Counted from the stretch's first letter, positions 1-64,000 are shown. The stretch is 64,000 nt of DNA from Alphaproteobacteria bacterium (GCA_965248835.1 CBDFLJ010000002.1:1152001-1216000); one strand, 5' to 3'. Notes: generated by a model from the letters alone, not told the origin. Numbers and translations: made by a program.

Positions 1-1002
1 GTGGAGCATCTCCGTCGATCCCAGCCCGTCGAGGATCAGGGTGCCGGTGCGCTCGGTCCAGCGCCGCAGGACGTCCGCCGGCAGCGCCTCGCCGGCGGAG
101 ACGCAGATGCGCAGCGGCGACAGGTCCGGGCGCGCGGTCTCCATGGCCCGGAGCTGCTGGGCGTAAAGCGTGGGCACGCCGTAGAAGACGGTGGGGCGAA
201 ACGCCTCGATGATCTCGAAGGTCATCTCCGGCGAGACCCGGCGGTCGCTCAGCACGATGGTCGCACCTGCCCAGAGCGGGAAGGTCATCGCGTTGCCGAA
301 GCCATACGAGTGGAAGAGCTTGCTGACAGAATAGACCGTATCGTCCTGGCGCAGTCCGGTGGCCGCTACTGCATAGCGCTCGGACGTGCACACCATGTCG
401 CGGTGGGCATGAACGACGCCCTTGGGGTTGCCGGTCGAGCCCGAGGAGTAGAGCCAGAAGCAATCGTCCTCGGGCGCGCATCGGGCGGACTCGAGGTCGG
501 TCGCGGCCTCGTCCATCAGCGCGGCCAGACCGCCCGCGCCGTCGGTCGCGAACGCATGCCTGGGCGCGTGGCCGGCCCCGGCCAGCGCCTGTTCGAGGGT
601 CTCGGTGAACTCCGGGCTGTAGACCAGCGCCGCGCACTGCGAATCCTCGATCAGGAATCGGTAGTCCGCGCTGCGCAGAAGCGTGTTGACCGGAACCGGT
701 ATGGCGCCCGCCTTGATCGCACCGAAGAAGAGACAGATGAACTCCGGGCTGTCCTTGACCACCATCAGGACGCGCTCGCCCGCCGCGATCCCGAGCATCC
801 TGACCGCGTTGCCGCACCGGTTCACGCGTTCGGCAAGCCCGGCATAGGTGAGCGTTTCATCGACCGTCCGGATGGCGGGCTTGTCCGCGCGGCCCTCATC
901 GAGATGGCGGTCGATGAACGGCACCGTGACGTTGAAGACCGGCGCGAACCGCAACGCGGCGGGGCTCACCGACGTGTCGACGATCACGGTGTTGTCCTTC
1001 AT
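1..1002 (-). CDS. Benzoate-CoA ligase family protein (partial, 3' end outside window)
   Basis: Manual minus-strand translation from ATG at 1002 (GGAGGT RBS upstream) gives MKDNTVIVDTS...FNVTVPFIDRH...CFWLYSSGSTGNPKGVVHAH...SKLFHSYGFGN...CVSAGEALP...DGLGSTEMLH, i.e. aryl-CoA ligase AMP-binding motifs. Not in the ORF track because it is truncated by the window edge. Confidence 0.85.
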   Translation of the reverse strand, partial: MKDNTVIVDTSVSPAALRFAPVFNVTVPFIDRHLDEGRADKPAIRTVDETLTYAGLAERVNRCGNAVRMLGIAAGERVLMVVKDSPEFICLFFGAIKAGAIPVPVNTLLRSADYRFLIEDSQCAALVYSPEFTETLEQALAGAGHAPRHAFATDGAGGLAALMDEAATDLESARCAPEDDCFWLYSSGSTGNPKGVVHAHRDMVCTSERYAVAATGLRQDDTVYSVSKLFHSYGFGNAMTFPLWAGATIVLSDRRVSPEMTFEIIEAFRPTVFYGVPTLYAQQLRAMETARPDLSPLRICVSAGEALPADVLRRWTERTGTLILDGLGSTEMLH

Positions 1003-1310
1003 CGCGACCTCCCGCCCGCTGGGCGATGCTTCCCGGGAAACCTCGGGATATCCTGTCGCGTTCGGCTCCGGCGGGCAAGCTGTCCAGCCGGAGCGCGGCA
1101 CGCTCGTCCCCGACGTGCGAGGAAATCCGATAACGCCAGCCGGGTTGACGACCTATTGGAAAACAGGGCTTTTTACGGCGGGCGGTGTCGGATTGTCGGC
1201 CACCCCAAGACCATAAGAGACACCGGGGAATACGTGCGTAGCGCTTCGCCAAGCGACAATTCGGGCAGGTGGCAGGGCTCCGGCAGGCGGCCGTGGGCGG
1301 GAAGGATGAG

Positions 1311-4280
1311 ATGACCGAACAGAGCGAACGGCAGAGGTTCGTCGGTCAGCCGCTGGAGCGCGTCGAGGACGCGGTCCTGTTAACCGGCAGGGCGATGTTC
1401 TCCGACCATTTGCCGACCCGGACCGGGACATTGCACGCGGCGATCCTGCGCTCGCCGCACGCCCACGCCGAGATCGTCTCTTTGGACACCGCCAAGGCGA
1501 AGGCGCGGCCCGGCGTGGCTGCGGTCCTGACCGGAGACGAACTCAGGGAAATCTCCGATCCGTTCCTGATCGTCCTCAGGCAGCCGATGCTGCAATGGGC
1601 GCTCGCCGTCGGCAAGGTCCGCTATGTCGGCGAGCCGGTGGTGCTGGTGCTGGCGAGCGACCGCTACAAGGCCGAGGATGCGCTGGCTTACATCGAAGTC
1701 GCGTACAGCCCGCTCAAGCCCGCCGTCGACGCCGAGGCGGCGGCCGCAGACGGCGCCCCGCTGGTGCATGAGGAGGTCGGCAGCAATATCGTCTCTACGC
1801 GCGACTTCGTCTATGGCGAGCCCGACAAGGCCTTTGCCGAGGCCGACCGCACGGTCTCGCTCAAGGTCTCGTATCCGCGCAATTCCCAGACCCCTCTGGA
1901 GGGGTATGTGGTCACCGCCGACTACGATCCGGCGACCGGGTCCTACGACGTGGCGTCCAACTTCCAGGGTCCGTACACGACGCACACCGTCATCTCGAAG
2001 GCGCTCCGGGTGTCGAGCGCCAAGCTCAGGATGCGCACGCCCAACTTTTCCGGCGGCGGATTCGGGGTCAAGGTCCAGATCTTCCCCTATGTCGTTCTGA
2101 TGGGCTTGGCGTCCAAGGTGGCGGGCCGGCCGGTCAAATGGGTCGAGGACAGGCTCGAGCACCTGAGCGCGGCGAGCGCCGCGCCCAACCGGGTGATCGA
2201 GATCGCGGCCGCGGTCAAGGATGACGGCGAGATCACCGCATTTCGCTTCGATCAGCTCGACGATTACGGCGCCTTTCTGCGTGCGCCGATGCCGGGACCG
2301 CTCTACCGCATGCACGGCGTGCTGACCGGCGCATACGACATCAAGAACCTTGCGGTCACCAACCGCGTGGTGATGACCAACAAGTGCCCCTCGGCGATGG
2401 TCCGCGGCTTCGGCGGGCCGCAGATGTATTTCGCCATCGAGCGGCTGGTGCAGCGCGTCGCGGTCGTCCTCGGGCTCGACCCGCTGGACGTGATCCGCCG
2501 CAACCTGGTCCCGGCCGGGGTCTTTCCCTACCGCGCCGCCGCCGGAGCGCTGCTCGATTCGGGCGATTTCCCGAAGGCTATCGAGATCGGCGTGGGTCAG
2601 GGCGGGCTCGAGGACCTCAAGCGCCGGCGCGAGGAAGCCCGCGAGGAAGGCCGGCTCTATGGCATCGGCTATGCCGTGGTCGTCGAGCCGGCCCAGTCCA
2701 ACATGGGCTATCTCAGCAACATCCTGCCGCGCGAGGAGCGCCGCCGGAACCCCAAGGGGGGCGCGGTCTCCAATGCAACCGTCAACGTCGATCCGCTGGG
2801 CACCGTCAACGTGACGGCGGATTCGATCCCTCAAGGCCAGGGGCACATGACGGTGCTGTCCCAGATCGTGGCCGACAATCTGGGTCTCAAGCCCGAGAAC
2901 ATCCATGTCAACCTCGAACACGACACCGCCAAGGACGCCTGGTCGATTGCAACCGGCAACTATTCCTCGCGGTTCTCTTCGTCCACGGCGGTTGCGGCCG
3001 ATATCGCGGCCAAGAAGGTCCGCGCCAAGCTTGCGCGGATCGCGAGCCAGACACTCAACGTACCGGCCGAGAGCCTGGAGTTTGCCGACGGCAAGATCTT
3101 TGCGGTCGACAACCCGGAGAACGCCATCAACGTGTACCGTGTCGCCGGTTCGGCCCACTGGACGCCGGGCAATCTGCCTGACGGCATGGAGCCCGGCGTG
3201 CGCGAGACCGGCTCGTGGTCGCCGCCGGAAATGGAGCCGCCCAACGACGCCGACCAGATCAACTCCTCTTTGACCTACGGCTTCGTCTTCGACTATTGCG
3301 GCGTCGAAGTCGACCGCGACACCGCACAGGTCAGGATCGACAAGTACGTCACGATGCACGATTCCGGCAAGCTCCTGAACCCGCTGCTTGCCGACGGACA
3401 GATCCACGGCGCGTTCGCCTGGGGCGTGGGCTGCGCGCTCTACGAGGAGTTCGTCTACGGCGAGGACGGGAGTTTTCTCACCGGGACGTTCGCGGACTAC
3501 CTGGTGCCGACATCCTGGGAGGTGCCCGAGCCGGTGGTCCTGCACATGGAGACCCCGTCCTTGCTGACCCCCCTGGGTGCCAAGGGGATCGGCGAGGGCA
3601 ACTGCATGTCCACGCCGGTGTGCATTGCCAACGCGGTGTGCGATGCGCTCGATGTCGAGAACCTTACACTGCCGTTGACCCCGGCCAGGGTCAGCGCGCT
3701 GATCCATACCGATGAGCCGCCGCCGCCCGCCGACCAGGCGGTGGAAGCAGGTGAGCGGAAGGCGACCGGACAGGTGCTGTCGGGGACAGGCGAGACCCTG
3801 GTGCCGGCCCGCCCCGAGCAAGTGTGGCAGACGCTGCTCGATCCCGACAAGCTCGCCGCCGTGATACCGGGTTGCCGCGCGCTCGACCTGGTGGGAGAGA
3901 ATCTCTATCGCGCCGAGGTGAGCCTCGGCGCGGGGCCGGTGCGCGGAAAATTCCGGGCAGATGTAGGCCTGACAGAGCTCGACCCACCGAACGCCGTCCG
4001 GCTGTCGGGCGGTCTCGTCGGGCCGCTCGGCGCCTCGCAAGGCGAAGGTAGGGTGCGGCTGTCGCCTGCTGAGGGCGGCACGCTGGTCTCCTACGACTAC
4101 ACCATCGAGATCACCGGCACGGTGGCTGCGGTCGGCGGGCGCATGCTGGAAGGGGCCGCCCGCGCATTGGTGCGGCAGTTCTTCCAGCGGCTGGCGGCAC
4201 AGGTCGACGGCGACGGGCACGGGCCGCCCGCGGGCGCGTGGTGGCAGCGGCTGCTTGCCGCGCTGGGGTTCAGGCAATGA
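1311..4280 (+). CDS. Xanthine dehydrogenase family molybdopterin-binding subunit with C-terminal CoxG/SRPBCC domain; 2-furoyl-CoA dehydrogenase large subunit (HmfA)-like
   Basis: Motifs ILRSPHAHA, GGGFGVK, RGFGGPQ, QGQGH, GNYSSRF and GAKGIGEG; about 150 aa C-terminal SRPBCC-like domain (VWQTLLDPDKLAAVIPGC). ATG at 1311 follows AGGA. Confidence 0.85.
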   Translation: MTEQSERQRFVGQPLERVEDAVLLTGRAMFSDHLPTRTGTLHAAILRSPHAHAEIVSLDTAKAKARPGVAAVLTGDELREISDPFLIVLRQPMLQWALAVGKVRYVGEPVVLVLASDRYKAEDALAYIEVAYSPLKPAVDAEAAAADGAPLVHEEVGSNIVSTRDFVYGEPDKAFAEADRTVSLKVSYPRNSQTPLEGYVVTADYDPATGSYDVASNFQGPYTTHTVISKALRVSSAKLRMRTPNFSGGGFGVKVQIFPYVVLMGLASKVAGRPVKWVEDRLEHLSAASAAPNRVIEIAAAVKDDGEITAFRFDQLDDYGAFLRAPMPGPLYRMHGVLTGAYDIKNLAVTNRVVMTNKCPSAMVRGFGGPQMYFAIERLVQRVAVVLGLDPLDVIRRNLVPAGVFPYRAAAGALLDSGDFPKAIEIGVGQGGLEDLKRRREEAREEGRLYGIGYAVVVEPAQSNMGYLSNILPREERRRNPKGGAVSNATVNVDPLGTVNVTADSIPQGQGHMTVLSQIVADNLGLKPENIHVNLEHDTAKDAWSIATGNYSSRFSSSTAVAADIAAKKVRAKLARIASQTLNVPAESLEFADGKIFAVDNPENAINVYRVAGSAHWTPGNLPDGMEPGVRETGSWSPPEMEPPNDADQINSSLTYGFVFDYCGVEVDRDTAQVRIDKYVTMHDSGKLLNPLLADGQIHGAFAWGVGCALYEEFVYGEDGSFLTGTFADYLVPTSWEVPEPVVLHMETPSLLTPLGAKGIGEGNCMSTPVCIANAVCDALDVENLTLPLTPARVSALIHTDEPPPPADQAVEAGERKATGQVLSGTGETLVPARPEQVWQTLLDPDKLAAVIPGCRALDLVGENLYRAEVSLGAGPVRGKFRADVGLTELDPPNAVRLSGGLVGPLGASQGEGRVRLSPAEGGTLVSYDYTIEITGTVAAVGGRMLEGAARALVRQFFQRLAAQVDGDGHGPPAGAWWQRLLAALGFRQ

Positions 4281-5104
4281 AACCCTGTTCGTTCGATTAC
4301 CTGCGCGCCGAGACGGCTGAGGAGGCGATCGCAGGCCTTGCGGGCGCCGGGGAAGACGCCCGGGTGCTCGCCGGCGGTCAGTCGCTGATGCCGATGCTCA
4401 ACTTCCGCCTCGTGGAGCCCGAGATCCTGGTCGACATCTCGGGCATCGAGGCACTGTCCTACATCCGGTCCGATGCCGACAGGGTCGAGATCGGCGCCAC
4501 CGCGCGCCAGTGCGAGCTCGAGCGCTGGCCGGACCTTGCTGCGCGCCTGCCGCTGGTGCACAAGGCGCTGCCTTATGTCGGCCATTACCAGACCCGCAGC
4601 CGCGGCACGGTATGCGGCTCGCTGGTCCATGCAGATCCCAGCTCGGAATTGCCGCTGTGCCTGGCCACGCTCGGCGGCGAGGTGGTGCTGCGCTCCACGG
4701 CCGGCGAAAGGATGCTCGCGGCGGCCGATTTCCAGGTCGGCATGCTCACCACCGCCAAGCGCGCCGAGGAGATGGTGGTTGCCGCGCGCTATCCCGTCGC
4801 GCGGCCGGGCGACGGCCACGCGTTCGTCGAGATGGCCCAGCGTCGGGGCGACTTCGCCATCGTCGCGCTTGCCGCCGTCGCCTCGGCCGACCGCATCCGA
4901 CTCGGGGTCGGCGGCGTCGCCGACCGGCCGACGGTAAAGGACTGGCCGATGTTGGCGGGCGCCGAACTTGACGATGCGCTGAACGCCTTCGCCTGGGAGC
5001 TCGGCGGTTACGACGACGTGCACGCGAGCGCGAAATACCGCCGCGAGCTGGTGCGGCGCCTGGGCCGCCGCGTGATCGAGGAGGCCAAGTCATGCCGAAG
5101 CTAG
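4277..5104 (+). CDS. Molybdo-hydroxylase FAD-binding subunit (CoxM/HmfB-like)
   Basis: MKPCSFDY..., LAGGQSLMPMLNFRL, RGTVCGSL and RRGDFA motifs; ATGA overlap with the upstream gene. Confidence 0.9.
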   Translation: MKPCSFDYLRAETAEEAIAGLAGAGEDARVLAGGQSLMPMLNFRLVEPEILVDISGIEALSYIRSDADRVEIGATARQCELERWPDLAARLPLVHKALPYVGHYQTRSRGTVCGSLVHADPSSELPLCLATLGGEVVLRSTAGERMLAAADFQVGMLTTAKRAEEMVVAARYPVARPGDGHAFVEMAQRRGDFAIVALAAVASADRIRLGVGGVADRPTVKDWPMLAGAELDDALNAFAWELGGYDDVHASAKYRRELVRRLGRRVIEEAKSCRS

Positions 5105-5592
5105 ACCGCGGCGCCCGGCATCCGGTCGCCTTCACGGTCAACGGGCAGCACATTACCGGCGATTCCGAGCCGCGCATGCTGCTGTCCGATTTTCTGGTGC
5201 ACGAGCTCGGGCTGACCAGCGTCCACGTCGGCTGCGAGCACGGCGTGTGCGGGGCCTGCACGGTGAGGATCGACGGCCGCGTCGCGCGGGCCTGCCTGAC
5301 CCTCGCCGTCCAGGCCGATGGCAAGCGTGTGGAGACTGCCGAGGGCCTGGCCTCCACCGAGGGCGAGCTCAGCGACCTGCAATTGGCCTTCCGCAGGCAT
5401 CACGGCCTGCAGTGCGGCTACTGCACCCCCGGCATCCTGATGTCGCTCAGCGCCTATCTCGAGGAAGACCCGGCGCCGACGGAACAAGCCCTGCGCGACA
5501 TGCTGAGCGGCCACCTGTGCCGCTGCACCGGCTACGTCAACATGGTCCGCGCCATCATGGATCTTGTCTCGACCGCGAGAGAATCGGAATAA
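5092..5592 (+). CDS. Molybdo-hydroxylase (2Fe-2S) subunit (CoxS/HmfC-like)
   Basis: GCEHGVCGACT, QCGYCTPG and LCRCTGY motifs. Confidence 0.93.
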   Translation: MPKLDRGARHPVAFTVNGQHITGDSEPRMLLSDFLVHELGLTSVHVGCEHGVCGACTVRIDGRVARACLTLAVQADGKRVETAEGLASTEGELSDLQLAFRRHHGLQCGYCTPGILMSLSAYLEEDPAPTEQALRDMLSGHLCRCTGYVNMVRAIMDLVSTARESE

Positions 5593-5643
5593 CGCGGCAA
5601 CCGGTCCGCGTCCAAGCGGGCAATCCCGCCCGGCGAAGCAGGA

Positions 5644-5733
5644 TGGCGGATGGGGTGGGATTCGAACCCACGAGACGCTCGCACGTCTGCCGGTTTTCAA
5701 GACCGGTGCCTTCAACCGCTCGGCCACCCATCC
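5644..5733 (-). tRNA. tRNA-Ser (TGA)
   Basis: Reverse complement GGATGGGTGGCCGAGCGGTTGAAGGCACCGGTCTTGAAAACCGGC...GGGTTCGAATCCCACCCCATCCGCCA; 90 nt with long variable arm, anticodon TGA and encoded CCA. Confidence 0.97.
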
Positions 5734-5843
5734 GTGCGATGACATCTACAGCGATTCCATCGCTCCAGACACTGCTTTTCGCGCTGTGTGCACCGGAGCA
5801 CAGTCTTATGATCGGCGCGGGATGACACCGTGGGAGGAGCGAT

Positions 5844-6464
5844 ATGACGGACGTGGTGCGGCAACAGGCAATGCAGGACGAGCACGAAATCGCCGATCTT
5901 CTGGTGCGCTGGGGCCATGCGCGGGACGCCGATGATTGGGAGACGCTGGCGGCCTGCTTCCACGGCGACGCGACGATCAGCATCTCCTGGATGTCCGGGG
6001 CCGCCCGCGATTTCCTCGAAGGCTCCAAGGCGATGGCGGAGAGGCGCCGGCCGGGCAGCCATGTCAAGCATGTCTTCACCGGGCCGTTGATCCTGGTGAA
6101 CGGCGATCGCGCCTTCAGCCGCTGCCATGTCACGCTTTTCGCGCGCGCGTTCATCGACGGCCACGAGTTCGATTTCCAATCGCTGTTCCGGTTCTTCGAT
6201 CTGCTGGAGCGGCGTGCTGGCGTCTGGCGCATCTTCAAGCGGACCGGCGTATACGAGAAGGACAGGATGGACCCGGTCGATCCGCGCGGCGTGCCGGCGA
6301 GCTTCTACGAGGCCATGGACCTGTCGTCCTTCCCGCCGGAGATGCGTTTTCTGTGCTTTCGCCAGTCGAAAACCGGCGTCCCATCGGTCCCCTGCATTGC
6401 CGTCTACAGCCCCGAAGAGGCAGCGCTGCGTTCGGCGTGCCTGGAATGGTTGGCCGGTCCGTGA
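5844..6464 (+). CDS. SnoaL-like / NTF2-family protein
   Basis: EIADLLVRWGHARDADDWETLAACFHGDA...RFFDLLERRAGVWRI pattern; GGAGGAG RBS. Confidence 0.75.
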   Translation: MTDVVRQQAMQDEHEIADLLVRWGHARDADDWETLAACFHGDATISISWMSGAARDFLEGSKAMAERRRPGSHVKHVFTGPLILVNGDRAFSRCHVTLFARAFIDGHEFDFQSLFRFFDLLERRAGVWRIFKRTGVYEKDRMDPVDPRGVPASFYEAMDLSSFPPEMRFLCFRQSKTGVPSVPCIAVYSPEEAALRSACLEWLAGP

Positions 6465-6538
6465 GGCAGCGCCGGATATCGCCGGGCTGACCGCTCTGCT
6501 ATGCTCGGACGAACGGAATTCAAGACAGGGGATGGGTC

Positions 6539-8170
6539 ATGGCGGATCGCGCCAGCTACGACTACATCGTCGTCGGCGCGGGCTCGGCAGGCTGCGTGCT
6601 GGCCAACCGGCTGAGCGAGGACGCGGACGTCCAGGTGCTGTTGATCGAGGCCGGCGGCTGGGACCGCGACCCGATGATCCACATTCCCCTCGGTTGGGGC
6701 GTGCTGCTCGAAGAGCGCCGGCATGACTGGATGTATTTCACCGAGCCGGAGCCAAACCTCGACAACCGAAGCATCGAATGCGCCCGCGGACGGATCATCG
6801 GCGGGTCGTCCTCGATCAACGCCATGGCTTATGTCCGCGGCCATCGGGGCGACTACGACCGGTGGCGCCAGAAGGGCTGTCCGGGCTGGTCCTATGCCGA
6901 GGTGCTGCCCTATTTCCGCAAGGCCGAGAACTGGGGGGGCGGTGCCGACGCGTTCCGCGGCACGGACGGGCCGTTGTCGGTCCGCACCGGCACCTACAAC
7001 GACGATTTCGTCGATGCCTATGTCGAGGGCGCCAGGGCGATCGGCCACAAATACACCGAGGACTACAACGGCGCCGAGCAGGAGGGCTTTTGCCGGATCC
7101 AGCAGACCATCCGCGACGGCAAGCGGTGCAGCACCGCGGTGGCCTATCTGAAGCCGGTGCTGAAGCGGCCCAACGTGAGGCTTCACACCAGGGCGCTGGC
7201 CACCCGACTGCTGATCGAGAATGGCCGCGCCGTGGGGCTGGAATACGAGCACGGAGGGCAGATGCACGAGGTCCGGGCCGAGCGCGAGGTGCTGCTCTCG
7301 GGCGGGGTCATCAACTCCCCGCAGGTATTGTTGCTGTCAGGCATTGGCAGGCCTGACGAGCTGGGCGAGCACGGCATCCGGACCGTCCACGAGCTGCCCG
7401 GTGTGGGCAAGAACCTGCAGGACCATCTTTCGGCCATCGTCAACTACAGCCGCGAGAAGGCCGGGGTCTTCCGCACCCAGATGCGGCTCGACCAGCTCGC
7501 GATGGACATGCCGCGGGCCTATCTCGCCGGCAGTGGACCGGCGACCGACCTGCCGGCAGGCGTGATGGCCTTCGTCAAGAGCCGGCCCGAGGCCGACTTG
7601 CCCGACATCCAGTTCCTGTTCCGCGACTTGCCGGTGGAGACCTATCCCTGGTTCCCCGGATATCGGCGCGCGTGGCCCGACGGGTTCGGCTGCCGTCCGG
7701 TGCTGCTGCGCCCGCAGAGCAGGGGCGAGGTCAAGCTCGCCTCCGCCGATCCGCGCAAAAAAATCCGCATCATCCAGAATTTCCTGTCCGAGCCGGCCGA
7801 TATCGAGACTCTCCGCGAGGGATTCAAACGGGTGCGCGAGGTCGGTGAGACCAAGGCGCTGGAGCGCTTCGGCGTTGCCGAGACCGACCCCGGAGTCGAC
7901 GTGACCTCCGATGCGGAGATCGATGCCTATATCCGCGCGACCTCGGCGACAGCGCACCATCCGGCCGGGACCTGCAAGATGGGAAGTGACGACATGGCGG
8001 TCGTCGACCCCGAACTGAAGGTGCGCGGGATTGACGGGCTGCGGGTTGTCGATGCCTCGGTCTTTCCCGACCTGGTCGGCGGCAACATCAACGCCCCGGT
8101 GATCATGATCGCCGAGAAGGCCGCCGACATGATCCGGGGCCGCGCGCCCCTGGCGCCGGCGGAGGTCTGA
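6539..8170 (+). CDS. GMC oxidoreductase (choline dehydrogenase family; 4-pyridoxate dehydrogenase-like)
   Basis: YDYIVVGAGSAGCVLANRLS, GGSSSINAM, GVGKNLQDH, HHPAGTCKMG and LRVVDAS motifs. Confidence 0.92.
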   Translation: MADRASYDYIVVGAGSAGCVLANRLSEDADVQVLLIEAGGWDRDPMIHIPLGWGVLLEERRHDWMYFTEPEPNLDNRSIECARGRIIGGSSSINAMAYVRGHRGDYDRWRQKGCPGWSYAEVLPYFRKAENWGGGADAFRGTDGPLSVRTGTYNDDFVDAYVEGARAIGHKYTEDYNGAEQEGFCRIQQTIRDGKRCSTAVAYLKPVLKRPNVRLHTRALATRLLIENGRAVGLEYEHGGQMHEVRAEREVLLSGGVINSPQVLLLSGIGRPDELGEHGIRTVHELPGVGKNLQDHLSAIVNYSREKAGVFRTQMRLDQLAMDMPRAYLAGSGPATDLPAGVMAFVKSRPEADLPDIQFLFRDLPVETYPWFPGYRRAWPDGFGCRPVLLRPQSRGEVKLASADPRKKIRIIQNFLSEPADIETLREGFKRVREVGETKALERFGVAETDPGVDVTSDAEIDAYIRATSATAHHPAGTCKMGSDDMAVVDPELKVRGIDGLRVVDASVFPDLVGGNINAPVIMIAEKAADMIRGRAPLAPAEV

Positions 8171-8263
8171 TGGCGCCGATTGACATCGACCCGGAGCGCC
8201 TGACTGCGATACTGTGGCCTGGGCGGTACCGGTGAACCGGCTGGCGCAACGTAAAGATTTCGC

Positions 8264-8863
8264 GTGCGGTTGTTCTGTCTCGATCTCGAAGGCGTCCTGA
8301 TACCCGAAGTCTGGATCGGGCTCGCGGAACGTACTGGCATCGAAGCGCTTCGCGCGACCACCCGCGACATCCCCGACTACGATACCCTGATGCGCCAGCG
8401 GCTTCGGCTGCTGGACGAGAACGGGTTGGGGATGGCCGACATCGGCGCAGTGGTCGCGGGCATGGAGCCGCTACCCGGCGCGGCCGTCTTCCTCGACTGG
8501 CTGCGCGAGCGCGGGCCGGTGGTCATCCTGTCCGATACCTTCGCCGAGTTCGCTCGGCCGCTGATGCGCGCACTCGGCTGGCCGACGCTGTTCTGCCACA
8601 GCCTTACCGTGGCCGACGACGGCGCGATCACGGACTACACCCTGCGCCATGCCGATCACAAGCGCGCCAGCGTGCTCGCTTTCAAGGCGCTCAACTTCCA
8701 CGTCACCGCGGTCGGCGATTCCTACAACGACACCGCCATGCTGGGCGCGGCCCACGCCGGCATTCTGTTCCGCGCCCCGCCGGCCGTCCGCGAGGAGTTC
8801 CCCGACTTCCCGCCGGTCGAGGACTACGCTGCGCTGCGGGAGGCGATTCTCGATTGCGGCTGA
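8264..8863 (+). CDS. thrH: Phosphoserine phosphatase / homoserine phosphotransferase ThrH (HAD family)
   Basis: CLDLEGVLIPEVW, LRATTRDIPDYD, ILSDTF and GDSYNDTAML motifs. Confidence 0.9.
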   Translation: MRLFCLDLEGVLIPEVWIGLAERTGIEALRATTRDIPDYDTLMRQRLRLLDENGLGMADIGAVVAGMEPLPGAAVFLDWLRERGPVVILSDTFAEFARPLMRALGWPTLFCHSLTVADDGAITDYTLRHADHKRASVLAFKALNFHVTAVGDSYNDTAMLGAAHAGILFRAPPAVREEFPDFPPVEDYAALREAILDCG

Positions 8864-8902
8864 GCCGGGCAGGCGGAGAATCGCTCTGTCCTGTCGAGCT
8901 TC

Positions 8903-8930
8903 TTGTCCGATCACAACGGATTGATATAGT
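8903..8930 (+). promoter_or_regulatory. Putative sigma70 promoter of the livK-like gene
   Basis: TTGTCC-N16-TATAGT about 70 nt upstream of the start codon. Confidence 0.4.
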
Positions 8931-9002
8931 GAGCCGCCGCGCGTTTCCGAGCGGCATTCCGCCCGTTTGGGCTCGGTTCCAGGAAAATCGGAGAAACGAA
9001 CG

Positions 9003-10106
9003 ATGACCAGCCGTTGGAAATTGGCGCTTGCGGTCGCTGGCGCCTCTCTGCTCGGCATCACGGCGGCCAAGGCCGAGATCGCGATCGCGACGGCCGGACC
9101 GATGACCGGGCAATATGCCGCATTCGGCGAGCAGATGCGCCGGGGCGCAGAGATGGCTGCGCGCGATATCAACGCCAAGGGCGGCGTGCTCGGCCAGAAG
9201 CTCCGTATCGAGATCGGCGATGACGCGTGCGATCCCAAGCAGGCCGTGGCGGTCGCCAACGAGATGGTGGGCAAGGGCATCCGGTTCATGGCCGGCCATT
9301 TCTGCTCAGGGTCTTCGATCCCGGCCTCGGACGTCTATGCCGACGAGGACATTCTGCAGATCTCGCCCGCATCGACCAACCCCAAGCTGACCGAGCGCGG
9401 GATGGCCAACGTCTTCCGGGTCTGCGGCCGCGACGATCAGCAGGGCAAGGTCGCCGGCAACTTCCTGGCCGATATGTTCGGCAACAAGAAGATCGCGGTC
9501 CTCCATGACAAGACGGCCTACGGTAAGGGGCTTGCCGATGAGACCCGGAAGACGCTGCGCGGCCGGGGCAAGAGCGAGACGCTGTACGAGGCCTTTACCG
9601 CCGGCGAGAAGGACTATTCGGCGCTGGTCTCCAAGCTCAAGAAGAACGGCATCAATGTGGTCTATCTCGGCGGCTATCACACCGAGGCGGGGCTGATCGT
9701 CCGCCAGATGCGCGCCCAGGGCATGGCGACGAAACTGGTCTCGGGCGATGCGTTGGTGACTGATGAGTACTGGGCGATTACCGGCGCGGCGGGTGAGGGG
9801 ACGCTGATGACCTTCAGCCCCGACCCGCGCAAGAATCCGGTCGCCAAGCCTCTGGTCGAGCGTTTCCGCGCCGGTGGCTACGAGCCGGAGGGATACACTC
9901 TTTACACCTACGGGGCGATCCAGGCCTGGGTTCAGGCAGTCGAGAAAGCCGGCACCACCGACACCTCCAAGGTGATCGAGGTCCTCAGGTCGGCCAGCTT
10001 CGAGACGGTGCTGGGCAAGATCGGTTTCGACAGCAAAGGCGACGTGACCGCGCCCGGCTACGTCTTCTATGAATGGAGCAACGGCAAGTACGACTACATT
10101 AACTGA
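9003..10106 (+). CDS. livK: Branched-chain amino acid ABC transporter substrate-binding protein (LivK/BraC), stand-alone
   Basis: Signal peptide ending AKA; AGPMTGQYAAFG, DDACDPKQAVAVAN, GHFCSGSSIPAS and HDKTAYGKGLAD motifs. Confidence 0.9.
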   Translation: MTSRWKLALAVAGASLLGITAAKAEIAIATAGPMTGQYAAFGEQMRRGAEMAARDINAKGGVLGQKLRIEIGDDACDPKQAVAVANEMVGKGIRFMAGHFCSGSSIPASDVYADEDILQISPASTNPKLTERGMANVFRVCGRDDQQGKVAGNFLADMFGNKKIAVLHDKTAYGKGLADETRKTLRGRGKSETLYEAFTAGEKDYSALVSKLKKNGINVVYLGGYHTEAGLIVRQMRAQGMATKLVSGDALVTDEYWAITGAAGEGTLMTFSPDPRKNPVAKPLVERFRAGGYEPEGYTLYTYGAIQAWVQAVEKAGTTDTSKVIEVLRSASFETVLGKIGFDSKGDVTAPGYVFYEWSNGKYDYIN

Positions 10107-10150
10107 GCGCCCGCTCCGTCGGAGCAACGCTCAGATCAAGACCGGCGGAT

Positions 10151-10188
10151 CAAGACCGCGCGCCCCGAGCCCGGGGCGCGCGGTCTTG
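10151..10188. terminator. 17-bp perfect hairpin between convergent livK and mucR (probable bidirectional terminator)
   Basis: CAAGACCGCGCGCCCCG-AGCC-CGGGGCGCGCGGTCTTG. Confidence 0.65.
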
Positions 10189-10201
10189 TCTTGCGCTTCG
10201 A

Positions 10202-10651
10202 TCAGCTACGGCGCGTGCGCCGCGGCTTTCGTACCACCTTCTTGCGGCCAAGCCCGATCTTCTTGGCGAAGTCCGAGCGCTGGGCGGCATAGTTCGGCGC
10301 CACCATCGGATAGTCCGCCGGCAAGTTCCATTTGGCTCGATATTCATCGGGCGTCATGTTGTATGCAGCTCTCAGATGCCGCTTGAGCATTTTGAGCTTT
10401 TTGCCGTCTTCCAGGCATACGATGTGGTCCGGTGTCACCGAGCGCCGAATGCTGACGGCCGGCTTCGCGGGCTCCGCCACCGGTTCGGGCTTGCCGCCTT
10501 CGACGCCGATTAGAGAACTAAAGACGGTATTGATGACTTCCGGCACCTGATTTGCCGGCACGGTGTTGTTGCTCACATACGCCGCAACGATGTCGACTGC
10601 CATGCGCAACATTTCACTTCGATCGGCCACAGTTTTTCCCTCTTCCACCAT
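10202..10651 (-). CDS. mucR: MucR/Ros family transcriptional regulator
   Basis: DIVAAYVSNN, PAVSIRRSVTPDHIVCLEDGKKLKMLKRHL, YPMVAPNYA and IGLGRK motifs. Confidence 0.95.
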   Translation of the reverse strand: MVEEGKTVADRSEMLRMAVDIVAAYVSNNTVPANQVPEVINTVFSSLIGVEGGKPEPVAEPAKPAVSIRRSVTPDHIVCLEDGKKLKMLKRHLRAAYNMTPDEYRAKWNLPADYPMVAPNYAAQRSDFAKKIGLGRKKVVRKPRRTRRS

Positions 10652-11074
10652 TCAACATTTTACCCTTGTGTTGGTTACACGCCTGCGTGATGACACGAAC
10701 AGTTTCGGATGTCAATTCTGTTATGTCGACAATGTCAGGGAGGTTTTTTCGACAACAGCACACGAAATTGCGATGGAACCCGGCATTTGCCGGATTGATT
10801 GGTTTGATGTGCGCGGTCAATGTTCCCGATTTGCTCGGAAACGACGGGCAAGACAGTCGGTCAGTGAAGTCTTGCCACGCGGAGAACCAACCATCGGGAT
10901 CGCTGTTGGACCATATCCGCGGCGGGTAGATTTCGTGCGGCCGCGACAAATTGTCGACTCGGAAACCTGCGGCGATTGGCGCACACGGTCCGAACCACAG
11001 CGTCGGCGCCGGGGTGGAATGCCCGCCGATGCTATGATAGTTAGGCGCCCATACCGCTGAGCCGCAATGTGAGC

Positions 11075-11539
11075 ATGGCTGCCAAACCCATTTCCCTGGC
11101 TGCGGACCACGCCGGCTTTCCGCTCAAGCAGGCGGTTCGTGCCTGTCTTGCCCAGCGTGGCCTCGAGGTGCTCGATCTCGGGACCGACGACGATCAGCCG
11201 GTGGACTATCCCGACTTCGCCAATGCGTTGGCGGAAAAGCTTGCTGCGGGCATTTCCGAACGCGGGGTGCTGATCTGCGGCAGCGGCGTTGGAATGTCCA
11301 TCGCGGCCAACCGGCATTCCGGCATCCGCGCCGCGCTGGTCCATGACGCCGAGGGCGCGCGGCTTGCCCGCCAGCACAACGACGCCAACGTTCTGGTGCT
11401 TGCGGGGAGGCGGCTGACCGGGGAGGCGGCCCGGAACTGCGTCGCGGCGTTTCTGGAGACCGATTTCGAAGGTGGGCGCCACCGCCGGCGCCTCGACAAG
11501 CTGGCCAAGGGCGCATCCGCCTTGGCCGCAGGTTCGTAG
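11075..11539 (+). CDS. rpiB: Ribose-5-phosphate isomerase B
   Basis: [29 protein letters not shown] and FEGGRH motifs. Confidence 0.95.
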
Positions 11540-11549
11540 TGGAGAGATC

Positions 11550-12860
11550 ATGGCTTTGAACCCGCTTGGCGCCGATCCCGATTCGTTTGACGACTTCTTT
11601 ACTGCGGCGCTCGAAGACAGTGATCCGGATCTTCACGCGGCGATGCGTGCCGAGCTCGTTCGCCAGCAGGACCAGATCGAGCTCATCGCCTCGGAGAACT
11701 TCGTCTCGCGCGCGGTCCTCGAGGCCGCCGGCTCGGTGCTCACCAACAAATATGCCGAGGGCTATCCCGGGCGGCGCTATTACGGCGGCTGCGAGTTCGT
11801 CGACATCGTCGAGGAGCTGGCGCGCGAGCGTGCCAAGGCGCTGTTCTCGTGCGCATACGCCAACGTCCAGCCGCATTCGGGCGCCCAGGCGAACAACGCG
11901 GTCTATTTCGCGCTCTGCCAGCCCGGCGACACGATCCTCGGGCTGTCGCTCGCCGCCGGCGGTCATCTGACCCATGGCGCGCCGCCCAGCCAATCGGGCA
12001 AATGGTTCAATGCCGTCCAGTACGGCGTGCGGCCCGAGGATGCGCTGATCGACTACGACGAGGTCGAGCGCCTGGCCCGGGAGCACCGTCCCCGGATGAT
12101 CATCGCCGGCGGCTCGGCCTATCCCCGGATGATCGATTTCGCGCGCTTCAGGGCGATCGCCGATGCCGTAGAGGCCTGCCTGTTCGTCGATATGGCCCAT
12201 TTCGCGGGGCTCGTGGCGGGCGGCGTCCACCCCAGCCCGCTGCCCCATGCCCACGTCGTCGCCACGACCACCCACAAGACACTCAGGGGACCGCGCGGCG
12301 GGATGATCCTCACCAACGACGCCGAGATCGCGAAGAAGGTGAACTCGTCCATTTTTCCCGGCACCCAGGGCGGACCCTTGATGCACATCATCGCCGCCAA
12401 GGCCGCCGCGCTCGGCGAGGCGCTCAGGCCCGAGTTTGCGGCCTACTCGGCATCCGTGGTCGCCAACGCCAAGGCGCTCGCCGCGCGGCTGATCGAAGGC
12501 GGGCTCGACATCGTTTCCGGCGGGACCGATACCCATCTGATGCTGGTCGACCTCAGGCCCAAGGGCCTGACCGGCAAGCTCGCCGAGCAGAGCCTTGAGC
12601 GCGCCGGCATCACCTGCAACAAGAACGGCGTGCCGTTCGATCCGGAGAAGCCGACGATCACCTCGGGCATCCGCCTGGGATCTCCTGCGGCGACGACACG
12701 CGGCTTCGGAATCGCGGAATTCGAGCAGGTCGGTGCGTTGATCTGCGAGGTCGTCGACGGGCTCGCCGGTGCCGGCCAGGACATCGGCGCCATCGAAGAC
12801 TCGGTCCGCACGCGGGTACTGGCGCTGTGCCGAAGGTTTCCGATATACCCCGATGTATGA
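11550..12860 (+). CDS. glyA: Serine hydroxymethyltransferase
   Basis: [23 protein letters not shown] and [13 protein letters not shown] motifs. Confidence 0.98.
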
Positions 12861-12937
12861 TCGCGGCCCGCCGGCGTTTCCATCCGTGCGGATAGTGCGT
12901 TAGCGTCGATCGAACAGGAAAGCGGTGGAGCGCCGGC

Positions 12938-13402
12938 ATGCGTTGTCCGTTCTGCGGATCCGAGGATACACAGGTCAGGGACTCTCGCCCCACCGAAGAC
13001 AATTCGGCGATCCGGCGCCGCCGCGTCTGCGTGACATGCTCGCAGCGCTTCACCACCTTCGAGCGCGTCCAACTGCGCGAACTCACGGTGGTCAAGAAGG
13101 GCGGTGCGCGCGAGCCGCTCGACCGCGAGAAGCTCGCCCGGTCGATGAAGATCGCGCTGCGCAAGCGGCCGGTCGAGGCGGAGCGGGTCGAACGCATCAT
13201 CAACGGGATTATCCGCCGGCTGGAAAGCGCCGGCGAAACCGAGATCGAGTCCAGCACCGTGGGCGAAATGATCATGGATGCCCTGGCCAGCCTCGATCAG
13301 GTTGCCTATGTGCGGTTCGCCTCGGTCTACCGCAACTTCCGCGAGGCGCGCGATTTCGAGGACTTCGTCGGGACGTTGAGTGACACCGGTGCCAACGAGT
13401 GA
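12938..13402 (+). CDS. nrdR: Transcriptional repressor NrdR
   Basis: MRCPFC...IRRRRVC..C..RFTTFE, ATP-cone domain and [10 protein letters not shown]. Confidence 0.97.
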
Positions 13403-14489
13403 CCGGTCTCACATGCGGGCCGCGATCGCGCTTGCGCGCCGCGCGCTTGGCCGTGCCTGGCCCAACCCCGCGGTGGGATGCGTGATCGTCGCCGACGGCG
13501 AGGTCGTCGGCCGCGGAACGACGGCCGATGGCGGGCGCCCGCACGCCGAGACGATCGCGCTGGAGCGCGCCGGCGCGCGCGCGGCCGGTGCGACCGCCTT
13601 CGTGACCCTGGAGCCCTGCGCCCATCACGGCCAGACCCCGCCCTGCGCGGATGCCCTGATCGCGGCCGGCATCGCCCGAGTCGTGGCCGCGGTTCCCGAC
13701 CCGGACCCGAGGGTCGACGGTCGCGGCATCGCCCGGCTGCGCGAGGCGGGCATCGCCGTGGAGACCGGTCTGTGCGCCAGCGCGGCGGAAGGAGTCCTGG
13801 CCGGCTTCCTGCTGCGCGCCGCGCTCGGCCGGCCGCTGGCGACATTGAAGCTCGCCTCGACGCTCGATTCGCGGATCGCGACCCGGGACGGGCAGAGCCG
13901 GTGGATCACCGGCGAAGCGGCGCGCCAGTCGGTTCATCTGCTGCGCGCGCGCCACGATGCGGTCCTGGTCGGCGCCCGGACCGCGCTGTACGACGATCCG
14001 GCGCTGACCTGCCGGCTGGCCGGGCTGGAGGGGGCGAGCCCGGTCCGCGTGCTGGTCGACGGTGCGACGGCCTTGCCGCGGACCCATGCCCTGATCGCGA
14101 CCGCGTCACAGACGCCGACCTGGCTGGTTCTGCCGCGCGCACGCGAGACCCGCCGCCGCACCGACTACGAAGGCAGCGGCGTCAAGTTCCTTCCGGTCGC
14201 CGACGGCGAGGACGGCCGGGTCGATCTGGCGGCGGCGCTCAAGGCGCTCGCCGGCGAGGGGATCACCTCTGTCCTCATCGAAGGGGGCGCCGGGATTGCC
14301 GCATCGCTGCTGCGCGCCGGGCTGGTCGATCGGCTGGTCTGGTATCGCGCGCCGCGGCTGATCGGCGCGGACGGGCGCGAGGCGGTTGAGGCGCTCGGGG
14401 TCGACACGCTTGACGCAGCGATGGACTTCGCCAAGATTTCCGCCCGGCCCGTCGGTCAGGATCTGGTCGAGACCTATCTGCCGGCATAG
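13380..14489 (+). CDS. ribD: Bifunctional riboflavin biosynthesis deaminase/reductase RibD
   Basis: [30 protein letters not shown] and LIEGG motifs; exact start uncertain. Confidence 0.95.
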
Positions 14490-14512
14490 CGCCGAAGGCG
14501 GCGAGAGGAACG

Positions 14513-15100
14513 ATGTTTACCGGTATCGTCACCGATCTGGGCCGGGTCCGCGCCGTCGAGCGGCGCGGCGACACGCGCATCGAAATCGAGACCGCCTATG
14601 ACACCGCCGAAATCGATATCGGCGCCTCGATCGCGTGCTCGGGCCCCTGCCTGACGGTGGTCGACCGCGGGCCGGGCTGGTTCGCCATCGAGGCTTCGGC
14701 CGAGACCATGGACAAGACGACGCTGGGTGACTGGCAGGTCGGTTCGGGCGTCAACCTGGAGCGTTCTCTAAAGATCGGCGACGAGCTGGGCGGGCATATC
14801 GTCTCCGGCCACGTCGACGGCACAGCCCGGATACTTGACACCTTGCGGGAGGGGGATAGTGTCAGGTTCACCTTCGAGGCGCCCGAAGGCTTCGGAGCCT
14901 ATGTCGCGCCGAAGGGATCGATCGCTCTGGACGGCGTGTCTCTGACCGTCAATGAAGTCGACGGACGGCGGTTCGGGGTGAACATTATCAGCCACACCCG
15001 CACCTGCACGACATTCGGGCGGCTCGGTGCCGGTGACCGGGTCAATTTCGAAGTCGATACCATCGCGCGCTACGTCGCAAGGTTGGTAGACCGCGATTGA
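14513..15100 (+). CDS. ribE: Riboflavin synthase (alpha chain)
   Basis: MFTGI N-terminus, GGHIVSGHVDG and KGSIALDGVSLTVN. Confidence 0.96.
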   Translation: MFTGIVTDLGRVRAVERRGDTRIEIETAYDTAEIDIGASIACSGPCLTVVDRGPGWFAIEASAETMDKTTLGDWQVGSGVNLERSLKIGDELGGHIVSGHVDGTARILDTLREGDSVRFTFEAPEGFGAYVAPKGSIALDGVSLTVNEVDGRRFGVNIISHTRTCTTFGRLGAGDRVNFEVDTIARYVARLVDRD

Positions 15101-15124
15101 CAGGTCGATGGAAGGGGTCCCTGG

Positions 15125-16351
15125 GTGAGCGATAAGCTCCAACGCGTATCGAAATCCGAAGTCGGCCAAGCCGCGATCGACAACGCCGCCGGCTACCTGT
15201 CCTCGATCGAGGAGGTGATCGAGGATATCCGCAACGGCCGCGTCGTAATCCTGGTCGATGACGAGAACCGCGAGAACGAGGGCGACCTGGTGGTTGCGGC
15301 GCAAATGGCGACGCCCGAGGTGGTCAACTTCATGGCCACCCACGGGCGCGGGCTGATCTGCCTGGCGATGACCCGCCCGCGGGTCGAAACCATCGGCCTA
15401 CCGCTGATGTCCCAGCACAACCGGACCCGCCACCAGACAGCCTTCACGGTCTCGATCGAGGCGCGCGACGGGGTGACGACGGGAATCTCCGCGCCGGACC
15501 GCGCACGCACGATCGCCGTCGCGATCGATTCCACCAAGGGCGCCGAGGACATCGTAACGCCTGGTCACATCTTCCCGCTGGTAGCGTCCGACGGCGGCGT
15601 GCTCGAGCGCGCCGGCCATACCGAGGCCTCGGTCGACATCGCTCGGCTCGCCGGGTTGAACCCTTCGGGCGTGATCTGCGAGATCATGAATGACGACGGC
15701 ACCATGGCCCGGCTGCCGGACCTGGTCAGCTTCGCCCAGTACCACGGCCTGAAAATCGCTACCATAGAGGCCCTGATCGCCTACCGTCTGCGCCACGACA
15801 CCCTTGTCGAGCGCCTGCTCCAGACCCGCGTGCGCCGAGCCAATGGCGGCGACTTCCGGCTGATCATCTACGTCAACCGGATCAGCGGCGCCGAGCACCT
15901 GGCGCTGATCAAGGGCGAAATCTCCGGGTCCGAACCGTTGCTTGTGCGCATGCACGCGATCAACGTGCTCGACGACGTGCTGCACGACCAGACCAGCGGC
16001 CGGGGCGATGAAATGGAAGCCTGCATCCGGGCGATCAGCGAGGCGGGCCGCGGGCTCGTGGTGATGATCCGCGATTCCTATGCGCAAAGCTTCGCCAATC
16101 AGGTTCGCCAACGCCACGAGCTGCCCGACGATCCCGGCGCGGCCTCGGTCGAGGTCAGCGTGACCACCGGCGGCGAGCGCGCCTTCAGCCCGCCGGCGCT
16201 GCGGGACTACGGCGTCGGCGCCCAGATCCTGCGCGACCTCGGGGTCCACGACATGATCCTGCTGACCAACCATCCGCGCGCGGTCGTGGGTCTGGAAGCC
16301 TACGGTCTGCGCATCGTCGAACGTCGCGCCATCGGCTCCTCGCGCTGCTAG
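15125..16351 (+). CDS. ribB: 3,4-dihydroxy-2-butanone-4-phosphate synthase with degenerate C-terminal GTP cyclohydrolase II-like domain (RibBX type)
   Basis: [17 protein letters not shown] and [12 protein letters not shown] present; the C-terminal domain lacks the Zn-binding cysteines. Confidence 0.92.
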
Positions 16352-16359
16352 GAGCTGGC

Positions 16360-16821
16360 ATGGCCGACAATCCCCACGTCATGATCGTCGAGGCGCGGTT
16401 CTACGATGCCATTGCTGACGAGCTGGTTGCCGGTGCGACCGCGGTGCTCGAGGACGCCGGCGCGAGCCATGAGCGCTTCGTGGTCCCGGGGGCCTTCGAG
16501 ATACCCGGAGCCATCCGGTTCGCCGCCGAGGCGATGAAAAAGGACGACGCGGCGCACCGCTTGGACGGGTTTATCGGGCTCGGCTGCGTCATACGGGGCG
16601 AGACGACGCATTACGACTATGTTTGCCAGGAGAGCGCGCGCGGCCTTCAGGACCTCGTGCTGGTCCACGGCTTGGCGATCGGCTACGGGATCCTGACCTG
16701 CGAAAACCGCACGCAGGCGATGGCCCGCGCACGGCGCCAGGAACAGGACCGGGGCGGTGCGGCCGCACGCGCCTGCCTTGCCATGATCGCCCTGAAACAG
16801 CGGTTCGGGCTGGGCGGGTGA
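16360..16821 (+). CDS. ribH: 6,7-dimethyl-8-ribityllumazine synthase
   Basis: VPGAFEIP and GCVIRGETTHYDYV motifs. Confidence 0.95.
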   Translation: MADNPHVMIVEARFYDAIADELVAGATAVLEDAGASHERFVVPGAFEIPGAIRFAAEAMKKDDAAHRLDGFIGLGCVIRGETTHYDYVCQESARGLQDLVLVHGLAIGYGILTCENRTQAMARARRQEQDRGGAAARACLAMIALKQRFGLGG

Positions 16822-17360
16822 TGGCCGAAGCGGGATCGAGGGCGCCGAAGGCCAGCGCCAAAACCCCGTCGGCAAGGTTGAGCGCGGCGCGCCTTGCCGC
16901 AGTCCAGGCGCTTTACCAGGCGGAAATCACCGGCATGCCGCCCGATTCGGTGATTCTGCAGTTCCTCGAGTTCCGCAGCGACGGCGTGCTCGACGACGAC
17001 GAGGCGCCGGTCAAGCCCGACCCGGCGCTGTTCACCGAACTGGTGCGCGGCGCCCACACGCGATCCGGGGAGATCGACGACATGCTGCGCTCGGTGCTGC
17101 AGGAGACGTGGGCCTTGGAGCGGGTCGAGCTGCTGTTGCGCTGCATCCTGCGTGCCGGGGTTTACGAGCTGCTGGCCCGCCGGGCGGTCCCCGCCCGCGC
17201 CGCGATCTCGGAATATGTCGATCTGACCGATGCCTTTTTCGATCCTGCCGAGCGCGGCATGGCCAATGCGATCCTCGACCGGCTGGCCCGCCGGCTGCGC
17301 GAGGCCGAGTTCACCGACACCGAAGACGCCAGTGATGTCGCTTCGGCTGCCGCGCGATGA
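16821..17360 (+). CDS. nusB: Transcription antitermination factor NusB
   Basis: SAARLAAVQALYQ, ILRAGVYEL and ISEYV...ANAILD motifs; ribH-nusB-thiL synteny. Confidence 0.93.
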   Translation: MAEAGSRAPKASAKTPSARLSAARLAAVQALYQAEITGMPPDSVILQFLEFRSDGVLDDDEAPVKPDPALFTELVRGAHTRSGEIDDMLRSVLQETWALERVELLLRCILRAGVYELLARRAVPARAAISEYVDLTDAFFDPAERGMANAILDRLARRLREAEFTDTEDASDVASAAAR

Positions 17361-18348
17361 GTTCGCGCTGATCGAAGCGCTGTTCGCGCCCCTCGCCGCG
17401 GGCGATGCCGGGGCGCTGGGCCTGCGCGACGACGCGGCCCTGATCGCGCCCGAACCCGGTTGCGAGCTGGTGGCAACCACCGACATGCTGGTCGGCGGCG
17501 TCCATTTCTTCCCGGATGATCCGCCCGACCTGATCGCCAGGAAGCTCTTGCGCGTGAACCTCTCGGACCTTGCCGCGATGGGCGCGCGGCCGCGGGGCTA
17601 TCTGCTGAGCCTGGCGCTGCCCGCCGACATCGAAGGGCGATGGATTGATCGTTTCGCGGCCGGGCTCAAGCAAGACCAGGCGTTCTTTGGGATCTCCCTG
17701 CTGGGCGGCGACACCACGGCGACTGCCGGATCCACCTGTCTTTGCGTTACCGCGTTTGGCGAGGTCGAGGCGGGCACCGCGCTCCTTCGTTCCGGTGCGC
17801 GCAGCGGTGATGAGGTCTACGTATCCGGTACGATCGGCGATGCCGCGCTGGGGTTGCGGGCGCTCGGCGTCCCAGACGCGGCTGCGGCCGCCGATGAGGG
17901 GCAGCGCGCGTATCTGGTCGACCGCTACCGGCTGCCGCAGCCGCGGCTCGACCTGGGGGTGCGGCTGCGCGGGCTGGCGACGGCGGCCGCCGATATCTCG
18001 GACGGTCTGGCCGCCGACCTCGGCCATATCTGCAGCGCGTCCGGCCTCGGTGCGGAGATCGAGGCGCGCGCGGTCCCGCTGTCGCCCGCAGCCAGGGCCG
18101 CGGACCTCGAAGATCCGTCCACAATGGCCCTGATCCTGACCGGCGGCGATGACTATGAACTGGTCTTTACCGTTCCGCCGGACCGTGCCGGGGAAGTCCG
18201 GGCGTTGGCCGAAGAATTCGCCATCCCGTTGAGCCGCATCGGCCGGATCAAGACCGGCGAGGGCGTAACGGTGCTCGGCAAGGACGCACAGCCGCTCGCC
18301 CTGCCGCAGACGGGCTACCGCCATTTCTCGGGCTCTTCGGGGAACTGA
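17335..18348 (+). CDS. thiL: Thiamine-monophosphate kinase
   Basis: EFALI, DDAA, VNLSDLAAMGA, GGDT, DISDGL and GGDDYEL motifs. Confidence 0.95.
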   Translation: MSLRLPRDEFALIEALFAPLAAGDAGALGLRDDAALIAPEPGCELVATTDMLVGGVHFFPDDPPDLIARKLLRVNLSDLAAMGARPRGYLLSLALPADIEGRWIDRFAAGLKQDQAFFGISLLGGDTTATAGSTCLCVTAFGEVEAGTALLRSGARSGDEVYVSGTIGDAALGLRALGVPDAAAAADEGQRAYLVDRYRLPQPRLDLGVRLRGLATAAADISDGLAADLGHICSASGLGAEIEARAVPLSPAARAADLEDPSTMALILTGGDDYELVFTVPPDRAGEVRALAEEFAIPLSRIGRIKTGEGVTVLGKDAQPLALPQTGYRHFSGSSGN

Positions 18349-18432
18349 CCGGCGGTGCGAGATCGGCGTTCTGCGCTGGGCTGCCTGCCGAAGTTTGGCA
18401 TTCACCGACGGCTGTCTTGGGCGTAGTCTGCC

Positions 18433-19629
18433 ATGGTGACCTTTTTCGCCGGCATCAATCGCAACGTCGCGCTGCTCGCCCTGTGCCAAGCGCTGTTCAT
18501 GACGACCACCTCGGCGATCATCGCCTCGGGGGCGCTGATCGGCTACCTGCTCGCCGAAGACAAGACCTATGCGACCATCCCGATCGCGCTGCAGTTCGCC
18601 GCGACGATGGCAACGGCGATCCCGGCCTCGCTCTACATGCGCCGCGTCGGGCGCCGGCTCGGCTTCGTGACCGGGGCTGCGATCGGCGCCTTCGGCGGGG
18701 TGATAGCGACGGCGGCGATCTTCCTGGGTTCCTTCTGGTTGTTTGCCGCGGGCACCGCGCTGATCGGCTCGTTCAACGCCTTCAGCCAGTTCTTCCGGTT
18801 TGCCGCCGCCGATTCCGCCGGTCCGGCGATGCGTGGGCGGGCGATCTCGCTGGTGCTCGCCGGCGGGCTCGTCGCCGCCGTGACCGGCCCGAACATGGCG
18901 CGCCTTACCAAGGACATGTTCGATCCGATCGTCTATGCCGGCACGTTCGCTGTCGTCGTCGGCCTCTGCATCGCGATCGGTCTGGTGACCTCGCTCCTGC
19001 GCATCCCGCCGATGAGCCAGGCCGACCGCAGCGGTCCGCAACGCCCGTTGCTGGAGATCCTGTTACAGACCAAATGCCTGGTCGCGATCATCGGCGCCGT
19101 GTCGAGCTATGTCGTGATGTCCTTCCTGATGACCGTCACGCCGCTTGCGATGAAAGACAGCGGGTTCAGCTTCGGCGACTCGGCGATGGTGATCCAGGCC
19201 CACATCATCGGGATGTTCCTGCCGTCCTTTTTCACCGGACATCTGATCGCCCGCTACGGCACGACGAACGTCATGACCGCCGGCGCGCTGCTGCTCGCCC
19301 TGTGCGTTGTGATCAACTTGGCCGGAATCGGGTTTCTTAATTTCCTCAGCGCGCTGATCTTCGTCGGGGTCGGCTGGAACTTCCTGTTCATCGGCGGCAC
19401 GACCTTGCTGACCGATTGCTACCGCCCCTCGGAAATGGCCAAGATCCAGGGCTTCAACGATTTCTGTATCTGGGGCTCGGTGGCGATCGGCGGCGTGTTC
19501 TCCGGCGCCTCGCTCCATCTCTACGGCTGGGCCATGGTCAACCTGGTCGTCGTCCCGCTGATCGTCCTGATCCTGTGCGCCATCGTCTGGCTTAAATTCG
19601 ACCAGGCCCGTCAGAGCCAAGCGGCATGA
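18433..19629 (+). CDS. MFS transporter
   Basis: About 12 hydrophobic segments; MRRVGRR, RFAAAD, HIIGMFLPS and GWNF motifs. Confidence 0.85.
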   Translation: MVTFFAGINRNVALLALCQALFMTTTSAIIASGALIGYLLAEDKTYATIPIALQFAATMATAIPASLYMRRVGRRLGFVTGAAIGAFGGVIATAAIFLGSFWLFAAGTALIGSFNAFSQFFRFAAADSAGPAMRGRAISLVLAGGLVAAVTGPNMARLTKDMFDPIVYAGTFAVVVGLCIAIGLVTSLLRIPPMSQADRSGPQRPLLEILLQTKCLVAIIGAVSSYVVMSFLMTVTPLAMKDSGFSFGDSAMVIQAHIIGMFLPSFFTGHLIARYGTTNVMTAGALLLALCVVINLAGIGFLNFLSALIFVGVGWNFLFIGGTTLLTDCYRPSEMAKIQGFNDFCIWGSVAIGGVFSGASLHLYGWAMVNLVVVPLIVLILCAIVWLKFDQARQSQAA

Positions 19630-19661
19630 GCCGTCAGGGCCCGTCGTCCGGGCCGGCGTTG

Positions 19662-19690
19662 TTGCCTTGGCCGGCGAGTTCTGGCATGTT
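19662..19690 (+). promoter_or_regulatory. Putative sigma70 promoter of hppA
   Basis: TTGCCT-N17-CATGTT followed by a GC-rich stretch. Confidence 0.35.
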
Positions 19691-19800
19691 CCGCGCGCAT
19701 TTCTGACTGCCCCCCCTTCACCAGTCAGTTTCCTGATTTCCAGTGCCGTGCGCGCCTTGGGCCGGCCCTGAATCCGGATCAGAACAGAGGCTTTCCGACG

Positions 19801-21909
<2,109 letters not shown>

Positions 21910-21952
21910 TCCGATACCGCGCGAGCCGGCGGGTGGGACGCGCTGCGGTCGA

Positions 21953-22459
21953 TCAGGGGCCGCCCAGGCTGCCGCCGTCTCCGCCGCCCCCGGCCTGGTT
22001 GAACCGCCCGAGGTTGCCGATCAACTGCTCGACGAAGGTCAGCTCGTTGCCCTTGGTCGGCGTGGTCCGCTCAACCAGGTCGACTTTGTCCGCGGTTGTC
22101 GCGTCGTGGCGCTTGACCTCCTTGACGATACCCTGGTCGTCGAAGCGGATTTCCAGGACCCTGTGCTCGAGGACTTCCGGGGTGAAAAAGGCCAGTGTTT
22201 CCGTGCGCTTGCCGATGTAATACCAGGCCTGCTCCTGCTCGAAGGTCGCCCGGGCGGACGGACTGCCCAGCATCGTCGCGACCTCGTCGCGGGTGTGCTT
22301 GCCGGGCTTGATCGCTTCGACGACCTCCACCAGGGGGATGTTGCCGTTGTTGTCGCGCTGCGGCGTGCACCCGTCGAGAATGGCAGCGCTGAATGCCAGG
22401 GCCAGCGCCAGGGCACCCGTCGATGCGCGCAGCGATTCCGTGAATGGGAGGATACTCAT
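21953..22459 (-). CDS. bamE: Outer membrane protein assembly factor BamE (OmlA)
   Basis: Lipoprotein signal (LDGC); TRDEVATMLGSPS, WYYI and FDDQGIV motifs. Confidence 0.85.
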   Translation of the reverse strand: MSILPFTESLRASTGALALALAFSAAILDGCTPQRDNNGNIPLVEVVEAIKPGKHTRDEVATMLGSPSARATFEQEQAWYYIGKRTETLAFFTPEVLEHRVLEIRFDDQGIVKEVKRHDATTADKVDLVERTTPTKGNELTFVEQLIGNLGRFNQAGGGGDGGSLGGP

Positions 22460-22579
22460 ACCAAGAGCCACGTTGCCTTGTACGCGATCCGGACCGATGG
22501 ATAATTCTAACCCGGATCCGCACACCGCGGTAGCGAAGCTTGGGGGAGACAGGCGCCCGAGGGGAGGGGGGTCAGGAAG

Positions 22580-23137
22580 ATGAGGTTGACTCGGCGGTTT
22601 CGCGCCAACGCCCAATCCGCCGTCGCCTGGCGACTCTACGAAGCCGTTGTCGATCAGGCGCGAATGCCCGAATTCTACCTCCAAGCCGGCGTCCCGGACA
22701 CGCTCGACGGCCGGTTCGAGCTCATCGCCCTTCACGCATTCGTCGTCCTGCGCCGGCTCAAGATTGAGCATGACCGGACAAAGGCACTGGCGCAGGCGCT
22801 GTTCGACCGGATGTTCGACGACATGGACCGGAGTCTGCGCGAGATGGGCGCGGGTGATCTCGGCGTCGGCCGCCGGGTCAAGGCGATGGCCAGCGCGTTC
22901 TACGGGCGGATCGGCGCCTACGAGACCGGGTTGGCCGGCGATGACGCGGTGCTCCACGCGGTGCTCGCGCGCAATCTCTACGGGACCATCACGCCCGATC
23001 CGGCTTGCATCGAGACGATAGCCTGCTATCTACGGACCCAGATCGATCACATCGACTCGCTGCCGCTGGACCGGCTGATGGGGGGCGACATCGATTTCGC
23101 GCCGCTCGCCGGGCGGCTCGGCGGCGCCGAACGATAA
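22580..23137 (+). CDS. Ubiquinol-cytochrome c chaperone (Cbp3 family)
   Basis: VPDTLDGRFE, DMDRSLREMG.GDLGVG and AFYGR motifs. Confidence 0.9.
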   Translation: MRLTRRFRANAQSAVAWRLYEAVVDQARMPEFYLQAGVPDTLDGRFELIALHAFVVLRRLKIEHDRTKALAQALFDRMFDDMDRSLREMGAGDLGVGRRVKAMASAFYGRIGAYETGLAGDDAVLHAVLARNLYGTITPDPACIETIACYLRTQIDHIDSLPLDRLMGGDIDFAPLAGRLGGAER

Positions 23138-23150
23138 GGCAGCAAGGCGC

Positions 23151-23678
23151 GTGCAAGCCGAATTCTCCCGCATTGTCGACGTCGACGCGCTATGCGCGGC
23201 AGACGCGGCGGTCTTCGAAATCGAGGCCAGCGAAGCCGAGCGCGTCGCGCTCGCCGCACGCTTCGAGCTCGAGGCGATCGACAGGCTTGCCGCGCGGGTC
23301 ACGCTCAAACGAATCGGACCCTCGGAGGTGATGTTCAGCGCCGATATCCGGGCAGATGTCGTCCAGACCTGCGTGCTCACGCTGGAGCCGCTAGCCAAGC
23401 GCATCGAGGATCGGGCCACGCTCCGTTTCGGCGCGGTGGATGCGTCGGACAGCGGGGGAAAGGCGGAATTTGCCGCCGAAGACGATTTCGAACCACTGCC
23501 CGAAGGCGCGTTCGATATCGGCGAGATCGTCGCCGAGGAGCTTTTCCTGCTTCTCGATCCCTATCCCCGGCAGGCCGCCGCCGCCGCCGCGACGGCGGAT
23601 TCCGAATACATCTTGATTCATGAAGAAAAGCCGGATACCCCGTTTCGCGCGCTGGCAGGGTCGCGGCGAAAGGATTAG
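23151..23678 (+). CDS. YceD/DUF177 family protein
   Basis: [23 protein letters not shown] and PFRAL motifs; upstream of rpmF. Confidence 0.85.
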
Positions 23679-23764
23679 ACTTCGGCTTTGGGTTGCCGGT
23701 CGCCGTGGAGTTCGGTAGTTATCCACGCTGCCCTTTCAGACAATGTGGAACGAAGAGCGTCCTT

Positions 23765-23947
23765 ATGGCTGTTCCCAAGAGAAAAACGTCCAAGTCCCGC
23801 CGCAACATGCGGCGGTCCCATCATCGCTTGGCGAGCGCTGCTTACGGCGAATGCGCCAATTGCGGCGAGCACAAGCGGCCGCATCACGTCTGCCTGTCTT
23901 GCGGCCATTACGATGGCCGCGATGTGATGGACGCGAGCGCGGCCTGA
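23765..23947 (+). CDS. rpmF: 50S ribosomal protein L32
   Basis: [19 protein letters not shown]...[18 protein letters not shown]. Confidence 0.97.
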
Positions 23948-23948
23948 T

Positions 23949-25025
23949 GTGCCGTCGCTCAGGGGGGCCGCCGGTTTGAGCCCGCCTCTGACGATTGCCC
24001 TGGATGCGATGGGGGGCGATTTCGCCCCTCGGATCGTGGTCAGGGGTGCCAATATCGCCCGGCAGCGCTATCCCGGTGTCCGGTTCGGCCTGTTCGGCGA
24101 TGAGCGCAAGATCGCGCCCCTGTTGCGGCGCTTTCCTAAGCTGCGCAACGTGATTTCCATCCGGCACACCGAGGAGGTCGTGACCGCCGATGCCAAGCCC
24201 TCCCAGGCGCTGCGCCAGGGCAGAGAGTCCAGCATGCGGCTTGCGATCAACGCGGTGCGCGACGGCGAGGCGGCCGGCGTGGTCTCCGCCGGCAACACCG
24301 GCGCGCTGATGGCGATGGCGAAGGTCACGCTCAAGACCCTGCCGGGCATAGACCGGCCGGCGATGGCAGCGGTCTTCCCCAGCCAGCGCAGCGAATCGGT
24401 GATGCTGGATCTGGGCGCGAACGTGGAATGCGATGCCGAGAACCTGATCGAGTTCTCGATCATGGGCGCGGAATTCGCGCGCACGGTGCTCGGCCTGTAC
24501 GACCCCAGCGTCGGGCTGCTGAACGTCGGCACCGAGGAAGCCAAGGGGCACGAAGCCGTCCGCCAGGCCTCGGCCCGCCTGCGCGAACGGTCCGGCGGGT
24601 TCCGCTTCCACGGCTTCGTCGAGGGCGACGACATCGCCAAGGGCACTGTCGACGTGATCGTCTCGGACGGGTTTTCCGGCAACATCGCGCTCAAGACAAT
24701 CGAAGGCTCGGTAAGGCTTTATTCCGATTTCCTGCGCAAGGCGTTCAAGAGCTCGATCGCCTCCAGGCTAGGCTACCTGCTCGCGCGGCGGAGCCTCAAC
24801 AAGCTGCGCGCTCGCCTCGATCCCAGACGTTATAACGGCGCCATGTTCCTCGGCCTCAACGGCATCGTCGTCAAGAGTCATGGCGGGACGGATGCCTTCG
24901 GCTTCGCCAACGCAATCGGCGTGGCGGTCGACATGGCGGTCAACGGCTTCAACGACAAGATCATCGCGGAACTGGACAAGAACGGCTCTACCCTGCCCAT
25001 GGAAGCACGCGCGGCCGCGTCCTGA
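23949..25025 (+). CDS. plsX: Phosphate acyltransferase PlsX
   Basis: [29 protein letters not shown] and KSHG motifs. Confidence 0.96.
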
Positions 25026-25999
25026 TGGTGTTGCGTTCCATCGTCGCTGGTTGTGGGTCCTATCTGCCCGAGCGCATCCTCACCAATGCCGAACTCGCCC
25101 TGCAGGTCGACACCTCCGATGAATGGATCGTCCAGCGGACCGGCATCCACGAGCGGCGGATCGCCGCCGACGGCGAGAAAACATCCGATCTTGCGATCGA
25201 GGCCGCCACGCAGGCGCTTGGCCGCGCGGGCATGCAGCCCTCCGACATCGATCTGATCGTTCTGGCGACGGCGACCCCGGACCACACCTTCCCGGCGACG
25301 GCGACCCGGGTTCAGGGCGCGCTGGGGATCACCCGCGGCGCCGCCTTCGACATCCAGGCCGTCTGTTCGGGCTTTCTCTACGCGGTCACCGTCGCGGACA
25401 ACTTCATCCGTCTCGGCCAAGCCGGAACCGCTCTGGTCATCGGCGCGGAGACCTTTTCGCGGATTCTCGACTGGTCCGACCGGGGCACCTGCGTGCTGTT
25501 CGGCGACGGCGCCGGCGCGGTGGTCCTGCGCGCCGAGGAGGGCAACGGCGAGGCCACCGACCGCGGCGTGATCTCGAACCACCTGCACTCCGACGGGCGG
25601 TACCACGATTTGCTCTATGTCGACGGCGGCCCGTCGAGCACGCGCACGGTCGGCCACCTGAAGATGGTTGGCCGCGAGGTCTTCCGCCATGCCGTCAACA
25701 ACCTCTCCGCGGTGGTCGGCGAGGCGCTCGATGCCAACGGCCTGCGCGCCGAGGACATCGATTGGGTGGTCCCGCACCAGGCCAATCTGCGCATCCTCAA
25801 CAGCACCGCCGCCAAGCTCGGGCTGCCGATGGACAAGTTCGTCCTGACGCTGGACCGCCATGCCAACACCTCGGCGGCCTCGATCCCGCTCGCGCTCGCC
25901 GAGGCGGCCGGGGACGGCCGGATCAAGCGCGGCGACCTCTGCCTGCTCGAAGCGATGGGGGGCGGGTTCACCTGGGCTGCCAGCTTGCTGCGCTGGTAG
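25025..25999 (+). CDS. fabH: Beta-ketoacyl-ACP synthase III
   Basis: AVCSGF, FGDGAGA, PHQAN and NTSAAS motifs. Confidence 0.96.
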
Positions 26000-26136
26000 A
26001 CCGGCACTCCGGGCGGCCGGGAGATCCGAGGCCGTTAAGCGCGGATTTACTTTAGGAAATCGCTCTATCCCTTTGATAATTGACTAGCTTATTCACTTGC
26101 GATAGGGTTTGTCGAAATTCGGCGGGGACACATGGA

Positions 26137-26463
26137 ATGGCGCCACAAACGGTTACCCGTGCTCAGCTGAGCGAGGCGGTCTATCAGGAAGTCGGGCTGT
26201 CTCGAAACGAGTCCGCCGACCTCGTCGAGACCGTGTTGCGAGAGATTTCCGATACGCTGACTCGCGGCGAGCCAGTCAAGATCTCGTCCTTCGGCAGCTT
26301 TTCCGTACGCCAAAAGGGCCAGCGTGTGGGCCGCAATCCCAAGACCGGCCAAGAGGTGCCGATACCACCCCGCAAGGTTCTGGTCTTTCGCGCCTCCAAC
26401 GTCCTGAAGGCGCGCATCAACGGCGCCTTGTCCCGCCCCTCGGGCGTCGAATCGAACCGTTAG
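26137..26463 (+). CDS. ihfA: Integration host factor subunit alpha
   Basis: [26 protein letters not shown] and GRNPKTG motifs; fabH-ihfA-merR synteny. Confidence 0.95.
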
Positions 26464-26483
26464 ACGGTTAAGGCGTCCTGACG

Positions 26484-26993
26484 ATGGCCGAACCCGCAGA
26501 AGCGACAGGGCCGGAAAGGCGCCGCGGGACCAAGTCCGCAGCCGCGTTCAGGACGATCAGCGAGGTCTCCAGCGATCTCGCCGTCCCGCCCCATGTGCTG
26601 CGGTTCTGGGAGAGCAAGTTCGCTCAGGTCCGACCACTCAAGCGCGGCGGCGGGCGGCGCTACTACCGGCCCGAAGACGTCGACCTGCTGCGCTTGATCC
26701 GCGAACTGCTCTACACCGACGGCTACACCATAAAGGGCGTCCAGAAGCTGCTCCGCGAGCGCGGCATCAAGGGTCTGATCCAGGGTGCGGAGACCGGCGC
26801 GCCGACGGAACCAGGCGAAGACCGGAGCGCGGCCGAGCCTGCCGATCCGGCGCTCGCGCCAGCGCCAGCCGCAGCGATGGAGGCGCCGGCGGCCGCGGAG
26901 CCCGGCGAGATCGAAGCGCTCAGGGCCGCGCTCGAAGACGTGCTCGGCGAACTCGAGGCGCTCAGGGAGAGTCTCCGCAAAGCGATCGGCTGA
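26484..26993 (+). CDS. MerR family transcriptional regulator (ihfA-associated)
   Basis: [30 protein letters not shown] and GYTIKGVQ motifs. Confidence 0.92.
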
Positions 26994-27004
26994 GCGCCGG
27001 GACG

Positions 27005-27033
27005 TTGTCATCGACCTCGAACCGCCGTATGAT
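27005..27033 (+). promoter_or_regulatory. sigma70 promoter of tRNA-Pro
   Basis: TTGTCA-N17-TATGAT followed by a GC-rich discriminator, 30 nt before the tRNA. Confidence 0.65.
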
Positions 27034-27062
27034 TCCCGCGCGCTTGGCGCGTAACCGGCCGA

Positions 27063-27139
<77 letters not shown>

Positions 27140-27143
27140 AGAA

Positions 27144-27179
27144 GATCAGGGGGTTAGGGGAAACTCTGACCCCCTGATC
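27144..27179 (+). terminator. Stem-loop after tRNA-Pro (GAAA tetraloop)
   Basis: GATCAGGGGGTTAGGG-GAAA-CTCTGACCCCCTGATC; no clear U-tract. Confidence 0.6.
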
Positions 27180-27270
27180 CGTTGTGCGCGGCCGAACGGG
27201 GTAGAGTCCTCGAACGTATTGCGGGTGTCGGTTGTCGCGCCGCAATTCCGGAATTCTGCGATGGCGGGCC

Positions 27271-28587
27271 TCAGTCCATCGTCCCCGGCAGATAGAGGGA
27301 GATCTGCGGAAACGCCACGAGGAGCGCGACGACGACGACCTCGCACGCCAGGAACCAGCCGACGCCGCGGAAGATCGTCTCCAGCGGGATCGTATCGCCG
27401 ACGACGGACTTGATGACGTAGACGTTGAAGCCGACCGGCGGGGTCAACAGACCGATCTCGAGGAATTTCACCACCAGCACGCCGAACCAGACCAGATCGA
27501 GGTTCAGCCCTTCGAACATCGGCAGAAGGATCGGCAGCGTCAGCAGCAGCAGCCCGAGCGGGTCGAGGAACATCCCGAGGACGACGTAGATTACCGAGGC
27601 TGCGAGCACCAGCAGCAGCGGATCAAGCGCCCAGTCGCCGATCAGGTTGGCGAGATAGCTGGGCATGCCGGTCAACGCGAGAAACTTGGTGTACATCACC
27701 GCACCGACCGCGACGAAAAAGATGCGGGCGGTCGCGGTGATCGCCTCGACCAGGCTTTCGCGGAACACCTCGAAGTTCATCCGGCGCTGAATGAAGGCGA
27801 CGATCAGCGCCAGCACGGCGCCGGCCGCGCCAGCCTCGGTCGGCGTGACGATGCCGGCATAGAGCCCGCCGATGATGCCGACGATCAGCGCGAGCAGGGG
27901 CCAGACCCGCCACAGGGCCCGCATGCGCTCGGGCCTGAGCCGTGCGATCTCCCGAGGATCGATCGGCGGTGCAAGCCCGGGGTCGAGCTTGCAACGGGTC
28001 AGGATCATCACCGTGTAGACCGCGGCTGTCAGAAGGCCGGGAAGGACGCCCGCGATCAGCAGCTTGACGATCGAGACCTCGGCAAAGATGCCGTAGAGCA
28101 CGAACAGGATGCTGGGCGGGATCAGCGAGCCCAGCGTGCCGGCGCTGGCGACCACGCCGGTGGCCAGACCCTTCTCGTAGCCGTGCTCCAGCATCTCGGG
28201 GATGGCGATGCGGCCCATCGCGGCCGCGGTCGCGACCGAGGAACCCGATGCGGCCGCGAACGCCGCACAGGCAAGGTTGGTCGCCACCGCAAGGCCGCCG
28301 GGCAGCCCGCCGAACCACAACCTGGCCGCCTGGAACAGGGCCTGGCTGATGCCCGAATGATGGGCGATCGATCCCATCAGCAGGAACATCGGGATGGCCG
28401 ATAGGCTGTAGTTGGCGGCGAACTCGAACGGCGTGTCCTTGATGATGCCGAAAGCGACGTTGATGTTGCGGATATGGGCGATCCCCAGGAACGCGATCCC
28501 GCCCAGCGCGACCCCGATCGGCAAGCGCCCGCCGATCAGCAGCAGGATGGCGCCGAGGCTCCAGAAGCCGAGTTCGACCGCGCTCAC
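27271..28587 (-). CDS. TRAP transporter large permease DctM
   Basis: AIPMFLLMG, FAAASGSSVAT, GTLGSLIPPS and LTPPVG motifs. Confidence 0.93.
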   Translation of the reverse strand: MSAVELGFWSLGAILLLIGGRLPIGVALGGIAFLGIAHIRNINVAFGIIKDTPFEFAANYSLSAIPMFLLMGSIAHHSGISQALFQAARLWFGGLPGGLAVATNLACAAFAAASGSSVATAAAMGRIAIPEMLEHGYEKGLATGVVASAGTLGSLIPPSILFVLYGIFAEVSIVKLLIAGVLPGLLTAAVYTVMILTRCKLDPGLAPPIDPREIARLRPERMRALWRVWPLLALIVGIIGGLYAGIVTPTEAGAAGAVLALIVAFIQRRMNFEVFRESLVEAITATARIFFVAVGAVMYTKFLALTGMPSYLANLIGDWALDPLLLVLAASVIYVVLGMFLDPLGLLLLTLPILLPMFEGLNLDLVWFGVLVVKFLEIGLLTPPVGFNVYVIKSVVGDTIPLETIFRGVGWFLACEVVVVALLVAFPQISLYLPGTMD

Positions 28588-29099
28588 TGTCCGCCGGGGT
28601 CCGAGCTATCGCGAAGGCGGCGCAGGTCCTCGAAAACCCGGTAGAGGACGTAGAGCGCCATCGCGGCGATGCCGACCGGCAGCAGCCACCGGCTGGGCCA
28701 GACATCGACGAAGCCGGCCGCGGTCTCCCACATCTCACCCCTGTCCGTACGCTCGAGCGCCACCACCGTCGTCTGCCAGGCGAACACGGCGAGATAGGCG
28801 AAGGTGATGACGTTTACCGCGATCTCCAGACGGAACAGCGGTCTGGCCGAAAGCGAGCGGGTGAACAGCTCGACGATGATCTGTCCTTCGTGCCGGCTGA
28901 TATAGGCCAGTGGCAGGAACGAGACCGCGACCATGTAGTAGGCCGAGACGACCTCGATCGTGCCCTGGAAGGGGTGGTTGAAGACGACGCGGCCGATCAC
29001 GTCGATCGTGATGTGGGCCATCATCAGAAACCCGCTGAAGCAGGCCAGCCACATCAGGAAGTTGATCGGCAGGACGAGCGCCTTGCTGAGCCTGTCCAA
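28584..29099 (-). CDS. TRAP transporter small permease DctQ
   Basis: Four TM segments, DVIGR..FN.P motif, located between dctP and dctM. Confidence 0.88.
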   Translation of the reverse strand: MDRLSKALVLPINFLMWLACFSGFLMMAHITIDVIGRVVFNHPFQGTIEVVSAYYMVAVSFLPLAYISRHEGQIIVELFTRSLSARPLFRLEIAVNVITFAYLAVFAWQTTVVALERTDRGEMWETAAGFVDVWPSRWLLPVGIAAMALYVLYRVFEDLRRLRDSSDPGGQ

Positions 29100-29177
29100 G
29101 ATGCCGCTTTCGTTGCCTCGACCGAGCGCGAGGCACGAACGGGCCGGTTCGGCCCGCTCGCGCGGTGCCGCCGCCCG

Positions 29178-30296
29178 TTAGAGCTTGTTGATGTCGATCT
29201 GGTCGTAGATCTCGCGCTGCAGGATGGCCTCGTACTTCGCGGTGTCGCTGCCGATTTCCTTCGACAGCTTGCCCCACTTCACCAGCGCTGCTTCGAACGC
29301 ATCGGCGATTCTTTCCGGGTTCTTGACGCCGAATTTTCGGGCGTTGGCGATGTTCTGCTCGCGCTGCACCTTCTTGCGCTTTGCGACGAGCTCGGCGAAC
29401 TCCGCGCCGCCGGGATAAAGGGTGACGCCGACCTCCTTGGCCGAGGCGAGAATCGCCGCATCGCGCAGCTTGTAGGCCGTGATCACCGAATCGGCGATGA
29501 CCCGCGGGGCGTATTTCAGATGCGCTTTCTTCTGGGCCAGGGTCAGCTTGTCCCAGCTATCGCGGTTGAGAAAGATCGAGAGCACAGGCCCGACCATGCC
29601 TAGCGGATAGTTCAGGATGTGCTTGGCGACATCCTGGTATCCGTAGGACTTCAGCCACGATGGCGCGCCAAGGACGCAATCGACGGTCCCGCGCTGGAGT
29701 GCGGTGGTCGCCTTGGCCGGGCTCATGGCGACGGGAGTCGCACCGGCCTGCCTCATGAGATAGACCCCGCCCCCCGAGCTGCGGACCTTCTTTCCCTTGA
29801 GCTCGGCGAGGTTCCTTACCGGCTTGCGGCACATCAGCATGAACGGCGAGGCCGAGTAGCTGCCCAGAACGACGGCATTGTTCCTTCTGATCTCCGCTAG
29901 GCATTCGGGGCAGCGGAGCAGCAGCGTTTCGGCGCTCGCGCCGCCCGCGGCGACGATGTCCTCGCCGAAGACCAGAGTCGAGAAGACGCTGTTCGTCGCC
30001 GGCAGATCGGCCGGCGTGTAGGAGGGGATCGGCATCCCGGCATCGGCGATGCCGTCGCGCACGCCGGCGAGCGTGCCGCGCCCGTTCATCAACTGTCCGC
30101 CGGCGACCATCTTCCAGGTGATCTCGCCGCCGGTGTCCTTGGTCACCCCTCTGAACATGTGCGGCAACGATCCGGACATGACTGGATGCTTGGGGCTGAC
30201 CCAGCTCCCGTAGATCAGCTCGCGGGCCTCGGCCGACTGCGCGGCGAGCGCGCCGACGGTCATTGTCGCGGCCAGTAGCGGCAGTATCCGCTTCAT
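29178..30296 (-). CDS. TRAP transporter substrate-binding protein DctP
   Basis: Signal peptide (MKRILPLL...AEA); VRDGIAD, LKGKKVR and ALQRGTVDC motifs. Confidence 0.88.
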   Translation of the reverse strand: MKRILPLLAATMTVGALAAQSAEARELIYGSWVSPKHPVMSGSLPHMFRGVTKDTGGEITWKMVAGGQLMNGRGTLAGVRDGIADAGMPIPSYTPADLPATNSVFSTLVFGEDIVAAGGASAETLLLRCPECLAEIRRNNAVVLGSYSASPFMLMCRKPVRNLAELKGKKVRSSGGGVYLMRQAGATPVAMSPAKATTALQRGTVDCVLGAPSWLKSYGYQDVAKHILNYPLGMVGPVLSIFLNRDSWDKLTLAQKKAHLKYAPRVIADSVITAYKLRDAAILASAKEVGVTLYPGGAEFAELVAKRKKVQREQNIANARKFGVKNPERIADAFEAALVKWGKLSKEIGSDTAKYEAILQREIYDQIDINKL

Positions 30297-30416
30297 CACG
30301 GTTTCCTCTCCTGCTCCATTCTGCGGCGTTCGTTCCTCTCGGCATCGAGGCGACGGATTTGAATTCATCCAACTCGATTCACCAAATACGCGCAAGCCAC
30401 AACCCATTTCGATGCG

Positions 30417-30908
30417 CTAGACGATGATCGACAATCGGCCTTGCGGCCGAAGCGCCTCCATTTCCAGGATTGTGCGCTTCTCTCTGATCCGCCAGCTATC
30501 ACCGTGGGTGAGCAGGACGTATTCATGCCGGCCGAAAAAGCTGTCGGTGACGCCCTGGCTCGACCGCATAGTGATGAAGGCGCTCTGGGTCTTGAGCGTG
30601 GTGCCGGTGTTCCCGAGCACCCGGACGTTGGAGACCAGGCGCTTGGTCCGCGAGCGCGGGTGTTCGGAATGGGCGGACTCCTTGCCGAGCCGCCCGACCC
30701 GCTCGGCGAGGTGATGGGCATCGTCGGCGATCAAATAAAGCGTCGAGGCGGGCGGCGCATAAGGATCCCCAGCCGGGTTCGGCACGAGATACCGGCAATC
30801 CTCGGTGAACAGCGCAAGCCAGTCCTCAAGGCGCCATTCGTCCAGCATCGCGGCTTCCTCGATCAGGAACATCTCGACCCTGATTTTCAGGTCGGCAGCC
30901 TCGGTCAC
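30417..30908 (-). CDS. Aromatic ring-hydroxylating dioxygenase beta subunit
   Basis: FLIEEAAMLDEWRLEDWL, SEHPRSRTKRLVSNV and WRIREK motifs; GTGA overlap with the alpha subunit. Confidence 0.9.
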   Translation of the reverse strand: MTEAADLKIRVEMFLIEEAAMLDEWRLEDWLALFTEDCRYLVPNPAGDPYAPPASTLYLIADDAHHLAERVGRLGKESAHSEHPRSRTKRLVSNVRVLGNTGTTLKTQSAFITMRSSQGVTDSFFGRHEYVLLTHGDSWRIREKRTILEMEALRPQGRLSIIV

Positions 30909-32206
30909 GCCCGGCCTTCGACATCCAGCAGGCATTGCTGCCAGGCACGCCAGAACGCGCGCTGCGGCAGTTCGTCCTTGGTCTGTCCGTGAACATCCTC
31001 GGACGACCCGCGGAAGCCCTTCGACAGGTCGTTCCACGGAGCCTCCCGACATGCGGCAAACGCGCGGTGGCAGGATTCCAGAGCCTCGACGTCATCGGGC
31101 GTGGCAAATCCCGCCGGCCCGAGGAATTCCAGAAAGTTGGTCAGCCGGCGTTCGAGGGCGGGCGTGCCGCGCTCCTCGATCGGCGCCAGGGCCCAGGCGC
31201 TGACCTCCATGTAATCGACCGCCGTCGGCTGGAAGGTCCTGATAGTGAGCGACATGATGTCGTTGATCACCAGGTTGGGAAAGATCAGCATGTTGCGGCT
31301 GCATCCGGCCATCTTGTTCGCGGTTTCCTCGCCGAAACGGCGGACCAGGCGTTCGCGGGTTCGCGCGATCTCGGCCTTCGCCTCGGCGCCCCAGAGCGAG
31401 ATCCATTTGGCGATGGGCCGCCCGTGCGGCGCGTCGCGTTCGACCACTGCGTGGCCGTTGCCAAGGTCGATGCTTTCCCCCTCCATCGCGCCGCCCCCGA
31501 TCGCGCCGTCGGAGTTCCGCCTGACCAGATCAAGATAGGTCGCATGCAGCGTGTGAATGTGCACGATGTCGGTGCTGTTCTCGGCCAGCAGCTTCCAGTT
31601 CGCCCGCATGCTGTATTCCTGCGGCTGCCCGACGATCTCCATGCCCATCTCGGCCTGGTCAACGACGCGGTCGATAAAGGTGCGGGCCGCGCCCAAATAG
31701 TCCGGCAGGGCCGGCGCATCGGGATCGAAGTTCAGGAACCATAAGCCGCGGTATTGGTCCAACCGCGCAACCGGTACCAGGTCGTTGCCTCCGTTGGCCT
31801 TGAAACCGGGCGGATAGGTGTCCTCCTCGGTGATATGCAGCACCGTGCCGTCGCTTGCGAAGGACCAGCCGTGATAGAGGCAATGGAACGCCCTGGCGTT
31901 GCCCTCGCGATGGCGGCAGAGCTGCGCGCCACGGTGCGGACAGATGTTGAGGAGGCATCTTACGGTGCCCGCCCCGTCCCGCACGAAGATGACCGGACGC
32001 CCGGCGATGGTGCGGGTCTTGAAGTCGTTCGGGCGGGCGAGCTCGGAGTCATGGCCGACATAGAGCCAGCATTTCGAGAAGATCCCGGCCAGTTCGGCGC
32101 GGTGGATCTCCGGATCGACATAGGACGAGCGCGCGACGCGGAAGAGACGATCGTCGGGATCGATCCGAACCGCCTGCCGAATGCGCTGGTGGACGATGGT
32201 CTGCAT
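30905..32206 (-). CDS. Aromatic ring-hydroxylating dioxygenase alpha subunit (p-cumate dioxygenase-like Rieske oxygenase)
   Basis: Rieske motif CPHRG...CLYHGW; NWKLLAEN, IFPNLVIND and FLGPAGFATPDDVE motifs. Confidence 0.92.
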   Translation of the reverse strand: MQTIVHQRIRQAVRIDPDDRLFRVARSSYVDPEIHRAELAGIFSKCWLYVGHDSELARPNDFKTRTIAGRPVIFVRDGAGTVRCLLNICPHRGAQLCRHREGNARAFHCLYHGWSFASDGTVLHITEEDTYPPGFKANGGNDLVPVARLDQYRGLWFLNFDPDAPALPDYLGAARTFIDRVVDQAEMGMEIVGQPQEYSMRANWKLLAENSTDIVHIHTLHATYLDLVRRNSDGAIGGGAMEGESIDLGNGHAVVERDAPHGRPIAKWISLWGAEAKAEIARTRERLVRRFGEETANKMAGCSRNMLIFPNLVINDIMSLTIRTFQPTAVDYMEVSAWALAPIEERGTPALERRLTNFLEFLGPAGFATPDDVEALESCHRAFAACREAPWNDLSKGFRGSSEDVHGQTKDELPQRAFWRAWQQCLLDVEGRA

Positions 32207-32321
32207 CCCGACTCCGGCAATCCGCTCCCCGCGCGCGTCATTGCCTTGCGAGGCGGCTGATGGATGTCCATCGTGACCTCGCCCGGGGCCGGGCGTCAAC
32301 CAAGCCGATGGCTGGGCAGGA

Positions 32322-33578
32322 TCAGACCGATGCCGCGAAGTCGCTCGGCTCGTAGGCGGCGGCATGGCGGACCGCGACCGCCCGCAGGTCTGCGACGCTC
32401 ATGCATCCGAGCTGGCCGAGGGTGGCGCTGACGTCCTCGATCCAAAGATCGATCAGGTGCGCCGGCCCGCGGGGGCCGAGCGCCCCCAGGCTCCACAGGA
32501 ACGCCTTGCCGGCAAATGCCGCATCCGCTCCCAGCGCGACCGCGCGCGCCGCGTCGATCCCGGACCGCACGCCGCTGTCGAAGATGATGCTCGCCTTGCT
32601 GCCGACCCGGGCGGCGATCGCGGGCAGGACATCGACCGGCGCCGGCAAGGCCTCGATCTGGCGTCCGCCATGGCTCGAGACGACGATGCCGTCGAGCCCG
32701 AGTGCGACCGCGCGCTCGGCATCGTCGGGATGCAGCACGCCCTTGAGGACCAGCGGCTTGCGCCAAGCGTCGCGGTATTTTGCGACCTCCTCCCAGGTGA
32801 ACGCGCCGCCGCTTTCGCGCTGGATGAACCGGGCCGCCTCGGCGAGGCTCGCACCCGGTTCCATGTAGCGGTCCAATGAGATGAACCGCGGAATGCCGCT
32901 GCGCAGCATCGCGGCGAGCCAGCGCGGCGATGACAAGGCGTCGAGCCGCAGCCGCGGCGTCAGGCGGAACGGCGTGGTGATCCCGCTCTTGACCTCGCGC
33001 GGCCGGGTGGTCCGCGTCGGCGTGTCGATGGTCAAGACCAGCACGTGCACGCCCGCCGCCTCTGCGCGGCGCACCAGGTCGAAGCCGATCCGGTGGCCCT
33101 CGCGCGAGAACCGGTAGAGCTGGAGCCAAAGGACGTCAGGCGCCAGCTTGGCCGCGCGCTCGATGTCGATGCCCGACAGGACGCCCAGGGTATAGGGCAC
33201 CCGGGCCGCCTGCGCCGCGCGCGCCAGATGGGTTTCGGCACCCGGATAGGCCGTGCCGGGGCCGCCGATCGGCGCAATGCCGATGGGCGCTGCGTAATCG
33301 CGGCCGAACAGCCGCGTTGTGGGCGGCGGCGGCTCGACCACCGCGCCATAGCGCGGCACCAGCTCAACCGCATCCAGCGCCGCCCAGTTGCGTGCGATGC
33401 CGCCGTCGGCCCCAGCCCCGCCGTCCATGTACTCGAACGCGAAGTTCGGCATCACCCGGCGGGCGCGGGCCCGCAGGTCCTGGGCGGTCGGGTAGCGCTG
33501 CTTGAGCGCCCGGTCGGGCGGCCGCATCGGCTCGTTGCGTTTCGCCGCGCTCGGTGGGGGCGTCAAGGACTCGGGCAT
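32322..33578 (-). CDS. FMN-dependent alpha-hydroxy acid dehydrogenase (L-lactate/mandelate dehydrogenase family)
   Basis: FEYMDGGA, WLQLY, LVLKG, SHGGRQ and DSGVRSG motifs. Confidence 0.9.
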   Translation of the reverse strand: MPESLTPPPSAAKRNEPMRPPDRALKQRYPTAQDLRARARRVMPNFAFEYMDGGAGADGGIARNWAALDAVELVPRYGAVVEPPPPTTRLFGRDYAAPIGIAPIGGPGTAYPGAETHLARAAQAARVPYTLGVLSGIDIERAAKLAPDVLWLQLYRFSREGHRIGFDLVRRAEAAGVHVLVLTIDTPTRTTRPREVKSGITTPFRLTPRLRLDALSSPRWLAAMLRSGIPRFISLDRYMEPGASLAEAARFIQRESGGAFTWEEVAKYRDAWRKPLVLKGVLHPDDAERAVALGLDGIVVSSHGGRQIEALPAPVDVLPAIAARVGSKASIIFDSGVRSGIDAARAVALGADAAFAGKAFLWSLGALGPRGPAHLIDLWIEDVSATLGQLGCMSVADLRAVAVRHAAAYEPSDFAASV

Positions 33579-33598
33579 CGTGACGGCTTTGGCTCCGG

Positions 33599-34711
33599 TC
33601 AGAGGAAGTGGCCGCTCTTGCTGGCCTTGGTGGACAGGTAGAATGCGTTGTGGTCATTGGACGGGAAGGCGTGGGGGACACGCTCGGTGACCTCGATGCC
33701 GAAATGGGCAAGCCCGTCGACCTTGTCGGGATTGTTGGTCATCAGCCGGACCTTCGCAAACCCCAGCCGGCGCAGCATCTCCGCAGCCGGCAGAAAGATC
33801 CGCTCGTCGGCCTCGAAGCCCAGCCGCTCGTTGGCCTCGACGGTGTCGAAGCCCTGGTCCTGCAGCGCGTAGGCACGCAGCTTGTTGATCAGCCCTATGC
33901 CGCGGCCTTCCTGAGCGAGATAGAGCAGGATGCCGCTGCCGGCGGCAGAGATGTGCTCGATCGCCCCGCGGAGTTGCTGGCCGCAATCGCATTTGAGCGA
34001 GCCCAGCAGGTCGCCCGTGAAGCATTCCGAATGGAGCCTGGCGAGCACCGGGCCCGGCGGTGCGGGATCGCCGATCACGATGGCGAAATGCTCGATGCCG
34101 CCATCGCGCGGCCGAAAGGCGACGATTCGGGTCGCCTCCGCGCCTTCGAGCGGGACCCGCGCCGATGTCACGCGTTCCAGCGCGCAGGCCGCGGCGAGGT
34201 CATAGGCCATGATGTCCGCAGCGGTCAGCCGCAGAACCGACGTGCCGGGCGGTCCCAGCACCACGCCGAGATCATCGACGGAAACGGTAAGCACCGCCGG
34301 CAGCAGCCGGGCGATCTTTGCCAGCCGGACGGCGGCGAGGACCCCTTCGGGCACCGGATCGCGGCGTGCCTCGAACGGCCCGCGAAGCGGATGAGACAGG
34401 TCGGTTGCCGGATCGGCAAGGCTCGCCAGGGCTTCGACCGCAAGCCAGTCCGGCACCGGGATGCGCACCACGTCGGGGGTGTAGAGTCTGATCTTCAGTG
34501 TCACCGCCCTGTTGTGGGTGATCGCCAGATCGGGTTCGACGCCGGCCCAGGCGCGCAGGGCCGCCAGACGCTCGGCGGAGGCGAACTCGGCCGCGAACGC
34601 GATCACGCCCGGGACGCTGTCGGGATCGGCGATGACCACCGGCAGCCCGCGGCGCAGGTCGCCCGCGGCCCGGTCGACACCGGCCAGGGGTGAGACCGCA
34701 AACCCACTCAT
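33599..34711 (-). CDS. ribA: GTP cyclohydrolase II, long alphaproteobacterial form
   Basis: RLHSECFTGDLLGSLKCDCG, QEGRGIGLINKLRAY and LMTNNPDK motifs. Confidence 0.93.
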   Translation of the reverse strand: MSGFAVSPLAGVDRAAGDLRRGLPVVIADPDSVPGVIAFAAEFASAERLAALRAWAGVEPDLAITHNRAVTLKIRLYTPDVVRIPVPDWLAVEALASLADPATDLSHPLRGPFEARRDPVPEGVLAAVRLAKIARLLPAVLTVSVDDLGVVLGPPGTSVLRLTAADIMAYDLAAACALERVTSARVPLEGAEATRIVAFRPRDGGIEHFAIVIGDPAPPGPVLARLHSECFTGDLLGSLKCDCGQQLRGAIEHISAAGSGILLYLAQEGRGIGLINKLRAYALQDQGFDTVEANERLGFEADERIFLPAAEMLRRLGFAKVRLMTNNPDKVDGLAHFGIEVTERVPHAFPSNDHNAFYLSTKASKSGHFL

Positions 34712-34812
34712 AGACCCTAAATACGCCGCCCAGGGCGATCGGGCAAACACCGGGCCGGCCCCTTGCCGCCCGGCTGGCGCTGTGCGAGGTTGAGGATGCG
34801 ATCGCAAGGAAC

Positions 34813-35838
34813 GTGGTGGTCATGGAAGCCTGGGAAGTCAAAGACTTGGCGAAGTCTTTCGGCGCTGATCTGGTCGGTATCGCCAGCGCGGAGGTGCTCA
34901 ACGCCTTCCCCCCCGATCCGCTGTTTCCCCAGACCCCGGAACGCATCTCGCCGCACGCAAAGTCGGTCATCGTCATTGTCCAGCGCATCCCGGTCGGCGC
35001 CTTCCGCTGCAAGACCAACGTGCCGGTCCAATACATCAACATGCTGGTGCTGCGCCGCATGGACAAGATCGCCTACCGCGTGGTCGAGGCCCTGGAGCGT
35101 GCCGGTTACCCGAGCTTCGTGACCGCGGCCCAGGAGACCGATTGGTCCTACAAGCGCGCCTCCTACGGCCGGCTCAGCACCCGGCACCTGGGAATCGAGG
35201 CGGGGCTGGGCACGTTCGGGCTGGAGGTGAACATTCTGACGCCGGAGTTCGGCCCGCGGATCTATCTGACCGGCGTCCTGAGCGAATGTGTGCTGGAGCC
35301 CGACCGGCCGATGACGGAGCAGGTCTGCATCGGTGAAAGCTGCAGCCGCTGCCTTTATTCCTGCCCGACCGATGCGGTACGCCATTTCGGCATCGACAAG
35401 CGGGCGTGTTCCATCGAGGCGCAGGAGTTTGGTTTCTCCACCATCCTCAAGTTCTGGGAGCATTTCATCGCATCGGACGGAGCGACCAGGCGCCGGCTGA
35501 TCAGCGACCGCGAGATCTTCGGGTTCTGGCAGGGGCTGTTGCGGGTGGTCGGTTCGTTCGGCGACTGCCCGCGCTGTCTTGCCGTCTGTCCGGTGGGCAA
35601 CGACTACCATGCCCATCTGGCCGACCTGCAGAAGGTGATCCCCGAAAAGACGCCCGAGAAGGTCGACAAGGCGCGCGGTTTCAAGGATGCACGCAAGGCT
35701 GGCGCCGATATCGACGGGCTCAACGACTGGAACGTTCGCTGGGTTGGTCCCGAAGGCTACAAGGGGATCGTCGCCCGCCAGCTCCAGGCCTTCAAGGCAG
35801 AGCAGCGCGCACGTGAAAAAGACGCACTTGAGGATTGA
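34813..35838 (+). CDS. QueG/reductive dehalogenase-like 4Fe-4S protein, paralog 1
   Basis: GADLVGIA, SVIV, HLGIEAGLGTFG...LTPEFGPRIYL, CIGESCSRCLYSCP, a lone C (KRAC) and CPRCLAVCP. Start could be 34813, 34816 or 34822. Confidence 0.8.
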   Translation: MVVMEAWEVKDLAKSFGADLVGIASAEVLNAFPPDPLFPQTPERISPHAKSVIVIVQRIPVGAFRCKTNVPVQYINMLVLRRMDKIAYRVVEALERAGYPSFVTAAQETDWSYKRASYGRLSTRHLGIEAGLGTFGLEVNILTPEFGPRIYLTGVLSECVLEPDRPMTEQVCIGESCSRCLYSCPTDAVRHFGIDKRACSIEAQEFGFSTILKFWEHFIASDGATRRRLISDREIFGFWQGLLRVVGSFGDCPRCLAVCPVGNDYHAHLADLQKVIPEKTPEKVDKARGFKDARKAGADIDGLNDWNVRWVGPEGYKGIVARQLQAFKAEQRAREKDALED

Positions 35839-35841
35839 GCG

Positions 35842-36852
35842 ATGGTTGCTGCCTACAAGACACCGCTCGATGCCGCGGCGATCAAGCAAAAGGCCAAGGC
35901 GCTCGGCGCCGATCTCGTCGGCATCGCCGACGGCGCGGTGATGGACGCCCATCCGCCCGACCCGCGCAATCCGCAACGGCCCAGCGACATCACCGAGCAC
36001 GATGGCGGACGGGTGATCGTGCTGGCCAAACGCTATACCGCCGGCACCACGCGAATCGCCCGGTGGGACGAGCGCCACAAATATTACAACGACGAGATCA
36101 CGCTCACGAGGCTGGAAGAGACCGCGCTGGAACTCGTCTTCTGGCTCGAGGACCATGGCTATCCGGCGATTATCATCCCGCCGACCCATGTCGACCCTTG
36201 GCGCTACCGCGGCGACCCGGGCCAGCACATGACCACGGTTCTCTCGCTCACCCACGCCGCTGTCGAGGCAGGCCTGGGCACGCTCGGGCTCAACCTCCAG
36301 CTCCTCACGCCCGAATTCGGGCCGCGGGTAATCCTGACCGCGGTCCTGTGCAGCCTCCCGTGCGAAACCGATCCCCGGATCACCGAGACCCTGTGCAAGG
36401 GCCCCGAATGCGGCCGTTGCCTGTCAGCCTGTCCGGGCGATGTGGTCGGGCATTGGGACCGGGACTGGCCGGCCTGCGACCGGTTCCGCTCTCCGCACGG
36501 CTTTGCTCAGTTGGTCGACCATCTGGGCGAGATCCTCGAAGCGCCGGACGAGGCCGCCCAGCTCGATCTGATCCGGTCGGAGACCAGCTTCAACCTCTGG
36601 CAGTCCATCCTGCGCGGCGCCGGGGTGATCACCGGCTGCCGGCGCTGCCAGGACGTCTGCCCGGTGGGCGAGGACTATGAAGCGATGCTGGACGATGCGC
36701 TGGAGCAGATCCCCGAGGCCAGCGCCGAGAAGTCCACCCGCCTGGCCGAGATGAACGTCGCCGAAGAAGCCGGCGGTTTACCGGAGAGTTACCGGGCGCA
36801 GGAGCGCTGGATCGGATCGCTCGGTTATCGACGGGATGCCGGCGGCGCATGA
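35842..36852 (+). CDS. QueG/reductive dehalogenase-like 4Fe-4S protein, paralog 2
   Basis: GADLVGIA, HAAVEAGLGTLG...LTPEFGPRVIL, CKGPECGRCLSACP, a lone C (WPAC) and CRRCQDVCP. Confidence 0.8.
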   Translation: MVAAYKTPLDAAAIKQKAKALGADLVGIADGAVMDAHPPDPRNPQRPSDITEHDGGRVIVLAKRYTAGTTRIARWDERHKYYNDEITLTRLEETALELVFWLEDHGYPAIIIPPTHVDPWRYRGDPGQHMTTVLSLTHAAVEAGLGTLGLNLQLLTPEFGPRVILTAVLCSLPCETDPRITETLCKGPECGRCLSACPGDVVGHWDRDWPACDRFRSPHGFAQLVDHLGEILEAPDEAAQLDLIRSETSFNLWQSILRGAGVITGCRRCQDVCPVGEDYEAMLDDALEQIPEASAEKSTRLAEMNVAEEAGGLPESYRAQERWIGSLGYRRDAGGA

Positions 36853-38204
36853 GCGCGATCGAGGACCTCGCCCGGGTCCATCGAAGGGCCCATTACGCGG
36901 ACCTGCCGCTGTGCATCCCGGAAAGCGCCGCGCAGGTCGCAGCGATCCAGAGCGCGCGCAAACGCGTCGCCGTGGAGCGGGCGCGGCGGTCGACATTCTG
37001 GCGGCCGCGGCTGCAACACATCGCGCTCGACAGGCTGGACGATCCCGAGGAGTGGGCGCGGATTCCGATCCTCGACAAGGACCAGCTCCGCGCGATGACG
37101 CCGGAGGCCTTCTACGCCGATTTCTGCACCGCCGGAGAAACACCGATCTGCGAGTATTGGCGCTCCGGCGGCAGTACCGGCCGGCCGCTGTTCTACCCCA
37201 AGACCTACGAGGACATGCTCTACAACATGATCGGCTTCACCCGGACGTTTGCCTGTGCCGGGATCGGGGCGGTGCCGGGATCGAGCGAGCGGGTGCACCT
37301 GTCGATGCCGCTGGGCATCCACCCCGCCGGCCATGTGTGGGCGCGGGCGGCCGAGATCATGGGCATGGCCGTGGTGTGGGGCGGATCGGGCGCATCGCTG
37401 CCCTCGACCCAGCAACTCGAGCTCATCGAGATGCTGTCGCCCACGGTGTGGATGGGGATGTCGAGCTACGGCCTGCATCTGGCGAACCTCGCCAACACGA
37501 GGGGCGGCGACCTTGCAGGCAGTTCGGTCAAGACCATCATGTGCACCGCCGAGCCGTGTTCGGCGGCCAAGCGTGAGAAGCTGGAACGCGACTGGGGGGC
37601 CAAGGTCTTCGACTGCTTCGGCATGACCGAGGTCAGCATGCTTGGCGCCGAGGGGCCTTCACGGGAGGCTTTCCGGGTCTGGTCGGATCTGGCGTTCTTC
37701 GAGGTGCTCGATCCGGAGACACGCAAGCCGGTCGCCGATGGTACACCCGGTCGACTGGTCGTGACCGCGCTGTTCGGCAACGAAGGGGCACCGTTCCTGC
37801 GCTGGGATTCCGGCGATATCGTGATCATGAACCCGACGGTGAGCGACGACGGCCCGTTCTCGGTCTTCCCGTTGCTGCGCCACGCCCACCGGACCGCCGG
37901 GTTCTTCAAGGTGCGCGGGGTTAACGTCAATCACCAGGAGTTCGAGGACTTCGTGTTCGACAACGCGGCGATCAACGACTTCAAGGCCGAGCTAGTCAGC
38001 GACACGACCGGGCTCGACCTGATGCGGGTCTCGATCGAGGTCCGCTGCGGCGTCGACGCGGAAACCGAGCGCCGCGATGTCGAGCGCCGCACCAAGGCGT
38101 TGTTCGAGGTTTCCCCGGAGGTGGTCGTGCTGGAGACCGGCACCCTCGCCGCGGAGTTTGAAGCCAGCGTCAAGGCGCCGCGGTTCGTCGACCGGCGTGC
38201 ATAG
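36849..38204 (+). CDS. Phenylacetate-CoA ligase (PaaK) family protein
   Basis: IPILDKDQLR, RSGGSTGRP, FGMTE, LVVTAL, LRWDSGD and FKVRGVNV motifs; ATGA overlap with paralog 2. Confidence 0.85.
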   Translation: MSAIEDLARVHRRAHYADLPLCIPESAAQVAAIQSARKRVAVERARRSTFWRPRLQHIALDRLDDPEEWARIPILDKDQLRAMTPEAFYADFCTAGETPICEYWRSGGSTGRPLFYPKTYEDMLYNMIGFTRTFACAGIGAVPGSSERVHLSMPLGIHPAGHVWARAAEIMGMAVVWGGSGASLPSTQQLELIEMLSPTVWMGMSSYGLHLANLANTRGGDLAGSSVKTIMCTAEPCSAAKREKLERDWGAKVFDCFGMTEVSMLGAEGPSREAFRVWSDLAFFEVLDPETRKPVADGTPGRLVVTALFGNEGAPFLRWDSGDIVIMNPTVSDDGPFSVFPLLRHAHRTAGFFKVRGVNVNHQEFEDFVFDNAAINDFKAELVSDTTGLDLMRVSIEVRCGVDAETERRDVERRTKALFEVSPEVVVLETGTLAAEFEASVKAPRFVDRRA

Positions 38205-38429
38205 GCCGGGACGGTTGGTCCTCCTGGCGAGTCGCCGAACCGGATTTCGTCATTGGTGATTCGCTTCTCCGGCGCGTTCGACGACCGCGCCGATATCGGC
38301 GGTTATCTCATAACATTCTGATATATATGGATTTATTTTCTGGCCGGATCAAAAAGCCGGCGAATCGCGGGCGCCGGAAAAACGCGTTTTTATGGTTAAC
38401 AAACCTTTTACATATAAGGATTATATGGC

Positions 38430-38570
38430 TTGGATTTACGGTTTCTCCCTTCCGTGAATCCTCTGCGCCACAGGGGGGGAGTTTGGTTGTCCTACCAATG
38501 CCTCCCTGTGACCCCTCTGTGACTTGCGGGGCCATAACGGCCGGCGCCGGCTTTGGCTCCGCATCTTTTT
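38430..38570 (+). ncRNA. Candidate small RNA, SuhB/MmgR (alpha-r8)-like architecture; 5' end uncertain
   Basis: Lies between convergent genes. Contains hairpin TTGGT-TGTCCT-ACCAA, anti-SD CCTCCCT, GACTT, then terminator TGCGGGGCCA...TGGCTCCGCA-TCTTTTT. Confidence 0.55.
38525..38570 (+). terminator. Rho-independent terminator
   Basis: Stem TGCGGGGCCA/TGGCTCCGCA with internal GCCGG-CG-CCGGC, followed by TCTTTTT. Confidence 0.65.
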
Positions 38571-38609
38571 ACCCCAATTCGAACGCGAAAAACAGCCGCC
38601 TGTTGCCGC

Positions 38610-39938
38610 TCAGCCATAGAGCGCGGCACAAATCACCACCGCGCCGGCGATCCCGGCGAGATCGGCGGTCAACCCGACCGCCAGCGCATGACGGATGCGG
38701 CGGATCTGCACCGCGCCGAAATAGACCGCGAGCACATAGAACGTCGTCTCTGTCGAGCCCTGCAGCGTGCTGACGACGTATCCGGCATAGCTGTCCGGCC
38801 CGATCGCAGGATCGTTGATGATCGCGGCGAGCACCCCGTAGGCGCCCGAGCCCGACAGCGGCCGCAGCAGCGCCATCGGCAGCGCTTCGGCCGGCAAGCC
38901 GACCAGCGACGTCACCGGCGATAGGACCGCGATCAAGCCGTCCAGCGCGCCGCTGGAGCGGAACATGCCGACCGCGACCAGGATCGCGACCAGATAGGGG
39001 ATGATCCGGACCGCGACCTGAAATCCGTCCCGCGCGCCGTCGACGAAGACCTCGTAGATACGCACGCGCTTGGCCACGCCGAAACCGAGGAGCGTGACGG
39101 CCAGTCCCGGGATGATCCAGGGCGAGATATGGGTGCCGAACATGATGGTGAGCGGCACCAGCGCGGCAATGAAACCCAGCGCCAGAACCGATACCCAGGC
39201 CGGATAGGCCTCGCCCGCCGCCTCGGCGGCCTCGGGATCGAACGGCGCAAGGTCTGTGGCGGGCTCCTCGGTGGTCTCGGCCCGGCTCCCGGCCTCACGC
39301 CGCACCCGCTCCGCGATCGCCGCCGGGGAGGCGGCAAACCGGCCATAGAGCTTTGCCGCCACGATCGCGGTGGTGGTCGAGCATATGGTCGCGAACAACG
39401 TCGTCGGCAGGATCCCGGCCGGATCGCCGGAGCCTGCGGCCGCGCGCAGCGCGATGACGCCGGTGGGCAACAGCGTCACCGAGGAGGTGTTGATTGCCAG
39501 GAACAGCACCATCGCATCGCTCGCGGTGCCTTTGTGGGGGTTGAGCCGGTCGAGCTCCTGCATCGCACGGATCCCGAACGGCGTTGCCGCGTTGCCGAGC
39601 CCGAGCGCGTTGGCCGACATGTTGAGGATCATCGCGCCCATTGCCGGGTGGTCGTGCGGGATGCCTGGGAACAGGCGGACCATCAGCGGCCGGATGGTCT
39701 TGGCGATGATGCTAAGCAGCCCGCCGGCCTCGGCGACCTTCATCAGGCCGAGGAAGAACGCCATCACCCCGATCAGCCCGATGGCGAGGGTGACGGCGCT
39801 GCCGGCGGTCTCGACCATGCCGAGCGCCAGGGTCTCCATCGGACCGACCGGCTCGAGGCCGGCCGGGACCCAGACGATCTGCCGCCACGCCGCCGTCCCG
39901 AACGCGATCAGAACGAGCGCGAAGAAGACCGCGTTCAT
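38610..39938 (-). CDS. Fused SpmA/SpmB (nucleoside recognition Gate domain) membrane protein
   Basis: ANALGLGNAATPFG (SpmA), FLAINTS, RPLSGSGA and GSTETTFYVLAVYFG (SpmB) motifs. Confidence 0.9.
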   Translation of the reverse strand: MNAVFFALVLIAFGTAAWRQIVWVPAGLEPVGPMETLALGMVETAGSAVTLAIGLIGVMAFFLGLMKVAEAGGLLSIIAKTIRPLMVRLFPGIPHDHPAMGAMILNMSANALGLGNAATPFGIRAMQELDRLNPHKGTASDAMVLFLAINTSSVTLLPTGVIALRAAAGSGDPAGILPTTLFATICSTTTAIVAAKLYGRFAASPAAIAERVRREAGSRAETTEEPATDLAPFDPEAAEAAGEAYPAWVSVLALGFIAALVPLTIMFGTHISPWIIPGLAVTLLGFGVAKRVRIYEVFVDGARDGFQVAVRIIPYLVAILVAVGMFRSSGALDGLIAVLSPVTSLVGLPAEALPMALLRPLSGSGAYGVLAAIINDPAIGPDSYAGYVVSTLQGSTETTFYVLAVYFGAVQIRRIRHALAVGLTADLAGIAGAVVICAALYG

Positions 39939-39963
39939 CTGGCGACGGGCGCGCGGCGGGGGC

Positions 39964-40392
39964 TTAGATGCCGGCGCTCAGCCCCGCCGCCTCGATGCCG
40001 GCAACCGCGGCGACCTCGTCATTGTCGGAGGTATCGCCGCTGACGCCGACCGCGCCGATGATTTCCTCGCCGTCCTTGATCAGGACGCCTCCCGGCACCG
40101 GCACCAGGCGTCCCTGGGCGACATCGGACAGGGCGCCGATGAAATGCGGGCGTTCTGCGGCCATGGCGCCCAGCGCGCGCGAAGACCGTCCCATGCCGAC
40201 CGCGCCGAAAGCTTTGCCCGTAGCGATGTGTGGGCGAAGCGCCGCGCCCGGCCCGTCTTCGCGCTTGAAGGCCTTGAGGTGTCCGCCGTCATCGACCACC
40301 GAGACGGTCAGCGGATTCATGCCCTTGTCGTGGCCGGTCTCGATCGCGACATCGACGATCGTCGCCGCCTGCGCCAGTGTGAGATTCGCCAT
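39964..40392 (-). CDS. GlcG/HbpS family heme-binding protein
   Basis: VVDDGGHLKAFKREDG, GKAFGA and PGGVLI...GAVGVSG...DE motifs. Confidence 0.9.
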   Translation of the reverse strand: MANLTLAQAATIVDVAIETGHDKGMNPLTVSVVDDGGHLKAFKREDGPGAALRPHIATGKAFGAVGMGRSSRALGAMAAERPHFIGALSDVAQGRLVPVPGGVLIKDGEEIIGAVGVSGDTSDNDEVAAVAGIEAAGLSAGI

Positions 40393-40505
40393 TGCGCTGT
40401 CTCCTTGTCCGATGGAATGGTGCCGCACCGTAGTCGCAGGCCCTGACCAAAGAAAGCTTGAAGTGCCCCGGCACGCCCGTGATAGGGTCCGACGAGGAGG
40501 CGCCG

Positions 40506-41387
40506 ATGGTCATGCGAAAACGTCGTTGCGGGTCCTTCGAGATCCAGGCGGTCGAGGAGTGGTCGGGCCTCTATCGCGACCCGCTGGAAATGTATCCCGA
40601 TGCGACGCCCGAGATCGTCGACCGACACCGCGATTGGCTGGTCCCCGAGGCGTTGGACGCCGAGTCGGGCCTGATGATCTTCGCCTTTCAGAGCTACCTT
40701 TTGCGGACCGGCCGCTACACGATCCTCATCGATTCCTGCGTCGGCGAGGACAAGGAGCGCCCCGACCGGCCGAACTGGCACCGTAAGAAATGGCCGTGGC
40801 TCGACAACCTCAAGGCCGCCGGCGTTGCCCCCGAGGAGGTCGATTTCGTGATGTGCACCCATCTGCACGTCGATCACGTGGGCTGGAACACCAAGCTCGT
40901 GGACGGGCGTTGGGTGCCGACCTTCCCCAACGCCGCCTATCTGTTCGGGGAGACCGAGTACCGCCACTGGGAGGCCGAGTCCAAGAACCTCGACTTCATG
41001 CGCGAGGTCTTCGCCGACAGCGTCCTGCCGATCATGGAAGCGGGCAAGGCCACTCTGATCGGCGCCGATTTCGAGATCGACGCGGGGCTGACGATCGAGC
41101 CGACTCCCGGGCACACGCCGGGCCATATCTGCCTCAACGTGAACTCGCAGGGCCAGCAAGCGGTGTTCGCCGGCGATCTGATGCACCACCCGCTCCAGGT
41201 GCCCGAGCCGCAGCTCTCCAGCATCTTCTGCAGCGACGCCGAGCAGTCGCGCATCACGCGCAAGGCCTTCGTCGAGCGCTATACCGACAGCGATACGGTC
41301 ATCCTGCCGGCCCATTTCCCCGGGCGCTCGGCCGGGCGCATCAGGGACCAGCGCGGAACGACGCGGTTCGTCTTCTGCGATGACTGA
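40506..41387 (+). CDS. MBL-fold metallo-hydrolase
   Basis: THLHVDHVGWN, PTFPNA, PGHTPGH, GDLMH and PAHF motifs. Confidence 0.9.
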   Translation: MVMRKRRCGSFEIQAVEEWSGLYRDPLEMYPDATPEIVDRHRDWLVPEALDAESGLMIFAFQSYLLRTGRYTILIDSCVGEDKERPDRPNWHRKKWPWLDNLKAAGVAPEEVDFVMCTHLHVDHVGWNTKLVDGRWVPTFPNAAYLFGETEYRHWEAESKNLDFMREVFADSVLPIMEAGKATLIGADFEIDAGLTIEPTPGHTPGHICLNVNSQGQQAVFAGDLMHHPLQVPEPQLSSIFCSDAEQSRITRKAFVERYTDSDTVILPAHFPGRSAGRIRDQRGTTRFVFCDD

Positions 41388-42192
41388 GGCGCTTGGCGTC
41401 GGCATCGCGGGTCTGGGCGCGGTCGGCTGGCCGGTTGCCCGCGCCCTGGCGAACGGTCTGGACGGGCTCAGGCTCGCCGCGGTGTCCAGCCGCGATCTGG
41501 CCCGTGCGCGCGAACGCATGGCCGACATCGCGCCCGATGCCCCGGTGGTCCCTGCCGCCGCCCTGCCGGAACATGCCGACGTCGTCGTCGAATGCGTACC
41601 CAAGGCCGCCTTCGCCGAGGTCGCCGAGCCTGTGGTCGCGGCCGGCAAGATGCTGGTCACCGTCAGCGGGGCCGCACTCCTGGTCCATCCCGACATCGTC
41701 GACCGCGCCCGGCAGACCGGCGCGCGGATCGTGCTTGCGACCGGTGCGCTGCTCGGCCTCGATGCCGTCCGGGCAGCCGCGGAGGGCGAGATCCACGAGG
41801 TGCGGATGATCACCCGCAAGCCGCCCAGATCGCTCATCGGCGCGCCGCACCTGGAGCGGAACGGGATCTCGATCGACGGCCTTTCCGGGCCGCTCAAGGT
41901 CTTCGAAGGCTCCGCCCGTGAGGGTGCGGCGGGCTTCCCGGCCAATGTCAACGTCGCCGCGGCCCTGGGGCTTGCGGGTATCGGACCCGACCGCACGCGG
42001 CTCGAGATCTGGGCCGATCCGGCACTGGAGCGGAACACCCACGAGATCATCGTCGAAGCGGACAGCGCGCGCCTGACCATGAAGATCGAGAACGTGCCCT
42101 CGGACGAGAACCCGGGCACCGGCCGGATCACCGCCCTCAGCGTCATCGCCGCGCTGCGCGGGCTCGGCGCCCCGCTCAAGGTGGGGAGCTGA
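41380..42192 (+). CDS. nadX: L-aspartate dehydrogenase (NadX) family protein
   Basis: GLGAVG, VVEC, GALLGLD, RKPP, FPANVNVAAAL, NTHEI and ENP motifs. Confidence 0.85.
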   Translation: MTEALGVGIAGLGAVGWPVARALANGLDGLRLAAVSSRDLARARERMADIAPDAPVVPAAALPEHADVVVECVPKAAFAEVAEPVVAAGKMLVTVSGAALLVHPDIVDRARQTGARIVLATGALLGLDAVRAAAEGEIHEVRMITRKPPRSLIGAPHLERNGISIDGLSGPLKVFEGSAREGAAGFPANVNVAAALGLAGIGPDRTRLEIWADPALERNTHEIIVEADSARLTMKIENVPSDENPGTGRITALSVIAALRGLGAPLKVGS

Positions 42193-42239
42193 GGCGTCCG
42201 TCGAGCTTTGCCAAGCTCATGATCAGGGAGAACGAGGCC

Positions 42240-43148
42240 ATGGAATACCAGGCACTCAAGTGGGAAGTGCGCGACAACCCCAAGCGTCCGGGCGAGCGCT
42301 GCATCGGCGTGATCACGCTGAACCGGCCGGAGGCGCTGAACGCCGTCGACGTGCGGATGCGGGTCGAACTCGACATCCTGTGCGACCAGATCAGCCACAA
42401 CAACCATCTCAAGGTGATCGTCCTGACGGGCGAGGGCAGGGGCTTCTCGGCCGGCGGCGACCTGAAGTCCGAAGCCGACCCGCTGGGCGCCGGATCGGAC
42501 CCCGCGTTCGACATGGGCAATTTCGGGCCCTACAAGGAGCTCGCTCACCTGTTCTTCAACGACCTGCGTCACCAGGTCCTGCAGCGCGCCTTCCGCAAGC
42601 TGGAGGATCTGCCTCAGATCACGATCGCGGCGATCAACGGGCCGGCGGTCGGCATCGGGCTGGAGATCACCACCCTGTGCGACCTGCGGATCGCCTCGGA
42701 CCGGGCGAGGCTCGGCGAGGTCGCGGTGCCGGCAGGCTTCCTTCCCGAATCCGGCGGCGCGCGCAACCTTCCCAAGCTCATCGGCATCGGCAAAGCGCTG
42801 GAGCTGATCCTCACCGGGCGGATCATCGAGGCCGAGGAGGCCGAGCGCATCGGACTGGTCGAGCGCGTGGTTCCCCATGAAGACCTGCTCGACGAAGTGA
42901 TGACGCTCGCCGGTCGGATTTCCTCCAACCCGTATCTGTCGGTCCGCTACGCCAAGGAACTGGTGAAAATGTACTGGAACGCCAACCGCAGCCAGGAAGG
43001 CTGGGACCGCGAGTTCGCAGCGATCCAGGAAATCACCCGGACCGGCGACTGCCGCGAGGGGATGCGCGCCTTCATGGCCAAGCGCCCGCCGGAATACCGC
43101 GGTCCTTACTACGAAGCCTGGCCGTTCGGGAACGGCGCCGGTGACTGA
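42240..43148 (+). CDS. Enoyl-CoA hydratase/isomerase (crotonase) family protein
   Basis: ITLNRPEALNA, FSAGGDL, AAINGPAVGIG and EAERIGLV motifs. Confidence 0.9.
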   Translation: MEYQALKWEVRDNPKRPGERCIGVITLNRPEALNAVDVRMRVELDILCDQISHNNHLKVIVLTGEGRGFSAGGDLKSEADPLGAGSDPAFDMGNFGPYKELAHLFFNDLRHQVLQRAFRKLEDLPQITIAAINGPAVGIGLEITTLCDLRIASDRARLGEVAVPAGFLPESGGARNLPKLIGIGKALELILTGRIIEAEEAERIGLVERVVPHEDLLDEVMTLAGRISSNPYLSVRYAKELVKMYWNANRSQEGWDREFAAIQEITRTGDCREGMRAFMAKRPPEYRGPYYEAWPFGNGAGD

Positions 43149-44694
43149 CCGGCCGTCGATCCCGGCGCGCTTGAACCTTTGCGGCGCGGTTCTGGACGAT
43201 ATTGTGCGCGGCGGGCACGGCGAACGAACCGCCTTCGTCTGGGAGGGCGGGTCGATCACCTGCTGGGCGCTCCTGGATCGGGTGAAGCGGCTTGCCGGCG
43301 GGCTCGCCGCGCACGGGATCGTTCGCGGAATGCCCGTTCTGGTGCGCATGCCCAACTGCATCGAATTCGTGCTCACCTTTCTGGCACTAACCCGGCTGGG
43401 CGCGATCCCTGTGCTGCAGAATTCGCTGCTCGGGACGGAGGAGGTCGACTATGTCCTCGAGCATAGCCAGACCAGAGCGGCGGTTTCGCTGGCAGCGATC
43501 GCCGATCCGCTGTTGCGCCGCGCCGAGACGATCGATGTCCTGATCTGGCGCGGAACACGTCCCGGCGCAACCTCCTTGGAGACGATGGCGCAAGGTGGTC
43601 CCGCGGTGCTCGCGCCCGCCGATACCGCGGCCGACGAACCTGCCTTCATGGTCTACACCTCGGGCACCACGGGCCGGCCCAAGGGGATCGTCCACGCCCA
43701 TCGATGGGTCCACGCGCTCGGCGAGGCCAACCGCTGTCGGGTACCGCCGGAGCCCGGAGACGTCGCGCTTGCGACCGGCGAGTGGAGCTTCATCAGCGCG
43801 CTCGGCCATAACGTGGTGTTTGCGCTGCGCAACGGCGTAACCGGCGCGATCCTCGAGGGGCGGGCGCAGCCCGAAAGGGTGCTGGCAGCGATCGAGGCGT
43901 TCAAGGTCACGCTGCTCTATTCGGTAGCCACGGTCTACCGCCGCGTGCTTGCCATCGCCGGGGTCGAGAACCGTTATGACCTGTCGAGCCTGAGGGGTTG
44001 CAGCGCCACCGGCGAAGCCCTCGAGGCCGCGACCTGGGAGGAGTTCAAGCGGCGCATCGGCTGCGAGATCTGGGAGCATTACGGTGTCTCCGAGATGCAG
44101 ATGGTGCTGGGCCAGGGTCCGCGGCACCCGGTCCGCCCGGGATCGATCGGCATTCCTCTGCCCGGCACTCCGGTCGCGGTCTGCGACGAGGATTACCGCG
44201 AACTGCCCGCCGGCGAGATCGGCCGGTTCCTGATCGGCGCCGACAACCCGGGCTTCTTCCTCGGCTACCATCGAGACGAGGCGTTGACCCGGCAGGTGAT
44301 CCATGACGGCTGGTACCATACCGGCGACCTCGCCTGGCGCGACGACGACGGCTATTACTGGATCGCCGGGCGCGAGGACGATTGCTTCAAGAGCCGCGGC
44401 ATCTTCATCTCGCCCTACGAGATCGAGGACGCGCTCCGCCGGCATGCAGGCGTCGCCGAGGCCTGCGTGGTGCCGAGCCCCGATCGGGAAATTGGCAACC
44501 GGATCCGCGCGGTCGTCGTGCTGCGCGGTAAGCACGCGGGCTCCGACGGGCTGGGCGATCGGATCCGCACCAGCCTGCGCGGCAGAATCGCGCCGTTCAA
44601 GATCCCGCATATCGTTGAAGTCGTCGACGCCCTGCCGATGAGCCCGGTCGGAAAGGTGCTGCGCCGAAAGGTCGCCGAAGGCGATAGCTCATAG
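43141..44694 (+). CDS. Acyl/aryl-CoA synthetase (AMP-binding)
   Basis: YTSGTTGRPKG, GEAL, YGVSE, WYHTGD, GREDD and SPVGK motifs. Confidence 0.9.
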   Translation: MTDRPSIPARLNLCGAVLDDIVRGGHGERTAFVWEGGSITCWALLDRVKRLAGGLAAHGIVRGMPVLVRMPNCIEFVLTFLALTRLGAIPVLQNSLLGTEEVDYVLEHSQTRAAVSLAAIADPLLRRAETIDVLIWRGTRPGATSLETMAQGGPAVLAPADTAADEPAFMVYTSGTTGRPKGIVHAHRWVHALGEANRCRVPPEPGDVALATGEWSFISALGHNVVFALRNGVTGAILEGRAQPERVLAAIEAFKVTLLYSVATVYRRVLAIAGVENRYDLSSLRGCSATGEALEAATWEEFKRRIGCEIWEHYGVSEMQMVLGQGPRHPVRPGSIGIPLPGTPVAVCDEDYRELPAGEIGRFLIGADNPGFFLGYHRDEALTRQVIHDGWYHTGDLAWRDDDGYYWIAGREDDCFKSRGIFISPYEIEDALRRHAGVAEACVVPSPDREIGNRIRAVVVLRGKHAGSDGLGDRIRTSLRGRIAPFKIPHIVEVVDALPMSPVGKVLRRKVAEGDSS

Positions 44695-44740
44695 GAGGCG
44701 GCTGCGTGTTCGGCCGCCGGGCGTCCATAGGTGCCCGGGA

Positions 44741-45712
44741 TCAGCGGACCGGGTCGTCGAAAGGCGAGTCGAACACGCCGAGATCGCCCAGCGCGTCCTC
44801 GGCGAAGCGGCGGGACAGGATCTCGTCGTGGCCCACCGCGCGGGTTTTCGGGTTAAGCGCCTTGAACCCGTCGAGCTGGGCCTGCCAATGGCCGGACGTC
44901 ATCTCGCCGTTGACGGCAAACCCGCCATTGTCCCGCTCCTGGCGCCAGATCGCGGCGACGGCGTCGTCGGGGATCGCGATGGTTACGTTGTTGCGGAAGA
45001 CGGTCTCGAAGGTCTCGAAGTCGTCGTGCAGCGCGCGCGAGGCCCGAATCATGCCGCGGGCCAGCCTGGCCAACGCCTCCGGGTTGTCTCGCTCATAGTC
45101 CTCGGTCGTCGACAGCACGCCGTGCGGCTGGAGCGGAACCAGCCGTTTGAGGTCGGCGAACCCGAGCAGGTTGGAAAGCTTGTCGCCGTGGTTCGCGGCC
45201 AGCGAGATCGCCTCTTCGACGCGGATCAGCGAGACGTCGATCGTGCCCGCGAGCAGCGCCTGGATGCGTTCGGGCGGCGGACCGAGGGCACGCCAGTCGA
45301 TTTCGTCTTCGCCGATGCCCAGCGCGGCCACGGTCAGCCGGGCCATGTGATGGCTGAGCGCGCCGAAGCCGTCGAGCGCCCAGGAGACGCCGCGGAGCTG
45401 GTCCGGGGCGGTGATCGATTTTCGGACGACCAGGTTCTGGGCCAGCCCGCGCGCCATCGAGACGACGATCCGGACCGGCGCCCCGTCGGCGCGCGCCGCG
45501 ATCGCCGGCCCCAGCCCGCCGTAGCAGGCATCGACCCGGCCGGCGAGCACCGACTCGATCGCCTGCACCCCGCCGTGGACCGGGATCCATGTCACATCGA
45601 GGCCCTGGTCCGCCCACAGCCCGAGGTCGGTCACGGCTGCACAGGCGAGGTCGTCGACCCCGAACGTCACACCGGAAGCCGCGGCAAGCCGCATCGCGAT
45701 TCGGTCGGTCAT
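44741..45712 (-). CDS. NMT1/THI5/SsuA-like substrate-binding-fold protein, no obvious signal peptide
   Basis: GLWADQGLDV, GGVQAIESVLAGRVD and RIQALLAGTID pattern. Confidence 0.7.
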   Translation of the reverse strand: MTDRIAMRLAAASGVTFGVDDLACAAVTDLGLWADQGLDVTWIPVHGGVQAIESVLAGRVDACYGGLGPAIAARADGAPVRIVVSMARGLAQNLVVRKSITAPDQLRGVSWALDGFGALSHHMARLTVAALGIGEDEIDWRALGPPPERIQALLAGTIDVSLIRVEEAISLAANHGDKLSNLLGFADLKRLVPLQPHGVLSTTEDYERDNPEALARLARGMIRASRALHDDFETFETVFRNNVTIAIPDDAVAAIWRQERDNGGFAVNGEMTSGHWQAQLDGFKALNPKTRAVGHDEILSRRFAEDALGDLGVFDSPFDDPVR

Positions 45713-46179
45713 TCTCGCTCCATGGGGCGGCGGCGGACGAAATGGAGACTGCTCAGCGTCATCACCACATCGTCCTCCTGGTTGCGGGTCTGGTAAGCGA
45801 TCCGGATCGCATCGCGGCCGCCTTCTTCCTTGGCCGGTGAGACCTCGATGATCTCGGCCGTCACCTTCAGCGTGTCCCCGGCGCGCACCGGCCGGAGCCA
45901 GCGCAGCTTGTCGATACCGGGCGAGCCCATGCCGCACGCCCGGAAGGTGCCGGTGCGGACGAACAACCCGAAGGTCAGCGACGCGGTCTGGTAGCCCGGC
46001 GCGACGATGCCGCCGAACATGGTCTCGGACGCCGCCGCGGGGTCGGTGTGATAGGGAAGGGGGGCATAGCGTTCCCCGAAGGCGATTATCTCCTCTTCGC
46101 TCAGCGTCATCGGCGCGCTCTCGATGACCTGGCCGACGAAGAAATCCTCAAAATAGAGATCGTCCATGGTCTCGCTCAC
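45709..46179 (-). CDS. MaoC family dehydratase
   Basis: LYFEDF, YHTDPAAA..FGG and GSPGIDKLRWLRPVRAGD motifs; overlaps the mfd stop (GTGA). Confidence 0.85.
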   Translation of the reverse strand: MSETMDDLYFEDFFVGQVIESAPMTLSEEEIIAFGERYAPLPYHTDPAAASETMFGGIVAPGYQTASLTFGLFVRTGTFRACGMGSPGIDKLRWLRPVRAGDTLKVTAEIIEVSPAKEEGGRDAIRIAYQTRNQEDDVVMTLSSLHFVRRRPMERE

Positions 46180-49100
46180 GCCGCGACCGCGGCCAGCCGC
46201 TCGACAAGGTCCCGGACGCCGCCCAGCCGCCTGCCGGTCCCGGTCCAATCGCGCCGGAAAACCAGACGGTGGTCGGGCCGAAGCCTGGTGCGCCCGGCAT
46301 CGTCCTGGATGAAGTTGATCAGCCCTGCCGGGTTGGCGAAGCTGTTCTCGTGGAAGGCGAGCAGCGCGCCTTTGGGTCCTGCATCGATCTTCTCGATTCC
46401 TGCCGCGCGGCAGAACTGCTTGATGGCCACGACCTGGAGCAGGGTCTCGACTTCTTCGGGCAGCGGCCCGAACCGATCGATCAGCTCAGCCGCAAAGGAC
46501 TCGATCTCGGTCTTGTCTTCCAGCCGCGCGATCCGCCGATAGAGCCCGAGCCGCACGTCGAGGTCGCCGACGTAATTCTCCGGGATCAGGACCGGAAGGC
46601 CGAGCGTAATCTGCGGGGTCCAGTCCGATTTCGGCGCGTCGGATCCGCCGCGCGCTTCGGCGACCGCCTCCTCCAGCATCTGCTGGTAGAGCTCGACCCC
46701 GACCTCGCGGATATGGCCCGACTGCTCCTCGCCGAGCAGGTTGCCCGCCCCGCGTATGTCGAGGTCATGGCTTGCCAGCGAAAACCCCGCGCCCAGCGTG
46801 TCCAGGGTCTGCATGACCTCCAGCCGCTTCTGCGCGGCGGTGGTCAGCGCATGGGCCGGCGGCAGGGTGAGGTAGCAATAAGCCCTGAGCTTAGACCGGC
46901 CGACCCGGCCGCGAAGCTGGTAAAGCTGGGCCAGCCCGAACATGTCCGCCCGGTGGACGATCAACGTGTTGGCCCGCGGAATGTCGAGCCCGGACTCGAT
47001 GATCTGGGTCGAGACCAGGATGTCGATGCTGCCCTCGTAGAAGCCGACCATGACGTCCTCGATCGCGCGGCTGGTCATCCGGCCGTGGGCGATGGCGATC
47101 TTCACCTCGGGCACGAGCTCGGACAGCCGTGCCGCGACCTCGTCGAGCTGGGCGATCCGCGGGCAGACATAGAAGCTCTGTCCGCCGCGGAAATGCTCGC
47201 GCATGATCGCTTCGCGCACGATCACCGGATCGTAGGGCAGCACGAAGGTGCGCACCGCCAGCCGGTCGACTGGCGGGGTGGCGATTGTGCTCATCTCGCG
47301 CACCCCGCTGAGCGCCATCTGCAGGGTCCTGGGGATTGGCGTCGCGGTCATCGTCAGCACGTGCACGTCGGCCTTGAGCTGCTTGAGCTGCTCCTTGTGG
47401 GCGACCCCGAAATGCTGCTCCTCGTCAACCACCAGCAGGCCGAGATTGCGGAAACGAATCGACTTGGCGAGGAGGGCGTGGGTGCCGATGACGATGTCGA
47501 TGCTGCCGTCGGCGATCCCGGCCCTGGTCGCGGCGGCCTCCTTCGCACCGACCAGCCGCGAGAGCTGTCCGATGCGGACCGCCATATCCACGAAGCGCTC
47601 GTTGAAGGTCGCGTGGTGCTGGCGGCACAAGAGAGTGGTCGGCACCACGACCGCGACCTGGCCGCCGGCGTGGACGGTGTTGAACGCGGCCCTGAGCGCG
47701 ATCTCGGTCTTGCCGAAGCCGACATCGCCGCAGATCAGGCGGTCCATCGGTTGGCCGTTGGCGAGGTCGCCCAAGGTGTCCTTGATCGCATCGCGCTGAT
47801 CTTCGGTTTCGATGAACGGGAACCGGGCGCAAAACTCCTGATAGAGGCCGGGCTCGACAGTGATGGCCTGCGCGGGTCGGAGCTTGCGTGCGGCTGCGAC
47901 CTTGATCAGCTCGCCCGCCATGTCGAGCAGCCTTTTCTTGAGCTTCGCCTTGCGGTGCTGCCAGGAGGCGCCGCCCAAACGGTCGAGCATCGCCTCGGAC
48001 TCGCCGGAGCCGTAACGCGACAAGACTTCGAGACTCTCGACCGGGACGTAGAGCCGGTCTCCGCCGGCATAGGACAGGCGCAGGCAATCATGCGGCGCGT
48101 TCAGCGCGACCACGGTCTCCAGCCCTTCGTATCGGCCGATGCCGTGCTCGACATGGACCACCAGGTCGCCGGGAGCAAGGTCGGCGATGTCGGCAATGAA
48201 CTCCGAAGCCCTGCGCTTGCGGCGCGCCGGCCGGATCAACCGCTCGCCCAGGATGTCCTGCTCGCCGATCACGGCGAGATCGGCGGTCTCGAAGCCGCGC
48301 TCTACCGCAAGCGTGGCAAGCGCGACGCCATCCGAAGGTAGCGCCTCGACCTCGGGCCAGCTCTCCACCGGGTGGAGTGCGCGCACGCCGTGTTCGCGCA
48401 GGAGCTGGCCCAGCCGCTCGCGCGAGCCGGCGGAATACCCGGCGACGACCACGCGGCGCCCGCTCGCGCAATGCTCCCGGATCGCCGCGCACACACGGTC
48501 GAACAGGTTGGCCCGGGGTGCCTCGTCATCGGGATCGCCCGCACCCGGCGGGCCGGCCGCAAAGTTCGCTGCCTGGCGTCCATCGAAGTGGGCGATGCCG
48601 TCATAGGCGCCATGGGGCAGGTCGTCGGGCGCGCTGAACGGCTGGAAGCAGCCGACCCGGTTGCCGGCAAGTGCTGCGTCCCACGCGGCCGCGTCGAGAT
48701 AGAGCCGGTCGGGCGGCAGCGGGCGGTAGACCGGTATCGCCTCAGCGGCATTCCCGGTCGATCGGTTATGGGCGAAGCTCATCCGCGCATCGTAGTAGTC
48801 GGCAATCATTTCCAGCCGTGCGTCGCGGACCGCTTCGAACTGATAATCGAGCGTGACCAGCGCGCCCGGCGCGTAGTCGAAGATCGTCTCCATTTCCGCG
48901 TGGAACAGCGGCAGCCAGTGCTCCATGCCGATCTGCTGGCGCCCTTCGGAGATCGCCGCGTAGAGCGGATCCTCGCCGATGGCGCCGAACAGCGCGCGGT
49001 AGCCGGCGCGGAAGCGGCCGATCGAATCCGGGTCGAGCATCACCTCGCTGACCGGGGCAAGCGCCAGTCGTTCGACCACGCCGCAGGTCAACTGGGTACC

Positions 49101-49697
49101 GGCATCGAAGGCGCGGATGCCTTCGAGCACGTCGCCGAACAGATCGAGCCGGATCGGTTGCTCGTGGCCGGGCGGGAAGACGTCGACGATGCCGCCGCGC
49201 ACGGCGAACTCGCCGGGCTCGCGCACGGTGCTGGTCCGCCGGTAGCCATTGCACGTGAGAAATCCGCTCAGCGCGTCGAGGTCTATTCTGTCACCAGGCT
49301 GTGCGGCAAAGGCCGCATCCTTCAGCGCCGCGCGCGGCGGCACCCGCTGCAGCACCGCGTTGACCGTGGTGAGCACGACCAGCGGGCCGTCGCCGGTGCG
49401 CCGTGCCAGCCGGCACAGCGTATCAATCCGTTCGCTGGTGATCTCGCTGATCGGCGAGACCCGGTCATAGGGAAGACAGTCCCAGGCGGGGAACCGCAAG
49501 ACCTCCAGGTCGGGGGCGAAAAAGCCCACCCCGTCGGCGAGACGGGCGAGACGGGTGTCTTCGCGGGCGACGTGGAGAACTGCCGGCGCTCGGCCGCCGC
49601 GCGCCAGATCGGCGATCACCCGCGCGTCGAGGCCTTCGGGCACCCCTGCAAGGAGTGTCCGCCCGGCCGCTGTCACTGCCTCGATCAGATCGAGCAA
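46176..49697 (-). CDS. mfd: Transcription-repair coupling factor
   Basis: FPAWDCLPYD, CGDVGFGKTE, DEEQHFGV and QLRGRVGRS motifs plus TRCF C-terminus. Confidence 0.98.
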   Translation of the reverse strand: MLDLIEAVTAAGRTLLAGVPEGLDARVIADLARGGRAPAVLHVAREDTRLARLADGVGFFAPDLEVLRFPAWDCLPYDRVSPISEITSERIDTLCRLARRTGDGPLVVLTTVNAVLQRVPPRAALKDAAFAAQPGDRIDLDALSGFLTCNGYRRTSTVREPGEFAVRGGIVDVFPPGHEQPIRLDLFGDVLEGIRAFDAGTQLTCGVVERLALAPVSEVMLDPDSIGRFRAGYRALFGAIGEDPLYAAISEGRQQIGMEHWLPLFHAEMETIFDYAPGALVTLDYQFEAVRDARLEMIADYYDARMSFAHNRSTGNAAEAIPVYRPLPPDRLYLDAAAWDAALAGNRVGCFQPFSAPDDLPHGAYDGIAHFDGRQAANFAAGPPGAGDPDDEAPRANLFDRVCAAIREHCASGRRVVVAGYSAGSRERLGQLLREHGVRALHPVESWPEVEALPSDGVALATLAVERGFETADLAVIGEQDILGERLIRPARRKRRASEFIADIADLAPGDLVVHVEHGIGRYEGLETVVALNAPHDCLRLSYAGGDRLYVPVESLEVLSRYGSGESEAMLDRLGGASWQHRKAKLKKRLLDMAGELIKVAAARKLRPAQAITVEPGLYQEFCARFPFIETEDQRDAIKDTLGDLANGQPMDRLICGDVGFGKTEIALRAAFNTVHAGGQVAVVVPTTLLCRQHHATFNERFVDMAVRIGQLSRLVGAKEAAATRAGIADGSIDIVIGTHALLAKSIRFRNLGLLVVDEEQHFGVAHKEQLKQLKADVHVLTMTATPIPRTLQMALSGVREMSTIATPPVDRLAVRTFVLPYDPVIVREAIMREHFRGGQSFYVCPRIAQLDEVAARLSELVPEVKIAIAHGRMTSRAIEDVMVGFYEGSIDILVSTQIIESGLDIPRANTLIVHRADMFGLAQLYQLRGRVGRSKLRAYCYLTLPPAHALTTAAQKRLEVMQTLDTLGAGFSLASHDLDIRGAGNLLGEEQSGHIREVGVELYQQMLEEAVAEARGGSDAPKSDWTPQITLGLPVLIPENYVGDLDVRLGLYRRIARLEDKTEIESFAAELIDRFGPLPEEVETLLQVVAIKQFCRAAGIEKIDAGPKGALLAFHENSFANPAGLINFIQDDAGRTRLRPDHRLVFRRDWTGTGRRLGGVRDLVERLAAVAA

Positions 49698-49710
49698 CGG
49701 TCTTCGCGTC

Positions 49711-49965
49711 TCACTGCGCGTGCTTGAAGGCCATCAACATGGCCATGACGTCGGTGTCGTAGGCGGCGGGCACGGGCTCCTGGCCGATCACCCAGGCCAG
49801 GATTTCCGGATCGGAGCGTTCGAGCAGCGCCTCGAAGCGGCCAAGCTGGGCCTCGCTCATGGTCTCCAGGCAGGTCTTGGCAAAGCCGCCGATGACGAGA
49901 TCGCTTTCCTTGGTTCCACGGCGCAAGCTGCGGAAGAGCAACCGTTTGCGGCGGGTGTCCTGCAT
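49711..49965 (-). CDS. sdhE: Succinate dehydrogenase assembly factor (SdhE/Sdh5)
   Basis: RKRLLFRS.RRGTKESDL (RGxxE motif); sdhE-mfd synteny. Confidence 0.9.
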   Translation of the reverse strand: MQDTRRKRLLFRSLRRGTKESDLVIGGFAKTCLETMSEAQLGRFEALLERSDPEILAWVIGQEPVPAAYDTDVMAMLMAFKHAQ

Positions 49966-50072
49966 TTCTCAGATTTGGCCGATGCTCCGAATCGCGTAGG
50001 ATATAGACCGTCCCAAACGGCCTGTCAGCCCCGAACGGGCCGCCACGCCGACTCCCTCGTGCACGACCGGTG

Positions 50073-52154
50073 ATGCGCCCCGAGATTCTTTTCCCGTTGT
50101 TCGCCGCGGTCCGCTCCCTGCCTGGGGTCGGGCCCAGGATCGGCAAGGCGATCGAACGGCTGGCCGGCGCGCGGGTGGCGGACCTGCTGTGGCACCTGCC
50201 GACGGGAATCATCGACCGCCGTTTCTCGCCCAATCTGGTCGATGCACCGGAAAAGGCCGTGGTTACGGTCACCGTCGAGGTCGACGGCCACCAGCCGCCG
50301 GGCAACCCGCGCGCGCCCTACCGGGTGGTCTGCCATGACCAGACCGCGGCGCTCGATCTGGTCTTTTTCAATGCCAATGCGGAATATCTGGAGGGCATGC
50401 TGCCGGCGGGCGAGACCCGGGTGGTGAGCGGCCGGATCGAGCGCTACCGCGACCGGCTGCAGATGACCCATCCCGACCATGTCGGCCGGGAGGGAGAGAT
50501 GGCCGCCCTGCGGCGCCTCGAGCCGGTCTATCCGCTGACGACCGGCCTGACGGCCAGGCCGCTCGCCCGGGCGATCGGCGAGGCGCTGGCGCTGGCGCCC
50601 GACCTGGAGGAATGGAACGACCCGGCCTGGATGGCGCGCCGCGCCTGGCCGGGCTGGATCGAGGCGCTGCGCGCGGCCCACAACCCGGAAAGCGCCGGAG
50701 ATCTGGAGCCCGGAGCACCGGCCCGTCAACGCCTCGCCTATGATGAGCTCCTGGCCAACCAACTCGCGCTGGGGTTGGTCCGATTGCGCCGCCGCGAACG
50801 TCCGGGCCGGGTGATCGCCGGCGATGGCCGGCTCGCCGCGGCGGCGCGGGAGGCGTTGGGGTTCGCCCTCACCCGGGCCCAGGAGGAAGCGGTGCGCGAG
50901 ATCTCCGACGACATGGGGGCTGCAGAGCGGATGATCCGCCTGCTCCAGGGCGATGTCGGCAGCGGCAAGACCGTGGTCGCCTTCCTTGCGATGCTGGAAG
51001 CCGTGGAAAGCGGCGCACAGGCCGCCCTGATGGCCCCCACGGAGATCCTCGCCCGGCAGCATTTTGCCACCATCGGGTCCCTGGCCGAGCGCATCGGCGT
51101 CGCCGGCGTGCTGCTGACCGGGCGCGAGCGCGGCAGGACCAGGGCTGCCGCGCTCGAGGGGCTCAAGGCCGGCACGCTCTCGATCGCCGTCGGCACCCAT
51201 GCGCTCCAGGAGCAGGCGGTCGAATTCGCCGATCTCGCACTTGTCGTAATCGACGAACAGCACCGGTTCGGGGTCGACCAGCGCGTCGCGCTCGCCGACA
51301 AGGGCAGGGCGGTCGATATGCTGGTGATGACCGCAACGCCCATCCCGCGCACGCTGATGATGTCGGCGTACGGCGACATGGATGTCTCCCGCCTGCTCGA
51401 AAAGCCGCCCGGCCGGCGGCCGGTCGATACCCGCGTGCTGCCGCTCGACCGGCTGGATGCGGTGGTCGAGCGGCTGCGCGGGGCGATCGCCGAAGGGGCG
51501 AGGATCTACTGGGTGTGCCCGCTGGTCGAGGACTCCGAGTCGCTCGACCTCGCGGCCGCGACCGAGCGCCACGCGGCGCTCGAGGCCTGGTTCGGCGACC
51601 GTGTCGGCCTGCTCCACGGCCGGATGAAAGGCCCGCAGAAAGACGCGGTCATGGGCCGCTTCGCCGACGGCGACATCGACATCCTGGTGGCGACCACGGT
51701 GATCGAGGTCGGGCTCGATGTCGCCGACGCGACGGTGATGGTGATCGAGCACGCCGAGCGGTTCGGCCTGGCCCAGCTCCACCAGCTCCGCGGCCGGGTG
51801 GGGCGCGGCGTGACCGCCTCGTTCTGCCTGTTGCTCTACGGCAGCCCGCTCACCGAGGCAGCGCGGGCCAGGCTGGCCGTCATGCGTGAGACCGATGACG
51901 GGTTTCGCATCGCGGAGGAGGATTTGCGGCTGCGCGGTGCGGGCGAGCTCCTGGGCACCAGGCAATCGGGCCTGCCGGCGTTCCGGCTCGCCGACCTGGC
52001 CGCCCACGCGGCGCTGTTCGACGTCGCCCGCGACGATGCGCGGCTGATCATCGAGCGTGATCCGGAGCTTGCCACCGCGCGCGGCCAGGCGCTGCGGACC
52101 TTGCTCTATTTGTTCGAGCGCGACGCCGTGGTCCGGACCGTCCGGTCGGGCTGA
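50073..52154 (+). CDS. recG: ATP-dependent DNA helicase RecG
   Basis: MRPEILFPLF, QGDVGSGKT, DEQHRFGV and QLRGRVGRG motifs. Confidence 0.97.
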   Translation: MRPEILFPLFAAVRSLPGVGPRIGKAIERLAGARVADLLWHLPTGIIDRRFSPNLVDAPEKAVVTVTVEVDGHQPPGNPRAPYRVVCHDQTAALDLVFFNANAEYLEGMLPAGETRVVSGRIERYRDRLQMTHPDHVGREGEMAALRRLEPVYPLTTGLTARPLARAIGEALALAPDLEEWNDPAWMARRAWPGWIEALRAAHNPESAGDLEPGAPARQRLAYDELLANQLALGLVRLRRRERPGRVIAGDGRLAAAAREALGFALTRAQEEAVREISDDMGAAERMIRLLQGDVGSGKTVVAFLAMLEAVESGAQAALMAPTEILARQHFATIGSLAERIGVAGVLLTGRERGRTRAAALEGLKAGTLSIAVGTHALQEQAVEFADLALVVIDEQHRFGVDQRVALADKGRAVDMLVMTATPIPRTLMMSAYGDMDVSRLLEKPPGRRPVDTRVLPLDRLDAVVERLRGAIAEGARIYWVCPLVEDSESLDLAAATERHAALEAWFGDRVGLLHGRMKGPQKDAVMGRFADGDIDILVATTVIEVGLDVADATVMVIEHAERFGLAQLHQLRGRVGRGVTASFCLLLYGSPLTEAARARLAVMRETDDGFRIAEEDLRLRGAGELLGTRQSGLPAFRLADLAAHAALFDVARDDARLIIERDPELATARGQALRTLLYLFERDAVVRTVRSG

Positions 52155-52985
52155 TTATGCCGGCTGCTTTTTTTCCGAACCCTCGGCGCCGGTGTCGTCG
52201 TCCTCGTCCGCATCGGGCTCGGGAATCGCCTCGACCAGCCTTTCGTAGGGCACGGTCTGCTCGTCCAGGTTGGCGCGGGCGACCCGCTTGACCGCCTTCC
52301 GCGCGGCGGGGCGACGGTCCTCCGGCGTGACGATGCCGCCCGAGACAACCATCTTGATGCCTTCCTCGACCGTCATCGACAGGATCACCAGCTCGCGTCT
52401 GGGAATGAACAACAGATAGCCCGAGGTCGGGTTGGGCGTCGTCGGCAGGAAGACGTTGACCACCTCGTCCTCGGTGAGCTCCTGGACCTCGCCCAGAGTC
52501 TGGCCGGTGATGAAACCCAAGGCCCAGCTCCCCCGGCGCGGATACTCGAACAGGACCACCTGCCGGAACGCGTTCGACTGCTGCTTCAACACCGTCTCGA
52601 AGATCTGTTTGGTGGCACTGTAGACGCTGCGGATCACCGGCATCCTGGCCAGCAACTGTTCGCTGATCGACATCCACATTCGGCCGACGGCGCCGGCCGC
52701 GGCCGCCCCGATGATGGTCAGCAGGATGAACACGATTACCAGGCCGAGCCCCGGAATGGAGAACGGCAGGTAGGTCTCGGGGTTATATGCCGGCGGGATA
52801 AGCGGCGTGACCTTGCTGTCGATCCAGTTGATGATCAGCCAGGCGATATAGAAGGTGATGACGATCGGCGCGGTGACCAGAACGCCGGCGAAGAAATAGG
52901 CGCGGATCCGCCGGCCGACGCGCAGCCGCCGGCGCTGCGCCAGCCGCCGGCGGCCTCTGGTTTCAGCCTTGACCGCGTCGTTCAT
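52155..52985 (-). CDS. DUF502 domain protein
   Basis: YFFAGVLVTAPI, EYPRRG and FLPTTPNPTSGYL motifs. Confidence 0.88.
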   Translation of the reverse strand: MNDAVKAETRGRRRLAQRRRLRVGRRIRAYFFAGVLVTAPIVITFYIAWLIINWIDSKVTPLIPPAYNPETYLPFSIPGLGLVIVFILLTIIGAAAAGAVGRMWMSISEQLLARMPVIRSVYSATKQIFETVLKQQSNAFRQVVLFEYPRRGSWALGFITGQTLGEVQELTEDEVVNVFLPTTPNPTSGYLLFIPRRELVILSMTVEEGIKMVVSGGIVTPEDRRPAARKAVKRVARANLDEQTVPYERLVEAIPEPDADEDDDTGAEGSEKKQPA

Positions 52986-53129
52986 CGTGGCGTCTCCGCT
53001 TGGCTGGATTCGACGCATTCCCGCAACCAACCTGTGACTGGAATCCGCCCCGTCAAGAGCCAATCAACCTGCTTCGAAAGAACGCTCCAATCGAGGTCGA
53101 AGGCATGACGTCGCTCTGCGCGGGCGCTT

Positions 53130-53777
53130 TTATTCCGCCGCCTGGACCGCGCTGTCCTGGCGCGCGAGATCGAGGACCTGGAGAATGACCTCCGGTGACT
53201 GGGCGCCGGAGACGGCGTAGCGCCCGGCGATGACGTAGCACGGCACGCCGTTGACGCCCAGGAGGCGCACTTGCTGGTCTTCGGCGATCAGCCGGGCGCG
53301 GTCTTCATCGGTGGCCAGATAGGCCGCGAGCGCCCGGCCGTCGAGCCCGAGCTCGCCGCCCAGCGATACCAGCGTCGCGTGATCGCCGATGTCGCGCCCG
53401 TCGACGAAATAGGCGCTGAACAGCCGGTCGACCATCTCGGGAGCGATGCCGTAGCTGGCGGCGTAGGCGATCATACGGTGGGAATCCAAGGTGTTCGGGG
53501 TCCGCTCGATCGCCTCGAAGCGGAACGCGATGCCTTCCTGGCGGCCCGACCTTTCCAGGGACTGGCTGTGCCGCTGGGCCCGCTGCAGCCCGCCGAACTT
53601 GGCCGCCATATAGCTGCGGCGCTCCCTGCCTTCGGGCGGAGTCCGCGGGTCGAGCTGGAAGGGCCGCCAGACGAAGACGACATCGAGTTCGGGGCGCGCG
53701 GCCAGGGCCCGGGACAGGCGGGTTTGCCCGATATAGCACCACGGGCAGATGGTATCGATGATGACGTCGATCTGCAT
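53130..53777 (-). CDS. DsbA family oxidoreductase (FrnE-like)
   Basis: DTICPWCYIG, WRPFQL, PNTLDSH and GVP...SGAQ motifs. Confidence 0.9.
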   Translation of the reverse strand: MQIDVIIDTICPWCYIGQTRLSRALAARPELDVVFVWRPFQLDPRTPPEGRERRSYMAAKFGGLQRAQRHSQSLERSGRQEGIAFRFEAIERTPNTLDSHRMIAYAASYGIAPEMVDRLFSAYFVDGRDIGDHATLVSLGGELGLDGRALAAYLATDEDRARLIAEDQQVRLLGVNGVPCYVIAGRYAVSGAQSPEVILQVLDLARQDSAVQAAE

Positions 53778-53875
53778 GGAGCACCCAATGCGCGACGCAT
53801 ATGCGCAGCCTCGGCCGTGATACGGGCTTTGATACGGCCCCACAACCCACAAAGCGATCCGCTCCGGCGTGCAGC

Positions 53876-54853
53876 CTAGCGCACGCCGAGAAAATGGATG
53901 CTGAACATCGCGCCGGCATCGGTCCATGCCGAGATCGGCTCGAACCCGGCGCTGCGCGCGAGGCCGCGAAACTCCTCGATTGTGTATTTGTAGGAGTTCT
54001 CGGTGTGGATGCTCTCGCCTTCCCCGAAGGCGAATGCATGCCCATCGACATGGACCGTCTGCGGCCGGGTGCTGACCAGGTGCATCTCGATCCGGCCGAG
54101 GCCGCGGTTGTAGGGCGCATCATGGCTGAAGCCCGCGAGATCGAAATCGCCGCCGAGCTCGCGGTTGATGCGTACCAGGAGGTTCTCGTTGAACGCCGCG
54201 CTGATCCCTTCGTGGTCGTTGTAGGCGGCGATCAGGAGGGCTTCGTCCTTTTTCAGATCGACGCCGATCAGGAGCACTGCGCCCTTGCCCAGGGTTCCGG
54301 CGACCAGCGCGAGGAAGTCCCTGGCTTCCTCGGGGGTGAAATTGCCGATGGTCGAGCCAGGAAAGAATCCGACGCGCATCCCGTCCGCCGCCTCCGCGGC
54401 GGCCCCGACGGCGACGCCGCGGGTGTAATCGGCGCAGATCGCCTCCACGGCCAGGTCCGGAAATCCGTCGGCGATCCTGCCCGCGGCTTCGATCAGATGC
54501 GCGCGCGAGATATCGATCGCGGTATAGGCGCCGGGCCGGTCGAGGGCTGCGAGCAGCAGCCGGATCTTGACGGAAGATCCGCTGCCGAACTCGATCACAT
54601 GGCAGAAGCTGCCGATGATCTCGGCGAATTCCGGGCCATGGCGTTCCAGGAGCCCAATCTCGGTGCGGGTCGGGTAGTACGCCTCCAGCGCGCAGATCCG
54701 GTCGAACAGCTCGGAGCCGGCCTTGTCGTAGAAGAACTTGCAGGGAAGCGTCTTGGGCTTACCGGAAAGCCCGGCCAGGACGGCGGCCTTGAAGTCCTCG
54801 ACCTGCGGCCCGTCGTCGCGGAATCGGATCCTCGGTCCGGCTGTGAAGTCCAC
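53876..54853 (-). CDS. egtD: L-histidine N(alpha)-methyltransferase EgtD-like
   Basis: KFFYD..GS.LF..IC....YYPTRTE, EFGSGSS.K, FFPGSTIGN and IHTENSYKY motifs. Confidence 0.9.
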   Translation of the reverse strand: MDFTAGPRIRFRDDGPQVEDFKAAVLAGLSGKPKTLPCKFFYDKAGSELFDRICALEAYYPTRTEIGLLERHGPEFAEIIGSFCHVIEFGSGSSVKIRLLLAALDRPGAYTAIDISRAHLIEAAGRIADGFPDLAVEAICADYTRGVAVGAAAEAADGMRVGFFPGSTIGNFTPEEARDFLALVAGTLGKGAVLLIGVDLKKDEALLIAAYNDHEGISAAFNENLLVRINRELGGDFDLAGFSHDAPYNRGLGRIEMHLVSTRPQTVHVDGHAFAFGEGESIHTENSYKYTIEEFRGLARSAGFEPISAWTDAGAMFSIHFLGVR

Positions 54854-54958
54854 GGAAATGCCTCTCTATTCCATTGTCGAACCGGACGTTCGACGTTCCG
54901 AAGGCGTCAACAATATCGTAGGCACGGTTTCCCAACCCAGTCGGACGAGCAGGCGGGA

Positions 54959-56176
54959 TCAGCGGCTGGGCGGGACGCGGCGGCGCACGGTGAGAAACGT
55001 CGCAACCGCCAGCACCGCCAGAATGCCCGCGATCAGAAAAACCAGGTCCGGACGGCCGGCGTCCATGACCAAGCCGAATACCAGCGGCATTATCGCCGTG
55101 CCGATATGCGCGCCGGTGGAAACGAAGGCGAAGACTTTTCCATGATCGCCGTGCGGGGTCGCGGCGTGGACCATCAAATCGCGCGTGCCCTGGACGATTC
55201 CGCGCAGGAACCCGGCCATGGTCAGGACCCCGACGAGCAGGGCGATCGGCAGCGAGCCGTTTCCGGCCATCAACAGCATGGCGCCCGAACCGAGCAGCCC
55301 GATAACCGCGGTGATGCTCCTGGCTCCCAAGCGGTCGGCCAGCACCCCGCCGGCGAGGATCCCAGCCGCACCGCCCAGGATGAACCCCGTCAGCGCGCCG
55401 TTCGCGGTTGCGAGAGGCATCGAATAGATCCCCACCAGGGCCGAGGGCGCGAACGCCCGGACCCCGGTGAAGGCGGTATTCATGATGATGAAGAACAGGA
55501 AGCACAACAGGATCGGAGTCGAGACCAGCAGCCCGATACCGGCCCGCAGCCCACCGAGCCCCCCGCTCCGGGCGTTGCGCGGGCTCTCCGGTTCGGTCCC
55601 GTCGAGCCGGCTGCCGAAAGGGATCAGCGCGATCGCAAACGCGAGGCCGACGACGCCGATCAGCAGGAACGCGGCACGCCAGTCCCACAGCGCGGTCAGG
55701 GAGACCATGGTCATCGGGGCGATCGCGGTGCCGATGTTGCCGCTGAAGGAATGAAGCGTGTAGGCGCGGCCGAGCCGCCTCTCAGGCACGGTGCGCGACA
55801 GGATGGAATAGTCCGCCGGGTGATAGACCGAATGCGCGAGGCCGGCGATTGTGAACAGCGCCAGCAGCGACCAATAGGAGCCGGCGAACGCGACCAGGCC
55901 TATGGCGATCGACTGGATGAGCAGGCCGCCGATCAGGACGCGCCGGCCGCCGATCCGGTCGACCACGAAGCCGCACGGCACCTGGCCCAGCGCGGTGGCT
56001 ATGCTGAAGACGCTCAGCACCAGGCCGAGCGCGGTATAGGAGACGTTGAAATCGGCGACCAGCAGGGGAAACAGCGGCGGCAGGCTGAACTGGTAGACGT
56101 GGCTCATCATGTGGGCCAGCCCGATCAGCGAGATGACCCGAACCGACCCCCCGAGGCTCGCCGACGGTGCGCTCAT
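54959..56176 (-). CDS. MFS transporter (Fsr-like), paralog B
   Basis: AHMMSH, VDRIGGRR and HSVYHPADY motifs; 12 TM. True start taken as ATG 56176 rather than the long ORF-track start. Confidence 0.85.
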   Translation of the reverse strand: MSAPSASLGGSVRVISLIGLAHMMSHVYQFSLPPLFPLLVADFNVSYTALGLVLSVFSIATALGQVPCGFVVDRIGGRRVLIGGLLIQSIAIGLVAFAGSYWSLLALFTIAGLAHSVYHPADYSILSRTVPERRLGRAYTLHSFSGNIGTAIAPMTMVSLTALWDWRAAFLLIGVVGLAFAIALIPFGSRLDGTEPESPRNARSGGLGGLRAGIGLLVSTPILLCFLFFIIMNTAFTGVRAFAPSALVGIYSMPLATANGALTGFILGGAAGILAGGVLADRLGARSITAVIGLLGSGAMLLMAGNGSLPIALLVGVLTMAGFLRGIVQGTRDLMVHAATPHGDHGKVFAFVSTGAHIGTAIMPLVFGLVMDAGRPDLVFLIAGILAVLAVATFLTVRRRVPPSR

Positions 56177-57390
56177 CTTCCGTACCGCCCGCGCACTGTC
56201 GCGAAGCTCAGCAGCGCGAGCCCCATCAGGACCGCGGAAATCCAGAACACCCAGCTCGCCGGATAGAGGTCGAGGATGAAGCCGAAGCCCAACGGCACCA
56301 GCCCGCCGGCGAGGTTCGCCCCGCTGGACACGAAGCCCATCACGCGCCCCATCGCGCCGTCGGGCGTCACCGAGCGCAGCAGAAGATCGCGCGAAGGCAG
56401 GATGAACCCGGTCAGAAAGCCGACCGCGGTCAGGCAGCATGTCAAGACCGGCAGCGGCATCGAAACCGTGCCCACCGCGGCGGTCAACAGCGCCGCCGGG
56501 ACCAGGGTCAGGAGCGCGGTGCCGATCCGCGGGCCGTAACGATCGGCAACCTGAGCACCGACCAGGATCCCGACCGCGCTTCCGACCAGCAGCCCGAACA
56601 GGGCGATGTTGACGACTGCGAGCGGCGTCCGGAAAAGCTGGTCGAGCGCGGCGACCGCGAAGGCCCGCAGCCCCCCCATGCCGGCCATCTGGCTTACGAA
56701 GTAGAAGAAGCACATCACGATCGGCGCGGACACGAGTAGCCCGATCCCCGCCCGGGTGCCGTCGATCCGCCTGCCGCCGTCCGCCGCGCGGGCGATCCTG
56801 TCCTGCCGGTCCTGATCGAGCAGTCCGCGGTTGAGGAACACGAGCAGGGAGACCGCCACGCCGACCGCACCGATCGCCAGGAACGCTGCCCGCCAGTGCC
56901 AGAGCTCGGCCACGGTGACCATGAAGACCGGCGCGATCGCGAACCCGAGCGTGCCGGTGAAGGAATGGATGCCGTAGGCCCGTCCCAGCCGGCTTTCCGC
57001 CACGGTGGCGGTCAGGATCGCGTAGTCGGCGGGGTGGTAGACCGTATGGGCGGCGCCGGCCAGGCCGCACAGCACCGTGACCTGCCAATAGGACTCGCAC
57101 AGCCCGATCAGAGCGATGGCGCTGCCCTGCACCGCCATGCCGGCGATCAGCAGGACGCGCCCGCCGATCCGGTCGACCAGGAAACCGACCGGGATCTGTC
57201 CCAGCCCGGCGGCGAGCCCGAAGGCGGTCAGCGCGAGGCTGAGCTCGGTGTAGCTGACGCCGAAGGCGTCTTTCAGCAACGGGAACAGCGGCGGCAGGAC
57301 CAGGAAATAGGCGTGGCTCAGCATGTGCGGCACGCAGACGAGCGCGATCACCTTGCCGTCGCGGCCGAATGTCGCGCTGACCTGCGCCAT
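56173..57390 (-). CDS. MFS transporter (Fsr-like), paralog A
   Basis: PHMLSH, LVDRIGGR and HTVYHPADY motifs; 12 TM. Confidence 0.85.
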   Translation of the reverse strand: MAQVSATFGRDGKVIALVCVPHMLSHAYFLVLPPLFPLLKDAFGVSYTELSLALTAFGLAAGLGQIPVGFLVDRIGGRVLLIAGMAVQGSAIALIGLCESYWQVTVLCGLAGAAHTVYHPADYAILTATVAESRLGRAYGIHSFTGTLGFAIAPVFMVTVAELWHWRAAFLAIGAVGVAVSLLVFLNRGLLDQDRQDRIARAADGGRRIDGTRAGIGLLVSAPIVMCFFYFVSQMAGMGGLRAFAVAALDQLFRTPLAVVNIALFGLLVGSAVGILVGAQVADRYGPRIGTALLTLVPAALLTAAVGTVSMPLPVLTCCLTAVGFLTGFILPSRDLLLRSVTPDGAMGRVMGFVSSGANLAGGLVPLGFGFILDLYPASWVFWISAVLMGLALLSFATVRGRYGR

Positions 57391-57717
57391 TGCTTCACCT
57401 GCCGGGTTGCCGAGATCGATCGCCGCCGCGCGGCGGCCGCACGATACAGGGCCGCGCCGAGCCAAGCCAGTCCGGGATCCGGGCGAACCGTCACTGCCCA
57501 TCTCTCGTCAGGCTGTCCTGGTCGATGCCGTCCGGGACGCCCCTCTGCCCTGGATTTCTTGCGCGGGCTGCGGCCGGCGGGTCCGGCTGGAGCGGCCGAT
57601 CGACGGCCCGGTCGTCCGCATGGCCGGAGCGCGGGCGAAAACCGTTGCGCGGCCGGCGCGCGGCGGGGACGATGGCACCGCGTCCGGATCGCATCCAGCA
57701 GCGCGGAAAGGGGCCCC

Positions 57718-58713
57718 ATGACGATCGACATCTACACCCACATCTTTCCAGGTGATTTCTACGCCCAGATGACCAAGGCCGCGCCGCGGCTGGACAACAT
57801 CGGCAAGCGGATGCAGCAGGTCACGATGATCCACGACCTCGATGTGCGGTTCCGGCTGATGGACCGGTTCGAGGCCTACGGCCAGGTGATCTCGCTGCCC
57901 AATCCGCCGCTGGAGGACATCACCGATCCGCGGACCGGCACGGCGCTGGCGCGTATCGCCAACGATGCGATGGCCGGCGTCGTTGCGCGCCATCCCGACC
58001 GGTTCCCCGCCTTCATCGCCGCGCTTGCGATGCACGACATGGACCAGGCGATGGACGAGCTCCACCGGGCGATCCGCGATCTCGGCGCCCGCGGCATCCA
58101 GATCTTCACCAACGTCGCGGGCAAGCCGCTGGATCTGCCCGAGTTCCAGCCGCTGTTCGCGGCCATGGCCGAGTACGACCTGCCGATCTGGATGCATCCC
58201 GCGCGCGCCGCCGACATGCCCGATTACAAGGCCGAGGCGCGCTCCCGCTACGAGATGTGGTGGTGTTTCGGCTGGCCCTACGAGACCTCTATCGCCATGA
58301 CCCGGCTGGTCTTTTCGGGCCTGTTCGACCGCCACCCGGGGATCAAGATCATCACCCATCACATGGGCGGCATGATCCCGTTCTTCGACGGTCGGATCGG
58401 CGCGGGCATGGAGGTGCTGGGCCAGCGCACGACCGATGAGGACCATTCCGAGGTGCTGTCGTCGCTGAAGCGGCCGCATCTGGACTATTTCAAGATGTTC
58501 TACGGCGACACTGCGATGTTCGGCAGCAATCTCGGCATCAAGTGCGGACTGGAGTTCTTCGGCATCGACCACGTGGTGTTCTCGACCGACTGCCCGTTCG
58601 CCCCGGTGCCCGAGACCTTCGCCTCGATTGACGCGCTGGACCTGGACGATGCCGACCGCGAGAAGCTGTTCGGCGGCAACGCGCGACGCCTGATGCGCCT
58701 CGACGAGGGATGA
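57718..58713 (+). CDS. Amidohydrolase_2 family protein (ACMSD/LigW-like decarboxylase or hydratase)
   Basis: IDIYTH, GIQIFTN, PIWMHP, FGWPYETS, ITHHMGG and FSTDCPF motifs. Confidence 0.85.
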   Translation: MTIDIYTHIFPGDFYAQMTKAAPRLDNIGKRMQQVTMIHDLDVRFRLMDRFEAYGQVISLPNPPLEDITDPRTGTALARIANDAMAGVVARHPDRFPAFIAALAMHDMDQAMDELHRAIRDLGARGIQIFTNVAGKPLDLPEFQPLFAAMAEYDLPIWMHPARAADMPDYKAEARSRYEMWWCFGWPYETSIAMTRLVFSGLFDRHPGIKIITHHMGGMIPFFDGRIGAGMEVLGQRTTDEDHSEVLSSLKRPHLDYFKMFYGDTAMFGSNLGIKCGLEFFGIDHVVFSTDCPFAPVPETFASIDALDLDDADREKLFGGNARRLMRLDEG

Positions 58714-60299
58714 GCGAAGCGCTCTTCATTCGCGGCGGGACCCTCATCGACGGCACCGGCGGCCCCGGCGTCCGCGCCGATGTCGCGGTCCGCGACGGCC
58801 GGATCGCCGCGCTGGGCAGCGACATCACCGCCGGCGGGGCGCGGGTGATCAATGCCGCAGGCAAGGTCGTTGCGCCCGGCTTCATCGACATCAAGACCCA
58901 TTCGGACTGGACGCTGCCGCTGATGCCGCTGGCCGAGAGCAAGGTCCGCCAGGGCGTGACCACCGAGGTGATCGGCCATTGCGGCTATTCCTGCGCGCCT
59001 GCGCTGCCGGGCAAGGCCGAAGCGCTTGCCCAGTATCTGAGCCCGAGCGCGCCGTGGCTCGAATTCCGGGAGACGACGTTCGCGGACTATGCCGCGCGCT
59101 ATCCGCAGACTTCGGTCAACCGGGTGATGCTGGTCGGCCACAACACGCTGCGGCTGATGAGCATGGGCATGGACGACCGGCCGCCCGAACCCGATGAGCT
59201 CGACCTGATGGTCCGGCTCCTGGAAGAGGCGCTCGACGGCGGTGCGCTGGGCCTGTCCTCGGGGTTGTTCACCGCGCCCGGATCCTATGCCGAGAGCGAG
59301 GAGCTGGTGACGCTCGGCCGTATCCTCAAGGCCCGCGGAGCGCGCTATTTCACCCACCTGCGCGATGAGGCCAACACCGTCTTCGATGCCGTCGAGGAGG
59401 CGATCGTGTTCGCCGAACAGACCGGCGTCCACGTGCAGATCGTCCACATCAAGCTGTCGGGGATGGACAACTGGGGCGGCGCGGAGCGGTTGATCGACCG
59501 GCTGGAGGCGGCGCGGCGCGGCGGCGCGGCGATCGATTGCGACCAGTACCCCTATACGGCGGCGAGCAACCCGTTGCGCAACCTGTTCCCGACCTGGCTG
59601 CAGGAGGGTGGAATCGATGTCATGCTGGGCCGGCTTTCGCACCCTGACGTCCGCGCGCGCCTGCGCGCCGATGTTGCGCGCGACGGGCTGAACAATTTCG
59701 GCCGGATTCCGTCATGGGGTGCGGTCCGCATCTCGATTTCACCCGACCAAGCGCATTATGCCGGGCGAACGGTCGCCGAGATTGCGGCCGAGCGCGGCGT
59801 CGATCCGTTCGATGCCGCGCTCGATTACATCCTCGCCGACCGCGGCCAGACCCGCGTCCTGGTCACTTCGATCTCCGAAGACGACGTCAAGGCGTTGATC
59901 GCCGCGCCGAAGGTGATGGTCGGCTCGGACGGAAATGCGGTCGCGCCCTACGGAACGACCGGCCAGGGCAAGCCGCACCCGCGGTTCTACGGCACGTTCG
60001 CGCGCATCCTGGGTCATTACGTGCGCGGGTTGGGTCTGCTGCCGATCGAGACGGCAATCCACAAGATGACCGGCGCTTCGGCCGCTGCGCTCGGCCTTGC
60101 CGACCGCGGTGTGCTGCGCGCCGGTGCGGCCGCCGACATCACCGTCTTCGATCACGACACCATCGCGGAACAGGCGAGCTACCAGGACCCCCACCGGTTC
60201 GCCACCGGAGTCGATCATGTGCTGGTCAACGGCACCGCGGTGCTCGCCTACGGCGAGCACACCGAGGCGGTCCCTGGCCGCATGCTGCGGCGGCAGTAG
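58710..60299 (+). CDS. N-acyl-D-amino-acid deacylase (D-aminoacylase) family protein
   Basis: IDGTG, PGFID.KTHSD, QGVTT..IGHCG, DQYPY, GSD and HPRFYGTF motifs. Confidence 0.88.
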   Translation: MSEALFIRGGTLIDGTGGPGVRADVAVRDGRIAALGSDITAGGARVINAAGKVVAPGFIDIKTHSDWTLPLMPLAESKVRQGVTTEVIGHCGYSCAPALPGKAEALAQYLSPSAPWLEFRETTFADYAARYPQTSVNRVMLVGHNTLRLMSMGMDDRPPEPDELDLMVRLLEEALDGGALGLSSGLFTAPGSYAESEELVTLGRILKARGARYFTHLRDEANTVFDAVEEAIVFAEQTGVHVQIVHIKLSGMDNWGGAERLIDRLEAARRGGAAIDCDQYPYTAASNPLRNLFPTWLQEGGIDVMLGRLSHPDVRARLRADVARDGLNNFGRIPSWGAVRISISPDQAHYAGRTVAEIAAERGVDPFDAALDYILADRGQTRVLVTSISEDDVKALIAAPKVMVGSDGNAVAPYGTTGQGKPHPRFYGTFARILGHYVRGLGLLPIETAIHKMTGASAAALGLADRGVLRAGAAADITVFDHDTIAEQASYQDPHRFATGVDHVLVNGTAVLAYGEHTEAVPGRMLRRQ

Positions 60300-60354
60300 G
60301 GGGTCGGCGGCTGAATATACCGGTCGAACACGCCGGTCCAGGCGCGCCGCGGAC

Positions 60355-61185
60355 TCAGGCGCCCAGAAAGAGCCGGCCGATATCCGCATCGGCCAACAGC
60401 GCATCGCCCGGGCCGGCCTTGGCGAGTCGGCCGGACACCAGCACATAGCCGATATCGGCGAACTCCAGGCCCTTCTTGGCGTTCTGCTCGACCATGACGA
60501 TGGTCTTTCCCTCGTTGCGCTGCAGGTCGTCGAGGATTTCGAAGACCATGTCGATGAACCGCGGCTCGAGCCCGATCGAGGGCTCGTCGACCAGGAGGAT
60601 CGACGGGTCCATGATCAGCGCGCGGGAGATCTCCAACAGCCGGCGCTCGCCGCCGGACAGCACGCCCGCGCGCTGGTCGCGGCGGTTGCGCAGCCGATCG
60701 TACTTCTCGAAGATACGCTCGGCCGCCGCCTGGGCCTGATCGACCGTCGCCATCAGGTAGCCGCCCATCAGCAGGTTCTCCTCGACCGTCAGGTCGGGAA
60801 ACACGGAGTTGTCCTGCAGGATGTAGGCGATGCCGGCATCGCGCAGCTTCTCGTTGGGTGCCAGGCCGGTCACGTCCCGGCCGGCGACCGAGATCGTTCC
60901 CGCGCGGATGTCGGTAAAGCCGTAGATCGAATGCAGCACCGTCGATTTGCCGGCGCCGTTGGGTCCGATCAGGCACAGAGTCTGGCCCCGCCCGAGCACG
61001 AGGTCGAAGCCGTGCAGCACCTCCATCTTGCCGTAGCCGGCGACCAGGCGGTCGATACCGAGCAGCGTATCGCCGTCGACCAGAGCTTCGAGGTCGGCTC
61101 TCCCGGGGCCTTCGGCGGTCAGCCGCTCGGCTTCGCGCGCGACGTCATCGGCCGAGATCAGGGTCTCGAATTCGTCCGCGCTCAT
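60355..61185 (-). CDS. Liv-type ABC transporter ATP-binding protein (LivF-like)
   Basis: GPNGAGKST, LSGGE, DEPSIGL and VEQNA motifs. Confidence 0.92.
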   Translation of the reverse strand: MSADEFETLISADDVAREAERLTAEGPGRADLEALVDGDTLLGIDRLVAGYGKMEVLHGFDLVLGRGQTLCLIGPNGAGKSTVLHSIYGFTDIRAGTISVAGRDVTGLAPNEKLRDAGIAYILQDNSVFPDLTVEENLLMGGYLMATVDQAQAAAERIFEKYDRLRNRRDQRAGVLSGGERRLLEISRALIMDPSILLVDEPSIGLEPRFIDMVFEILDDLQRNEGKTIVMVEQNAKKGLEFADIGYVLVSGRLAKAGPGDALLADADIGRLFLGA

Positions 61186-61931
61186 CAATGCGCTCCGAGA
61201 TAGGCATCGATCACGCGCTCGTCCTCGCGCACCTGATCGGGCGATCCGTCGGCGAGCAACTGGCCGTGGGCGAGGCAATATATGTGCTCGGCCAGGGTCA
61301 TGATCACCCGCATATTGTGCTCGATCACCAGCAAAGTGATCCCGAGCTCGGCATTGGCCCGCTTCAGCCGGTCGATGATGCCGTTGATCAGGGTCGGGTT
61401 GATGCCGGCCGTCGGCTCGTCCAATAACAACAGCTTGGGCTCGTTCATCAGCGCCATCGCGAACTCGAGCAGCTTCTGCTGGCCGAAGGACAGATCGCCG
61501 GCCAGCAGCAGGCGCTTGGAATGCAGCCCCACGAAGTTCAACAACGACTCTGCCTTTTCGCGGTCGCTCGGTGCGTGGCTCGCGAACATCGCGCGCAGAC
61601 CTTCCTCCCGGCTGGGCAGGGAGATCAGCATGTTCTCCACGCAGCTCATGTCGCCGTAGATACGGGTCTGCTGAAAGGTGCGCAGCAGCCCGAGCCGGGC
61701 GATCTGGGGCACGCGCAACGTCGAGATCTCCCGACCTTCGAACCGGATCGAGCCGGAATCGATGGGGTGGTAGCCGACGATGGAGTTGAACAGCGTCGTC
61801 TTGCCCGATCCGTTGGGGCCGATCAGCCCGATGATCGCTCCCTCGGGCACGTCGAGCGAGACCGCATCGTTGGCGATCACGCCGCCGAAGGTCTTGCTGA
61901 CGCCCTCGACCGCGAGCAGGGCACCGCTCAC
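61185..61931 (-). CDS. Liv-type ABC transporter ATP-binding protein (LivG-like)
   Basis: GPNGSGKTT, RTFQ, LSFGQ, DEPTAG and VIDAYLG motifs. Confidence 0.93.
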   Translation of the reverse strand: MSGALLAVEGVSKTFGGVIANDAVSLDVPEGAIIGLIGPNGSGKTTLFNSIVGYHPIDSGSIRFEGREISTLRVPQIARLGLLRTFQQTRIYGDMSCVENMLISLPSREEGLRAMFASHAPSDREKAESLLNFVGLHSKRLLLAGDLSFGQQKLLEFAMALMNEPKLLLLDEPTAGINPTLINGIIDRLKRANAELGITLLVIEHNMRVIMTLAEHIYCLAHGQLLADGSPDQVREDERVIDAYLGAH

Positions 61932-62956
61932 CGGTCGGGCTCCTCGATGCGGTGCCCGAAAAGTCCGGGCCAGCGCTCGCGCACGAAGCCCATGATGCCC
62001 TCCGGGAAGAACACCACGATCACCACGATCAGCGCGCCCAGCGCGACCTGCTGCCAGCCCAGGAAGAAGGTCCAGAACGTCTCCTTGAAGACGTGGAAAA
62101 TCAGGGCGCCGATCACCGGTCCCCAGATCGTGCCCTTGCCGCCCAGGATCGCCATCAGCACCATCCAGACCCCGAAAGTGATGCCGGCGAACGCGGTATC
62201 GCGCGGGTCGACGAAGCCGACCAGCAGCCCGACCGGCCCGCCGGCGAGCCCGAGGAAGAACGCCGAGACCGACCAGGAGACGGTCTTGTAGCGGGTGGTG
62301 TGGATGCCCATCGCCTCGGCCTTGTCCTCGTCGTCGCGGATGGCGTTGATCGCCAGACCGAAGCGGCCGCGATAGAGCCGGCGGTAGGAGAAGAAGACCA
62401 CCGCCGCCAGCACGAAGAACACGAAGTAGAAGAAGAAGGCCCGGCTGCCCAGCTCATCGGGAAAAACCGGGGTCGCAATCCCCGATCCGGCGCCGATATA
62501 GTCCCAGCCCGCGGCCAGCTCGCCGGCGGCGATCCCGAGCCCCAGGGTGCCGATGGCAAAGTAGTGGCCGCGCAGGCCCAGCACGCCGGAGCCGAGCACA
62601 ACCGCCACCGCGGCGGCGGCCAACCCGCCGGCCAGCGTCCCGACCGCCAGGCCGACCAGATACTGTTCCGTCGTGAAGGTGAAGGCCTTCTCGCCGCCGG
62701 CGGCGGTATAGGCGGCCACATCGTGCGCGAGCCCGATCTGGACCACTACGCAGACATACATCCCCACCCCGAAATAGAGGATGTTGCCGAAGGAGTTGTA
62801 GCCCATCTGGCCGCCCTGGGCGTCCCAGGTGAGTGCGAAGATCACCATCAGCCAGATGAAGGCGAGTTGGGCGACGATGGTGGTGAAGACGAACGGCGCC
62901 GCCAGGCTGAAGACCGCGACCGCGCCGTAGCCCAGCATGCCCAGCCGGCGGCTCAT
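61928..62956 (-). CDS. Liv-type ABC transporter permease (LivM-like)
   Basis: GYNSFG, LRGHYFAI, AIRDDE and LGGKGT motifs. Confidence 0.92.
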   Translation of the reverse strand: MSRRLGMLGYGAVAVFSLAAPFVFTTIVAQLAFIWLMVIFALTWDAQGGQMGYNSFGNILYFGVGMYVCVVVQIGLAHDVAAYTAAGGEKAFTFTTEQYLVGLAVGTLAGGLAAAAVAVVLGSGVLGLRGHYFAIGTLGLGIAAGELAAGWDYIGAGSGIATPVFPDELGSRAFFFYFVFFVLAAVVFFSYRRLYRGRFGLAINAIRDDEDKAEAMGIHTTRYKTVSWSVSAFFLGLAGGPVGLLVGFVDPRDTAFAGITFGVWMVLMAILGGKGTIWGPVIGALIFHVFKETFWTFFLGWQQVALGALIVVIVVFFPEGIMGFVRERWPGLFGHRIEEPDR

Positions 62957-63855
62957 GCCAGATATTTTCGCAAGCGCCGCAGCCGGAGGTTGCGCCAGAC
63001 AAGGATCGCGACCATCAGCAGGTAGACGAAGGCCACCTGGAACTCGGCGCCGAGAATGAAGCCGGCGTAGTTCTCCAGCGCCCCGAGCCCGAAGCCCGCT
63101 AGCACGACGCCGGCGACGTTGCCGAGCCCGGCCACCACGACGATCAGGAAGGAGCGCACGGTATAGAGGATGCCGAGGAAGGGGTGGATCACCCAGATCA
63201 TGACGACCAGCGCGCCCGCCGCGCCGCAGATCGCGGCATTGAGCGCATAGGTGGTGGCGTAGACGTGATCGGTGTCGACCCCCATGATGCGGGCGGCGCG
63301 GGCGTTCTGCGCGGTCGCCCGGATGGCGCGCCCGAGCTTGGCGCGGCGCAGGAAGACCAGCAGCACCGCACCCAGCACCACCGCGAGGCCGAAGGCGACG
63401 ACCTTGATCTGGGCGATCACCAGGCGGCCGTCGAGCAGCACCCAGGAATCGAGCCCGGGCTCCGCGCTCTGGATGTCGGCGGTGAAGATCAGGTTCATCA
63501 ACTGCTGCAGCAGGATGCTGATGCCGAAGGTCGCAAGGATCGAGATGAAGAGATCGCGGTCGACGATGCGGTAGATGACGGTTCGGTAGAGCGCCCAGCC
63601 GAGCAAATAGAGCGCAAGTGCGGCGATCGGGATGGAGATGATCGGGTTGATCCCCATCCCGACGAACAGGATGTAGGCGATGAAGCCGCCGAGGATCACG
63701 AACTCGCCCTGGGTGACGTTGATGATGTTCATCACCCCCCAGACCAGAGCCATGCCGTAGGCGGGCATGGCGAGAATGGCGCCGACCAGAAGCCCGTCGA
63801 TCAGCACCTGAAAGGCGAGCGAGGGGGTGTTCAGCAGAAGGGTCAGGTTTTCCAT
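62953..63855 (-). CDS. Liv-type ABC transporter permease (LivH-like)
   Basis: GMALVWGVMNIIN, GRAIRATAQN and VVVAGLGN motifs. Confidence 0.92.
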   Translation of the reverse strand: MENLTLLLNTPSLAFQVLIDGLLVGAILAMPAYGMALVWGVMNIINVTQGEFVILGGFIAYILFVGMGINPIISIPIAALALYLLGWALYRTVIYRIVDRDLFISILATFGISILLQQLMNLIFTADIQSAEPGLDSWVLLDGRLVIAQIKVVAFGLAVVLGAVLLVFLRRAKLGRAIRATAQNARAARIMGVDTDHVYATTYALNAAICGAAGALVVMIWVIHPFLGILYTVRSFLIVVVAGLGNVAGVVLAGFGLGALENYAGFILGAEFQVAFVYLLMVAILVWRNLRLRRLRKYLA

Positions 63856-63863
63856 AGCGCGCG

Positions 63864-63899
63864 GCGGCACCCGCGCACGTCGCCGCGCACGGGTACCGC
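63864..63899 (-). other. Intergenic stem-loop between the binding-protein gene and the permease (possible mRNA stabiliser)
   Basis: On the minus strand GCGGTACCCGTGC pairs with GCGCGGGTGCCGC, including G-U pairs. Confidence 0.4.
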
Positions 63900-63924
63900 T
63901 TCCGACCTGAGGCGTGCAGCCGGT

Positions 63925-64000
63925 CTAGCTGGTCGGCCTGAACTTGCCGGTGGCGAACTTGCTGGGCGCGACCGGAACATATTTGAGGCCCTGGATCTGC
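63925..64000 (-). CDS. C-terminus of a probable ABC substrate-binding protein (partial)
   Basis: Manual translation ...QIQGLKYVPVAPSKFATGKFRPTS*; lies upstream of the livH-like gene. Confidence 0.6.
   Translation of the reverse strand, partial: QIQGLKYVPVAPSKFATGKFRPTS

Follow-up and report, generated by a model that had tools for sequence, protein, structure and literature searches.

A conserved pair of QueG/RdhA-fold paralogs coupled to a PaaK-type ligase: candidate subunits of a cobalamin-dependent reductase in Alphaproteobacteria

Results

We analysed a 64,000-nt stretch of alphaproteobacterial DNA (the window), in which three adjacent genes on the plus (+) strand make up the locus described here. 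Gene A (34813..35838, +) encodes a QueG/RdhA-fold protein, probably a catalytic subunit, as judged from its open reading frame (ORF), an AF2 model and VIA Z scores. Gene B (35842..36852, +) encodes a paralog of A and probable partner subunit, recognized by its ORF, by BLASTP and by its clade in a tree. Gene C (36849..38204, +) encodes a PaaK-type adenylate-forming (acyl-CoA) ligase, identified by PF00501, PaaK models and PDB matches. The ORFs comprise 341 (A, from a GTG at 34813), 336 (B) and 451 (C) amino acids. As gene A is called as a 338-aa protein (P0170) in the window's own genome, the ATG at 34822 is likely the true start. The initial annotation of these ORFs was correct as to their positions, the 3-nt gap between A and B, and the ATGA overlap between B and C. 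The immediate neighbours of the A/B pair are the ligase and a RibA-like gene. The A-B-C operon contains no electron-donor gene, and no RdhB-like membrane-anchor gene follows A/B, the ligase being the next gene.

The proposal that A and B are paralogs was confirmed by BLASTP, in which 312 aa aligned at 39% identity (E 4e-63), far past chance. All the motifs previously listed for the pair were found in both proteins: GADLVGIA; PPDP..PQ.P; H...EAGLGT.GL...LTPEFGPR; C-x4-C-x2-C-x3-CP; a lone Cys; GF; WQ..LR; C-x2-C-x3-CP-VG.DY; and a C-terminal RW.G. The first Fe-S motif of A, C172-x4-C177-x2-C180-x3-C184-P (35326..35367, +), is invariant in 76/76 sequences of alignment A2. It is followed by the invariant lone Cys199 (35407..35409, +), which, if QueG and RdhA are a guide, completes the ligand set of the second cluster as its fourth ligand. 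Inside the ferredoxin module lies a helical insert, anticipated at about 50 aa and found to span 52 residues (35410..35565, +), which AF2 models as four helices (H196-203, 208-220, 223-230 and 233-244). The second Fe-S motif, C252-x2-C255-x3-C259-P-V-G-x-D-Y (35566..35607, +), has invariant Cys. In B, the corresponding elements are C185-x4-C190-x2-C193-x3-C197-P (36394..36435, +), invariant in alignment A3, the invariant lone Cys212 (36475..36477, +) and C266-x2-C269-x3-C273-P-V-G-x-D-Y (36637..36678, +), again with invariant Cys. Each protein has eight Cys, all invariant among 76 A-type (A2) and 68 B-type (A3) sequences.

Residues 114-149 of A (35152..35259, +) were assigned from the alignment as a putative active-site loop, K114-x-x-S117-Y118-G119 ... 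R124-H125, and the EAGLG...TPEFGPR core. QueG Asp134...Arg141 and PceA 280-345 are the stretches that align with this region. The equivalent segment of B (residues 122-162; 36205..36327, +) has a diverged loop with a 5-residue insertion ahead of the core. K114, Y118, G119 and R124 were each present in 84/84 A-type sequences, and the invariance of K114 and Y118 is restricted to A. The R124 column is Arg or Lys in 30/31 single-gene relatives and never Arg in the B-type sequences (n=80), which carry N (28), P (20), T (15), D (8) and other residues. The G119 column is Gly in 27/31 relatives and T/P in B. The column of the QueG catalytic Asp (Asp134 in B. subtilis, Asp130 in S. thermophilus) holds Ser117 in A (S 79, T 4 and A 1 of 84) and Leu/Met in B. 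In the family profile alignment, the QueG Arg141 position is not universal within QueG, being Thr in the S. thermophilus enzyme. The QueG DYH motif is absent from A and B, in a helix where the alignment is unreliable: the family profile alignment places DYH inconsistently with PceA Tyr246, and the QueG and PceA alignments conflict there. In that profile alignment, the catalytic Tyr246 of PceA falls on a non-Tyr residue of A, Leu80; six residues upstream of this position is a Tyr that the family conserves (A Y74, B Y82). The ancestral residues retained in A but not in B make A the probable catalytic half, a division of labour suggested by the alignments. B is strongly conserved in its own right and so may not be a passive partner.

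The AF2 model of A had a pLDDT of 92.7 and a pTM of 0.90. The best Foldseek matches of this model were all QueG, PceA or NpRdhA, followed by MMACHC. VIA gave Z 18.0 for NpRdhA (236 aa, rmsd 3.8), 17.7 for QueG (212 aa, rmsd 3.2), 17.6 for an RDH complex and 17.2 for PceA. MMACHC scored a Z of about 10 over 170-190 residues, and FMN nitroreductases scored about 7, spanning A residues 1-160 only. The solved proteins matching A at Z > 8.1 were exclusively cobalamin proteins (RdhA, QueG and MMACHC). Against PDB sequences, A alone matched QueG best (5d08, 4.6e-11) and PceA at 2.3e-7, and the family profile matched 8q4h (PceA-type, 4.7e-27), 5d08 (8.9e-27), 4uqu (7e-20) and NpRdhA (6.8e-15). The A protein displays the architecture of Class III cobalamin enzymes, in which a nitroreductase-like module precedes an eight-Cys ferredoxin module for two [4Fe-4S] clusters, and it aligns with all three solved branches at Z 17-18 over 210-240 residues. 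The profile matches and Z scores bear out the membership of A in the QueG/RdhA superfamily.

Two functional identities within this superfamily had been disputed in advance, and both were indeed at odds with our results. Only local matches to the QueG equivalog model (NCBIfam TIGR00276) were obtained, at 45.1 (A) and 39.9 (B) bits vs a cut-off of 200 bits. Neither protein contains DUF1730 (PF08331) or HEAT domains, and the structural match between A and QueG stops at model residue 268. A separate queG had been suggested as a check, and the genome's true QueG was found elsewhere, scoring 438.7 bits and carrying DUF1730 and HEAT. On the reductive dehalogenase model (NCBIfam TIGR02486), A and B reached 29.6 and 25.6 bits vs a cut-off of 160.35 bits; a genuine RDH in related loci scored 204 bits. 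Apart from three fusion C-terminal halves, none of the 164 A-type and B-type sequences checked carries a TAT-like motif within its first 45 residues. With no TAT leader and no RdhB-like gene, A and B do not resemble a respiratory RdhA.

To examine how A and B are associated, we compared 80 related loci. The order A->B was found in 78, the other two being contig ends, and the gaps were mostly -1 to 23 nt. Among 300 other sampled genomes of the class, A was present in 14, and B was adjacent in 13 of these. Eighteen natural A-B fusion proteins (627-694 aa, three of them read by eye) consist of an A-like half followed by a B-like half. One of them, P0002, occurs on 19 contigs from five sources, its locus being a single 678-aa ORF. 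In the tree, B-type sequences form their own clade (support 99); the N-halves of the fusions lie within clade A and the C-halves within clade B. The fusion P0158 is predicted to fold as a single body (pLDDT 90.4, pTM 0.92, 675 residues). A complex test of A with B, run on our own alignments, gave an ipSAE of 0.53 (runs 0.52, 0.53 and 0.59; best of three controls 0.01), with contact agreement of at least 94% and partner pLDDT of at least 89. The mark of this test is reached by 58/80 solved complexes and 2/110 mismatches, and the range up to 0.60 holds only 7 of the 80 solved complexes and both mismatches; moreover, because the PceA dimer, a like complex, is already solved, memory may contribute, and the test gives weak support to an A+B complex. 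Together with the fusions, their predicted fold and the constant adjacency of the genes, it backs the heterodimer put forward in the initial annotation. NpRdhA fits both fusion halves only at an rmsd of 13-15 A, a deviation that does not support a shared dimer geometry.

Gene C matched PF00501 with 57.7 bits (1.2e-15; cut-off 29.9) and two PaaK models with E values of 1e-40 and 3e-31. Because its scores lie far below the PaaK cut-offs (108.5 bits vs 646.3 for TIGR02155, and 139.6 vs 700 for NF041878), C represents a separate PaaK-like subfamily. Its PaaK-like PDB matches are full length, with E values from 1.3e-24 (PaaK 4r1l) to 5e-21. The catalytic motifs are conserved among 72 sequences. The loop W-R-S-G-G-S-T-G-R-P (37158..37196, +), at least 97% conserved in these sequences, is presumably the nucleotide-binding loop of ANL/PaaK enzymes. 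The conserved C-terminal segment VKAPRFVDRR (38160..38201, +) contains a conserved Lys that we take to be the adenylation Lys. C has the features of the ANL superfamily, namely an AMP-binding domain, the conserved nucleotide loop, a hinge and the C-terminal Lys; the roles of loop, hinge and Lys are assumed. C resembles PaaK and PaaK-like ligases (4r1l, 2y4o and the 2-hydroxyisobutyryl-CoA synthetase 6hdw) over its full length, with the adenylation motifs kept.

The full order A->B->C was found in 75/80 related loci, in line with the predicted conserved triplet. The ligase was absent from 2/77 near loci extending far enough (L020 and L082) and from 6/15 informative, more distant metagenome loci; these six include both copies of a truly fused gene, and several are mutual duplicates. 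The link of A/B to the ligase is strong but not absolute. A benzoate-CoA-ligase-family ANL enzyme (367.5 bits, cut-off 375) lies upstream on the same strand in 17/80 loci, and in the protein P0166 a ligase of this kind is joined to an A-like protein. Enoyl-CoA hydratase (16 loci), a second CoA ligase (17 loci), CoA-transferase III and acyl-CoA dehydrogenase recur as neighbours. No biosynthetic core genes recur among the A/B loci. A GTP cyclohydrolase II (RibA-like) paralog adjoins A in 27/80 loci, and 10/80 have a Gate-domain ("nucleoside recognition") gene downstream. The family is abundant, with no fewer than 1,703 clusters at the 90% identity level and 537 genomic relatives.

The organism uses B12: besides the true QueG, it has two ORFs with B12-binding domains and a TonB-dependent receptor preceded by a cobalamin riboswitch. 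No cobalamin riboswitch was found within the window. CobN and CobS are absent from the genome, which has one TP_methylase only; any corrinoid must therefore be imported.

Discussion

To our knowledge, Class III B12 enzymes have two established reaction types only, reductive dehalogenation and epoxyqueuosine reduction. Further families are expected in the passages of Payne et al. (2015; PMC4646009) that treat this class, in which no cobalamin-binding sequence motif reveals its members. For want of such a motif, corrinoid binding by A and B is presumed. We give an even chance to the reading in which the pair is a third branch of the Class III superfamily, beside QueG and the reductive dehalogenases; our literature searches found no description of this A/B family.

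A shares with QueG (5d08 and 5d6s) the nitroreductase-like and two-[4Fe-4S] ferredoxin modules (A 1-268 vs chain 2-254) and the Arg at the B. subtilis Arg141 position, and both A and B share its Cys pattern with a detached fourth ligand and a cytoplasmic location. Unlike QueG, they have neither the DUF1730 signature nor the tRNA-binding HEAT domain; another residue stands in place of the catalytic Asp, and the ferredoxin insert is longer, at 52 residues. QueG is a monomer, whereas here two paralogous chains of patchy distribution occur with a coupled ligase. NpRdhA, BhbA and JtRdhA (4ras and 6zxx) include the top fold match and are likewise cytoplasmic and TAT-less; the natural fusions are similar to them in length (about 670-700 aa). 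As far as the account in PMC10463259 describes them, enzymes of the NpRdhA type also have two core-module copies per functional unit, one diverged; the PceA enzyme forms a dimer, whose interface is imitated in NpRdhA by a vestigial duplicate devoid of cobalamin. The extra module of NpRdhA is cluster-free, whereas A and B both have eight Cys, and a CoA ligase is coupled here instead of a fused or adjoining reductase. The respiratory PceA-type RdhA (4uqu and 8q4h) have a nearly identical EAGLG...TPEFGP.R core and a dimeric PceA, but they differ from A/B in having a TAT leader and RdhB, and in forming a homodimer rather than the proposed paralog heterodimer. MMACHC/CblC has the same cobalamin-binding module fold at much lower similarity.

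The initial annotation had proposed a B12-dependent cytoplasmic reductase acting on a ligase-activated substrate. Its placement in the superfamily, apart from QueG and respiratory RdhA, as a heterodimer within a conserved triplet, has held; the corrinoid, the split of roles between A and B, a CoA ester substrate, the chemistry and a catabolic role are what we infer. The reading that we favour, at about even probability, takes A/B to be a heterodimeric Class III reductase of the cytoplasm, equipped with cobalamin and [4Fe-4S] clusters, whose substrate is a ligase-activated acid. A and B would form an obligate heterodimer in the cytoplasm, with a base-off corrinoid in the nitroreductase-like module and two [4Fe-4S] clusters, as in the superfamily scheme. 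A would be catalytic, keeping the ancestral Arg and Gly positions and its own invariant Lys-Ser-Tyr loop where QueG has the catalytic Asp. B, diverged but with both clusters, would probably provide a dimer scaffold and electron entry, a part comparable to that of the other subunit in the PceA dimer or of the vestigial NpRdhA domain. The translationally coupled C would convert a carboxylic acid and ATP to an acyl-adenylate and then to a CoA thioester. A/B would carry out a two-electron reductive elimination on the activated molecule, expelling a halide, the oxygen of an epoxide or a hydroxyl, with electrons from an unlinked low-potential ferredoxin.

It is also conceivable, although we consider it unlikely, that the heterodimer and its ligase link are real but the module holds no corrinoid, binding a flavin or nothing, and that the pair serves in Fe-S-based oxidoreduction or electron transfer. 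The fold goes back to FMN nitroreductases, no corrinoid motif can be consulted (PMC4646009, in the passages on the class), the QueG catalytic residues are not retained, the genome is unable to make B12, and the GTP cyclohydrolase II paralog beside A is of the flavin-pathway type. Against this, FMN enzymes match far less well than cobalamin proteins and over residues 1-160 only, and the solved proteins that combine this module with a two-cluster ferredoxin domain all bind cobalamin according to the same passages. Quite unlikely, too, is a corrinoid-dependent A/B that acts on a free acid or other small molecule, with the ligase working before or after it in cofactor or natural-product biosynthesis, for example in forming an amide or ester. 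Known catabolic RdhAs use free halophenolic acids in the account of PMC10463259, the solved relatives of C include the natural-product enzymes AjiA1 6wuq and 6siw, some loci lack the ligase, and the RibA-like paralog is a common neighbour. The recurrent acyl-CoA enzymes and the lack of recurring biosynthetic core genes speak against this alternative, as does the occurrence in 14/300 genomes, a patchiness also seen with accessory catabolic genes.

The MMACHC match and the scavenging of B12 by the host could point to CblC-like corrinoid processing or trafficking, in which A/B would serve a B12 auxotroph by stripping the upper ligands off the cobalamins that it scavenges. This is improbable, as A is much nearer to RdhA and QueG and has a ferredoxin module, which CblC lacks according to the relevant part of PMC4646009; the CoA-type ligase would have no evident role, and neither a riboswitch nor a tie to the transporter locus was found. 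We regard a second QueG-like enzyme, modifying tRNA or a nucleoside, as very improbable: the low QueG scores, the missing DUF1730 and HEAT domains, the replaced Asp, the true QueG in the genome and the rarity of the pair outweigh the best single-sequence PDB match, the QueG label in some automated annotations and the occasional downstream Gate-domain gene. Hardly credible at all is a respiratory organohalide reductase; PceA-type proteins rank near the top in both fold and profile comparisons, but the TAT motif, the RdhB-like anchor gene and an adequate RDH score are all missing.

We further propose, tentatively and at clearly less than even probability, that the cobalamin-dependent heterodimer is a fourth functional Class III branch, with two full paralogs, one catalytic and the other electron-feeding, performing reductive elimination on CoA-activated acids in the cytoplasm of mostly aerobic Alphaproteobacteria, a mode of action of no known family. 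If so, the reaction would be dehalogenation, epoxide deoxygenation or dehydroxylation of an acyl-CoA, and would impose an extra, previously uncounted cobalamin demand on B12-auxotrophic environmental bacteria. Many bacteria of soil, wastewater and the sea may rely on this uncharacterised family for a B12-dependent reaction; corrinoid dependence would mean new B12 chemistry on CoA-activated acids, a new heterodimeric architecture, and higher estimates of cobalamin dependence in these bacteria. At a minimum, the analysis corrects the recurrent mis-annotation of the family as QueG, its database labels being "hypothetical", "ferredoxin" or, wrongly, "QueG".

An apparent three-gene operon encoding two paralogs and a ligase

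The three ORFs named in the initial annotation are present in the window and share one orientation: A (34813-35838; 341 amino acids [aa] when read from a GTG), B (35842-36852; 336 aa), and C (36849-38204; 451 aa). Because A is called at 338 aa in this genome's own gene calls (P0170), the ATG at 34822 is its likely start. The 3-nt gap between A and B and the ATGA overlap of B with C are as that annotation described them, and each of the motifs it listed was found in A as well as in B. Its claim that A and B are related along their whole length also held: the two proteins are clear paralogs, with 39% identity over 312 residues (E, 4e-63). A divergent RibA-like gene lies to the left of A-B-C and a convergent Gate-domain gene to the right, an arrangement by which A-B-C looks like a three-gene operon. 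A consensus scan of 34400-38800 for promoters and terminators gave no signal exceeding that of shuffled sequences, and an Rfam scan of the entire window detected two tRNAs only and no cobalamin riboswitch.

A and B belong to the QueG/RdhA superfamily and are set apart from both families

As single sequences, A and B matched the epoxyqueuosine reductase QueG (PDB 5d08; E, 4.6e-11 and 1.3e-7, respectively) and PceA-type reductive dehalogenases (RDH; 2.3e-7 to 1.3e-4). A profile of 76 family members, run against PDB sequences, retrieved an RDH complex (8q4h; 4.7e-27), QueG (5d08; 8.9e-27), PceA (4uqu; 7e-20), and NpRdhA (6.8e-15). The AF2 model of A (pLDDT, 92.7; pTM, 0.90) returned QueG, PceA, and NpRdhA exclusively in Foldseek, followed by the B12-processing protein MMACHC. 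Using VIA-align, we obtained Z scores of 18.0 for NpRdhA (236 aa; rmsd, 3.8), 17.7 for QueG (212 aa; rmsd, 3.2; model residues 1-268 on chain residues 2-254), 17.6 for the RDH complex, and 17.2 for PceA, with MMACHC at about 10 and FMN nitroreductases at about 7. These similar scores place A equally far from the three solved branches. A contains a cobalamin-type module and a two-cluster ferredoxin module; residues 269-341 form a helical tail specific to the A/B family. The eight cysteines are invariant in the aligned sequences of two alignments (76 and 68 sequences).

Both proteins fall under the cut-offs of the two family models. A and B scored 45.1 and 39.9 bits, respectively, against TIGR00276 (QueG; cut-off, 200) and 29.6 and 25.6 bits against TIGR02486 (RDH; cut-off, 160.35), and Pfam yielded generic Fer4 models only. 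The initial annotation had distinguished the pair from canonical QueG, and a separate, genuine QueG is indeed encoded on the other contig of this genome; it scores 438.7 bits and carries DUF1730, Fer4_16, and HEAT signatures. The catalytic aspartate of QueG is Asp134 in B. subtilis and Asp130 in S. thermophilus, according to the respective reports (PMC5175355; PMC4646009). The corresponding column holds Ser117 in A and Leu or Met in B. Since the distribution of the family is patchy and a true QueG is present, we rejected a housekeeping tRNA function for A and B. A respiratory RdhA was rejected as well, because, in line with the initial reading, a TAT-like motif is absent from all 164 sequences checked and there is no membrane anchor (RdhB) gene at A-B-C.

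In a midpoint-rooted FastTree phylogeny of 79 sequences, for which support is SH-like only, A and B form one clade (99) that divides into sister clades A (82) and B (99). Single-gene proteins are the closest relatives of this clade, and the family as a whole is split (97) from the genome's QueG and three RdhA-like proteins. A literature search outside the subscription journals returned no paper describing the A/B family or any coupling of QueG/RdhA-like genes with coenzyme A (CoA) ligases. The initial interpretation of A and B, a B12-dependent reductase acting on a ligase-activated substrate, survives all the in silico tests applied, with corrinoid binding, substrate, and reaction type remaining predictions.

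Fusion proteins point to an A-B heterodimer

A search for longer relatives yielded 21 proteins, 18 of which (627-694 aa) join an A-like N-terminal half to a B-like C-terminal half. All 18 align over both halves (three were read by eye), and in the FastTree phylogeny the halves nest within the A and B clades, respectively. Some singleton fusions could be read-through artifacts; the fusion P0002 was recovered from 19 contigs of five sources, with a single 678-aa ORF at its locus. The model of another fusion, P0158 (675 residues; pLDDT, 90.4), has a pTM of 0.92, so that the two modules are placed relative to each other with confidence.

We also predicted the complex of separate A and B, using alignments built in this analysis. 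The ipSAE of 0.53 (runs, 0.52, 0.53, and 0.59; best of three controls, 0.01) lends weak support to the pair. Of 80 solved complexes, 58 reach the mark of this test, as do 2 of 110 mismatches; at values of 0.60 or lower, it is reached by just 7 of those 80 complexes and by both mismatches. Contacts agreed by at least 94% between runs, and the partner pLDDT was at least 89. Since a PceA dimer has already been solved, the pass of A and B may reflect likeness to it. PceA is a homodimer, and NpRdhA has a vestigial cobalamin-free duplicate mimicking that interface (PMC10463259). Superposition of NpRdhA on both halves of P0158 covered 355-370 residues at an rmsd of 13-15 Å, by which a match in geometry is neither shown nor ruled against. 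The heterodimer suggested initially is thus backed by the fusions, the adjacency of the genes, and the P0158 fold, and weakly by the complex test.

Six distant multi-domain relatives are 735-794 aa long and contain two to four stretches matching A at 30-35% identity (P0089, P0111, P0119, P0122, P0138, and P0139). The three that were read (P0089, P0111, and P0119) have two copies of the EAGLG...TPEYGPR core, one near each end of the chain.

Residue patterns suggest a division of labor

B. subtilis QueG Arg141 shields the lower corrin face (PMC5175355). Its column holds Arg in 84 of 84 A sequences, Arg or Lys in 30 of 31 single-gene relatives, and N, P, T, D, or others, never Arg, in B; S. thermophilus QueG has Thr there in the profile alignment, and the Arg is therefore not universal in QueG. 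Gly119 of A follows the same pattern across A, the single-gene relatives, and B. Lys114 and Tyr118, on either side of the position of the QueG aspartate, are invariant in A only, and B has a 5-residue insertion at that loop. For the Tyr common to QueG and RdhA, the QueG and PceA alignments conflict in the helix concerned and give contradictory placements; a Tyr is kept nearby in both paralogs (Y74 in A and Y82 in B). From these patterns, we infer that A would be the catalytic half and B a cluster-bearing partner.

The triplet is conserved among close relatives and patchy across the class

The representative library contained 1,897 relatives at an E value of ≤1e-3 and 81 at ≤1e-30. The annotated collection contained 1,703 clusters at ≤1e-40, with database names such as "hypothetical protein," "ferredoxin," and "epoxyqueuosine reductase QueG." In genomic contigs, 537 stretches encode relatives, and we examined the best 80 of these (73-95% identity), all from alphaproteobacterial metagenome-assembled genomes (Defluviicoccus, Rhodospirillales, Hyphomicrobiales, and marine, sponge, soil, and lake bins). 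The paralog-paralog-ligase triplet recurs in this set: B directly follows A in 78 of the 80 loci (the other two are contig ends), at gaps of mostly -1 to 23 nt, and the ligase is downstream in 75, being absent from L020 and L082 and cut by contig ends in three. When 300 other members of the class were sampled evenly, 14 genomes carried A, 13 of them with B adjacent and one with three pairs. The distribution is a patchy, accessory one. Among 400 genomes sampled across the phylum, a search for the closest single-gene relatives (query, P0070) recovered the window's own pair alone.

Clustering of the flanking ORFs in the 80 loci revealed no further universally conserved gene. The A/B cluster spanned 79 loci and the ligase cluster 72, followed by the RibA-like gene with 25 (27 when counted by tblastn), a second ANL-type ligase with 17, and enoyl-CoA hydratase with 16. 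The remaining large clusters, judged by their coordinates and without Pfam, were read as shadow frames of the three genes A, B, and C. Smaller sets comprised genes for CoA-transferase III, acyl-CoA dehydrogenase, MFS, EamA, and Rieske oxygenase proteins. The RibA-like gene (33599-34807, minus strand) encodes a GTP cyclohydrolase II paralog with an N-terminal extension of roughly 200 aa; it diverges from A and, in 27 of the 80 loci, is found at a distance of about 0.1-4 kb from it. A second GTP cyclohydrolase II gene is located ~18 kb upstream in the window (about 15821-16327).

A and B are linked to acid activation

C belongs over its full length to the PaaK-like branch (PF00501; PaaK models, 1e-40 and 3e-31; PDB PaaK, 1.3e-24) and scores far under the PaaK equivalog cut-offs. 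Its adenylation motifs, comprising the nucleotide loop, GMTE, SGD, the hinge, and the C-terminal Lys, are kept in 72 sequences. In 17 of the 80 loci, a benzoate-CoA-ligase-family ANL enzyme (367.5 bits; cut-off, 375) is encoded upstream of A on the same strand, ending 3 nt before A in L021 (5240-7000), and those operons thus hold two different acid-activating enzymes. Such a ligase is fused to an A-like protein in P0166 (898 aa). Among more distant metagenome loci, several of which duplicate one another, a PaaK-type ligase was found in 9 of 15 informative ones. An ANL-type ligase replaces it in L098; L088 and L089, the loci of the truly fused gene, encode a divergent enoyl-CoA hydratase and no PaaK-type ligase; and L095-L097 have an ABC transporter and no PaaK-type ligase. 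As the ligase is frequent, yet absent or replaced in some loci, the link of A and B to acid activation is strong but not obligatory.

Elsewhere in the same genome, L108 (C2:2001000-2016000, about 6300-9510; the L007 locus) encodes a basal, long-branch member of the A/B family with an altered first Cys motif. A highly divergent AMP-binding gene of the ANL type begins 3 nt further on, and an FAA-hydrolase gene comes after it. The AMP-binding protein (L108:7262-8764) showed no similarity to C. This pairing with an adenylating enzyme is only a second, looser parallel to the triplet.

Cobalamin context and neighboring genes

Searches of the genome (2 contigs; 100% complete by markers; 9.5% contamination) detected a single TP_methylase and neither CobN nor CobS. 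Its one cobalamin riboswitch precedes a TonB-dependent receptor, and two B12-binding-domain ORFs are present in addition to the true QueG, a combination indicating that the organism scavenges B12 and makes use of it. Scavenging is compatible with corrinoid use by A and B but is no evidence for it. Besides QueG and A/B, three short RdhA-like proteins (329-361 aa) are encoded at L002, L003, and L005 on contigs C1 and C2, with TIGR02486 scores of 108-128 bits, under the cut-off of 160; this amounts to seven Class-III-like ORFs in an organism apparently unable to make B12.

An HbpS-like/DUF336 gene (39964-40428, minus strand) lies a few kilobases beyond the ligase, both in this window and in 9 of the 80 loci. 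The domain is also attached to the PduO cobalamin adenosyltransferase, and a corrinoid link of the gene is only a guess. A further block (40458-44694, plus strand) contains metallo-beta-lactamase-fold, aspartate-dehydrogenase-like, enoyl-CoA hydratase, and ANL ligase genes and is kept beside the triplet in L008 and L015, the two closest loci extending that far. Eight Defluviicoccus-type loci encode a genuine reductive dehalogenase (L019:615-1958; 204 bits; cut-off, 160), located upstream of the triplet at a distance of about 5 kb.
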